Source: Psammoneis japonica (Eukaryota). Taken from it: a DNA stretch of 48,983 bases. The notes under the pieces were generated by a model, which ran no database searches, was not told where the DNA came from, and worked only from the letters and a program-made list of their open reading frames with translations. The DNA lies in assembly GCA_008632985.1 (NCBI GenBank), contig QPGO01000240.1, forward strand, positions 62,001 to 110,983, in the 5' to 3' direction. Below are positions 1-48,983 of the stretch, piece by piece (positions within the stretch are counted from its first letter, which is position 1; each line of letters begins with the position of its first letter). The position numbers were made by a program, and so were the translations under genes.

Positions 1-51
1 CAGAACATTGATGCTCACTGCACACGCTCTTTGCCATTCTGTTTCTCCCAG

Positions 52-1306
52 TTCAATCGACAAGCCAACACTTGGAGGCAGCCGCATCCTCTGTCGACAC
101 CGACACTCGAATTGTAAATTGCCAAGGGGTGCAATGCCACGAGGAATGCGAGATTACAGACATTGAAGTCAAGTGTGATCGGCTTGTGGTGGCGGTCGGA
201 GCGAGTGCCAACACATTTGGCATCCCCGGTGTCGAGGAGCACTGCCTCTTCCTGAAGCAGATTGGTGATGCAAGGCACATTCGTCGCAAGATTGTCAGTT
301 TGTTTGAAAGAGCGAATTTTCCCAGACAGTCGGAACAAGAGCGTCGCAAACTGTTGACCTTTGCCGTGATTGGTGCTGGTCCAACTGGCGTTGAATTCAC
401 AGCGGAGCTTCGAGACTTTGTCAAACAAGATGGACCAAAGTGCTGTCCCCAGTCACTCAAAGACGTTCAAATCAAGGTCATTGAAGCAACACCAGTGATT
501 CTGAGGCCATTTGATGAGAGCTTGCGAGAAACAGCAATGAACGTGCTTACTCGCGGCATCAACATTGAGGACCCAGCTCGCAGAAGTTTATTCCCAGATG
601 AATTGACTGAGCTGGTCCTCAACAAGCCTGTCAAAGAAGTGACCACCGACACAATTGATCTTGCAGATGGCTCAGAAACACCTCATGGCTTGGCAGCATG
701 GGCCGGCAGTGTCGGACCTTTGCCCATTGCACCAGACATTGTTGAGGCGGTTGGTGGCGGACAAGTTGAAGCACAAGAAACGGCTCGCGGAAAGCTTGCG
801 GCAGATCCGTGGCTTCGAGCCGTGGATGGCAAAGGCAGCATCTTTGCATTGGGTGACTGCGCCTGCATGCAAATGGCTTGCTTGCCGAGCACCGCCCAAG
901 TCGCTGCTCAAGAAGGCGAGTTCCTTGCTCACGTTTTGTCCAAGGCCAACCTCAGTGCAGAGCACAGTGACGAGGGTGTCATGTTGCCGCCCAAACGTGA
1001 CCCGGAGAAACCCATGAGCTCAATGGATGTGATTGCTTCCTTTGGCGTCCAGACGGATGAGTGCATGGCTCCGTTCCAGTTCCTCGACATGGGCATTTTG
1101 GCATGTGCTGGTGGCTTTTCAGCGCTTGCGCAGGTTCAGGTGACACCAGACGAAAAGACATGCGTCAAGGCCCTGGAACCGTTGGATTTGGTCCATGGAG
1201 AAGCGCGCATTTGATGAAACAAGCATCCATGAGGAATCGCGCTCTTGTGGCCATTGACTGGGTCAAGTCACGTCTCTTTGGGCGTGACATTGCCGCCATC
1301 GACTAG
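52..1306 (+). pseudogene. Type II (alternative) NADH dehydrogenase NDH-2, last exon; frameshifted and TpA-hypermutated
   Basis: Motifs: DRLVVAVGASANTFGIPGV, VIGAGPTGVEF, IFALGDC, LPSTAQVAAQEG, and C-terminal WRSAHLMKQ..RNRALVAIDWVKSRLFGRDI. Intron acceptor (..ctcccag) at 49-51. Frameshifts near 70 and 1172. Expected Tyr residues read as Cys/His. The 5' part lies outside the window. Confidence 0.9.
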
Positions 1307-1499
1307 ATGCCGCAACTGCTGATTGCATCATGAAAGGAACAAGAAGAACGGCAGTTTTGTGTGACTTGCTTTTTTGGGGTGGTGCAGAAAGACAAGCGGC
1401 ACGGGATTGCCGTCGGCGATTTTCACCCATGTTTGCATGGAAATGTGTTTGGAATGAAGTGAAGCTTGCCACCAGGGAATAAGCAGCGGCTTTCAAGAG

Positions 1500-4400
1500 C
1501 AGTTTCATCAGTTGGACTTGTGCATGTTGTGCGCATGCGTGTCCGTGTCATGCAGAATGTAACCTTGTGCTGCACACACGAGAAAAGTTGGATGAAAAGA
1601 GAAAACGCAATGCAGCACACAGCGCTCGTGCACAGCAGGCCTTGAAAAGCTCCTGGATGGCCGATTGGGCCATGCTCCCGGGCGGCGCCAAATCGCTCAA
1701 ATCGCTTGAACAGCTCCAATCGTCACTTCAGCAGTGGGCTCCTGTTCGCCGCGATGTTCTCATGCAGCCGACCAGCTCCATCTGATTGCCAATGATGCAG
1801 AGCCATCTGATCAGGTCAAGCAACACATGTCCATTGAGACCACTCATTGCAAGTTCGCAAAGTCAACAGGACATGGAAATCCTTGGCGCAGCACTCCAGT
1901 CTCAGCAGCACAGCAGCATGCTTGTGCAACTCGCGGTGCATTTTCAAGATTGCAGCAAGAGCCTTGACTGTCCTTTGTGGTTCTTTTGAGCATGGAAGAA
2001 CAGAAGCAGGTTCAACAAGGTCAAAAAGATGGGGAGCCAAAGCCAGCTCAGCATGCGACAACAGAGCGTTGAGGACACTGGCAATCTTGTGAGTGTTAAA
2101 GTTTGGGGGTTGTGGTGGCAGCACGAGCAAGAAAATGCAATGAGTGAAGTTTGAATTTGTTTCCCTCCAATGACTCAAAAATGTTCTGATCAAAGCAGCA
2201 ACCTGCATTCATGCACCAGCAGCCACTCCTGATTTTTTGTTCCATTTCTGTGGCTGGCACATGTTTGAGCTGTCTTTTTCTCCTGCAAGTGGATGAGAGA
2301 AATGATGAAGAATGATGCACATGAGAAGATGGCAATGCTCAGCATTGCTGGCTGTTCTGGCTGGCAATGCAAGTCAACTTCTGGCAAGAGCTGACAACAG
2401 CAGTCTTGTGAAAGAGCCTGGATGGGCACAACAAGTGGTCAGTGTTGCAAGAAACTGCCATGACTGAGCATGAAAATTAGAGGCAACCCTCCAAACACAC
2501 TGCCACAGGTGGGCCACATGATGTGCAAAACACACAAAGAAAAGTTAAACCTCCAACCCACAAGCCTGAAAAAGGTGTGTGTCACCTGCATCCAAAGTCA
2601 ATCCAAGCCCTCTGCAAATTGTGACCACACACCTGCCCACTGGAGAAGAAAGCACAGGCAGGAACTCTGAGACAAATTCTTGACAGACAGCCATCATCTG
2701 ATGCCAAGAACACACTTTGCAAAAGTCCTGGCAGCTGGCAGTCTTCAAATGAACCAGCCAAGAGGAGACTCCACAGCTGAGCTCATGCTTGGTGAGAGGC
2801 AACACATGCATTCTTCCTCACACGCAAGTGCCAACCATCACAACAGAAGCCTCACATCAGCCAGGAAGCAGTTTGATGCAACTGACCACAGCTGTTGTTG
2901 TTCTTGGCACAGAGCGTCCTTCCCAGGGGTTGGCTGGTTGTCTCAGCTCCAGCACATGCAACCAGGTGCAGGGGCTTCTGAGCCCTGTTCCAGTGTGCAC
3001 GGTGCAACACTCAAGTGTGTTTGACAACGACAGTTTCAAAATGAACAGCAGTGGCAAAATCTCATGAAGCCCAATGCGGTGGCAGCTGCATGCATTTTGT
3101 CCTTCAGCTTTCTCTCATGTGTGTCCCCCACATGAGGGTCAGTTGTCACTCGCTGCTTCTCTGAGATGGGTGAGCTCAGCCCCTGCATCTGACATGCCTT
3201 TCCAGAGACACCCCACAGCACTTGTCTTGTCTTTCTGTGGCGGGTCTTTGTGCAGAGAAGCTCCCACACATTTGCTTCTCAGGCAAGCCTTGTGTTTGCT
3301 GCAGACTGAAAGGTCTGCTTGGCGGCATTGTGACCACGGCTGTGGGGCCAAACAAGTGAACGAAAACAGATGCCCATGAATGAGATGTGAGTCAGGGTTG
3401 TCTGTCCTTCTGCATGTGAGTCATGAGTCAACAGGCTCAAAAAATGTTGTGCTCAGCACATGTGATTCCCACAAGATGTGAGCAGCCATTTGAGCATCAT
3501 CTGCTCTCATTGAACCTTCCATTGAGAGTGCTGCACTTGGTGAGTGTCAGCCGCAGTCCATTGCAAACATTTGGTGTGGTCTCTGCGGCACAAGAAAACT
3601 CAAGTCTGGACAGCAAAAACAGGCCAGAGCAATTTTCTTCACACAAGACTGGGCATGTTCAAAGCTCAGAGCTCACAATTTGCAAAAAAGCTTCTTCTGT
3701 GTTGCTGCCAGCTCACTTTCTGGGCTCCACTGTGCAAGTGTGGCAGCAGGGCCACTTGCACCAACTGGCTGCGCTTCTTCCTGCACATGCCATTTGTTCA
3801 AGAGAGCCCCTGCACTGCCAGGGCAGTCAACCTCAGCTGGTTGTTTGGGCCCGATTTTGTTTCTGAGGGATGCTTTGCTCTTCAAAAATGGATGCCCAAG
3901 CCATCTGCACTCAAGAGTGCACTGCCCCTCCTTTCTGGCCCAGTGCTGAGGTGCACCCAAGTCTCCTGTTGCAAGATTTTGATGGAGCTCCCCTCTCTGA
4001 GATGGTCCACTTGACATGCCAGAACACATCTCTGATTTCCTGCTCCACATCAAGTTCCCAGATGTTTGGCCCAACACTCCAATCCTTGGCACCCATGTGT
4101 TTTTCATCCCTCCACAGGCAAGGACAAATCATGAGATTTTCTGCTTGTTGCTGTGTGTTTCATGTGAACTTGGCACCAAATCCATGTGGGAAAATTGAGC
4201 TCCAACATCAAGACACATTTTTTCATCTGTTGATCCACAAATTGGTGCACAGACCAAAAATGGCATGCCACGCCACCACCATGAACACTCGTCCATTTTT
4301 TTTCCACCAATGGATTCCATGATGATGACTGAGAAGGTGAGAATGTTGGGTCAGGTCAATGAGACTGCACTCCATGTGACGATGTGGTTGAAGTTTTGAT

Positions 4401-5886
4401 TCCTTCTGTTTGCTGTGTCTTGTGGACAGCCTTTTGACTCATGGTTTTTTCATGCCTCTTTTTCTCTTTCTCAGATTGCAAATCAGCATTCTTGGCAACA
4501 CTCAGCTCTGTGCACTTGCCTGGTGCTGTGTGCAAACAACAATGAGCATCTTTGTGACACATTGGCATGATTTTCACAATGCATTGTCTGCGCTTTAAGT
4601 TGTTGTGGATGTCACTTTTGGGTCACATGATGAACAGGCACAACATGCACTGCAAAGCAAAGCAATTGTGTTGGTGACATCCAAATTTTGCAGCCATTTT
4701 GCTTTGCTGAAAGGTGGAGCTGGCCACTTGAGCATTGAAATGTTGTCAAGATTTCATTGTTGCCACTGCCACCGCTGCTGCTGCTGCTGCACTTCAAACT
4801 TCTGATGACTGAATTGCTCCACAATCATCAAACATCTTGGGCTCTGCTGTTTCAATGCCTGCATGTGACTGACTTGCAACTTGTGCACAGGTTGACAAAC
4901 CAGCCAATCTTTGAAATGGCCAATTGTGCAAAATTGGACATTCAAAGTCAGCTCTCCCAATCTTTCCAATGAAAAAAAAGGAGCTGGAGGAGCTCCACTC
5001 TTCCTCTGTGTGAGCTCTTCATGCAACAAAGATTGCACACATTTTTTCAAAAAAGTCAGATGCTGCAATGAAAGAAACAGTGGCACAGCCTCTCAAACAC
5101 ACCTGAAAAACAATGATTTGCAGTCAGACAACAAGAATGATGGCCAGGGCATTTCAAAATGAGCAGACCTGAGGAAAGATGCAACAAAAATTTGGGGAAA
5201 ACCCATCAGATTTGCTTGCACAAAAGGCACAGTGATGAAAGAAGGGGGTGGGTGCACAATGTCCAACCTCAGCACACACATGCAACATCCGCCATGGAGC
5301 TGGAAAGTGCCAACAACAACTGCAGAGATGGCCCCGGCCAAAAGATGGGTGGTGGCAATTGCAGCTCAACTGTGAGCACACCCCCACCCCCAAAAAAAAC
5401 CTGTGCAGCAGCTTGGGCACAAAAATGCTGAAGACTCGCCTGACCCACTTAATCCTGCTGGGAGCTTGCAAAAAGAAGGGGTGGATGGAAAAGCTTTGCA
5501 ACATTGTGCCCGCAAAAAAGTGCAGCAAGGGCCACAAAAGACCAGGAGCTTGTGTTCATTCTCCAATGGCCAAGCTGCCAAATGTCCAGCTGTGCTGCAG
5601 ATGATGTGATGATGCAATGTTTCATCAAAAGCCGCAAAAATTTTGCCAGCAGATTTGCACATGGCGACATGGCGCATCGCCTGCCAGACTGTGCTTTTGT
5701 GCACTGGAAGAAACATGAGCTGTCCCTTGCTGCTCAAGTTTTGCAGCATGTTCCAGGTCTGAGTGTGTGAGAGAAAGATGTGATTTTTTGTTGACAACAC
5801 CTTTTGGGCTTGTTCCAAGCATGCCAGTCAGGAGCTGGGGGCAAACAAAATGCTGAAATCAACCTTGCTTGGAAAAGTTTGCAAAA
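1500..5886. other. Highly degenerate block depleted of both TpA and CpG (original content not identifiable)
   Basis: By eye only a handful of TA remain (e.g. ~2096, 2478, 2546, 4596, 5450), CG is rare beyond ~2000, and TG/CA are in strong excess. ORFs are Cys/His/Gln-rich with no recognisable domain. Confidence 0.8.
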
Positions 5887-5906
5887 GGCCTGTTCCAGCT
5901 CCAGGT

Positions 5907-6182
5907 TGACAGAAATTGAAGGCAAATGGCAAGAATTCAAACAACAACTCCTTGCTGCTGTCTAAATGGCAGATGAGTCTCCGCTCAGAGACCGTCACAG
6001 GAGCCGAAAGACGTGTGAGTCGGTGTGATCGGGCCACTGTTGTCATTCTTGTGAGCCTTGTGGCTCGAAAGCAAACTACATCGCGCGTGAACGCGCGGAA
6101 CTAAAGCACACAAAACTGTGTGCGGTAAACTAAACAGCGCGCGATGCTTTGCGCGCATCCAAATCCTGTTCAAATCCTGTCA
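5907..6182 (-). repeat. 3' LTR of element 1
   Basis: Direct repeat of 12743-13018. Preceded on the minus strand by purine tract GGGGAG (6183-6188). Confidence 0.97.
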
Positions 6183-9100
6183 CTCCCCAGTTTGCTTGAG
6201 GAGCCACAGAAACAGATTCGACTTCGGATGGAATGAAGTTCCAGAACATGAGGGGGCGGAGAAGGTCCCAGATTTGGGAGTGACCCCAATGCTTGCTGAG
6301 AATGTCAGCAGGGTTGCGGGAGCCTTCGATGAAGTGGAACTCAAGGTGACCAGAGGCAATTGCCTCACGCACACGGTGGAACGACAGTGCGGTGTGTCGC
6401 TTGTGTAACTTGGAGTGCGGGATGGTGGCACTGTCTACAACCGACTTGTTGTCACCGAACATGTAACTGACATTACGGATCGGGACGCCAAGGCAGCGCA
6501 GGGTGATGCGCAGGTCGACAATCTGCTCAACACAATTCCTTGTGGCAACAAATTCAGATCCATGGGTTGCAGTCTCCATGGTGGCTTGTTTCTTGGAGAA
6601 CCAATCAGCCGGGAATTTGTTGAGGAAGTGGAGCATTCCCATGACAGAGCGTCTGGTGAGCATGCAATGGCACAAGTTTGCATCGATGCAGTGGGTGGCA
6701 GTGACGAACTTGCCAAGGGGCGGTGGAGCGTCCTTCGGGATCATCTCTTCTGCTTCACCATACACGGAATGCATCCATTCGTAGGCCGGAGCAGGGAGAT
6801 CCGAACAGTCGGGCTCTTCCGTGCGAACGCGGAGAGCACCATGTCGCATCTTGGAGAGGTGCCCACAGACGCGTTTGGCACGATCCAAGTGGCCTTGACG
6901 GGGCGCAGCTCGGAAGCTAGAGAGTGACATGACGGCCGTGGTGATGTCAATTCGACCAAGGGACACTGCCCATTGGAGTGAACCAACAAGAGACTGGAAC
7001 TTGTGAATGCCATCGGGTCCCAGCAGTTCGGAAGTGTCCAGTTCGGGGTGGTCACCCTTCTCTAGAGGTGACAGGGCGTTGGTGGTGGGTTTCTCCCCAA
7101 ACAGTCGGGCGCAGCTGTCGACCATGCGCTCGATGTACTTGCGCGGAGACAGGCACAAGGTTCCGTCGGGGTCCCGGGAAAAGTCGCAACCCAGATGGAA
7201 CTCAATGGGTCCCGCACCCTTGAGCTTGAACTTGCACTTTTCCGTGAGAGTGTCGACGAAAGATTGAGGGTCCTTCATGGCAATGGCGAGGTCATCCACA
7301 TAAACGGCAATGTGTTCACAGTGGTCGCCGTTCCTGCGCATCCAAATGTCGGGTTCGGCGCGGCAGGGGAAGAAGCCTTCAGCTCGCAGGCAGTCGGCGA
7401 AGCGCTCGTGCCAGCGGAGACCGGAGCTGCGGAGTCCATACAGTGCCTTGTGGATGACAAGGATGTGTCCTTCGAGTTTGCCAAATTCGGGTCCAGCTGC
7501 AATGTAAAGCTTCTCCTTGGTGGTGGCTTCAAGGCAGGCATTGCCAATGTCGGTGGCCCATGTCTCCAGCTCGTTGAGTTCGGCCAGGAAAATCATCAGC
7601 CGAAGGCCACGAAGGGAGACTGCTCCGGAGCAGACACTGTCGACAGGTGCGTCCGTGAGGTGCCCGTCGGCTACGAGTCGTGCCTTGTGGCGACCGTCGT
7701 GTTTCACGTCGTACACCAGGTGGGGCTCGGATCTTCTTGTGTCCCGCAGGAGGAGTGGAAGACTTGAAGGGCCCGCAGTCATGGAAGACTTCGTATTCGT
7801 CGAGTTGGTCCATCTCGAGATTAGTTGCGTCTCCCCACTTGCGGTTGCCGTTGCGTTCGTCTAGTGACATGGCGTGTTTGCAGTTCCGGGGAACTTCGTG
7901 TCCGCACTTGTGGCAAGGTGCAGTGTTGGAAGGAGCGAAGCTTGGCTTGGTTGGCCATGCGAAATGGCTTCTTTTGGCGCCTCGCGATGGTGCGGAACCG
8001 CTTCCATCCATCCGTGTCGAGGAGTCCGTTCTCTCGTGCATAGATGGCACAGGTGACGGGGTCGTCCTTGGCGATGATGGCAAGAGGCTCGGACGTGATC
8101 TCCCCACTTTCCCATTCAAGCATGATGTTGTAGCTTGAGCCTTTCCAGGTTGGGTCGTGAGGCTTCAGAGGGCCTTCGTGTGACACGATGCGTCGAAATT
8201 TCCAAACAGTGGTGTCTTCGTCTTCTTGCTCAATGTGATTCATGATGTCATTGCAGGCAAGGACTTCCTCGTGTTCGTCATTGTTGACAGAGCAGACGAA
8301 CTTAGTGAGCTCGGGATTGCCGTTCACTTTCCATTCGTGGTCTTCGACGGCCTTGACGATGCGAGCTCTGTGGCGTTGTCCGTCCTCTTGTGGCTGCATG
8401 AGGAAGGTACGTCCAATGATGTCTTGCGGATCGAAAACTGGCATCTTGGGTGTCCTGATCTCCCCATCAGGAGAATCGACGGGGTTGTCGTCATGGCGAG
8501 ATTTGATGATGGGTTCAGGTGGCTCCCCATCAGGAGGATCAAGACGCAGGTTTCGAACGGCAGGATCGGGGGTGGCGGAGCGAACGTTGGACCGGTGGAG
8601 GATCTTCTGAGTCTCGTCAGATAGAATCTTGAAGGTCATCTGGTGGCCGATGTGCTCAGCAATGCCAACGAAGCGTCCACGCAACTCACGAGATTCGGAC
8701 GGCCAATCGGAGTCATCGAGGTGGAAGCACACTGGTTCCCACCAGTGAAAGCGAAGCAATGGGCTGATGTCCGGGGTGGATCCAGTGAGAGTCTCGAGGG
8801 GCGTGCGCCAGTGGAGACGTGGGGACGCTGCATGGTTGAGCACGAAGCACACGCACATGAGCGCCAGCAGCCATGTGTGGGCGGGCGAACCAAAACGGTC
8901 CATGACAGTGTTCGCCATGCGCTTCACAGTCTGGTGTCGACGCTCGGCAAAGTTTTGGTGTTGCTGGTGAGGCTCACTTTGCCAGCTGGAGATGAAGAGG
9001 GCGCGTAGGATCCCGAGCACTTTGTTGCTGATCTCAACTTGAGCACGGTCGCTGATGAGTTTGGATGGGGCACCACGTTCACGGATCTGATCCTCGAGTG

Positions 9101-11801
9101 TGTTGACAAACTCTTTGTCCGTCTCAGTGCCGCAGACGTCAGTGACNNNNNNNNNNNNNNNNNNNNNNNNNNNNNNNNNNNNNNNNNNNNNNNNNNNNNN
9201 NNNNNNNNNNNNNNNNNNNNNNNNNNNNNNNNNNNNNNNNNNNNNNNNNNNNNNNNNNNNNNNNNNNNNNNNNNNNNNNNNNNNNNNNNNNNNNNNNNNN
9301 NNNNNNNNNNNNNNNNNNNNNNNNNNNNNNNNNNNNNNNNNNNNNNNNNNNNNNNNNNNNNNNNNNNNNNNNNNNNNNNNNNNNNNNNNNNNNNNNNNNN
9401 NNNNNNNNNNNNNNNNNNNNNNNNNNNNNNNNNNNNNNNNNNNNNNNNNNNNNNNNNNNNNNNNNNNNNNNNNNNNNNNNNNNNNNNNNNNNNNNNNNNN
9501 NNNNNNNNNNNNNNNNNNNNNNNNNNNNNNNNNNNNNNNNNNNNNNNNNNNNNNNNNNNNNNNNNNNNNNNNNNNNNNNNNNNNNNNNNNNNNNNNNNNN
9601 NNNNNNNNNNNNNNNNNNNNNNNNNNNNNNNNNNNNNNNNNNNNNACCACTGGTCATCGTCAGTGACAGAGTGATCGAGGACGGAAGGGTCCCATGTGTC
9701 ATCACCGGCAAGGATGACATGGGGCAGGGTGTCCCATTCGGCGTCAGTGTGGGGGTCGCATGGCAACACAAGGCAGGCCAGCCTTGATGTCAATGGGGGT
9801 GACACAGCCATCAGGAGCGGCAATGCGTTGCAAGCCATTGGGCACCTTGACAGAGCGATCGTTGACATCCTGTTTGCACCATTCGAGCTGGCCGCAGGAA
9901 TGGATGGTCTTGCCCTTTCCCGTGCATGCGCACTGATGGAGGATGGCGATGACGGGACCACGCTGGGTCTCAATGATGGCACCAGCGGTGACAATGGGGA
10001 TGTCCACCAATTGATGATCGTCGGATGCCCTGAACGTCGACTTGGCGAGAGGTGCATGCAATGACGCGAACGTCGTCGCCAGCAATGCCGCCGTTGGCCC
10101 CACGATCGACTAGAGCGCCAGTGCGTGTGGAGCGATGAGCAGAGGCAGAGCAAATGACATTGTGGTTGTTGACGCGGCGGCAAGTGCGGCCGTTAAGTTC
10201 CATGTCATCTGCAGAAGCTGGCGGGGTAGAGGAAGCGGCGGATGGCCCCGGTCGACTGGCATTGGGGGCTTGGTTAGGAGACAACAGACGTTGCAGATCA
10301 CCGGGTGGCAGTGGCTTGCGCTTGGTGAGGTGCGCCAGGATGGGATCATCCGAAGTGGCGTCCACATGTGCAGCGGGGTCACCACAGTCAGCAGGAGTCG
10401 TGTTGGACAAGTTGACATCACCGTCACTCCCAAGGTGTTGGTCGTGAAGGTTGGCCGTAACAGACTCATGGCAGTTGCTGGCTCGCGGGTTGCGGGGAGG
10501 CGGACGAGAGTGCTCAAGGATGATCGCCTTGGAGGAATCGGGCAACGAATCCCAGAGCCGTTGGTGGTCGGGAGGGAGACGTCTCCATTGGACACCGGCG
10601 AGGCTGGGACCACGGGTGCAGGCAGCATTGGCTTGAAGGACGTCAACGTCGCTGTCAATGTCGCAGAACACATCGTCGGACGGTTCCTCGGAGCAGACGT
10701 CGTGTGCGTGCATGGCGCGTCGGGGAGCTCGAGGTGTCGTCTTGGGTTGAAACGTGCTGTCGCACTGAGCTGCCGCGGAGAGGAGCAAGCCACAGTGTTG
10801 ATCGCATGTGAGGCTCTTGCCACTCTGCGCACGATGCTGATCAGCTTGGTTCTTGACAGCACGGAGTTCCTCGACAGGGTGCACGGCATTCTCGAGCATG
10901 ACGCGCTTCTGTCCTTCAGAGAAGTGGTCGCTGGCGGGGATGAGTGCCTCGCACTTGCGCAACTGATCTTGCCAATGAAGGATGAACCCGTGGGTCGGAC
11001 CTTTCCAAGTGCCATCACCAAGACGTGCGGTGGTGAGGTGCGTGAGCAGGGTGGAGGACTCGACAGATGCACGGGTGGAGGCAAGCGCGCATGCAGACAA
11101 GGAGCGGTGGACGGTCTGTGCGTCAGAGGACCCCACATTTTCGCGAATGAGAGCCTTGCCCTTGTCGGTGAGAAGGATGCGTTCGAAGACGGCGAACATG
11201 TGCTTTTGCTGTTCAGCAAAGAGCAGTTTGTCTTCGGGGCTGGTCGGTTTGTACGACGAGTCTAGAATGCACTCGACGTCTTGGGCACGGGCTTGTGCCA
11301 CAAGTGAGGTGTGCCAAGTGTGCCACTGCTTGTCGGATTTGAGAGCCGTGAAAGCGGTGGGATCACGCTTGATGCCTCGCTTGAAGTCTCGCACCGGGTC
11401 GCGTGCCTTGGTCGGGTTGGTGACATGTGGAGGTGCAAGGGGTGAGCTGCCGATGGACAGAGAGGACATGCAGTCCGGGCTGAGGCGGCAGGCAAGGAAC
11501 TCGTCATGCGCGAACAAAGAGGAGTCGTTGGCAACGTCAAGACCTTTGTGTGCTTTGACAATGCACAGGCCACCAGTGCTGCTAACATGTTCTCATGACC
11601 ACGGGGCAAAGGGATCACATTGGCGCCGTTGTCGCACTCAAGCGAGTCGATTTGGGACGGCATGAACGTGAACAGTTCCTGACACGAGTCCGTGCCGTCT
11701 TGGGCCAAAGCCAAACGAAGAGGACTCCCAGCACCTTGGGCAAGCACGGTTCCAACAACGTGCTCGAAACCATCGGTTTGTTGCTGACGAGTGAGAACCA
11801 T
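6130..11801 (-). pseudogene. gag-pol of element 1 (several frameshifts, assembly gap, Tyr->Cys/His decay)
   Basis: Gag starts MVLTRQ at 11801 and contains DFKRGIKRD. Protease ALVDRGANGG near 10100. Integrase LISDRAQ and SEPHQQHQNFAERR. RT HKARLVADG, LYGLRSSG, AVYVDD. RNase H MFGDNKS and NPADILSK. Frame changes near 11540, 10025, 7925 and 7725. Confidence 0.93.
9147..9645. other. Assembly gap (N run) within the integrase region
   Basis: Run of N. Confidence 1.
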
Positions 11802-12731
11802 GGCAGACAAAAGTGGTGTCAGGACAATCAATTCTGGTTGGGGAAGCGAAGGCAGACTCGAAACTTGGGCGAGAATGGACTTGACTTGAAACAGACTTGA
11901 CTTGAAATCTTGAACCATCTTAAAATCAGAAGTCGCCGGGCTTTGTCATCCCGTTCGTTGTTGAGTGCTAAACTTCCCATCCGGTCCGCAGAGTTGTGCC
12001 GGCGCGTCCGAACCCGCAGCTGGCGGCGCTTTGGGTTGCTTGCGAGCAGAGCAGCGGGTTGTAAACCCCTGCAGGCAAGCTGACCAGAGGTGGACAAGAC
12101 CCCCGAACCGTTCTCATTTTATGTCGGTTGGATTTCCCGATCAGGCTGGCCAGTTGACGCAGGCGCCAGGTGCTGTGGACGAACGAACAAACGCGGGAAA
12201 GCACCCTCGCCCCAACGCAGGCTGCAATCACGGCTGCTTGCTCTCACAGTCGTCCTCGTGGACCTGGGCAGAACTGCAGAGCACCAGTAGTCCGGGGTAG
12301 ATCAGGTACAATGGACTCGGTGTGCTTGTAGAGTGGCAGCAAAACCGCAGTCCGAAGAGTGGGTGCAGGTTCTTGGCCGTGAAGATGTGCACATATATAT
12401 ATGTCTTCAGCGACGAAGATCCTTGAATATGTAGGGTTCTTGACCGTTAACCGATGAATAGGTATATCAAGGGATGAGGATCAAGGATAGACTTGGATAT
12501 GACCGTTGAATGTATGTCTTCAGCGATCAAAGGTAGTATAATCAATCCAGATATCCAGCGGTAAGGAGACTTGACGGTGACGTTAACTTCCTGCCGATGC
12601 CCTGGTATTGAATGCGCGTAGACTTGCCGATGTATGTAGAATATATACGGAGGTCCACGTAGAATTGAAATAGCGTCGTTGGTAAATCAACGACGACGAT
12701 GGCGGTTGCTCAATGGGTTGACAATGAGCAA

Positions 12732-12742
12732 GACTGTTAATC
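12732..12742 (-). other. Primer-binding site of element 1, complementary to a tRNA-Asn(GTT) anticodon arm
   Basis: Minus strand reads LTR-CA|GATTAACAGTC, the complement of GACTGTTAATC, a tRNA-Asn anticodon stem-loop sequence. Confidence 0.65.
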
Positions 12743-13018
12743 TGACAGAAATTGAAGGCAAATGGCAAGAATTCAAACAATAACTCCTTACTGCTGTCTA
12801 AATAGCAGATGAGTCTCCGCTCAGAGACCGTTACAGGAGCCGAAAGACGTGTGAGTCGGTATAATCGGGCTACTGTCATTGTTCTTGTGAGCCTTGTGGC
12901 TCGAAAGCAAACTACATCGCGCGTGAACGCGCGGAACTAAAGCACACAAAACTGTGCGCGGTAAACTAAACAGCGCGCGATGCTTCGCGCGCATCCAAAT
13001 CCTGTTCAAATCCTGTCA
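12743..13018 (-). repeat. 5' LTR of element 1
   Basis: Direct repeat of 5907-6182 that retains more TpA. Followed on the plus strand by TSD CAGGT. Confidence 0.97.
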
Positions 13019-14204
13019 CAGGTGCTCCGCGCGGGTTCGATTCCCATCATTTGGAAATTTGTGCATTTGGCGCAATTGACTTTTTCCAAATCCGTTTTTT
13101 GCCAAATCGAAGGGCAAGCGCACACTTTGCATGCATTTTTGGGTGTACACTCACCTTTTGATTTTTGAAACGATCAAAATTGAAGGAGTTAATTGCGCTG
13201 AACTGCGCAGAAAATCGGCCTCTCGCGTGATGAAAAGCAGAGCACCTGGAGCTGGAACAGGCCAAAAGGCAGGGAAATGATGCTGGCTGGAAGAAGTGAA
13301 GTGTTGACACAACAGGGCACATCAGACCATTCTTGTTGTGGGGCAGCAGAGAGTGGCAGCTTGGACATCATGTGGTTCATTGGAGAGGCATTTGGGCAGC
13401 TCCAATGCAGCTCGCAACAGCAGGAGGAAGCCAAAAGCGCGCCAAAAGAACTGCTGCAATGTCAGCTCTGACTCAGAGTTCATTTTCCATGCACAGACAG
13501 TTGCTGCCACACATCCAGAGATGGAAAACCACTTACATTGTTCGAACGAGTTTGTTCCCCATTCTGCAACAGCTCTCTTGCAGCCGCGTGTTGGATGTAA
13601 ATGGGTGAAACAAACACCGTTGTCAAAAACTCTCCACTCTCCTCGCAGGTGAGCAGGGTGCACATTGCCCTCAGACATGCTTACAAAAAATGGCGGGAAA
13701 GGGAGGCAAACTTTCTACGACGAGTTCGTATTTCACAAAAACGTATGTAGAATGTCGTACAATCTGTACTGAGATTGCTCGTCTATCTTGCTGCTTCAAG
13801 GTTTCTCGGTTTATTCTCGCTCCAACGTCAGGGAAACCCGGAAATAAAAGTCACGAGCAGAAGGTATTTCAAAGTACCCGGAGCCGATGTCTAAATGACA
13901 TTCTCGGGATGCGTCACTCCCTTTTAGGGCACGACCGATTCAGCGACCCCTTATTTATGTGTCATGTCAAGGTGTATTACGTGGCGTGAAACCGATGAAC
14001 GTGGCGCACCCTCGTAGAAAGGATACTGGAAATCTGGTAGAAATCAATCGTAGTTTTGTCAGCTGTTCCCCGTCGAAGCATCGGTCGTTTGTTGAAACCT
14101 TATCAAATGATCACTCGTTTCTCGGTCGCATTCCATAGAGGTTGAGAGCTTTCCACAAATCGTTCTTTTACCCATCATCATTACTATCGGCGTTGCTTTT
14201 CACC

Positions 14205-14795
14205 ATGAACTGTGTTTTCGATATCTTGGGAGTGGCGATCCTGCCAACGAAGGCTCGTGCGGCTGTCATGTCTCAGACAAAGTGTCGGAGGGAGGCAGCT
14301 TTCTCACAAGCGAGCGCCACTGGTTTCTTCAACTATGCTGAGAAGAGCAAGAGCGATGATGATACTGCTTCGACTGTATCAACTTCCGAACAAGATGAAT
14401 TCTTTTCGAGCAGTGTTGTTACTTTCTCGGAAACATTGGTCACCCATGTCTACACGCGACCAAGGACCACCAAGGAGGAGAAAAGAGTTTTGTTTTACAC
14501 GGACGACGAGTACATGGAGTTCAGACTCGACGCACACTGCAGCCGACGAAGAAACAGGGTCGTGAAGTTTGCCGATTCCATTGTGACTGATGTGTACGAT
14601 ATTCCGTCTAGCAGAGGCAAAGCCAACCTCTACTACAGTGAAGCTGAACTACAAGAGTAAGTATCAATGTTTGAAAGTGCCACCTTTTGACTTCCAGAAT
14701 GAAAATGCGGCGCTAACACCTTGCTATTTTCTTCCTCGACGAACAGATTTCTCGATGAATTCGTAGCTTCTTTGGATGTGAGTTCGGAATACTGA
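14205..14795 (+). CDS. Hypothetical protein with two internal VxF..VT.V...P....L(F/Y)Y(T/S)..E repeats; exons 14205-14656 and 14747-14795
   Basis: ATG at 14205. GTAAGT donor at 14657, CTAAC branch site, AACAG acceptor at 14746. The spliced frame continues ELQEFLDEFVASL to TGA. Confidence 0.75.
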
Positions 14796-15240
14796 GTCAG
14801 AATGGTCATGCTCTCGAGAGTTCAGACTTGCTCACTGCTTCGCGTAGCAGATTGAGTTGAAGGCGGTACAATTACTGAGATTACTGAGTGCGGGCTCAGT
14901 TCAGACGAATTGTTCGAGTTTCGAAAACAACGCGTACACGTTCTCATATACTAGAGAACGCATCACGAGAGGTACAACGAAGCAACGGTTGCTTTGCTGT
15001 ATCTCCGTGATTGCGTCTCCCTTCAAGACGCCCCTGAGGTTCTTCTCTTGGTGCTAACACAGGAACTAACAGCAGCAGGCACAATTGCGCAATACTACAC
15101 ATATAAGGCTCTGTATGCAGAAAAAGAGGATTCTAAACCCAGTCCAAAATACAGCTATGGCATATCCTCTTGTCTGTCGAACGAAAATAGAAATGCAACT
15201 AACAATACTAGAGTCCTTTGCTCGATCATCATCTCCTGTA

Positions 15241-17051
15241 TCAACGCGGTCGTAGCAACCGAGAGTGCTTTTCTTTGCGCCTTCTACTTTCAAGATAGTC
15301 AGGTCTAAGTGACAGGTGGGTGAGACTCTCCCGCCCGTCCGCTGAAAGGAGCTTGTTGTGTTTGGGTGACAACGGAAGGTGCTTCAAATAGGCTTGGAGC
15401 ACATTGGGGTCCTCAAGGAACAGCAAAGCCGATCTATCGTCGCCAAAAGGACCGGGCTTCGTTGTCGTCTTCTTGTTGAGCTTCTTGAGAAGGACGTCGA
15501 TACTGTACAAACATGCTTCTCCATCAAATGTTGTAGTGACTAAGCTACTATCCTTGATAAGTTGGCTGCCCAAGTACACTTCCTTTGAGCTCATGAGAAA
15601 GGTAAAAACTCGTTCTTCAAAGATTGGTCCTTGAAATTGCTGGCTCCAAGGCCGCAATGGCTCCATACCAACCTCTTGGTAGTTGAGAATGGCAAAACTC
15701 CTTTGTCCAATCTGATAATGCGTTTCTCCGGTCTCAGGATCTGGATAGAATCTCGAAATGTGTTCATCAAGGTTGTCCCGCTCCGTCTTGCTGGTGGCCT
15801 TGGTAAGGACGCATTCAACAAATGCGTCAATCGTTGAGTTCAGGTAGAGGTCTGGCCTCCTTGCTGCAGTCCCTGCATTGATGATCTTAGGGTTGAATAG
15901 ATGCGTACCGAGCTTAACACCCGCAAGAATCTTATACAGCTCGAATGTCAAGACATCTTCGACAGGCCCTCCGAACGGAATGTATTGACCCCAACTCATC
16001 AGCGGCAATCCGTGCATCAAAAGCTGTTGGACACCGTCGAGACCACCATTCAATAGCATAAAGGGAGACGACTGTTCTGGTGTTACCTGAGAGATGAAAG
16101 ACTCAAAGAGGAGCTGCGAAATAATCTTGTCTTCACTGTCGCAGAGTCCCTTTTACGGAGATCATCGAGAAGCATCGAATCCTTAATCTTGTACAGGAGA
16201 GGGCTGATATCAGTGTGACGAGTCGTGGGAAGGATGCGAGTTTGCATATCCTTGAATTCCTCGCTGGAACGAAACTCCTCCGAACCCAAAAGATAGGCAA
16301 ATAGGTCGTCCGCGTTCTTGTTTTCTTCGTTCTTGATTTTTGGGGCGAGGCGCTCGGAAATCTACATGAATGGAAAAATGTGCCCACCACAATACGAGCG
16401 AACGCTTTCTACCAGCTTTCGAATCTCAGCTGCTTGATCAGCAGTCGCCGCTCCCTGCGAAAAGTAAGCGACGACCCCCTCATCTTCAAGCATTTGCTCG
16501 TCGCTCAAAAACAACTCGTCGGTACTAATCTTTCTCTTAAAATTCCCAGACGCAGTTTCAAATTCAGGGACACCAGCTCCAATTGTCGTGATTTTGTGGC
16601 CTTGATCGTTTTTCAGCAGCGGCGTAAATACCGCGGCGCCCACATTCGTCTGAGTTTCGTCAATCAGGAAGTAAACTTCTTCCTTGGTCGAAGACAATTT
16701 CTTCACCAATATATACACTCTTTAATTCAAAAGCGCCGCGGTTTCGAAAAACCAAACTTTCTTTCCCGCTTTCGTGAGATCTTTTTCTGCGAGGAGGTGA
16801 AGCAAGGTCGTCTTACCTGCGCCTTTGCATCCGTTGATGTGATACGGGGTTTCCGGGTTGGCTTTTTTGAGGATCTTACTACGAAGTTGTTGACGCTGCA
16901 CGACTAAAGGCCCAAATCCAACCTCCTTGAACGTTTCGCGTGTTACCATGCTACTCCATCGGCATTCAGCGGGGATTTCCATGCTCTCCATCGATGCTCT
17001 TCGCTTCCCGGCAAGTACAGTAGGCGTGCAGCGCCGTGCTGAGAGACCCAC
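15241..17051 (-). pseudogene. Disrupted P-loop NTPase + PD-(D/E)xK nuclease gene (Crinkler-type NTPase-REase architecture)
   Basis: Walker A GCKGAGKTT, Walker B YFLIDE, YCGGHIFP, and C-terminal RRPDLYLN...FVECVL. In-frame stops at 16722-16724 (TAA) and 16362-16364 (TAG), and a frameshift near 16150. Ends are approximate. Confidence 0.7.
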
Positions 17052-18008
17052 ACCTGTTCTAACTCAAAAAAGAGTCGCTTCCTTACTTCGAGAGGTTTGA
17101 CTCTTCGAGCGCTGAGAACTGTACAGTCCAGCTGAGGACACTTCTTCTCTACAGCGTAAAAGGAAAAGCCCAGTTGGCAACAATAACAAGATGACGGAGT
17201 GATAGGAGTGATGTCTAATGTTGGTCTTCACTCTAGAGTACAGGTAGGTGTGCTTCACGATAATCTCAAATCAATGACGTACAAAGACAGACAGTGGGGT
17301 AAGGAGTGCGAGCGTAGTAGTTAAGTCGTCTGAATCAATTATTTTTTTCTACAGTACGATCATGACGGATTTCATTTACATATAATGTATATCTTTTATA
17401 ATTTATATTCACATTCATTAATGTTGAAGAATGAACCCAGTTGTGTGTCTCTCCAAATTTTTGTCTACCGCCTTCGCCGTAGTTTCGATACTCATCAGAT
17501 TTCAACGGCACTCTAAGTATGAGATTCTACAGCTAATATATTTATACAGAATTTAATACTGTAGCCAAGTGTGACACTCACTACAACATGAGTGTCTCGC
17601 GGGACAGCAAACGAAAATTCTCGGTGTCGTTTGGTCTGTTGCCAACAGTGCGACACAACATAAAGCTGTTGCTGTATTGGTATGTTGCGTGAGAATCAAG
17701 AACGTTCAAACCGCTCAGCAATAGTTTGTCACCAGTCTTTGATTCTATCACCGCGATACTGTATTGACATTTGTAGCCAACAAGTTTGACGAGTCATCAA
17801 ATCACTCAAACGACCTGAAATTTTCGTGGTATTTTCTCTCCCGTATTGATTCTACGTAGATTCTACAGCGACACTCGGAGTCGGACAAAAACGGTAGTCG
17901 TGTTTTCCCGTTTAGTTGCATCCAACAGATAACACAGTCAGCGTCGTACCTGATCAATCCAATCTCTAGAACAATCGGCGTGTGAACGAGGAGTGCACTA
18001 TTAAAACC

Positions 18009-18763
18009 ATGTCACCTGCACCAACTTGTCAGAATCCCGTTCACGACGAAATACCATTGGTAGACATGGCCTCGGCAGAAATCGCAGGAATGCGCCTCAA
18101 CGACGAGCAAGGCATTGCATATGAACACACTTTTCCTCCAGCGTGCTTGGCGCTTTTGAGAGACCTTCCAGGGAACCATAGATGTATCGATTGTGGCGGT
18201 CAGGATCCTCAATGGGCGACGGTTAGCTATGGAGCTCTTTTATGTCTCTCATGCTCCGGACGACACCGGAGTCTCGGAGTTCAGGTGGGTTCTTGGAAGG
18301 CTTTGACAACGTTGCCTTAGACGATACTGTTCTGATGAGGGGTCTATTTTGTCTCGAATCAAAGCTAGAGTCGATATGAGAGTCATTCACTCTGTTTTTT
18401 CTTTTTTGATCCTTCACATGTCAGGTTTCTTGTGTAAGATCAATAACTATGGACAATTGGTCCCCAGCAGAGGTACTGGCAATGTTGGAAGGCGGAAACA
18501 CTCAACTGCATAATTTTTTTGAACGACACGCGTTATGCGAAGAAACAAAAGTAGACGAAGACGCTCGAAAGAATGCCAAGCGCAAATTGATACAAGGCGA
18601 CGTAGTCAGTCTGAGGTACAAAACCAAAGCGGCTGAGTTTTATCGAAAACAAATGGGGTTACACGTGTCAAAAGTCATGAGAAAAGGAAAATACAAGGGA
18701 AGATCAGAGTCTAGGAGGGTTCGGTATCGGGCCCTTGCAGAACGAAATTCAACAGTGTTGTAG
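18009..18763 (+). CDS. ArfGAP-domain protein (paralog 1); exons 18009-18284 and 18425-18763
   Basis: Zinc finger CIDC..PQWATVSYGALLCLSCSGRHRSLGVQ, spliced to VSCVRSITMDNW..MLEGGN..RYKTKAAEFYR. Confidence 0.92.
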
Positions 18764-19184
18764 CGAAGTGCGACTATTCTAGAAAAGGTTAAACAGATTC
18801 ACTGATTCCTGAAGCGGTTCACTTGTTTGTGATGCAGTTATCAGACTTGGACAGCCTTTCTTCACTCTTTCTCCAATGTCGCTTTTCTTCCAGTTCGGTG
18901 TTTCTTTGTGGATAACCTCTACAATGCCGACAGGGATAAACTCGAGTTTAGATGAATTGATGAGAGGGATGAGGTGAGAGGTGACCAGAAGGAAGCGTAA
19001 CAGCACCGCGCTCAATGCCGCTGTTCCTTTTGCTCTGTGAAGGTTCTGTACAAACTGTGCTGTGTTGGATGAACGATCGTGAACTGTGACTTCCACTGAG
19101 GATCTTGTTGAGGATGACATCGATCACCTGGAGCGAATGCTTGACATGCTTCCTCAGCTGCCCCAAAGCACACAGATCCCGGGG

Positions 19185-19379
19185 ACTTGTTATACCGATG
19201 TATAACTGTAGATATCGAAAGAGCTGATGCTCAAGGTTGTAAACTAGTAGCTGTTGTTGTTGCAAAAGTCGTTGACTGAAAATTATGACTGCAATATCGA
19301 GCAGAGTTTTGATGGCGGAATTTGAAAATTGAAGCGCGCGATTACGCGCAGTCGACAGGTAGATTGACAGACGTCAACT
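19185..19379 (-). repeat. 3' LTR of element 2 (TpA-retaining copy)
   Basis: ACTTGTTATACC...GACGTCAACT, a direct repeat of 26459-26653. Confidence 0.95.
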
Positions 19380-19398
19380 CTCCCTCTCAACCGTAGAG

Positions 19399-22300
19399 CT
19401 ACCAGCCTGAGAGACTCAACCGACCAGATTCAAACTTGTCAGTAATAAGTCCCTTCGTAAATTGATCAGCTAACTGGGAATCAGTTCCTACAGGCTCAAT
19501 CCGGATCTCAAGAGCCTCAACCTTGGCACGGAACCAATGATGGGGAACACCAATGTGTTTGGTGCGTGGAGATAACTTGGCCATTTTTGCAAACTTGAGG
19601 CACGCCTGATTGTCTTCACAAACCACTGAAGAAGGGATTGCACCATCCTTTACATCTGAAAAGGCCTTGGACTTGGTGGTGGCAGGGGTCTTGTAATCCG
19701 TGAGACCGAAAACATGACATTTGAATTCCTTCAAAATTTCACGAATCGGAATCAGGTCGCGCATCGCAGCCGACAGAGCAAGGCACTCGGCTTCCACAGT
19801 GGAGAGTGCCATTTGCGTCTGCAGCTTAGAAACCCACAAAATGGGACAATCGCAATGCAAGATGACACATCCGGTGCGGGACTTGACGCTGACCGGATCT
19901 TGAGTGTCTTCGTGACCGTAGAGGCCGGCGAAGTCGGTGTCAACGAAACAATCAACACGTTCGTTGTCGCTAGGACGTAGATAGAGTCCCTTGTCCTTGG
20001 CACCTTGTAAGCAGCGTAGAATGCGCTTCACCGCAATCGCATGAGAATGCTTGGGAGCACATGAGAAACGGGCGGCTTGATGCGTGGCGCAGCAGACATC
20101 TGGTCGGGAGTTGGATGATGGATGCATCAACATGCCGATGACGGAACGGCAGTCCCAGTTCTCGTCGAATTCGGCTCCCTCTTTATCCGCATGACATGGA
20201 GAGGCAGTGCTGGGAGTGGGAGAAGAGCGGCAATCTTCCATGCCAGCTGTCTTGAGGGCCTTGTCAACAAGTCCAGGCTGGGTGAGGAGGAATTCCTTGG
20301 GTCCGGTTTTGCGAATCTTGATGCCGAGGAAGTCACCAACTTCTCCCTCGTTTTGCAACTCGAATGCATGGCGTTGTTCGTCGTCTTGGATGCCTAGAGC
20401 CTTGATCTCATTTTCTAGAGCAGCTCCATTCTTGCCAGTGAGGACAGTGTCATCAACACAGACTGCACAAATCACACCGTCCTTGAAAAATGGGCACGGG
20501 TCGACTTGCGACTGGGTCCATCCACGTTCCAACAATCCTTCACGCAGCTTGTCAAAGAAGCACTTGGGAGCTTGCTTGAGACCGCAGAGACTCTTGAGTG
20601 GCTTCAAGACAACATTGGATCCCGAGCTGGGAGCGAAACACTTGGGTGGTTCAATGCAAACGTCTTCCGTCATCTCGGCCTGCGCAAAAGCATTGGTGCA
20701 ATCGACCTGACGGGTGGTCCATCCTTCTTGTGGGACAGCACTCAACACGAGACAGACAGTCGACCATTGGACCACTGGAGCACAGGTCTTGAAGCAGTCA
20801 ACTCCCTCTTTTTGTAGATCTCCTCGGACACAAAATCGCGCTTTGAACTTGAGCGGCGTGCCATCCGGCAATCGTTTCAACTTGAATGCCCACGTGGACT
20901 TGAGCACATTCATTGACTTCTCCCATTTCACAAATTGCCACGTTTTACGATGGACGAGAGCAGATGCCTCCGTCTTCATGGCTTCAATGCATTGCTCAGC
21001 AAAATCACCCGAGAGAGCCTCACGAACATTCGGATCATCCGCATCGCGTTTGACTTTAGCGGCGTAGATCCGCGGGTCCTGAATGTCCAAAACACCCAAA
21101 TCACAGTCAGTCTGGATCTCAGCCAAACAGGCAAGCTGAGCCTGTTGTCCTCCAACATCGTCAGGGACAACAGAAGCCAGGTGTGCTTCGTCGGTGAAAC
21201 GAGCAGTTGTGTGCGTACCCTTGTTCGACCTTTGGGATCGGTGCACCCCTGGTGTCTCAGTCGTGGATGAAGGTTCAGGTGGGACTGGAGCAGTCGTGGA
21301 TGGGACTGACGTGCCCGGACCATTGCCAGTGGTAGATGGCGGACGTACGACTGAAGGTGGAGGATCGTCAACCGGAGGCGTTGGCGATGATGGGTTTTCA
21401 AGCGACGGTGTTTGTGGCGGTGGTGTTGGTGATGGATCAACTGCAGTTGTTGGCATCGATGGTGTAGACGGCGGTGGATGTAGAGTTGGCAAAGGATCCG
21501 CTGCAGGTGTTGGTTTCTCAGCGGGTTTTGGCAAGTTCTGCTGCTGTTGATGTGCAGCGCGAATGTTGCATTTCTCAGTCTCACATCGTCATTTCTGTTC
21601 AAGTTCAGCAGGAGCAAGCCAGTCGTCTTGAAGGAACAACGGTCCATCGGACAAGTCCAACAGAATTTGAGTGGTGTTCTCCAACCACAATTCTTCCCAG
21701 TGGTCCGGCGGTTCGCTCTCCCTTGCGATCGAAGCAACCGTGGTGAAGAGATCGTCAAACACGATGTGGCACTGGGGAGCAATGGAGCCAGCATTGAGAT
21801 TGAGGACCAATGGTGCCTCACTGGCGTGAATGTGACTGAGTCCAAGAAAGACACCACGCCAAGAACGCGGCTGCCAACAGGGAAGTTTCTTGCCCTCTTG
21901 TAATTTGGGATCCAAGACGCAGACGGGACAACCCCAAACGTGGAGATCGCGGAGGCGGTGGCGTGGGATGGCAGTGCCAGTGAAGATGTCGGCGGGACAC
22001 AGCCCATGGGCGCCAGGAGCAGCACCACAGATGTGGGCAGCACAGTGTGCTGCCATGGGCCACAGAGAGCTGTCGATGCCGCCACGCCAGTGAATCGAAG
22101 CATGGAGGATCATGGCACGAGCCACATTGGAGATGGACCAAATGGAGCGTTCGGCAACACCATTTTGATGATGAGCGTTGGCACCACAAAAGTGCATGCG
22201 TTGCTGGGAGTTGTGGATGTGGGAAACGAACTGGTTGGCCTTGAAAGCGCCACCGTCGGTGAGGCAAGTTTGGACGATCACGCCGTGTCCCATTGCCATG

Positions 22301-24262
22301 GTCTCATGTGCCTGTTTCGCTCGAACAGTCTCGACAGCGGAGAAACCGACTTGGTGTTCAATGTGGATGTAACTAGAGGCGTGGTCGACAAAGACACAGC
22401 TGCCAACATGCTGCTGGGAGGACGGTTTGCCGCATGAATCATGGGTGCGGCCCTTGAGACGTCATTCGAAATGGTCGACGCTGATGGACTGGCCCGGATT
22501 GAGATGGTCAGCCTTCAACGCTCCATCGCGCTCAGGGTCGGATTTGTGAATGGCAGACTTCAAAGAACGGCGATGAGCCTTGGCATGTTTGCATGTGTCG
22601 CATTTTGGAATGTCGCATTTGGATGCTGCCTTGAATTTCATGGCCTCGAACGGATGGCCGCGGAGCAGAGCTTGGATCTTGGGAAAATGTAAGTGCCCAA
22701 AGCGCGCATGCCATTCATTGAGAAGCTTCTGTCCAGCAGACAGATTGAGGTCATCCGGGTCGCCAATGGCGCTCAAATTGACTTGTGGTGCATGGACAGA
22801 ACCGAGAGTCGCACAGCCAACCGGCAAGTGGGAGCGCTCATTGCACTCGAGCGTCAACTCCGGCGTGTCTGCGAAACAAACCTTGAAAATCTCACTGTCA
22901 CCCCAAAAATGTCCTTTGATGCTGTCTGCATGGAAGAGACGTTGTGGAGAAAGCAGGCGAACCTTGGAGGACGGGACGAGACAGGCGCGGAGCTGGGTGG
23001 CAATTTCGTGACCCTCCCTGGCTTGAAAGGTCCACGTGACGGTGCCCTCACCAGTGATGCACATGCCGTCAGCCATGCCACCAAGGCGGAGTGGGGTCCG
23101 GCAGCACTTGATCAGACCATCAAAATCTTTCTCGTCAGGAGTGATGGCCTGCGAGGCACCAGTGTCAAAAACAACCTGGAGATCACTTGGTCCGACATGA
23201 AAGACCGACATGAAAGAGGGCCTGGGGATCAGCGGCGAAACGCGTAAGTTGGGTCTCCCCGGAAATGGCACGAAGTGCAGCGGAGGTTGGCAAAGCGGGG
23301 GAAGCCAATGGATCCTCTGCAGCGAGCTCCGGAGCATTGGTGCAGTCGACAAAGTAGCGGGCGTGACACAAGTCAGCAATGCCGAAGACATCCGGGCTCG
23401 AGCAGTCAGACTCGCGGAAGGTGTCAGCATCGAAGAAGCATTCCGCATGGATGGGGAGCTCCGTGTGCGCATCAAAGAAATCGTCGTTGTCACTCTTGTC
23501 AACCAACTTGGAAAGTTTGAAAGGTAGAGTGGCGGTGTCTTGCTTGTCTCCCTCTGAGCGCGCCAACTCACATTTGAATTGTCTGACCTTGACAGCATGG
23601 CACTGGACGAACGCACCGGGCGATGGATCGACGCGCTCATCAAGAGCGGAGACAACTTCGTATGTTTGAGAAGAGAGGCGGTCCAATGATTGAAAGGGGT
23701 GGGGAGGGACAGCGCCGCCGCACACAAAATGCCAAAGCGCAATCGCGCACGCAATCACGCCCCAACGACAGGGGCAGCGACACAGCGCAGGGCGGTGCTT
23801 GAGGCGACGTTCACGGCGGGGAGGAGGGGGGGGATCATCCTGGGAGCAGACGAGCCACAGGAGACCTTCCCAAAGCATTGCAGAGATCCAAAAGAGCGGG
23901 AGCTTGAGGAGATCCCACAGCAACAGATGGTGAGCTTGGGGAACCGGTGGATCCGGCGCGGGGTCGGGTCCGGACTCGGCATCGAAGAAGAACTCAGCCG
24001 CAGGAGCCGGAGCACCCGAAGTGGGGACACTGGATGAAGGAGGAGTCGTGGGCGGAAACACAACAATGGAATCGTCCCAAGACAGGTCGTCACATGCATC
24101 GAAGCAATCGCTGAAGTCGTCAGCATCTTCAGGTTCGACGGTCTCGACTGCAGCTGGTGGGCGCTCCCTCTGAGACGCAGAAGCGGGTTTGCAGGAGACT
24201 CGTGCGACAGACGGGTGGGAGGAGACGAGCCCTCGACCACACAACAATGGAATCCAGTCCAA
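19399..24262 (-). pseudogene. pol of element 2 (PR-IN-RT-RNase H)
   Basis: Protease VVFDTGAS. Integrase WHARFGH..CDTC, VDHFE, NAHHQNGVAER. RT FKARFCVRGD, LCGLKQAP, AVCVDD. RNase H CEDNQAC and QLADQFTK. A 13-bp tandem duplication at 23192-23217 causes a frameshift, and in-frame TGA stops occur at 22462 and 21589. Confidence 0.95.
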
Positions 24263-25956
24263 ACAAGCTCGTCCTCAGCAGGAGAGGGCTCGGGCGCATT
24301 GGTTGGGTCTGGAGTGGTCTGAGCGGGTGGCCCAGGTGGGATGCCCGAATCTGGGTCGTCAATGGAGGTAAGATTGGCCGCAGGTGGTTCTTGTTTCGGT
24401 GGTTTGCGAACATGATCTGACTCCTTGTGATTCGCGTGCATCCCCCGAATGCCGGTGTGCTTGCAAGTGCACTTTCCACAGAAATGCGTGGTCAAACCGC
24501 ACTTGTTCACGACGGGTTTGGATGGGTCTGCCGGACGGGTGCAACGATGGGGCTCGTTGGTGAGCAACTCCTTGAGTTTGGCTTGTTTGTCAGCAGGGAC
24601 AGTGTCAACCGTAACGGAAGATGCAGGAGGCGGTGCAGTGGCAGGTGGAACCGATGGGTTGTCCTTGCGACTGTTCTGTCGACGCTGCTCACGTTTCTCT
24701 TTCTTGCGCTTCTGACATTCGGCACACTTGGGACACTTGGGATCGTTGGCCCAGTGGTCCGGAGCACCACATGCATTGCAGGCCCCTTTTCCGGTCTTGG
24801 AAGTGTTGTTGCTCTGAGGGAGCTTGGTGGAAAGTCCGGGCCAATCCTTGTCGGTGACGCAGAAGCGATGCTCCTTCTGCAAGAAGGAAATGCACGCTGT
24901 GGGCCCTAGTTCATCACAGTCGGAGTCCGCGGCAATCGCCTTGGGATCGCTGAGGCAATGCTTGTGTTCCATGGTCGACACCTTGTCCAACTTGGCGCAA
25001 ATCTTGTGATTGAATGCCTCACATGAGGTCTTCTGGCACTTCTTGAGAATGCTCGACCCGAGGTCGATGGGTAACGCACACCCGGCTTGGAGCAGCTTGG
25101 TGAGACGGAGAGCTTCGGCAGCGAACTCAGTCACGTCCTCACCCGGGTAGGATGCAAGCGACAGAGCATCGAGGTCCTCAGCGGCTTGGGCAACATCATG
25201 CATGGCAGACGCATTGCAAGCATCCAAAGCCATCATCAAACAGACTTGACTGGGGCAGTGCTCAAAAAGATCGTCATGACCGAATTGGACCTCGATCTTC
25301 TCGCGGAATCGGTGGGAGATTCTAGACTCAACAACCAATCGGGAGAGAGCGACATCGTTGTGCTCGCAATCGTCACAGGCAGTGAAGTCCTTGGCGACGT
25401 TGGCGCGATGAAGGCACTCGGCAATCACCTCGTCGACCGTAAAAGAGTGGAGATGGTCGAACAGCGACACAACCTTCTTCTCGAGCTTCACAGCAAAGAA
25501 GTTCTCCAAGCCATGCTCCTTGACAAGGGCACGGATAGCCTGAACGAAGTGGGATTGATCGAGCTCGTTGGAGGTCGTGTCAGTGAGCTCGAGGTTTCCG
25601 TCAAACTTGACGACGAGTGTTCCGTCTCGAGCTTCGCGAAGAGCACGCTCGATGTGCGGTAGAATCTTCTTGTCGCGAGACTGGTTGGTTGAGCGGCAGG
25701 AACGAGGTAGCTTGGGCTTGTGGTCATCGTCTGACGGAGAACCGCCCATGTGTCGCCCATGTTCTGGATGGATCCCTCCACGCCTTGGAGGAGGCAGAGG
25801 TTGATTGGCTCCTGTGGTGGAACTGCTGTTCTTGCCAGCGGGAGTGGTGGGTGTCCCATTGCTGGTTCGAGAAGGTTGAGGAGTCTGACTCCTCTGTTGT
25901 GGAGTCTTGGTGCCCTTGGGGGTCTTGGACGGAGTCTTTGACGGCGTTCCGGCCAT
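24150..25956 (-). CDS. gag of element 2 (3' limit approximate)
   Basis: Long ORF from ATG 25956 with YPGEDV and a zinc knuckle CNACGAPDHWANDPKC, followed by a second CGKC...H cluster. Lies upstream of pol. Confidence 0.85.
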
Positions 25957-26440
25957 GGTGGATTTGAATCAATGCGCAGAACTTGGCACTGAAGCTGCGT
26001 AGAGTTTGAAACACAAACGGCAAAATGAAGTTCTTAATGCCGCATCGTTGGGAGACTGCCGCAGAAGCTCAACAATCAATCGGCAACAAGAGCATTGTCG
26101 TCAAACAGCGTGAGAGGCAGGTCTTGACTTGGCACAGACTCGGAGAGTTCGAAACGACTCAATCCGGGTTTGGCATCGCAACGGCCGAAAATGACGACGC
26201 TTGACGATGATGATTCCGGCTCCGTGGATCGGTTCCGGTGGCGGGAAAATGCGTGTGAGCCTGTCGACGAAGGAGGGAGGCTCAGCTGTGCGCAGTGTCG
26301 ACGTCGACAGACTGGAGACGTCTGTCGAATCGATGAACGGCGATTCCGTTTGAAGCGGATGATTGATGGCTTGAGATGACTGTCGCGTTCGACGAGAATG
26401 CGGTGGATTGGTGCAGTTCCGGTTAAAGACTCCACACACT

Positions 26441-26458
26441 GCGTTTGGGCTCACAACC
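26441..26458 (-). other. Primer-binding site of element 2, half-tRNA-iMet type, carrying a TA->CA mutation
   Basis: Minus strand GGTTGTGAGCCCA versus the copia/Ty5-type PBS GGTTATG(A/G)GCCC. The plus strand has CACAACC in place of CATAACC. Confidence 0.85.
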
Positions 26459-26653
26459 ACTTGTCATGCCGATGCATGACTGCAGATGTCGAAAGAGCTG
26501 ATGCTCAAGGTTGTAAACTAGCAGCTGTTGTTGTTGCAAAAGTCGTTGACTGAAAATTATGACTGCAACATCGAGCAGAGTTTTGATGGCGGAATTTGAA
26601 AATTGAAGCGCGCGATTGCGCGCAGTCGACAGGTAGATTGACAGACGTCAACT
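26459..26653 (-). repeat. 5' LTR of element 2 (hypermutated copy)
   Basis: Differs from 19185-19379 at 9 positions by my manual alignment, all TA versus TG/CA. Confidence 0.95.
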
Positions 26654-26658
26654 CGGGG

Positions 26659-28310
26659 AAGCAGAGCTTAAAAAGGCAGAAGAAACTCTGGACTTGGAGG
26701 CAGACAGTTTTGTCCATTCAGCAAACAAAGTGAGGCACTGTGCCTCAAAATGATCCCTGGGAAGCATGGCAAGGCTTCAAAAAAGGCAAAAGAAACTGTG
26801 GACTTGGAGGCAGAAAGTCTTGTCTGGGGACAGCAAACAAAGCAACACACTTTCTTGAACCAAAATGCAAGCAGAATGGGATTGTTTGACATCATGCATT
26901 GGGACACTTTGTCAAGTTGAGTTTGTCAGCAGCTTTTTGAGAAGATGGGATGACATTGTGGAGAAAGATGAGGGCCAGTCAGCAGAGGCTGGTTGTTGAT
27001 GAGCCACGAAAAGAGCAAGATTTCACTGGACCCACTGCAAGCTCATGTGCCATTGCTGCTCCAAACCACCCACTTTTGGAGAGCTTCTAAAAAAGATGAG
27101 TTGCTTCAAATGCAGCAACATTGTGTGAACAATGGCAGAACAACATTGTGTGTCTTTGAACACCCAGCATGATCCACATGTGGGAAAATTCTGGAGCTGA
27201 AAATCTTAAAAAATTTCCTCCCACCAAGTGCAGCCAAAATGTCAAAGCCATCTTGATTTGATTTGTTTCTCTCTGTGAGAACAGGTGCTGAAGAAAGCTC
27301 AAGCCAAGCAGGCTGGCAGAGGGTGGGCATGTGTCAAGCACGGCTGGGTGGTGGGCATGCTTGTTGCACGTGGCATGCATTGGTGTGGGTGCAGCTGCCA
27401 CTTTTTTCAAGCTCTGCCTTGCCCACCTTTGGGTTTGTAAAAAAAGGTGCTCACAATGGCACAGTGCAAAGCCTCTCTGCTCTCCCCCGACACTCTGCAG
27501 TGTCATTGTCTTTGCACTTGCTTTGCCGCCAGCGAGCATCTCTTGACTGTTTTTTTTTGTGCAAAGAGCAGTGCATGAGCAGCCAGAGTGGCAACTGCTG
27601 ATCTTGCTCAGTGCCAGGGCTTGAGCAGAGAGCTCCTTTTTCTGCATGTTTGGGCCACTCTTGCTTGTGAAAACAGAGCTTGGTGTGCACGCCGTCACGA
27701 CAAACCTCTCTCCAGTGCTTTTTGCAGAGTGGCGCGCAACTCTGCAAAACTAGCAGCAACAAGAATGCAAAGAAGTGGCAAGAGGAGATGACAGGGGCAC
27801 AGCTCTGTGCCAGCTCCAACAATCAGAAAAAAAGAGCAGCTGTGATGTGTCACACATGGGAAGGGGGGGGGCTGTCATGTGTGCAAAGAGTGCAAAAAAA
27901 AAAAGAGCGCCAGCACTCGAGGCTCACTCGAGTGTGTTTTGTGTGAAAGCAGCCAAGGGAGCAGTGGCACGAGAGTGCAAAGAGGGCACACAGGAACAGA
28001 TGGTGGTTGACTCACTCAAAGAGCTGTGAAAAAAGTGAGGCCCGAGGTGTGTGGCAGACAAGCAGGAGAAGCTGGAGGCTGGGCAGTGTGGGCTGCCCTC
28101 CTGCGCGAGGCACAGGAAAGAGATTGGTGGGCAGTTGCAAGAGGATCAGAGCGAGCAAGGCTCAAGTCAAGACTGAGAAGTTGAGAAGCACAAGATTGGG
28201 TGTAGAAGAGTGATGAGATGAGCCAAAGAGGTCAGAGGAGAGTTGTTTCCACATGCGGCATCAGGGTCCATGTGTGCAGGGCTGCATGCATTGACAGGCA
28301 CTGACAGCAG
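26659..28310. other. Degenerate TpA- and CpG-depleted block; begins with an imperfect ~100-bp tandem duplication into which element 2 inserted
   Basis: Very few TA and few CG. AAAAAGGCA.AAGAAACT.TGGACTTGGAGGCAGA occurs at ~26670 and ~26780. Composition returns to normal at ~28310. Confidence 0.75.
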
Positions 28311-28736
28311 CATACAGTCTTACAGCATTGAAAATACTTGTGAACGTATGCAAAGAAAGGTTAAATGTCGTTGTGACACACCGTTCATTTCATTTGCTTC
28401 GTTTATGAATACAAGAATTTTTTCGTACTATGACTGATGACTGCTGCGTAACGGGAATTCGGAGATTCACGTCACAGATCTGTATGCTCTATCAGATAAT
28501 TGTTGTAGAACATTTATTAGGGGCAATACGGACACAAAGTCGGGAATTTAGTTCGTGGCGGGAAGAAGTGCTGTTCGTGCCACCTCAAACCTGCTCATTT
28601 CCGCGAACAAAGTCGAGTGTTCGTGTTCACACACCGCTCGCGTGTTATTCATTTTATCTAAATTGCTATCCGCGTTCTCATTCGCAACCTGTACACAAGA
28701 AACAGAAACACTTATCGTTTCATTCATTCGTCAACC

Positions 28737-29396
28737 ATGCCCCCACGTTCAAGCCATGATGATCCTTCATTCTCCTCCATGCCGCTGCATCATGACTCAA
28801 TACTAGATAAGGCGGCCATGGAGCTCGAGTCAATGAAAGGCGACCGATGTTTGCACAGAATGCCCCCAGCGTGCTTTAGTTTGATCAAGTCTATGAAAGG
28901 CAATTCTTCATGCGTAGACTGTGGCTCGAGCGACCCAGATTGGGCCGCCATCAGCTATGGAGCGCTTGTGTGTTTACGATGCAGTGGACGACATCGCAGT
29001 CTCGGTGTTCAGGTAAGACACGTTACCGCTGTCTCATTGTCGAAAATCAATCCCACGAGTGATTATGCTCACAATCAAGTTTGATGCTCGTTTTCCTCAC
29101 TTTAGACATCTCGTGTTAAGTCTCTGACAATGGACGATTGGTCTCACGACCAAATCCTCTCCATGTTGGAGGGCGGCAACAAGCAGCTGTATAGATTTTT
29201 CAAACGCCACGCCTTGACGCATTGTGCAAAAAGTCCCCGTGTTGACGTTCGATACAAGACAAAGGCAGCTCGGTTTTATCGTGAACAAATGAAAAAGCAT
29301 GTATGTCAAGTTGTAGATGCTGGTACATATCAAGGTCGAGAGGCTTCGAGAATGTTGCACCGGCAGTCTTCCGGTCCACCTCTTTCCTCCTCGTAG
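28737..29396 (+). CDS. ArfGAP-domain protein (paralog 2); exons 28737-29012 and 29106-29396
   Basis: CVDC..PDWAAISYGALVCLRCSGRHRSLGVQ, GTAAG donor and TTTAG acceptor, then TSRVKSLTMDDW..MLEGGN..RYKTKAARFYR. Confidence 0.92.
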
Positions 29397-30255
29397 AGAG
29401 TTTTGCGATTTCGCATTCTTCAGAAGGAAGCATGCCTTATATTGTACAGCCCTTTACGTTTATGAAAATCGTGAAGGAGATTTTAGAAAGCCTTGACGTT
29501 GGTCTATTCACAGCTTTGGAACTGGACAGTGACTGTGGAGAAGAACGTCGTTAGAACGGGGTTGCCGTATCGTGACATCTAACGGTATCAGAGCCCAGAA
29601 CGTTCCATTTTTTAGTGGATTATACTCATATAGAAGCTATGAATTATGCAATGAATTCCCGTTGTGACAATGAACCTTTGCGATGAAGACGCGCTTCTCT
29701 CTCTAGTTAAAGCTCGCACTTCAGTGTCTCCCTTCTTTCGTCGCTTCAGCTTCTGCAGAAGGCAAAACTACGTCAGAATTATATGTGGCACTAATAGTGA
29801 CTTTGAAACAGGTCTACTCTAGAGTGCAGTAACCATTGCAGTTGTCTTCTCCTGTCATTGTTGCTGGTCCTCTTCATCTATGAAGGCGATCAAAAGCCTT
29901 GGCTCATGTGTATGATACACCGTATGTCGGGGTATTCCTTTTTTGTGTTGTACAGCTTCGAATAAGTTCAATGCTTGACATCATCCGACGTCAGCGTCTT
30001 TTATTTGCGCTGACGTAGAGTGTGATGCGCGAAATCAGCGCGGGCAAAAATAATGGCGGAAGTCGGTTTGAGCTCATCACCCGATAGATCACCAGACAGA
30101 AGATCTGCGACCTGCGACCGTGCATCGTGTGTTGTTCATCGTTTCATCATCTTCATCTGCTCCGTTGTGGAGTTGTCCTCTGCCCGTCCTCAGTTAGTAC
30201 AACATCTCCGATTGTTGTTCTACTCTTACATACCTGGCGGTAATACAGATTCACG

Positions 30256-32130
30256 ATGAGTGAACGAAGAAAGAACGATGATGCAGACCCTGATGGCTCG
30301 TTACAAGTGGCCCGAGGCATGACCGACAAGGAGGCTCGGAAACACCATCACGAAATTGTCAATAAGAAAAAGTCAAAACAGGATCGCGCTCGGATTGAAA
30401 AATACTTGGGAGGTCCCAATGCGCACTACCAACAGCAGCGTCTCGAAGTGCTTCGCAAAGATGACAAGAACATGAACATGGATCGGCTGACGCCCTATCA
30501 GAAACGAGCTTTGAACAAACGACGTGGTAGAGGAGTGGACAAGGTGACGCGAGCCCAGTTGGATCGACAAGAAGCAAAACGAATGGAGGCTGCTGTAGCT
30601 GCGGCGGATGCGCAAGTGGTGCTTCACACGGAAACTCCGGGGTTGGTTCAAGCAGAACATGATATGGAACGTACTACCGCTCTGACGCAATTGCAGTTGA
30701 AACGCGACCATCTCAACGAGCAAACAGCACGACAAATATATGATTTGAAGCTGTCAGATTATGCCCCATATGGCGTTGAATATGATCGATCCGGGCGATG
30801 TGCGCTATTGTATGGACAAGGTGGGCATGTAGCAATGATGGATTGTCATTTACAAAAGTTGGAAACGGAGTTTTACGTTCAAGAACGAGTTCGCGATGCT
30901 ACCTTTTTACACAATACGACTCTCTTTGCCACGGCGCAGTCCAATCATGTTTTCATATACGACAATGCCGGTGTAGAAATACATCGGCTAGAAGAACACA
31001 GCGATCCTTTTCGACTGCAATTCTTACCTCATCATTGGCTGTTAGGTACGTGTGATTCTGATCATGCATGCTGATATTTCTCAAGGTCAACTGACCCTAT
31101 TTCCCTTTTGTCGTTGTTTCTGTAGCGTCGGTTGGTCGTGCGGGATGGCTGAAGTACCATGACACGTCAACAGGCGACTTGGTGTCCCAGCATCGAACAA
31201 AGTTAGGCAGCTGTAAAGTAATGAGACAGAATCCCTCCAATGCCGTCATGCACTTGGGACATCACAATGGCACTGTGACACTCTGGTCTCCTGCTAGCAG
31301 TGAATACCTTGTAAAGCTGCTATGTCACAGGGGTTCGCCCGTATTGAGCATGGCTATCGATAAAAGTGGACACTATATGGTGACCGGTGGAGCCGATCGG
31401 CAGGTTAAGGTTTGGGATTTGCGAATGTACAAGGAAACACATGCCTACTACACACCTGCGGGTGTTCCCGACGACAATGGATATTTCGCAACGGGGAGTG
31501 CTAGGTATAGGGCATTCCATCCATGCCACGTTTTGGAGCCCAGAGGCATTGCATACCAAGGAAAAGAATCCGTACATGCACCATCAAGTCCCTGGTTGCG
31601 GACCGCTCGAGACGTTGAGGTTTAGACCTTTTGAGGACGTTTGTGGTATCGGACACGCAGGTGGGATGAGCTCTATTGTCATTCCCGGGTCAGGTGAACC
31701 CAATCTGGACACCATGGAATACAATACAAATCCCTTTCAAGATAAACAGCAGCGCCGTGAGGCCGAGGTTCGGTCACTGCTTGATAAACTCAGTCCAAAC
31801 ATGATTTCATTAGATCCCGATGTCGTGGGTGGCATTGAAGAGAGCGATCCGCATCGACGGTTGGAACGGATTCGGGATTTGCAAGAAGAAGCAAACGCCA
31901 AGGTTCTGCCAAAGAAGAAACAAAAGTCAAAGAAGCGCGGACGTTCCAAGATCCAGACTCAGTTGCGTCGCAAGCACAAGAATATCGTAGATGCAAGCAC
32001 GATCAAGCTCCGCGAGGCACGCGAACATGAAAAGGCCGAGAAAGAAAAGGAGCGGAGGAAGAAAAAGAGAGGCGGGGAAGAAGATACCCCGAAAGACAAC
32101 GCCCCAGCAGCACTAAAAAGATTCTTTTAG
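30256..32130 (+). CDS. UTP7: U3 snoRNA-associated protein 7 / WDR46 (BING4); intron 31046-31125; apparent 1-nt frameshift near 31468
   Basis: LQFLPHHWLL, MRQNPSNAVMHLGHHNGTVTLWSP, FRPFEDVCGIGH, SIVIPGSGEPNLD, RREAEVRSLLDKL and terminal ALKRF. An extra C in GTTCCCGACG shifts the frame. Confidence 0.93.
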
Positions 32131-32209
32131 CATACATTAGAACTCTTAACCTGTGGATCTAGCACGACTGTCACTCTGTCATTACTCTTGGTCAATATTG
32201 CTGTCTTGG

Positions 32210-34248
32210 TCAATACTTCTCGAGCACGCTCAAGTCCATTCCGCTATTCACTTGAGGGACTGATTTCAGCATTTCAAGCAATGGTTGGACAACTGTAGAT
32301 CGAACTTCCTCAGCGTTCGTTCCTTCGACTTGCAAGCTAATGAGAGGATCGTGCAAGCTTTTTCTCAACATGAAGAAACCTCCATTACCGGTGCGAACAC
32401 GAATACCTTCCAAGTTATCCACATCCAAGGCCCAGTTGTTCGACGAAGAGTCGCACATGTTCTCAATGCCGAGTGCTGCATAGTCAAAAGTAGTCGAGGT
32501 TGTTTCCAACGATTCGTCAAAAACCTTCATACGCAGCTCTTCCTCAACTGGCATTTCTTCCATGTTGGCTATGAGATCTAGTAGACTCGCACGACCGTCC
32601 TTGTCCTGCGTAGAACAGGCTGATTTTGCCAGTAAGCTGATGATCTTGACAGCTGTGTACGTTCCATCATCGAGGTATCCATTTTCCTTCATAGCACAGT
32701 GTCCTGATGTCTCAATCGCCATCTCCGCATTGGCTTGGCCGCTCTCTGTCAATTGACGCGCCTTTCCAATAACGTTTGCATATCCCTTGAGGTAACGAAC
32801 GTGATTCAAGCCCAAATCTTCTTCGAGGAATTTGGATAAACCTTCAGAAGTTACAGAGCACGTGACAATCGTACATCCCGGAGAAGACGTGCTAAATATG
32901 GTAGCCAACAACGCTATGAGCCGGTTTCGGTTCAAGGGTTCGTATTCTGAGCACTTGCCATCCGCGGACACTCTTCGTGGGACAACAAAGCCACACCGAT
33001 CGGCATCTGTATCTAACATGACTCCCAAGTCCGCATTGGTCTCTTCACAAATTCTTGTGGTTTCCTTAATCATCTCATGGTACTCGGGGTTTGGAACGCC
33101 TACTGGAAAGTCGCCATTGGGTTCCAAGTGCATGGAAGAAGTCACGTCAGCGCCTAGATCTTTCAAAACATGATTAAAGAACCCGCCGGAGCCATTGCCA
33201 GCATTCAGCACAATGCGAAGTCCAGCAAGTGGACGTCGGGCGATGGCGCTCTTTTCTTCCTCGGGCAAACCTCGAGTCACCTCGTCCACAATGGCCTGTT
33301 TCAGCTTTGTCGCATATTGCGGCATGTAGTCCACCCATTCCGAACAAAAGACACTGTCTTTGCCAGAAGAAGGTGGCATAACTCCAGTGTCATGCCACGA
33401 TCGTGCGTGTTCCATGGCTAGCTCGGTCAATTCAAGCACGTTGCTCTTGCTTAATCCACCATCCTTTGTAAAGAATTTGATTCCGTTCCTATCCTTTGGT
33501 AGATGAGACGCCGTAATCATGGCTGAAGCGTCACAAAGGTTGGATCTATACGGAAAACATGCAAGAGAATTGAGAAAATAAGGATTCAGAAAAATGTAAG
33601 AATATGGAGCGCTGTTGAGTAGGCTCGTGTCTACGACTACAACAATTCAACTTACCTACAAAACTCAAACATTGCCGGAGTAGTCGCGAGTCCAGTATAG
33701 ACAACGCGGACGCCAGGGACACTCTGCGCACCACGAGCAAATGAATCACAGAGTCTCACGCTATGAGTCCGAGGGTCGTGTCCAATCGCAACAACAAGCT
33801 CGCTTTCGGAATTGGGATTCTCTCGCAAGAGCTTGGTTGCAAAGGCATGCCCCAGACAATGTGCTGCTAGAGGAGTCAGTGGCGCTAAACCACTCTCACT
33901 TTCGGCTTTTCCAATGGCATATGCGACATTGGCGAGAGATCCGACCTTGTTGTGATTTACAAATTTGCCTCTAATGTCTGATCCCGATGGCAAGCGACTG
34001 AATGAACGAAACAAGATCGAAAGCGACGGGGGCGTGTTGACATCATCGCATTCCGAGGAAGCGAATTGCGAAGCAATAAAACTGTCGGAAGACTTAGTGT
34101 CGCTGCTGCCACTGCTACTGCTGGATACCATTCGGAGCAACGAGGTGGGATCTTTGATGGGTATTGTCGTAACGGGCGCAAAGCCGGTCACTGCTGAATG
34201 CCCAACACATAACAGCCCAAACAGAGAACTGCGGCTCAGACGTCTCAT
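32210..34248 (-). CDS. Phosphomannomutase/phosphoglucomutase, probably plastid-targeted; intron 33546-33655
   Basis: GSDIRG, ATTPAM, catalytic ITASH, metal loop DTDADR and ETSGH. N-terminal hydrophobic signal followed by TGFAP (ASAFAP-like) and a Ser-rich transit peptide. Confidence 0.93.
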
Positions 34249-34874
34249 GGTGCTTTGGCTCTTTCTGATGTCTGATTACAGAAAAACGTTTCCTTATAAA
34301 ATGCGTCGAGTCAATCAACAGTTCGTGATTGGATGGATGTGATGGCTGTGAATGCAAAGAGTGATGATGGGTGATGGTGATGGCGTACCGGTATCTTCAG
34401 TAGAATGTATCTTTGCCGTTTGCCGGGGAGGGGGCATCGCCTCTTTTCGGCCGGGTTCCTTTTCATACATCCTGCTGTTGGCGGCGATGCAAGTGAAGCA
34501 GAAGGAGAACAGCCAATCAAAACTGCTATCGGGCTTCGCTCACGACTGATCCCTACGTGGATTCTACCAAGCAAGGATTTCTAAGTCTGTCTATCAGTCG
34601 TGCTAATTGAATCAAAACTACTATTCAGAATCGTTTATCCAAATATCTTTCGTCAATCGTGGACGCCATCAAACCTACGCAAACTGTCCGTATGATACTC
34701 GCACTGTAGTTTGTACGACGGTTTCTGTCCGAACCCTGGCGTCAATTTTCTGTTTTCCTGGCTTCCCGCAAAAACACGACGAAAACGACGGGGGCGACAC
34801 AGCTTGGATCACTCTTTACGCCCATCAACGACAACAATTTGTTGCTAGAGAGCAAAGAACTGAAGTACTTCGCC

Positions 34875-35558
34875 ATGAAGACCAACTATCATGGAAATCG
34901 TAAAAAGCGTCAGCGTCATGCTGTGATTGGAATGGAACTAGTTCTTCGTCGCGGTTTAGAGCGAGAAACCATCGAAAACGGTCCGCCTGTACAAGGCGAG
35001 CCCGTCCAAGAGCTTACGGAACGCTTTCGTTATCCCGTAACTTTGAACGAGAAAGCCAAGGAACAGAAAGTTCCTGTCCGATGCAAGAAACGCCTCTTCT
35101 CCGAAGCACTGCTGGATTGCGATCCGATTCGTCCTCATGATTCGAACCCTACGTACGCCAACGAGAGAGCAATCGTGGAAGCTCTTCGCACCACGTTTGC
35201 TTGGGAAATTTCCCGTGATGAAGAGTTTTGCAAAGCTCGAGATGTTTTCCATTCCATGACGCGGTCGGGTCTTCGACAAGAATGCTGCGCTCTCGGATTC
35301 AAGTCAAGCAACCTAAGCAAGATCGCACTCACATCATTCCTTATGGGACAGATCGATGCGCGTTGGTCAGAAGCATATCTTTGCACGTTGACTACGGAAG
35401 AACTTTATACTGAATGTGGAAACTTGGGGATTTTGCCATCGGAGAGCAAGATTGCAACCGTTAAGCTCGTTTGCATGGCGGTGAAGTCCAGGGCGACACG
35501 ACTTGCATCTCCTCACGGTTTACCATGCTTCTCGAGTTTCGGCACGATTGCTACTTGA
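34875..35558 (+). CDS. Hypothetical protein with two possible SAP/HeH-like motifs
   Basis: Open frame from ATG 34875 containing MTRSGLRQECCALGFKSSNLSKIAL and LTTEELYTECGNLGILPSESKIAT. Confidence 0.5.
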   Translation: MKTNYHGNRKKRQRHAVIGMELVLRRGLERETIENGPPVQGEPVQELTERFRYPVTLNEKAKEQKVPVRCKKRLFSEALLDCDPIRPHDSNPTYANERAIVEALRTTFAWEISRDEEFCKARDVFHSMTRSGLRQECCALGFKSSNLSKIALTSFLMGQIDARWSEAYLCTLTTEELYTECGNLGILPSESKIATVKLVCMAVKSRATRLASPHGLPCFSSFGTIAT

Positions 35559-36474
35559 AAGCCGTCTCGAGATAATGAGAACAGGGTGATCAGTTTATCG
35601 TAAATGTTGTAAGAAAAGTGTGGTGAAGGAAAGCGTAAAGGATTGAGTAAAGCAATAGTTGAAAACAGTTTTAGAGACAGTCAGCAACACAAATTTCAGA
35701 AAGAAAGCGCCCTACCGCGACTGATCCACCATCTAGATACATACTAGGTGCTATCATTTTATTATTAACAATCCTAGTAGCTGAGTTTTCTGCAGCTCAG
35801 TGAATTCGATGAGATGGACTAGTTCACATTCATGACGCTGCTGCTGCACCAAAACGACTTGAAGCATCTTGAAAGATATCCACAGAGGTACAAAAACCCC
35901 GGCGGTGGCGGGATGCGTTGCAGAGACAAATGGTGCACGAATCATTTGCTGCGGTATGTTCCATCTGTATTCATGCATTCGATTAAAGCTGCCTTCTCCG
36001 CCCAATTTGAGCCTGCCAGATTGCTAGTAGAAGACTACTGGTCGTGTTCTCAATCTCGAAATCTCCGGATGTGATGAGAGACATCCATGCTAGAGTAGAG
36101 ATAGCTCAGTTCTAGAGATAGCTACCAAGCACCAGTAGCTCCACTAGAGTCCTTAGTTCTATTATTAAGCTAGCCACTACTCTCTAGAGCGAGCGAAAGT
36201 GATGTTTTTTCTAACCACTCCGGTAGGTATATATGTACCGCGCTTTTCAAGTCGTTTGTACGTCGATCTCCTCATGCGGTGAAATCCCCAGCGCTTCCAG
36301 AACATCTCGTGTCGTAGAATCAGTACGGATCCCTACGGCACGCTGGTTGCGACCTGCGACGACATCACGAGTGAAAAGATCGCGGGAAGCGCTGAAGGTT
36401 AGAGCGTTGCGTTATTAGTGTAGTTGTGATTCATCATCTTCTGAGATCGAAACAGTCAAGCTTTTGTCATCAAC

Positions 36475-37242
36475 ATGCCGGATCAACCAGAGATTGGTCG
36501 TTCATCCAAGATGATGGAGTTGCGGGAGAAGGCGGTGTCGCACTTGGAAGAAATGCTTGCTGTAAAGCAAGAGGAGTGTTCTATTCTAGAACAGCAGCTA
36601 TCCCTGCTGAGTAAGAATCATGTCAAGGACGAATTTATTCTTGATCCGTACGGCGAAGGCGGCAGTTACACGGGTCAAATCAAGGACGGAAAACCGACTG
36701 GAAAGGGTACCATGAAGTACCAAGACGACCGAGTCTACGTTGGAGAGTGGAGGGCCGGACAGTGGGATGGAAAAGGCCGTGTAGTCTTTGCCAATGGCGA
36801 TTCCTACGACGGCGAATACCGCTTTGATCAGAGGCATGGCCATGGTCGGTATGAATGGAATGACGGACGTGTGTACGACGGAGAGTTCTTCAACGACAAG
36901 AGACAAGGAGCCGGGGAGTTTTCTTGGCCAGATGGTGCGAAATATCTGGGCGAGTTTTTTGATGGGCAGAACTCAGGAAAAGGCCGCTACACCTTCTCGG
37001 ACGGGTCTGTTTATGATGGCGAATGGAAGCAAGGTGTGTTTCATGGTCTTGGGACATGCTCCTGGAGCGACGGAAGAGTGTACACTGGAGAGTGGCGCAT
37101 GGGAAAAGCTCATGGAATTGGAAAAGAAATCAATCCGGATGGAACGATTAGTCACGAAGGAGAGTGGGAATATGACGAGCCTGTTTCCGCATATAACGCT
37201 GACGATGATCACCATCACGAGGACGTGAATTTCAATGTGTGA
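36475..37242 (+). CDS. MORN-repeat protein with N-terminal coiled coil
   Basis: About seven 23-aa YxGEWxxGxxHGxGxxxWxDG repeats. Confidence 0.93.
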   Translation: MPDQPEIGRSSKMMELREKAVSHLEEMLAVKQEECSILEQQLSLLSKNHVKDEFILDPYGEGGSYTGQIKDGKPTGKGTMKYQDDRVYVGEWRAGQWDGKGRVVFANGDSYDGEYRFDQRHGHGRYEWNDGRVYDGEFFNDKRQGAGEFSWPDGAKYLGEFFDGQNSGKGRYTFSDGSVYDGEWKQGVFHGLGTCSWSDGRVYTGEWRMGKAHGIGKEINPDGTISHEGEWEYDEPVSAYNADDDHHHEDVNFNV

Positions 37243-37574
37243 AGTGATTTAGTCTGTTACCTCGAACCTTTTCTTGGTAGTTCGTGTTGTGGTCTATCTG
37301 AGTTGCTTTTGTTATTAATGCTCAAGTTAAGACCCATAGTTGTAATCGTTGTCTCATTCTGCAATGCATATTTTGAAATTAGCTCTAGCGTAGAGAAAAT
37401 GTGCATGGTGCTGTATGTTTCAGGCTGCTGATTTGTTGCTAGAGAGCTATCATCCTAACAACATACCATACCAACTGTATGGTGCGCTCTGGACTGGGAG
37501 TGTGGGCTAGTATCCTGCCGGAATTGCCGTGGCGTTGACGTACTAGCACTAAAATCACTGATTGTTTCCTCCTG

Positions 37575-37830
37575 ATCCTAGTCTAGCTAGAGTAGAGCCC
37601 GCTCTATCTACAGTATCTATCTATTTAATCGATCTCTCTAGAGTCTCTACTATACTCTCTCTCTCTCGTAGAGAGAGAGGGCCCTATCTATCTCTAATAG
37701 CTACTCTCTACCGGTAGAGTAGCTAGTAGCTACTAGTAGGGCCTACTCCTCTCTAGAGCTAGAGCTAGCTACTAGAGAGTAGAGTAGAGAGTAGCTACCG
37801 GTAGCTAGCTCAGTATGGAAGTAGCTTGCT
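37575..37830. repeat. CTAG/TAGAG/CTACT-rich low-complexity tract (similar tracts at ~36089-36190 and ~44762-44825)
   Basis: Dense TAG/CTA/AGAG/CTCT words, e.g. CTCTAGAGCTAGAGCTAGCTACTAGAGAGTAGAGTAGAG. Confidence 0.8.
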
Positions 37831-38139
37831 ACTCAGCTCATCGTCTCGCTCAAAACAGATAGATCAATAAATCACAAGTGCCTAATTGAGAAATCGGTCT
37901 TGATGATATCACGATTGATTTATTCCCACACGATTTTATCCAATGAACATCAAAGAATGAAGACAAGATGAGAAGATTCGATGACCGACGGCCAACAACA
38001 CGACGACGACTCTTTCACGCAGTCGTAAAACTCGCACACAACAAATTTCGAGCGGCCGCAACGCAGGACGCAGGAGCTTACATTGAGCGAGAGGCCACTA
38101 CGGTTCTGCTCTGTGGTGGAGGGCGTTGTCTGGTAGACG

Positions 38140-41100
38140 ATGAATTCAACTAATGGATTAACAAACGGCAATGCGGTGGGATCACGTCCTCGTACCCATA
38201 GCGGCGGTGGCATGCAGCTTGATATGCAGCCGAACCGATTGTATGGCCGAACCAAAGAACTGAAGCTTCTTTACCAACTTGCGGGCGGAGAACAGTCAGC
38301 AGTCTTGAGCAAAGATCACGTCAAGACAAAAATATGTCTCGTGCGAGGTAGTTCCGGAACAGGAAAGACAAGTCTAGTGCTAGAGTATGCTCGTTCGTCT
38401 CTTTCCGACGTTTACTTTCTTCAGGGAAAGTACGATCAGTTTACAGGAGTCACTTCTCCCTATTCTGCAATCATTGCGGCATTCAACCAACTAGGTTGTA
38501 TTCTTCAACCGGAGCATGAAATTCTCATGAAGGACTGTTTCAGATTTGAGTCGGGCATTCTCACGAAATTGATACCATCTTTTGCAAAATTCGATACCGA
38601 TGAAAAGGATTCCACTGGAGTGGATGCTTCACTTGTGCTTGCATCTGAGCGGTTAGCAGTAGCATTCTTGTCTTTTCTCAAGGCCTTTTGTTCCAAATGC
38701 CAGCCGATCGCTCTCTTTATGGATGATTTACAGTGGATGGATCCACATTCTTCCTCCCTTTTGAGAGTCATTCTCAACAATGACGAGTTGCAAAACTTTT
38801 TGTTTCTGGCTGGCTTTCGGGATGACAATACTTCATTGGTCGTTGACCCGTTCCTGGACTCCATCCCGCGTCCGACGGTGGACATTCATCTTGACAACCT
38901 AGGCTTGGAAGCGGTCAGTGAACTACTGGCAGGTTTATTGCACCGCAGCGAAGAAGAACTTGATACCTTGGCAACTCTTGTGTTTCGCAAAACCGCAGGA
39001 AATCCTTATTTTGTCATTCAACAATTGCAAAATTTGCATTCTCAGAAACTCCTTGTTTACAACTTTGCCAGCAACAAATGGGAATGGAACATGGACGACG
39101 TGATTGGTGCAACCGACTTGTCGAAAAATGTAGTGGATGTCGTGTCATCCCGCATTCGAGCCTTGCCCGAGAGTGTCCTGCGTCTCTTGAAACTTATAGC
39201 GTGTCTAGGGTATTCTGTGGATAGGGCCGTTTTGCAATCATTGGATTCCCTTCATGGATTGAGGGAGGATATGAATGGGTTTCCTGGTAGCAATCAAGAA
39301 GAAAAGACATCGTATGCTCGAACGTTTGAGGATGTCGTTTCCTTTGCAGTGGCAGAGGATTTGTTGGAATGTGCCGGTCCATTCCTAAAGTTTTCACACG
39401 ATCGCATACATCAGTGTGTGAGTGTTGTTCGTTCTCTACTTGTAGGCTGCGCGTGTTTGAATCACTTGCACTTACTATTCTTATTATTTGCTACTCTCCG
39501 GAAGGTCTATGAACTGATTGAACCTGGGACTGTTCGAAACACACTTCATTACGCGATCGGTAGACATCTGAGGACGATATGCCGTGAGAATGCTAACGAT
39601 CGGTTTCTCCTCCTAGCGGTCGATCAGCTGAATCGGGCGTCCTCCTTGGTTAAATCGGATGAAGAGCGCATCTCCTTGATTGAATTCAACTCGGAAGCGG
39701 CTCTCGTTGCCAAACGAATGGCTGGTATCGAGAACGTGGCTACATTTTTGCGGAAGGCAACCGAACTGGTCAGACCAGATTTCTGGCGATTCTATTACGA
39801 CTTGGTCTTGGACGTCTACACTCGTTCGGCGGAAGTGGAGTTCTCGCTGGGTCGACACGAAGTTAGTGATCAGATTATTGAAACAATTCTGGATAATGCT
39901 ACGTGTGACAGAGATACCGTTCGAGCGCTAGTCGTTAGATTCCAAACATTTGGACACCAACGACAATTTGCAAAGGCAATCAAAGAAGGGTGCAACATTT
40001 TGAAGCTAGTCGGCGATCCATTGCCCTCCTTAACGCTACCGAATGTCATTTTTGAATACTGGAAAGCAAAGAAGGAAACAAAACACAAACGAGACGAATT
40101 CTTCATGAATCTCCCTCCGTCCAAGTCAGAGAATATTCAGATTGCCTTGAAGATTCTTTACATTGGTTCGATCTACGGCTGGAACTCTGGTGCGGCAACG
40201 TTTTCCGGGATGGCCTTCCTCAGGTCAATGCGAATCACGGTGAGGGAAGGGTCGTGCGAGGGGACACCATATATTTATTCTGGCTTTGCGTTCATGCTCG
40301 CCGAACTGGGAAGTAGCAAGGAGGCCTTCCGCTTTGCACAACTTGCGATCGCAAAAGGCAACGAGCATAAAGAGGGCTTTCCGGGGTCCTGTCCTTTGAC
40401 CTATCTCAATGTGATGCACTGGCAGAAGCCCATCAGTGTTGGACTTGAGCCACTTTTATCAGGCTACCGCACTGGGCTTGAGACAGGGGATCTCTTCTTT
40501 GGTACCATCTGTATAAGTTGTTATGCTTTGGTTTACTTTTCCTGTGGCTTGCCTCTTGATCCATTTGCTACCGATATGCGCAGTTTTGGAGGACAGCTCA
40601 GGATCTGTCGGCAGGATGTTCCGTTGTCGTTTATTGCACCAGTTTATCAGTTCGCGTTGAATTTGCTTGGCAAAAGTGACAACTCTGTCGATCTATCTCG
40701 TGATTCAATCATGCGACACCAGGCGGAATTCTTCACGGAGCGCATGCTTGACGATGAGAAGGATGCTCCGTTTTTGTTCATGCAGTACCTACAGCTCTTC
40801 AATGCTTACATTCTCGAAGAGTTTTCGCTGGTAGAGAGTACATTTAAGCGCATTACAAAAATCTCACCCCGTCGGCTTGGTGGCACTCACATCATGAACT
40901 ACTTCTTTGCTCTCGTGGATGGGATTGCCGGGTTGGCTCTCTACAAGCACAACAAAAGCAAGACTGGCATTCGTGAGGCCAAGAAAGCAATCGCAGAGCT
41001 GACGAAAATGACAAAGACGCGCCCTGTCAATAGTATCTCGTTACTCAAGTTGCTTCAGGCCGAGCAAGCTACTTTAACGCAGTCTGTCGACAAGGTCAGG

Positions 41101-41457
41101 CCGATGTTTGACGAGGTTATCAAGTTCTTTTCTCGAAGTGGCCTCGTTCACTACAACGCGGTCGCTAATGAACTCGTAGGAAAGTTCATGCTCCAACACA
41201 ACGATAAGGACTGGGCCACGCATTATTTCAAACGGGCTTGCTTCCTTTACTCGGACTGGAATGCAAATGTCAAAGTCGACATGATAGTAGCTCGATATCC
41301 TTCTTTACGTCCACCGCCTATGTCGTCAAGATCGTCTGCGCGAAGATCAATTCAGGGGAAATCTCGGTATGATGGAATGAGAGACTCCTTGCAGAGCTCG
41401 TTGCGAAAAATGTCTGTGAGTAGCTCTCCTTCTTCACGATTGATGGACACGTCGTAG
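38140..41457 (+). CDS. STAND/AAA_16-type ATPase with helical (TPR-like) C-terminus, similar to the ATPase module of bacterial multi-sensor kinases; in-frame intron 39418-39504
   Basis: LYGRTKE, Walker A GSSGTGKT, GKYDQ, Walker B LFMDDLQW, KTAGNPYF, FSHDRIHQ and AVDQLN. An 87-nt stop-free intron runs GTGAGT...GAAG. Confidence 0.88.
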   Translation: MNSTNGLTNGNAVGSRPRTHSGGGMQLDMQPNRLYGRTKELKLLYQLAGGEQSAVLSKDHVKTKICLVRGSSGTGKTSLVLEYARSSLSDVYFLQGKYDQFTGVTSPYSAIIAAFNQLGCILQPEHEILMKDCFRFESGILTKLIPSFAKFDTDEKDSTGVDASLVLASERLAVAFLSFLKAFCSKCQPIALFMDDLQWMDPHSSSLLRVILNNDELQNFLFLAGFRDDNTSLVVDPFLDSIPRPTVDIHLDNLGLEAVSELLAGLLHRSEEELDTLATLVFRKTAGNPYFVIQQLQNLHSQKLLVYNFASNKWEWNMDDVIGATDLSKNVVDVVSSRIRALPESVLRLLKLIACLGYSVDRAVLQSLDSLHGLREDMNGFPGSNQEEKTSYARTFEDVVSFAVAEDLLECAGPFLKFSHDRIHQCVSVVRSLLVGCACLNHLHLLFLLFATLRKVYELIEPGTVRNTLHYAIGRHLRTICRENANDRFLLLAVDQLNRASSLVKSDEERISLIEFNSEAALVAKRMAGIENVATFLRKATELVRPDFWRFYYDLVLDVYTRSAEVEFSLGRHEVSDQIIETILDNATCDRDTVRALVVRFQTFGHQRQFAKAIKEGCNILKLVGDPLPSLTLPNVIFEYWKAKKETKHKRDEFFMNLPPSKSENIQIALKILYIGSIYGWNSGAATFSGMAFLRSMRITVREGSCEGTPYIYSGFAFMLAELGSSKEAFRFAQLAIAKGNEHKEGFPGSCPLTYLNVMHWQKPISVGLEPLLSGYRTGLETGDLFFGTICISCYALVYFSCGLPLDPFATDMRSFGGQLRICRQDVPLSFIAPVYQFALNLLGKSDNSVDLSRDSIMRHQAEFFTERMLDDEKDAPFLFMQYLQLFNAYILEEFSLVESTFKRITKISPRRLGGTHIMNYFFALVDGIAGLALYKHNKSKTGIREAKKAIAELTKMTKTRPVNSISLLKLLQAEQATLTQSVDKVRPMFDEVIKFFSRSGLVHYNAVANELVGKFMLQHNDKDWATHYFKRACFLYSDWNANVKVDMIVARYPSLRPPPMSSRSSARRSIQGKSRYDGMRDSLQSSLRKMSVSSSPSSRLMDTS

Positions 41458-41870
41458 GTGCGTCAGAGATACGGAAGCCCCTGTAGCATGACAGAAAGAT
41501 TCAAGGCTCCTCGCGCGCGAAGTTTGCCGGTCGGTAACTCATTTTGTTCGTCAAAATCTTAAGATGCGCGATGCGTTAATGTGGACTAGTGTACGAGGTG
41601 CTCTAGGTAGAAAACTTTTGAGCAGAGGAAGTATCGAATAGTGAAGAAGACGAGAGATGCGCTGCAATCACTTCTAATTCTACGGAAGTTCAAGGTAGAT
41701 GGTCTGGACGTTCGAGTTCATTCGCCATGCAAATATGAACGTGTCTCCTCATTCTTTGCGACAGAGTCCAATGACTAGCTATGGTCTTTACCGTGGGCAA
41801 CGAGAGTTAAAGTACTTGAATAAAACGAAAGCGCCACTGTCATTGTAAAAGGTCTACCGGTAATAGAGTA

Positions 41871-41926
41871 GACACATTTCACATTATTTTGCGTTTTGGA
41901 CACATTTCACATTATTTTGCGTTTTG
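41871..41926. repeat. Perfect 28-bp tandem duplication
   Basis: GACACATTTCACATTATTTTGCGTTTTG occurs twice in tandem. Confidence 0.95.
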
Positions 41927-42079
41927 CTTTTCAGATAGAGTCGAACGAGTCGTCGTTTCTGTCGCGAAATTTTCGAGCCTTCGCGCGATCGACAACGCCA
42001 TGATGAATGAGCATGTTTAATGTCGCAAAAAAGTGCCGGCAGCCAAGAAAGAGAAAGAGAACGTCTCGGGACAACTTGA

Positions 42080-44084
42080 ATGCGAAGAGAGAAGCAGATG
42101 AGTGCAGAGGTTTCAATCGAGAATGAGGAAAACCTATCTTCCGGCATGGATGCTGTAGGCCACAAAAATGAGCCTTGGTGGCTAATAAGAAAGCCCTTGT
42201 GGGTCGTCCTGCAGCAGGAACAACGTGAGCAAGCGCTAGAAGGGAGTGTTGGCAATGTCAAGCGGCACTTGACTTTATGGGATCTTGTTTCGGTTGGCGT
42301 TGGGGGGACGATTGGCTCAGGTATATTTGTACTGTCTGGATTTATCGCGCATAACTACGCTGGGCCTGCCACTGCTTTGTCGTTTGCAATTGCCGGATTG
42401 GCAGGTTGTTGTAGCGGCGTTTCCTATGCAGAATTGGCAGGGCAGATACCTGGTGCCGGTTCCACGTATGTATACGCCTATGTCGGTATGGGTGAGCTAC
42501 CTGCTGTTTTGGCTGCGGCTTGTCTCACGTTGGAATACGCAGTTTCTGGTGCAGCTGTCGCGCGGAGCTGGGGCGATAAGGTCACAGAGTGGCTTGTACA
42601 AGACTTCAATATGGAATGGATCACGGCTTATTTGAAGCCTGGGGGCGGTGTAATCAACCCCATGGCTTCTATAGTATCCGCTACCTCTGTACTACTACTT
42701 CTCGATGGTATCCAAGAGAGCAAACGAGTTACGAATTTCTTCACAGTTACCAAGGTTGCCCTTGTCATCTTTATGCTGGTAGGAGGCATTTGGTTAACAG
42801 ACACAGCCAACTTGATACCTTTTGCTCCTTTCGGCGCGAGTGGGGTGTTGCGTGGTGCCACATCGTCCTTTTTTGGGTACATTGGTTTTGATGAAGTGTG
42901 CTGCATTGCCGGCGAAGCTCTTCACCCACAACGTGATATGCCCCGCGCTGTTTTGCTAACACTCGGGATTGTAACCTTACTTTACGTTTCAGCTGCTTTG
43001 GCGCTGACTGGGATGCAACCATACCATAGTCTAAGTGAAACGAGTCCATTTCCTGCAGCTTTTCGGTCCAATGGAATTGAGTGGGCGGCTCAAATAACAG
43101 CGGTGGGTTCGTGCTGATTCAATCTTTTGAACGACAAGCTTTCTTTGTTCATTCGTATCGAGTGCGACTCAATGTGTCCACATCTCTTCATACTTGCAGG
43201 CTGGAGAGGTCCTTACATTTCCTGTCGTTGTTTTGATTTCGCTCATGGCGCAGCCTCGGCTGCAGTTGGCACTGGCTCAAGATGGGCTGCTTCCCGATGT
43301 TTTTGGGAACGTTGATGAATCGGGGAACTTGCGTTCAGGTGTGCTTATCTCAGGAATCACAATGACAATTGTTGCAACCTTTGTTCCGTTTGGATACTTG
43401 GACGATCTAATTTCGTCGGGCATTCTTTTTGCATTCTCCATGACAAACACGTGTTTAGTACTGATGAGATGCGAGGCGCCGGCTTGTGCTCCGCGACATA
43501 CACCCCAGTTGCACCGTCGTCTTGGACCTGTTCTCTCGATGTACAATGTCCTTTGCTTTGTCTCAGGTCTCTTCATGAGTCACCTCTACGATGTTTCGGC
43601 TGTGTGGGCGGCACTCTCCATAATCATTTGTTGCGCGTGTGGTGCAATGGTGTTCTACATTGCGGCGGCCTTCCCCAAGAGCGTTAATTTTGGAGGCTCC
43701 ATGATGCGTGGACATCATCTCCCAGATCATGAAGCCGTCTCCTTCAAGACACCATTGGTGCCATATCTCCCGTGTCTTGGGATTTACATAAACTGGTACT
43801 TGATTGCGCAGCTTGAGGTATTGGGGTTGCTCCTGTTGGCATTGTATCTATCCGTGGCGGCGTTACTGTATGTGTGTTTTCGTGGCAAGCATAGTGTAGG
43901 TAACATGACTGGTTGGCGTATTAATGATGTGACTGCATACGAAACCGTCAGGGATGCGGAGATTGACGACGAGGATCAAGCTATACTGGAACGCACGATA
44001 TCTCTACACGAGTATCGCACGAAAGGAAAGGCCAAACTCTTGGGCACAACCACGCAGCTTGAAAGTGTCGTACAAGTAGCTTGA
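42080..44084 (+). CDS. Cationic amino-acid transporter (APC/CAT family); intron 43103-43199; start may be ATG 42098
   Basis: GVGGTIGSGIFVL, YAELAGQIPGAGSTYVY, FFGYIGFD, AQPRLQLALAQDGLLP, FKTPLVPYLP, and many TM helices. Confidence 0.94.
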
Positions 44085-44339
44085 AACAAGATTGCTCGAA
44101 TATCTACGGATCGTGCAAATGAAGTACTCTTGTGTACGTTATCTCGACGACTCACAAGTAACCATTCGTTGCTCTTCTTCCTGCTGGCTTCTTTCCGGTG
44201 CCGTGTATTGCAGGGGTTCCTGACGCCTGCTTACGTATGCAACGATATTGGAGCATCGTCACTAGTTGAAGGCCTCGATGATCTGCCGAGCCCTTGCGTC
44301 TGGGAAGCTTCCCCAGGTTTGAACGAGATCTATGGGAGA

Positions 44340-44700
44340 AAAACAGCTACAACTGCCCTCTGAAGCTTGGTCAATTGACTGCTTCTTGACAGCCATCTGC
44401 AATCACAAAACCCATGTAGATTGGACGGAGCAGTTCCAAGTAAGACAGGAACACTGACTGCCTTGAAAGAGCTTTAACAAATCTTGAAGAATTTGGCCCG
44501 CAAAGGCTCAATTCCGTCAGAACTGGGATTGGTGAAACGACATTGAAAGAACTGGATCTCTCTTAGAATCAATTCACAGGAAATATTATTTGTACCGAGT
44601 TGAGACTGGTGACGCGCTTACTGTAATCTACTTGGATATTGGTGGAATCGACATCTCGGAGAACTTGAAAGAATGCCAATTCTATCAACAATCCCGGGTT
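44340..44700 (+). pseudogene. Degenerate leucine-rich-repeat gene fragment
   Basis: Frameshifted GSIPSELGLV/TTLKELDLS*NQFTG starting at 44505, with LPSE..GQLT- and TELRLVT-like pieces nearby. Boundaries approximate. Confidence 0.55.
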
Positions 44701-45213
44701 CCTTTCTTTCTAGAGGAGCGACATTGACGACACGCTGAGTGATCTCCATGGAAAACAATAGTTTAGACTCTACTGTAGCTACTCTAGAGTAGTAGCTACT
44801 CTCTTCTCTACTCTAGAGTAGAGAGGGTAAGTTCTCAAGACCGCTCTACTGTAGGTCCACAGGGTAGGCCTACCCAAGGATTTATAACTTCATTGCAATT
44901 ATTGACTTATAAATCCTTGGGCCTACCGTACTGTAATGCCAGCATTTGAGCATGTAATGTATCATACCGCCATGTTTAGGAGCGGAGTCATCTTGTGGTC
45001 ATTGTGGAATCGTTTTTAATAGTGCCCTCTTCTTCAAGTCATTCATCTGCACTGCTGCTGTAATGTAACCTGACCGGGTGACCGGAATGACCGATCCGAT
45101 CCTTCTATTCGCGACTCATTTTTTTTCTTGGCTGAACACCAGGATGGGCGACCGAAAAGGGAACGTAGAATGGCAGTGTTATTTTGAATCAATAGAGTGA
45201 ACACTGCGATAGG

Positions 45214-47899
45214 ATGAAAAAATTGAGGATAAAACCCGCGGTTGTCTTTTCTTTGTTCTCGCTGCTTGTTTACTACCCGCACACAAACGAGGCTTTGCGA
45301 GATGTGTGCGACGATAGCAAGTGCCGTAGCCCCGGCACAATTTTTGAATTTGATGCTGGGCCCTGGGACCCAACACGCGAGATCCATTTGTATGCGATGA
45401 TGGGTACGAAGTTCGAGACCTCTCTAGCGTAGCTACCATTGAGGATTTGGTAGAGGGAGAGACCTACCGATACTTCACATGCTGTCCGGTTGGAGCAACG
45501 AGCCCAATCATCCCACAAGAACAATGCACGGATCAAGCATGCTCGAGCCCCGACGGAATGGGAGGAACTGATTGCTGGGCAAATGGTCCCTATGAACCAG
45601 AGATGCCGTGTGACTCTAATGTCTATGCTTCCCCCCGTAAGACAGGAGCCTATATTTGGTCAGAGGGTGGGTTGTTCTCACATTACGTGTGCTGCAAAAA
45701 CAGCATCAATAACATCGTCATACCACCGGCTGGTAGTACGTGTGATGAAAGCAAGTGTCTCACTCCGAGCGGAGTTGGAGAGGAGACCATGTGCTTTGCC
45801 CTGGGGGCAAATGCGTGGCTGCCATTTTCATGTGCCGCTGGTTATGAGGTGCAAGACCTTTCGAAGGTGGCCTCCTTTGAAGATCCGGAATCGAACACAT
45901 ATTATTACTATGCATGTTGCCCCCCTGGTATCAAGAGTTCTGTCCTTCAGGAATGTACTGACAAGGCATGCTCAAGCCCCTCTCCCAGATGGAGACAGAA
46001 GGACTGTTGGGCAGATGGTCGCTCCGAGCCCATGACATGCAGCTCCAGCGAATTCGCTTTCCCACGAAAGACAGGGACATATACTTTGTATCGGAGAGAT
46101 AAATATTATCATTACGTGTGCTGCAATACCAGAACAAGGGCACCAACTCCGCGGACGGCGAACCCGACACCACCACCTACCAAAGTACCAACATCTTATC
46201 CAACCGCTTCACCGACGTTGTCTCCAACATCAAGACCCTCGCCGTTCCCAACACTTACACTTACCCGATTTCCAACCGATTCACCAACGGTTTCTCCAAC
46301 GCCAAGAACCTCACCNNACACCCACAAGGTTGCCATCCGACAGGCCCACTACAACTCCTACAATAAAAACTGACATCTCCACCAACGGCAGTCCTTACAC
46401 CAATGCCATCACAATCACCAAACCCTCCTCCATCGCCCTCCCCTTCACCACTGCCAACAACAACGCGTTCCAAAGTGTCCAAAGACATTGGTGAAGCCGT
46501 GGACAAGCCAAAAGTTCCAGCGCCGACGGAAAACGGGAAACTGGGATAGCGTGTTTAAACAATGCTGACTGTATTTCGAATACCTGTCGAACGGTGTTTG
46601 CATGGCCTCATCGAATGCTACCCCCGTGAAGCACAAATATGGAAAGGAGTTTGACAAAATTCAATCAATATCGTGTTTGTGGGTTCAGCGTTTAACTCCA
46701 CAACTCTTGAGACTTGGCGTCAACAAGTCAAAAGGACGTATCGGTTCTTCCGGCAGTATCCAATGTTTGACTGGGGCGTGCATCAACTCAATGTGTTCCG
46801 TGTTGATCCTATCAAGCCCGTTGGATCGTTCTGCGACTTTGGTTGTCTGGATATAGACCGATTGTTATGTTGTGACGTTGAAATGACGGAGAGCCTCTCA
46901 AGCAAATGTTTTTCTGTTGGATCAAATCTGCAAACTTTGGTGATACATAACAGTTTGAAGTACGGCGGAGCAGGATATACGGACGACAATATCGCTGTGA
47001 TGTCGTTGCATGAAGAAGGCTTGCGTGTTGCTGTTCACGAGCTTGGTCATTCGCTATTCGAACTAGGTGATGAATACACTTATGGCACTGGCGTCGATCA
47101 AGACCCCAACTGTGACGCCACAAGAGACTGTTCTAAATGGTCTGATCTCATTGAAAACACACCGACGGGGTATGAAAAGGTGGCATGTGTCCCAGGTTGC
47201 AAGGACGGCAATTACTTTGTTTCTGGGTCAACCCTTATGCGAGCCCTTCGTGATCCTTTAGGGGCAGCGAACACGCGCTTTACCTGTTGTACCTTCCAGG
47301 CGCTCACGAAATCCATGCCATCTTATTGCCGTCCATTCGACATTGCACCAAATTATCTCTTCAACTATTGCCGGGGAAACGACTATCAGCAATATGGTGC
47401 AGCAAACTACGGAACAACCGACTTTCAGCCTTATTCAATGCCTTATTTGGGCCCTCCAATGGAACTCCACAAATACGTATATGTAGAGGTTCCCGTGCTA
47501 GTCAAGGTACAACTAAGGAGAAATGGAAAAGCCGTTGTCAGGGATGATCCAGTTTTGTTGCCATCAGGATTATATCTAAAGAAAAAGGTAAGAGGTGACT
47601 TCAGTCAACGGCGTGATGCGGAAAGAGAAGGAAAGGAATCTTTGTTGAAAGTGAAGATCTTCTATAAAGGTGGAAAGGAGCTGCTGTTGTTTACAACGGA
47701 CACCAGAATCGACGTCCCGTTACTGCCAGAAACAAGTAACAGGTCAATAGTGGATGATGCCCCTCGCCAAGTCACCCGAAAGTCTAAACTGGTTGAGCTG
47801 ATCTTGGACACAGAGGGGCGGAAGATCAGGAGAGTCCGTGGAAAAACAATCCCTACGAAACACACTCAAGCCTCGAACGTTACAGACTCGTACCGGTAG
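45214..47899 (+). CDS. Secreted protein: four Cys-rich modules, Pro/Thr/Ser linker, and M64 (IgA-peptidase)-like zinc metallopeptidase; several frameshifts (pseudogene or assembly errors)
   Basis: N-terminal hydrophobic signal. YGGAG followed by VAVHELGHSLFELGDEY. Frameshifts near 45352, at the NN at 46316, and several between 46530 and 46665. Confidence 0.75.
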
Positions 47900-48218
47900 T
47901 GAAAGTGTGGGGACATCTGGGAAAGCCGATGCAAAATACAACCGAACAACTTTTGTCGGATCTTGCGTTGTGGAGCTTTTCTGTCGGTCTCCAAGACCGG
48001 TCAAAACCACTTTCGATAACTCTCTCCGACTGTAGAAGCAAATAAAAGCCTCACATGAACATGCAATTGTTTATTGTTCATGAAAAAAGTCGGGGCGTTC
48101 ACCCTTGAAGCTAAGGGATCCGATCGGATGGGGTTCACGTGTAGACCGATCCTACTAGACTGTTACTTTCTACCAAGGGAACCATCAAAAAGCCCTTAGG
48201 CCATTTACGATTGTTCGT

Positions 48219-48983
48219 CTACGTGAAGCCATTATGGTCCGGAACCGGGAGCAGCTTCGCGGCTGCGTCTATCTCCTGCTTGGGGCGTCGAACCTCGTTC
48301 ATTGGAATAAGCTCGACAACACTTCGCATATTTGAATGCATGCAGATGCGAAAAATAGCGCTATTCCGGCACCTGCGCAATGTGTGCAACCCAGCCAAGT
48401 CACATGCATGATTCCGTTCGACAATCCCGACCGTTTTCACATCTAGTCTGACACCACATGCATAAACACTCTCGTTTCGATTCCTCCGTGGTGTAGCCAG
48501 CGGTTCCTCTGTTAGACCTAGTGCAAAAAATTCTATTTCATCCAACAATCCAAGCCATACGAGCAATGCGCTTGCCGGTGCGATGAACAAGGCTGCTGCG
48601 CACATTGCTTTGCACGAGCACCTCCCTGCTCCGAGATTCCGACAGGTTGAGAAAAAGCACCACTGCTCAATGAAATCAAACTCTGCAGAAACAAAAAGCA
48701 CTCCAGAAATGAGATTATGACAAGCAGCAGCTCTCACAGAAGAAGAGTTGCCAATGCCACCGGCCAACCCAGCATCATCAACGATCATCTGCCTTGCAAT
48801 GACTTGACTCCCTGTGGTGGCCATTGGTGGTGCAACCTGGAAGGTGCCTCCCATGGAGGATGTCATTGGATCTGCTTCATCTGCCTGATCATTGAATGGG
48901 ATCCTCAAACTTGTCACAGCCAATGTGCCCCATGAACAGGCACTGGAAGCACAGATCATCAAATCTGAGCCAAGATGACAGAG
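48219..48983 (-). pseudogene. Unidentified ORF entering a third hypermutated block at the window end
   Basis: Minus-strand ORF ending at 48219. TA and CG decline from ~48600, and I see no TA after ~48716. Confidence 0.4.

Follow-up and report, generated by a model that had tools for sequence, protein, structure and literature searches.

In mutation-accumulation lines of Bigelowiella natans, TpA dinucleotides change de novo to TpG or CpA, and the TpA-depleted clusters of that genome are enriched for reverse-transcriptase and DDE domains, according to the main-text passages of a preprint (Mettrop et al., bioRxiv 10.64898/2026.01.13.699255, 2026) that delimits such clusters as stretches of at least 3 kb with a TpA O/E of at most 0.43 and a CpA+TpG O/E of at least 1.52. 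That preprint, on a rhizarian alga, is so far the only report of a TpA-specific hypermutation that takes A:T to G:C in invading DNA. Fungal RIP similarly introduces post-integration, dinucleotide-specific transitions that inactivate repeats and can spill into neighbouring DNA. RIP is recognized by a TpA/ApT index above 0.89 and a (CpA+TpG)/(ApC+GpT) index below 1.03. Deaminase-type hypermutation of mobile elements is also the work of ADAR and APOBEC enzymes, which act strand-specifically and before integration. Diatom genomes carry CoDi-type Ty1/copia elements (Maumus et al. 2009, PMC2806351), and copia elements bear a TpA-loss signature in the window analysed here, a stretch of 48,983 nucleotides from the diatom Psammoneis japonica (contig QPGO01000240.1). 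We propose, with a probability of roughly 0.78, that a post-integration mutational process converting TpA to CpA or TpG acts over the silenced repeat islands of this genome.

The window contains two copia elements on either side of a gene island (Table 1). Element 1, a Ty1/copia retrotransposon at 5907-13018 on the minus strand, has direct LTRs, TG..CA ends and a 5-bp target-site duplication; the ends set its LTR limits, which a first-pass repeat call had placed at 5907-6183 and 12743-13019 with 95% identity. The two duplication copies are identical, so both LTRs stem from a single insertion, and contigs of sequencing run X1 join the left flank straight to 13019, the empty-site form. The four sequencing runs derive from a single sample, which may be the one used to assemble the window, and are not independent proof of its letters. 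No Pfam match to an integrase core was obtained in element 1, where the core would lie in or near the assembly gap, and an extra base at 10023 is absent from 97% of the family depth. Element 2, at 19185-26654, has LTRs unrelated to those of element 1 and a distant RT, upstream of which lie gag_pre-integrs and SH3_retrovirus domains; RVT_2 is present in both elements, as in copia-type gene order. The two flanks of element 2 have just the 4 bp GGGG in common. The closest named relatives of both elements are diatom sequences. A sensitive blastn search found no further LTR or element copies within the window, and the element 1 family as a whole is highly repeated (8976 contigs matched; summed word depth in the tens of thousands versus 57 in single-copy DNA).

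Table 1. Coordinates of features in the window (position 1 is its first nucleotide).
Feature	Position	Strand	Remarks
NDH-2 (alternative NADH dehydrogenase, Pyr_redox_2) host-type pseudogene	12-1211	+	0 Tyr in 400 codons
TA desert 1	1-12250		Spans the NDH-2 pseudogene, a CpG-poor older repeat and the bulk of element 1; TpA O/E 0.00-0.23 in 1-kb windows
Left target-site duplication copy of element 1	5902-5906		CAGGT, identical to 13019-13023
Element 1 3' LTR	5907-6182	-	TA-poor, converted; 5 TA, 19 CpG
Element 1 RT/RNase H open frame (RVT_2)	6133-7860	-	YVDD kept
Element 1 open frame upstream of RT (pol direction)	7824-9146	-	Other frame than RT; no Pfam family
Assembly gap (N run) within element 1	9147-9645		
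Element 1 gag/protease-side open frame	9973-11592	-	No Pfam match
Element 1 leader adjoining 5' LTR	12251-12742	-	TA density back to normal
Element 1 5' LTR	12743-13018	-	TA-rich, mostly unconverted; 12 TA, 21 CpG
Right target-site duplication copy of element 1	13019-13023		CAGGT
Right remainder of older TA- and CpG-poor repeat	13019-13500		Host of the element 1 insertion
Gene island between the elements	13501-19184		Normal TA; spliced, expressed genes including ArfGAP-like
Element 2 3' LTR	19185-19380	-	TA-rich; 13 TA
Element 2 RT/RNase H frame (RVT_2)	19402-21588	-	YVDD changed to CVDD
TA desert 2	19501-28250		Most of element 2 and older CpG-poor repeat on its right; left edge graded
Element 2 5' LTR	26459-26654	-	Converted; 4 TA

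The LTRs of element 1, aligned over 276 positions, differ at 13, and all 13 differences are transitions. Seven sites (12781, 12790, 12804, 12832, 12861, 12863 and 12871) have TA in the LTR that begins at 12743 and CA or TG in the one that begins at 5907, and two (12957 and 12986) have CG in the former and TG in the latter. The remaining four positions form two dinucleotides, at 12877/78 and 12880/81, that read TG or CA in one LTR and CA or TG in the other, and their ancestor, TA or CG, is formally ambiguous. The pairwise alignment thus reproduces all three kinds of site that a sequence-only reading of element 1 had picked out. In element 2, all nine LTR differences are TA versus CA or TG. About 13% of the possible single transitions in these LTRs make or break a TA, and differences of the TA type exceed this chance baseline in element 1 (7/13, P = 5.6e-4) as well as in element 2 (9/9, P = 6.8e-8). 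Together the two pairs hold 22 differences, all transitions: 16 between TA and CA or TG, two from CpG to TpG and four in the swapped dinucleotides. None of the other 352 LTR positions differs. The 16 TA-type differences have A/T in the TA-rich LTR and G/C in the TA-poor LTR, in a single direction within each pair (16:0 over both pairs, P = 3e-5), their outcomes are balanced between the strands (8 CA, 8 TG), and all unambiguous A/T to G/C differences between LTRs fall within TpA (16/16). Methyl-CpG decay is also present in the window, as seen in the older repeats (CpG O/E 0.08-0.24) and in two of the 22 LTR differences, but it concerns another dinucleotide and is far slower: the same LTRs lost 16 of 25 TA and only 2 of 33 CpG, which bears out the earlier suggestion that TpA loss outpaces CpG decay. 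TA loss also far exceeds background change (16 of 25 versus 0 of 352 other LTR positions), counts that represent historical evidence rather than a measured rate. The LTRs of element 1 share one target-site duplication yet differ at 13 sites, and those of element 2 differ at nine; such discordance between the LTRs of a single insertion means that the change came after integration.

In which direction did the TpA sites change? The evidence supports TA loss; for the LTRs, this polarity is taken from the neighbouring body of the element and from relatives. Conserved Tyr residues, encoded by TAY codons, are replaced by Cys or His at 10 of 15 columns in the element 1 RT, 6 of 6 in the element 2 RT and 6 of 7 in the NDH-2 pseudogene. 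With one change to Phe included, 11 of the 15 Tyr columns of the element 1 RT are altered (6 Cys, 4 His, 1 Phe) versus 32 of 297 other conserved columns (P = 9e-8), and none of its 18 conserved Cys or His columns is changed; Tyr to Cys and Tyr to His stand at 6:4. The element 2 RT differs at 208 of the 312 columns conserved among the element 1 homologs, too distant for that set, and was scored against its own 149 representatives; its six altered Tyr columns compare with 14 of 138 other columns. In the NDH-2 pseudogene all seven conserved Tyr residues have been replaced, five by Cys, one by His and one by Phe. Change in the opposite sense, from a conserved Cys or His to Tyr, is absent from all three coding regions. 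The Cys residues of DSVCSG, GNACL and LRCLGVP occupy columns (positions 77, 109 and 456) that hold Tyr in 98-100% of 120 homologs, and the initial description of the element 1 RT as partly converted, with YVDD intact and DIGNACL, DSVCSG and LRCLGVP altered, is accurate in this respect. Other coding changes obey the same rule (GTA to GCA, CTA to CCA, ATA to ATG and, in codons preceded by T, A to G at the first position). Unconverted relatives have normal TA, with a median O/E of 0.72 over 80 loci. Among the 40 of 323 family variants listed, the family majority has TA and the window CA or TG at 10664, 10830, 12387, 12390, 12392 and 12853, the last of which is the only LTR site among those 40. 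The listed variants also include A/T to G/C changes relative to the family majority outside TpA, at 10510, 11128, 11511 and 11624, for which either the specificity is not absolute or these positions are subfamily marks.

The depletion extends over regions rather than elements. The two deserts and the repeat remainder at 13019-13500 hold 107 TA in 20,983 bp (5.1/kb) versus 1190 TA in 27,501 bp (43.3/kb) in the window outside them. TpA O/E is 0.00-0.07 and CA/TG O/E 1.54-1.97 in windows 1-6000, which form a cluster by the length and both cut-offs of the Bigelowiella preprint; the element bodies lie at or below its TpA cut-off, with CA/TG O/E mostly 1.26-1.68. The share of TG in CA+TG is 0.49-0.55, in line with strand symmetry. 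Conversion affects the two unrelated copia elements as well as the older repeats and the NDH-2 pseudogene of host type, and in element 1 the LTR at 12743 and the leader retain normal TA density; the sequence-only reading was therefore right that the process is not family-specific and that conversion in element 1 is incomplete. The limits of the deserts are offset from the ends of the elements and fall inside them. TA is sparse in the element 1 leader up to 12329 and dense from 12394, and the edge in element 2 is graded, from about 1 TA per 15 bp to 1 per 53 bp and then sparser. In each element the spared LTR is the one facing the expressed gene island, within which contigs of run X2 skip GT..AG segments at 14656-14747 and 18280-18421. 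TA survival varies with the tetranucleotide, from ATAT, which occurs 0 times in the deserts versus 90 times in normal DNA, up to TTAA, with a survival of 0.33. ATA or TAT contexts account for 10 of 16 converted versus 1 of 9 retained LTR sites (P = 0.03). No extended motif for the struck strand is claimed, since neighbour-base models fitted to the surviving TAs fail to predict the CA versus TG outcome: of 14 informative LTR sites, a +1 or -2 model gets 6 or 8 right. TAA and TAG together occur at 3-7.6 per kb in TA-depleted DNA versus 35-38, and the 7.1 kb of element 1 contain 32 open frames of at least 100 codons, distributed over all six frames.

The signature occurs in at least one further public assembly. 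Another public contig (locus L067) has 3 TA in 2766 bp, 14 of 15 conserved Tyr changed and CVDD. Several public homologs lack Tyr at the same columns, and the databases already contain Tyr-free "polyproteins" of up to 2061 residues.

In the proposed process, either base of a TpA step would undergo an A:T to G:C transition after integration, leaving CpA or TpG. The target would be chromosomal DNA, struck about equally on both strands and site by site, without long single-strand runs. The per-site rate exceeds background by two orders of magnitude or more and is also well in excess of that of CpG decay. Everything inside an island would be affected, including the two unrelated Ty1/copia elements, the older repeats and the trapped host gene copy, and the process would fade within a few hundred bases of the expressed gene island. 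Such fading would spare the gene-proximal LTR of each element and thereby give each LTR pair an apparent divergence of ~5%. As a consequence, Tyr codons are destroyed, with inactivation of RT, TAA and TAG stops are lost and GC is raised. The data show the signature with its polarity in coding DNA, its timing after insertion, its balance between strands, its relative rates, its regional reach and its recurrence in at least one other public assembly, whereas the chemistry and the targeting are inferred. For the chemistry we favour deamination of adenine to hypoxanthine in 5'-TpA-3' by an ADAT2/TadA-like deaminase, as has been proposed for Bigelowiella; the ADAT2-like enzyme expected would carry an HxE-PCxxC motif. 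Targeting probably depends on silent chromatin and may serve genome defence, which is the interpretation that we favour.

A different chemistry, unlikely in our judgement, would modify the thymine of TpA (for example, to 5-hydroxymethyluracil via a TET/JBP-type enzyme) so that it mispairs with G. T to C changes at TpA on either strand would generate identical CA and TG outcomes, and sequence cannot separate the two chemistries. In dinoflagellates, 5-hydroxymethyluracil shows enrichment at TpA and TpC, which counts for a thymine route; the base pairs well with A, which counts against it. There is no sign of such a base in diatoms in the material examined, and the only paper on the signature (10.64898/2026.01.13.699255) argues for adenine deamination in its main-text passages. 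A sequencing or base-calling artefact, in which modified TpA bases of the repeat islands are misread and the deserts are not real, is very improbable, even though all four runs share one sample and the scaffold gap in the window points to a modern assembly. A strand-consistent miscall would not generate outcomes that are fixed yet vary between CA and TG among copies and LTRs, and some TAs survive, as in YVDD. Moreover, the same Tyr loss is found in the unrelated contig L067 and in ENA, Logan and NCBI proteins, and de novo calling of the mutations in Bigelowiella used Illumina-type data from mutation-accumulation lines, as the preprint passages describe (10.64898/2026.01.13.699255).

TpA conversion after integration must also be weighed against histories in which the TA-poor state is native, was imported or was once complete. 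Because the LTR comparison by itself is symmetric, RIP-like C to T changes at CpA could in principle have created the TAs of the 12743 and 19185 LTRs. This reversed polarity has a negligible chance of being correct: conserved Tyr codons are what was lost in three coding regions, the relatives have the TA content given above, the TA-rich LTRs equal the genome background (0.5-0.8) rather than exceeding it, and the RIP indices of the deserts deviate the wrong way (TpA/ApT 0.0-0.3; (CpA+TpG)/(ApC+GpT) 1.2-2.3). Fungal RIP is rejected on this polarity. If ADAR had edited the RNA genome, or a deaminase the cDNA, before integration, the element would have been TA-poor on arrival; ADAR prefers U before the edited A, as the discussion of 10.64898/2026.01.13.699255 states, and editing of retroelement RNA or cDNA is known in animals (PMC4866542). 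Such editing would be strand-specific and common to both LTRs, but the LTRs of one insertion are discordant and both strands are struck equally, the NDH-2 pseudogene is converted although it is not retroelement DNA, and the desert edges lie inside the elements. Pre-integration editing is thus rejected on LTR discordance and hardly credible as the general explanation; it is contradicted for the LTR differences and could account for a small share at sites common to both LTRs, such as 12853. Ectopic gene conversion, by which TA-rich LTR ends of a wholly hypermutated element were later restored from unconverted copies with no protected boundary, is rather improbable. The repetitiveness of the family and the fairly sharp edge of element 1, which is converted at 12387-12392 and dense in TA from 12394, would suit it, but the spared LTR of each element looks onto one and the same expressed gene island, in element 2 the edge is a graded one and the target-site duplications are intact. 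Biased gene conversion is rejected given that it is not TpA-specific. Selection against TA is rejected along with these processes on polarity, LTR discordance and loss of the catalytic Tyr (CVDD in element 2 and L067).

The diatom signature most closely resembles that of Bigelowiella, as far as the preprint passages describe it. In both, the changes are nearly all A to G or T to C and confined to TpA, with TpG resulting on one strand and CpA on the other, and they are local, far above background and gathered in TpA-depleted, CpA+TpG-enriched clusters. By the same passages, the two cases differ in the host (a chlorarachniophyte of the Rhizaria versus a diatom of the Stramenopila), in the targets (giant-virus and virophage inserts versus LTR retrotransposons together with older repeats and a host-type pseudogene), in extent (TpA O/E of 0.45 in an NCLDV region versus 0.0-0.2, near saturation, here) and in evidence, since mutations were seen arising in Bigelowiella and are historical here (LTR pairs and Tyr loss). 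Sparing beside expressed genes and coexisting CpG decay are found at the present locus and are absent from the main-text passages of the preprint. The outcome is opposite to that of fungal RIP, which converts CpA to TpA, lowers GC and creates stops, whereas here TpA becomes CpA or TpG, GC rises and TAA and TAG are removed; repetition as a trigger is also not evidenced here. Unlike ADAR and APOBEC, the process affects both strands after integration and extends to non-retroelement DNA. TpA, dinucleotides and hypermutation are not mentioned in PMC2806351 or 10.1101/2025.10.24.684338, and no report of the signature in diatoms was found in the literature searched, which included these two papers and PMC6604790 and lay mostly outside subscription journals.

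The near-saturated signature in diatom retrotransposon islands adds a second lineage, one that is ecologically dominant and genetically tractable. Where the process acts, LTR dating fails, as the LTR pairs appear 4.6-4.7% diverged with 0 of 352 ordinary sites different, and the disappearance of TAA and TAG leaves dead elements with long open frames that mislead gene prediction. In a broader and still tentative interpretation, which we rate slightly below an even chance, diatoms would possess an active DNA-editing defence that is targeted to chromatin domains and erases TpA from silenced DNA as a mirror image of RIP. This system would be the same as that of Bigelowiella, and hence old or widespread in SAR algae, and would still be running here, in view of the CA in the window versus TG in the same-locus contig of run X1 at 13443/4; it could kill trapped host genes, as in the Tyr-free NDH-2, and would leave a graded protected zone beside expressed genes. 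The occurrence of the signature in two lineages suggests that a genome defence mirroring RIP is widespread among eukaryotes. Graded sparing next to expressed genes makes a connection of the editor with chromatin state testable and, if the broader interpretation is true, the protected zone would be a sequence-only readout of past chromatin boundaries.

Pairwise alignment of the two LTRs of element 1, a minus-strand insertion, reproduced the differences that the sequence-only reading had quoted. The LTRs differ at 13 of 276 positions, exclusively by transitions. Seven sites, the same ones as quoted, are TA in the 12743 LTR and CA or TG in the 5907 LTR, two are CG in the 12743 LTR and TG in the 5907 LTR, and four positions form two adjacent, opposed dinucleotides, TG followed by CA in one LTR but CA followed by TG in its partner. 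TA-destroying changes account for 24 of the 274 transitions possible in the TA-rich LTR, and TA-creating changes for 48 of the 274 possible in the TA-poor LTR; seven TA-type differences among 13 are improbable by chance (P=5.6e-4). Among the 210 positions that belong to neither TA nor CpG dinucleotides, the four of this TG/CA swap are the sole ones to differ. The LTR pair of element 2, a second copia insertion with RVT_2, gag_pre-integrs and SH3_retrovirus domains, contains nine differences, each of which sets TA against CA or TG (P=6.8e-8), with 0 of 12 CpG dinucleotides and 0 of 146 other positions changed. When both pairs are pooled, the TA differences run 16:0 in one direction (P=3e-5), and none of 352 ordinary positions differs (upper 95% bound, ~0.85%). 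TpA loss outpaces CpG decay, as had been proposed, with 16 of 25 TA lost compared with 2 of 33 CpG (Fisher P=4.8e-6).

Conserved tyrosines can be used as an outgroup test for the direction of change because TAY codons cannot avoid TA. Comparison of the element 1 reverse transcriptase (RT) with 120 homologs yielded 312 columns of at least 80% conservation. Eleven of the 15 Tyr columns are changed in element 1 (six to Cys, four to His and one to Phe) compared with 32 of the 297 non-Tyr columns (P=9e-8), in agreement with the earlier view that this RT is partly converted, and 0 of 2 conserved Cys and 0 of 16 conserved His columns are altered. The element 2 RT, compared with 149 representatives, is changed at all six Tyr columns (five Cys, one His) versus 14 of 138 others (P=3.5e-6) and carries CVDD in place of YVDD. 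Further substitutions follow the same rule, for example GCA codons where Ala replaces Val, CCA where Pro replaces Leu, ATG where Met replaces Ile and, after a codon ending in T, Ala in place of Thr or Val in place of Ile; a smaller class consists of CpG to CpA or TpG. Furthermore, among the sites listed, the majority of the element 1 family has TA where the window has CA or TG at 10664 (76%), 10830 (94%), 12387 (62%), 12390 (55%), 12392 (66%) and 12853 (73%), and four differences from the family majority are A/T to G/C changes outside TpA. The four sequencing runs used all represent a single sample, from which the assembly itself may derive. In 80 related loci on contigs of public metagenomes, the median TpA observed/expected ratio (O/E) is 0.72, which makes TA-normal the native state; these loci are biased toward unconverted copies, as Tyr was part of one of the two patterns used for the search. 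On these sequence comparisons, the direction of change is TA loss, and for the seven LTR sites of element 1 the same direction would follow from the contiguous element body.

Repeat search and pairwise alignment recovered a single direct-repeat pair for element 1 (5907-6183 and 12743-13019, 95% identity). Because both LTRs are flanked by the same CAGGT, they belong to one insertion and were identical at landing, and the minus-strand frames and RVT_2 match define a Ty1/copia element with the 12743 copy as its 5′ LTR. In contigs of sequencing run X1, the left flank runs directly into 13019; element 1 is therefore missing from other copies of the older repeat adjoining it. TpA loss occurred after integration, as shown by the discordance of the LTRs within one target-site duplication. 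Both strands were hit, with LTR outcomes of eight CA and eight TG, a Tyr to Cys versus Tyr to His ratio of 6:4 in the element 1 RT and a TG share of CA+TG of 0.49-0.55 in all classes. CA and TG outcomes alternate along the LTRs without single-strand runs, and TATA has become CATG twice (element 2, 19191-19204) and TGTG once (element 1, 12860-12863). The frames of element 1 are interrupted at several points, one of the breaks being an extra base at 10023 that is absent from 97% of the family depth. Run X1 contains this family in very high abundance (8976 contigs for 9700-13018): the summed word depth, 57 in single-copy DNA, reaches ~5e4-1e5 across the body and 3.7e5 across the LTR. The flanks of element 2 (19180-19184 and 26655-26659) share only GGGG (4 bp), short of a clean duplication of 5 bp, and the usual TG..CA is not present at the ends of its LTRs.

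Coordinates of features discussed (RT, reverse transcriptase; TA desert, region nearly without TA)
Feature	Positions	Strand	Remark
Alternative NADH dehydrogenase (NDH-2), host-type frame	12-1211	+	in desert 1; Pyr_redox_2 match
Element 1 LTRs proper	5907-6182, 12743-13018	-	TG...CA ends, read from sequence
Element 1 target-site duplication CAGGT	5902-5906, 13019-13023		same five bases on both sides
Element 1 RT frame	6133-7860	-	RVT_2 match, E=3e-25
Run of N, 499 bases	9147-9645		inside element 1
Element 2 LTR pair	19185-19380, 26459-26654	-	bounds copia element
TA desert 1	1-12250, resuming 13019-13500		resumes beyond spared end
TA desert 2	19501-28250

Per-kb dinucleotide ratios and 250-bp TA counts delimit two TA deserts, which hold 107 TA in 20,983 bp (5.1 per kb) compared with 1190 in the remaining 27,501 bp (43.3 per kb). 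TpA O/E is 0.00-0.07 in 1-6000, 0.04-0.23 in the two element bodies and 0.4-1.0 elsewhere, and CA/TG O/E rises to 1.3-2.0 inside the deserts. The desert borders do not coincide with the element ends. As the sequence-only reading had noted, the process is incomplete in element 1, whose 5′ LTR and leader have normal TA density; TAs are few as far as 12329 and dense from 12394 onward. Normal density in element 2 covers the 3′ LTR and ~120 bp inward, after which TA declines stepwise. The older repeats adjoining the elements (~1750-5906, 13019-13500 and 26655-28250) are without TA and CpG (CpG O/E 0.08-0.24), and the element bodies retain CpG (0.73-0.99). Just outside element 2, the older repeat contains two 63-bp direct repeats that are 84% alike (26670-26842).

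The loss is not family-specific, as had been claimed, given that the LTRs of element 2 are unlike those of element 1 and its RT is distant, with the same signature. TpA loss is not transposon-specific either, because the NDH-2 pseudogene is converted too. This frame matches yeast Ndi1 structures (E=4e-39) and has its best matches in pennate diatoms, the named ones all being diatoms. It contains no Tyr in 400 codons, yet no stop codon; all seven conserved Tyr columns are changed (five Cys, one His, one Phe), and alterations affect 70 of the 241 conserved columns in total. The frame is a pseudogene, apparently a copy of a host gene that was inactivated by the TpA loss seen in the elements. Elsewhere in the window, genes have long exons, and a phosphoglucomutase-like frame has named best matches exclusively in diatoms (54-65% identity); one element 1 RT match also bears a diatom label. 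Accordingly, the host is a diatom and not Bigelowiella. An open frame of 1106 codons with an N-terminal AAA_16 ATPase domain (38137-41454, plus strand) is located where the window has normal composition and is unrelated to TpA loss.

The TG/CA swap is compatible with TA or with CG as the ancestral state, in each case with opposite strands hit independently in the two LTRs. TA is favoured because these LTRs have lost 58-69% of their TA sites and 0-10% of their CpG sites. Both ancestries alike require two hits in the 12743 LTR, which is otherwise almost untouched. Similar CA/TG double differences occur among family copies at 10347/8, 10709/10, 10711/2, 10796/7, 11683/4 and 12021/2 (among the sites listed), and at the same conserved Tyr codons element 1 has Cys and L067, a related copia fragment on another public contig, has His. 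At 12853, both LTRs of element 1 have TG, a conversion that the source copy probably already carried, the alternative being two parallel hits. The two spared LTRs both face the interval 13501-19184, where contigs of sequencing run X2 look like spliced transcripts because of GT..AG skips at 14656-14747 and 18280-18421; one contig stops at 19182, three bases short of element 2. As a reading of the spared ends, we prefer a putative editor that would be confined to silent chromatin and fade toward active genes, over the alternative of ectopic gene conversion of the element ends. ADAT and TadA act on A34 of tRNA, a base known always to follow U33, and this fits a TpA preference. TA survival in the deserts is lowest in ATA/TAT contexts (ATAT, 0 left versus 90 in normal DNA; TTAA, 0.33), which is a lead only, the baseline being other DNA and not the true ancestor. 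These contexts hold 10 of 16 converted but one of nine retained LTR sites (P=0.03), which hints at an extended sequence preference around TA.

The signature extends beyond this genome. L067 (1-2766) has three TA in 2766 bp (O/E 0.02), and its RT is changed at 14 of 15 conserved Tyr (six His, five Cys, three Phe), with CVDD for YVDD; two other loci, L061 and L068, are intermediate (TpA O/E 0.31 and 0.33). Among the public protein homologs listed, five have Cys or His at most or many Tyr-majority columns. Nearly all Tyr are lost in P0478 (2061 residues, no Tyr), P0495 and P0480, and the loss is less complete in P0110 (four Tyr kept at 23 aligned Tyr-majority columns) and P0052 (13 of 28 columns still Tyr). 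Such Tyr-poor predicted copia polyproteins are probably dead elements whose frames stay open after the erasure of TAA and TAG. In the portion of the report available, mutation-accumulation lines of Bigelowiella natans changed in two integrated viral regions at ~6e-7 per site per generation, almost only by A to G or T to C and always at TpA; its genome has 124 TpA-depleted, CpA+TpG-enriched clusters, and an ADAT2-like adenosine deaminase was proposed (10.64898/2026.01.13.699255). This was the sole paper with the signature found in our literature search, which returned no diatom report of it. The accessible text on Phaeodactylum mutation accumulation names CG, CC and TG as mutagenic contexts and does not use the term TpA (PMC6604790), and TpA, dinucleotide and hypermutation wording is absent from the accessible text of two diatom transposon papers (PMC2806351, 10.1101/2025.10.24.684338). 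The one earlier description of this kind of phenomenon is very recent and comes from a different lineage; the present case, in a diatom, affects retrotransposons together with a pseudogene of host origin, is close to saturation and has a protected zone on the gene-proximal side.

TAA and TAG occur at 3-7.6 per kb in the deserts versus 35-38 elsewhere, and their removal leaves the converted elements with many open frames; in element 1, 32 frames reach 100 codons or more. Long open frames are present in all six reading frames of 5907-13018 and 19185-26654. This loss of stop codons would mislead gene finders. A single-copy contig of run X1 (depth 57) has at least 11 differences from the window in 13240-19158; among those listed, four are TA in the window versus CA or TG in the contig, three of them within 160 bp, and one is CA versus TG (sites named for these differences, 13443-13444, 15104, 17084, 17123 and 17245). 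Run X2 sides with the window at five of the 11 sites listed (15375, 16923, 16965, 17084 and 17123). The run X1 contig may be a second haplotype with independent TpA hits, and if so, the activity would be recent or continuing.

Follow-up and report, generated by a model that had tools for sequence, protein, structure and literature searches.

The window analysed here, 48,983 nucleotides of the genome of the diatom Psammoneis japonica (contig QPGO01000240.1, positions 62,001 to 110,983), carries two copia retrotransposons in which the dinucleotide TpA has been almost entirely replaced by TpG and CpA. The loss is TpA-specific and strand-symmetric, arose separately in different copies once these had inserted, and is regionally limited. 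Within two depleted domains the observed/expected ratio (o/e) of TA is 0.02-0.18, compared to ~0.6 in the flanks (Table 1). We consider it likely that this pattern was left by a post-integration process converting TpA to TpG or CpA on chromosomal DNA in kilobase-scale domains, which would be triggered by silent chromatin and would operate through adenine deamination. The initial annotation had proposed the signature as undescribed. It is however already known from a distantly related alga, Bigelowiella natans, where it has been shown experimentally (Mettrop et al., bioRxiv 10.64898/2026.01.13.699255, version April 2026); here we observe it in retrotransposons of a diatom.

Table 1. Coordinates of the features discussed, numbered from the first letter of the window
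Feature	Position	Strand	Remarks
NDH2-like (Pyr_redox_2) ORF, non-transposon	12..1214	+	0 Tyr in 400 residues
TA-depleted domain 1	1..12287	.	extends past the left end of the window; TA sparse to 12120, dense from 12288
Old remnant, host of the element 1 insertion	1751..5906, continuing 13019-13533	.	TA o/e 0.02, CpG o/e 0.15
Copia element 1	5907..13018	-	LTRs 5907-6182 and 12743-13018
Element 1 target-site duplications	5902-5906 and 13019-13023
Spared 5' end of element 1 (5' LTR and leader)	12288..13018	-
Undepleted island between the domains	13534..19184	.	TA o/e 0.59; spliced contigs of run X2 cover it
Element 2 target-site duplication, 5 bp	19180..19184 (left), 26654-26658 (right)
Element 2, 3' LTR	19185..19380	-	all 13 TA kept; spared
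Element 2, gag-PR-INT-RT-RNaseH reading frame	19399..25956	-	Pfam: RVT_2, gag_pre-integrs, SH3_retrovirus
TA-depleted domain 2	19490..28312	.	53 TA observed, 465 expected by base composition
Element 2, 5' LTR	26459..26654	-	9 of 13 TA converted (5 to CA, 4 to TG on the + strand); otherwise unchanged
Older remnant adjoining element 2, no family assigned	26655..28250	.	TA o/e 0.06, CpG o/e 0.20

The long terminal repeats of element 2

Element 2 has the paired LTRs, the 5-bp target-site duplication, the gag-PR-INT-RT-RNaseH order and the RVT_2 domain of a Ty1/copia element. On the minus strand the domains follow one another as gag_pre-integrs, SH3_retrovirus and RVT_2 (E 4e-32 for RVT_2), and PF07727 is present in 119 of the 120 relatives listed. 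An intact target-site duplication identifies the element as a single insertion. Read on the minus strand, element 2 forms a single frame from 25956 to 19399 with three in-frame stops, all of them TGA. The 2186 codons of this frame include 7 for Tyr, 91 for Cys and 93 for His. Open frames of 711-733 codons persist.

The two LTRs aligned without gaps and differ at 9 of 196 positions, the same nine that the initial annotation had found by hand. At every one of these the left LTR has TA and the right LTR has either CA (5) or TG (4). The left copy contains 13 TA dinucleotides and the right copy 4, all 4 being common to both, while each copy has 12 CpG and all 12 are kept unaltered. The chance of nine out of nine differences being of this kind is ~6e-13, and the altered letters fall on 9 of the 26 letters within TA compared to 0 of the other 170 (Fisher p 3e-9). 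That both strands were affected, at the DNA level and after integration, had been claimed from the outset and is supported. Both CA and TG occur among the nine sites.

A change made before integration, either through ADAR-like A-to-I editing of the element RNA or through reverse-transcription error fixed at integration, would agree with the preference of ADAR-type enzymes for U before the edited A (Discussion of 10.64898/2026.01.13.699255). However, a single template makes both LTRs, and they nevertheless differ at nine TA sites. Sense-strand T>C changes (8) are also mixed with sense-strand A>G changes (23) in pol, and flanking remnants, the NDH2-like gene copy and a second element family are affected as well, with borders that ignore the element ends. 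We give this explanation almost no credence.

Polarity and spectrum of the substitutions

LTR differences alone are directionless. The opposite polarity, with RIP-like CpA>TpA change in the TA-bearing parts, might also be suggested by the spared end of element 1, where TA o/e reaches 0.88 and exceeds the flank value of 0.6. This is contradicted by the outgroups. The 40 relatives compared have Tyr at positions that are Cys in element 2, and the element 2 RT contains 0.6% Tyr and 5.2% Cys, compared to 2.4-4.5% and 1.0-2.6% in these relatives. The Cys-bearing copia motifs on which the polarity had originally been argued (CVDD, LCGLKQ, GVDC..TCAPV, KRILRCL and EAEC) are all found in element 2 and the consensus of the 40 relatives has Y at their Cys places, except at the GVDY position, where the majority residue is F. 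In addition, there are sites where one copy has TG and the other CA, and here TA must have been the ancestor. A family that is simply poor in TA would be a further way to obtain the pattern, but in all 80 related copia loci taken from metagenomes the TA o/e is 0.41-0.91, compared to 0.14 in element 2. An assembly artefact is countered by one contig of run X1, which spans 26654-29000 with 4 differing letters and places the depleted remnant and its border in read-derived sequence. Opposite polarity, family composition and artefact together seem to us scarcely tenable, and on the sequence comparisons TA is the ancestral state, lost to TG and CA.

When the element 2 pol was compared with 16 long relatives, 68 of 405 conserved columns departed from the consensus, comprising 23 TA>TG, 8 TA>CA, 9 CpG-type changes, 3 other transitions, 14 transversions and 11 multi-step changes. 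TA>TG or TA>CA thus make up 31 of the 43 polarised single-step transitions, with 9 of the 43 being CpG-type, which upholds the earlier claim that TA was lost. Specificity for TpA is supported as well: no polarised A>G was found in pol outside TpA, compared to 23 TA>TG. For T>C the corresponding numbers were 2 outside TpA and 8 TA>CA. Ordinary divergence contributes too, with 25 of the 68 departures being transversions or multi-step changes. In element 1 the RT departed from 19 relatives at 29 of 253 conserved columns, and TA-type changes were the largest class (10).

The dinucleotide ratios of the depleted parts show CA and TG raised about equally, and in 500-bp windows we found no lasting strand skew. 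ApT is not depleted, ApA o/e is 1.05-1.26 and TC o/e is 0.93-1.32. Across 16 LTR events no flank rule for the converted TA was found. The Tyr codons of element 2 have gone 13 times to Cys and twice to His (p 0.004), and in element 1 the ratio is 4:3.

At WA motifs Pol eta is biased towards A>G. If a Pol-eta-like polymerase, which was among the candidates first suggested, carried out error-prone repair in heterochromatin, it would be expected to act on both strands, as observed. The WA motif however also covers ApA, which is undepleted, and the bias fits poorly with the confinement of polarised A>G to TpA. Near-saturation without a single LTR transversion (0 of 170 letters) is likewise unlike error-prone synthesis, and we regard this mechanism as very improbable.

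At the protein level the TpA loss changes Tyr to Cys or His, Leu to Pro and Ile to Val. Conversion of TpA to TpG or CpA cannot make stop codons, so long dead reading frames remain open. The GC content of the depleted DNA is raised, at 0.55 compared to 0.48.

The sequencing runs used for comparison consist of contigs of one sample, possibly the assembly's own. At places where X1 contigs differ from the window there are 867 transitions and 169 transversions, and among 40 of 1050 such places we observed 5 TG/CA double sites and 8 at which the window has TA and the other sequence CA or TG. Position 19296 is found in three states, the left LTR having TA, the right LTR CA and other copies TG. Support for the variants in read-derived sequence is divided. 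It was obtained for the depleted remnant and border at 26654-29000, but at many element 2 places the window's letter is absent from the contigs, so that reads confirm this particular copy only in part. The other pieces resembling element 2 are ~16-19% divergent and are not simple sister copies.

TA-depleted domains and their trigger

The depleted DNA includes the two copia elements, older remnants and the NDH2-like ORF. The domain borders lie inside elements and not at their ends. The left edge of domain 2 is graded across 19573-20416, and its right border lies between 28203 and 28313. Element 1, which contains an assembly gap at 9147-9645, belongs to a family unrelated to element 2 (RT identity 22%). 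Its LTRs differ at 13 letters, of which 11 are of the A>G or T>C type and the remaining 2 are CpG>TpG changes confined to the depleted LTR. These differences include 7 sites with TA against CA or TG and two with TG against CA. In the spared LTR 2 of at least 14 ancestral TA sites are converted, and across 12251-13019 the TA o/e is 0.88.

Older DNA is equally depleted. In the remnant hosting element 1, 2050 consecutive bp are free of TA, and in the remnant adjoining element 2 CA and TG o/e are both ~1.7. Over 1-1750, the region of the NDH2-like ORF, TA o/e is 0.07, and the ORF has Cys or His at places where yeast Ndi1 has Tyr.

The initial annotation described the mutation as repeat-targeted, and a trigger by sequence homology among copies, of the kind known from fungal RIP, has to be considered. 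Both elements are multi-copy, with word depths of 430-1115 for element 2 and 54,000-188,000 for element 1 compared to ~57 in single-copy flanks, these depths being sums over contigs and not copy numbers. The graded edge of domain 2 also recalls RIP, which fades towards the ends of duplications. However, the highest summed depth in element 1 (188,016, at 12276-12919) falls in the part that is spared, and one element 2 LTR is spared too. Conversely, the stretch 27088-28375 has single-copy word depth at 80% likeness (55-67) and the remnant here has a TA o/e of 0.06, and the NDH2-like ORF, which is not a transposon, is equally depleted. For the main hypermutable region of B. natans, single-copy status has been confirmed (10.64898/2026.01.13.699255). 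The description as repeat-targeted is not supported by these observations, and we consider a homology trigger unlikely.

Silent, cytosine-methylated chromatin would fit better than sequence repetition, because CpG decay is found in the same domains, DNA that is not repeated or not part of a transposon is depleted too, and the depletion ends before an expressed gene, which the island between the domains probably represents. The silence of the domains is itself inferred from CpG decay, and the case for such a trigger would rest on this co-location and on the positions of the borders. Depletion of the fragment 13019-13533, which has the spared end of element 1 on one side and the expressed island on the other, is accommodated by a chromatin trigger only if one further assumes that the fragment had mutated before element 1 inserted. 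At 13443-13444 there is an allelic CA/TG site in single-copy DNA, which is no more than a hint of recent activity.

Chemistry and comparison with known systems

The proposed process would act on TpA in both strands, changing A:T to G:C at a rate far beyond that of ordinary substitution, and would result in irreversible inactivation of retrotransposons, making it an analogue of RIP with the opposite chemistry. Our leading guess for the enzyme is a DNA adenine deaminase. An ADAT2- or TadA-like protein, as proposed for B. natans, may convert A to hypoxanthine, which is read as G.

TpA is self-complementary, so T>C at TpA leaves an identical footprint, and sequence alone cannot separate adenine deamination from a thymine-directed process. 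TET/JBP-type oxidation of the T in TpA to 5hmU or 5fU in silent DNA, followed by mispairing with G or mis-repair, could yield T>C provided that these bases are sufficiently mutagenic. A dinoflagellate TET/JBP enzyme makes 5hmU mostly on transposable elements, and older work on C. cohnii quoted in the same report found TA and TC to be preferred (PMC11572971). Against this, a base-resolution map of Breviolum minutum is described as being without sequence preference (PMC11071213), and a TC preference should deplete TpC, whose o/e is 0.93-1.32 in the depleted parts. Thymine as the target appears to us decidedly improbable, and adenine deamination remains the preferred chemistry.

The closest precedent is B. 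natans, for which the preprint reports de novo A:T>G:C hypermutation at TpA only (10.64898/2026.01.13.699255). Two viral inserts had acquired 231 mutations in mutation-accumulation lines, at a rate ~1000x background; 230 of these were A>G or T>C, and every A>G or T>C lay at TpA. The larger region is described as silent and single-copy. Low-TpA genes were enriched in reverse-transcriptase families. An ADAT2-like deaminase was proposed there as a candidate. Both systems share A:T>G:C change at TpA in both strands, with TpG and CpA as products, kilobase-scale regions of low TpA with high CpA and TpG, reverse-transcriptase genes among the depleted ones, and a local excess with borders, seen here in the LTR letters (9 of 26 in TA, 0 of 170 elsewhere) and in domains against flanks. 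They differ in that the B. natans process was followed as it arose de novo, in mitotic lines and in giant-virus and virophage inserts, whereas here we see only a footprint, near saturation, in LTR retrotransposons, older remnants and a host-like gene copy. The preprint mentions neither LTR elements nor diatoms, and a literature search for TpA hypermutation in diatoms found no report.

It is possible, though we would sooner doubt than assert it, that TpA editing is common to Rhizaria and Stramenopiles, is directed by silent methylated chromatin and not by repetition or a viral source, and as a rule strips retrotransposons of almost all their TA. In that case it would not be peculiar to one chlorarachniophyte, the enzyme could be found among DNA-acting deaminase or thymine dioxygenase genes common to both lineages, and its fossil record would consist of those 'open' reading frames of protist genomes that are poor in TA and rich in Cys and His.

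The initial annotation had also set the pattern apart from RIP, RNA editing and CpG decay, and here our results agree. Like RIP in ascomycetes, it is a dinucleotide-specific transition hypermutation of both strands that kills transposons and leaves tracts fading at their edges. RIP however is C>T, mainly CpA>TpA, which makes TA and stops and lowers GC, whereas here the polarity is opposite, TA is destroyed, no stop is possible, GC rises and a repeat trigger is not supported. ADAR and APOBEC editing resembles it as enzymatic deamination in defence against retroelements, but acts on RNA or first-strand cDNA, before integration and on one strand, leaving the LTRs identical; in P. japonica both strands are changed, after integration and past the element ends, and the LTRs differ. 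Methyl-CpG decay shares the TpG and CpA products and is itself seen in the older remnants (CpG o/e 0.15-0.20). Elements 1 and 2 in contrast keep their CpG nearly intact (o/e 0.88-0.91, 0.88 in element 2) while TA is almost gone, which argues that the TA process is separate from CpG decay and much faster.

TA loss in element 2 and its direction

The two LTRs of element 2, a copia retrotransposon, align without gaps and are unlike at 9 of 196 positions. At all nine a TA in the left LTR is matched by CA (n = 5) or TG (n = 4) in the right, as the initial annotation had described. The left LTR contains 13 TA and the right 4, all four common to both, and no difference falls among the 170 letters outside TA or at any of the 12 CpG. 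The chance of nine TA-type changes (TA>TG or TA>CA) in nine is ~6e-13, and Fisher's test for the change of TA against other letters gave p 3e-9. CpG is near normal both here and in element 1, a second young copia element. With 9 of 13 LTR TA sites gone between otherwise identical LTRs, the process acting on TA therefore outruns ordinary substitution and methyl-CpG decay, and LTR pairs become natural clocks for its lead over both. The 3' LTR is wholly spared, with a graded zone at 19573-20416; the interior, with Pfam matches in copia order (gag_pre-integrs, SH3_retrovirus, RVT_2), retains 50 TA in 7078 bases, giving an observed/expected ratio from base composition (o/e) of 0.14 for TA and 0.88 for CpG. 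The in-frame stops of element 2, at 21591, 22464 and 23757 (minus-strand codons), are all TGA. TA loss cannot turn a sense codon into a stop; these could have arisen from CGA via CpG decay.

Three independent lines, outgroups, two-product sites and family composition, identify TA as ancestral, in agreement with the direction first proposed. Over the RT-RNaseH region, 40 relatives of element 2 at 56-66% identity contain 2.4-4.5% Tyr and 1.0-2.6% Cys, against 0.6% and 5.2% in the window copy. Measured against 16 long relatives, element 2 makes 68 departures over 405 conserved columns, comprising 23 TA>TG, 8 TA>CA, 9 CpG-type (methyl-CpG decay), 3 other transitions, 14 transversions and 11 multi-step changes. 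This polarised spectrum contains no A>G outside TpA to set against the 23 TA>TG, and a T precedes the codon in all Ile>Val, Thr>Ala and Met>Val changes. The reverse transcriptase of element 1 makes 29 departures from 19 relatives over 253 conserved columns, TA-type being the biggest class (n = 10). A RIP-like process of opposite polarity, which would create TA, is contradicted by the outgroups.

Sites with two products lead to the same ancestor, since TG and CA are each one step from TA and more from any other. Position 19296 has three states, the left LTR carrying TA, the right CA and other copies TG, and at two adjacent sites in element 1 one LTR has TG where its partner has CA. The contigs of other copies contribute five more TG-versus-CA sites among 40 differing places classified by context, of 1050; differing places in the contigs of run X1 comprise 867 transitions and 169 transversions. 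In related metagenomic copia loci TA o/e is 0.41-0.91 in all 80 fetched. We found no hypermutated relative in these 80 loci or in the first 80 of 120 listed proteins (P0001-P0080), which is no evidence of absence, as one of the two search patterns held Tyr.

Depleted domains and their trigger

Counts of TA per 250 bases, combined with individual TA positions, delimited two depleted domains, with borders that fall within the elements and not at element ends. TA o/e is 0.02-0.18 within the domains and ~0.6 beyond, and the longest stretch without TA is 2050 bases, against a mean gap of 23 in unique DNA. Short TA-rich patches interrupt otherwise ordinary host DNA at 37501-37750 (o/e 1.9, 34 TA per 250 bases) and 44751-45000 (o/e 1.4, 29 TA).

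Features of the window and their positions
Feature	Position	Strand	Remarks
Domain 1	window start to 12287		TA-depleted
NDH2-like ORF (Pyr_redox_2)	12-1214	+	non-transposon; 400 codons, open
Older unassigned remnant	1751-5906, resumes 13019-13533		split by element 1 insertion
Element 1, copia	5907-13018	-	277-nt LTRs, own 5-bp duplication
Assembly gap	9147-9645		within element 1
Undepleted island	13534-19184		between the domains
Element 2 target-site duplication	19180-19184 and 26654-26658		5 bp
Element 2, Ty1/copia LTR retrotransposon	LTRs 19185-19380 and 26459-26654	-	
Element 2 single reading frame	25956 to 19399	-	interrupted by three in-frame TGA
Domain 2	~19490 to 28312		TA-depleted
Older unassigned remnant	26655-28250		

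The domains take in older remnants as well as the two elements. These remnants have a TA o/e of 0.02-0.06 and CA and TG o/e of 1.4 to 1.9, and their CpG o/e is 0.15 (1751-5906), 0.60 (13019-13533; 0.18 within 13251-13500) and 0.20 (26655-28250). In them TA decay and CpG decay converge on the same dinucleotides. The one remnant ORF searched, 27087-27698, matched no Pfam family. Just beyond the right LTR of element 2, the remnant contains a 45-nt direct repeat (26670-26714 and 26780-26824, 91% identical, 110 bases apart). Around the NDH2-like ORF, TA o/e is 0.07 over 1-1750; its 400 residues include no Tyr, and Cys or His occupies the Tyr positions of yeast Ndi1. It resembles a gene copy that TA loss has killed but that would still seem intact to a gene caller. 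Because the process makes no stop codons, long frames stay open in elements and gene copies that are already dead, and these will be called as genes, a pitfall that annotation should allow for.

RNA editing before integration would have acted on the transcript, and is contradicted by the unequal LTRs, the changes on both strands and the affected sequences beyond the elements. The same observations uphold the view of the initial annotation, which had set RNA editing aside and placed the changes in DNA after integration.

The reverse transcriptases of elements 1 and 2 are only 22% identical, and the two families are thus unrelated. The 5' LTR and leader of element 1 (12288-13018) are spared: of the ancestral TA sites of the LTR, at least 14 in number, only 2 are converted here, compared with 9 in its partner. 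Both CpG>TpG differences between the LTRs of element 1 lie within the depleted one. The sequencing material consisted of contigs from three runs of one sample, in which many pieces are at least 80% alike across both elements. Summed word depths, which are sums and not copy numbers, reach 430-1115 in element 2 and 54,000-188,000 in element 1, with single-copy DNA at ~57. The peak-depth bin, 12276-12919, coincides with the spared end of element 1, and the depleted remnant at 27088-28375 is at single-copy depth. The run X1 yielded 9903 contig pieces matching 9700-29000, with the element 1 family extremely abundant; its contigs sum to 141 million letters, from which the host genome is probably large and repeat-rich.

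The initial annotation had proposed that repeats are targeted. This fits less well: the part with the highest summed depth is spared, and both a remnant at single-copy depth and the non-transposon NDH2-like ORF are depleted, which argues against a homology trigger. Targeting is probably by chromatin rather than by repeats, as the domains co-locate with CpG decay and stop short of a probably expressed gene. Against a chromatin trigger, the depleted 13019-13533 lies beside the spared end of element 1 and calls for one more assumption, namely that this fragment had already been mutated when element 1 inserted. As for the gene, contigs of run X2 cover 14072-19182 and skip 14657-14746 (90 bases) and about 18281-18420 (140), with GT..AG ends, where an X1 contig is continuous. 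These skips make X2 probably transcript-derived, so that the island probably bears an expressed gene, and suggest a spliced plus-strand gene ending some three bases short of the element 2 LTR.

At 13443-13444, in single-copy DNA, the window has CA and an X1 contig TG. The two readings resemble a difference between alleles or strains, with a single ancestral TA converted in both ways, and hint at recent activity. Four of the other nine differing sites in this flank are TA in the window versus CA or TG in X1 (15104, 17084, 17123, 17245), a number not significant alone.

Sequence context and candidate chemistry

CA and TG are elevated about equally, and 500-base windows revealed no lasting TG/CA skew or strand-coordinated tracts; the products nearly alternate in the element 2 LTR, so no long single-strand tracts are seen. 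Reading 16 LTR events by hand gave no flank rule beyond TpA. A tetranucleotide comparison with host DNA for flank preference was confounded by composition. Counted among survivors, TA is relatively scarcer in ATA/TAT contexts. Conserved Tyr codons have become Cys 13 times and His twice in element 2 pol (19399-25956, minus strand; p 0.004) and 4:3 in the element 1 reverse transcriptase (6130-7782, minus strand), and no flank or strand rule tried accounts for the bias.

In the best supported mechanism, A:T pairs at TpA would be changed to G:C, enzymatically or through an enzyme-linked process, in the chromosomal DNA of silent domains. Pol-eta-like synthesis, one of the candidates originally put forward, is contradicted by the intact ApA and the lack of A>G outside TpA. 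ADAT2/TadA-like enzymes prefer T before A. Deamination of adenine by such an enzyme may be considered the leading chemistry, given this preference and the proposal made in a preprint on Bigelowiella natans. A rival would be a thymine-directed TET/JBP route: in dinoflagellates 5hmU lies on transposons and, by an older account, favours TA/TC (PMC11572971), whereas PMC11071213 describes 5hmU without sequence preference in B. minutum. A TET/JBP route with TC preference is also at odds with the window, where TpC is not depleted.

Precedent in Bigelowiella natans

The footprint is real and striking, but it is not undescribed, as the initial annotation had suggested it might be. The same signature is reported in the chlorarachniophyte B. 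natans in a 2026 bioRxiv preprint (10.64898/2026.01.13.699255). There, A>G or T>C accounted for 230 of the 231 de novo mutations seen in an integrated giant virus and a virophage, each of the 230 lying at TpA, at ~1000x background and in some lines only. Of the affected regions, the larger was single-copy and silent in transcription. The B. natans genome contained 124 clusters of TpA-poor, CpA+TpG-rich windows, and its TpA-poor genes were enriched in reverse-transcriptase families. An ADAT2-like deaminase is the preprint's proposal, as a candidate. The preprint text contains no mention of diatoms, stramenopiles or LTR elements, our literature search found no diatom report of TpA hypermutation, and the available part of a P. 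tricornutum mutation-accumulation paper (PMC6604790) describes no TpA or transposon hot spot.

The footprint is a second instance, and probably a diatom one, of a TA-destroying genome defence first reported in 2026 from one organism and without an enzyme named. Searches with two host ORFs brought up no near-identical protein, which speaks against B. natans CCMP2755 as the host, and diatoms are the closest named relatives: phosphoglucomutase had its best named match in Epithemia, at 50%, the AAA_16 protein reached 28% identity at most, with one match in Cyclotella cryptica, and AAA_16 also fell nearest to a cluster made up mostly of Bacillariophyta. It shares the TpA signature with B. natans and differs in being known here as a footprint, and on retrotransposons. 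Recurrence in a distant lineage suggests a system of wide occurrence in marine protists, and turns the hunt for the enzyme into a comparative one.
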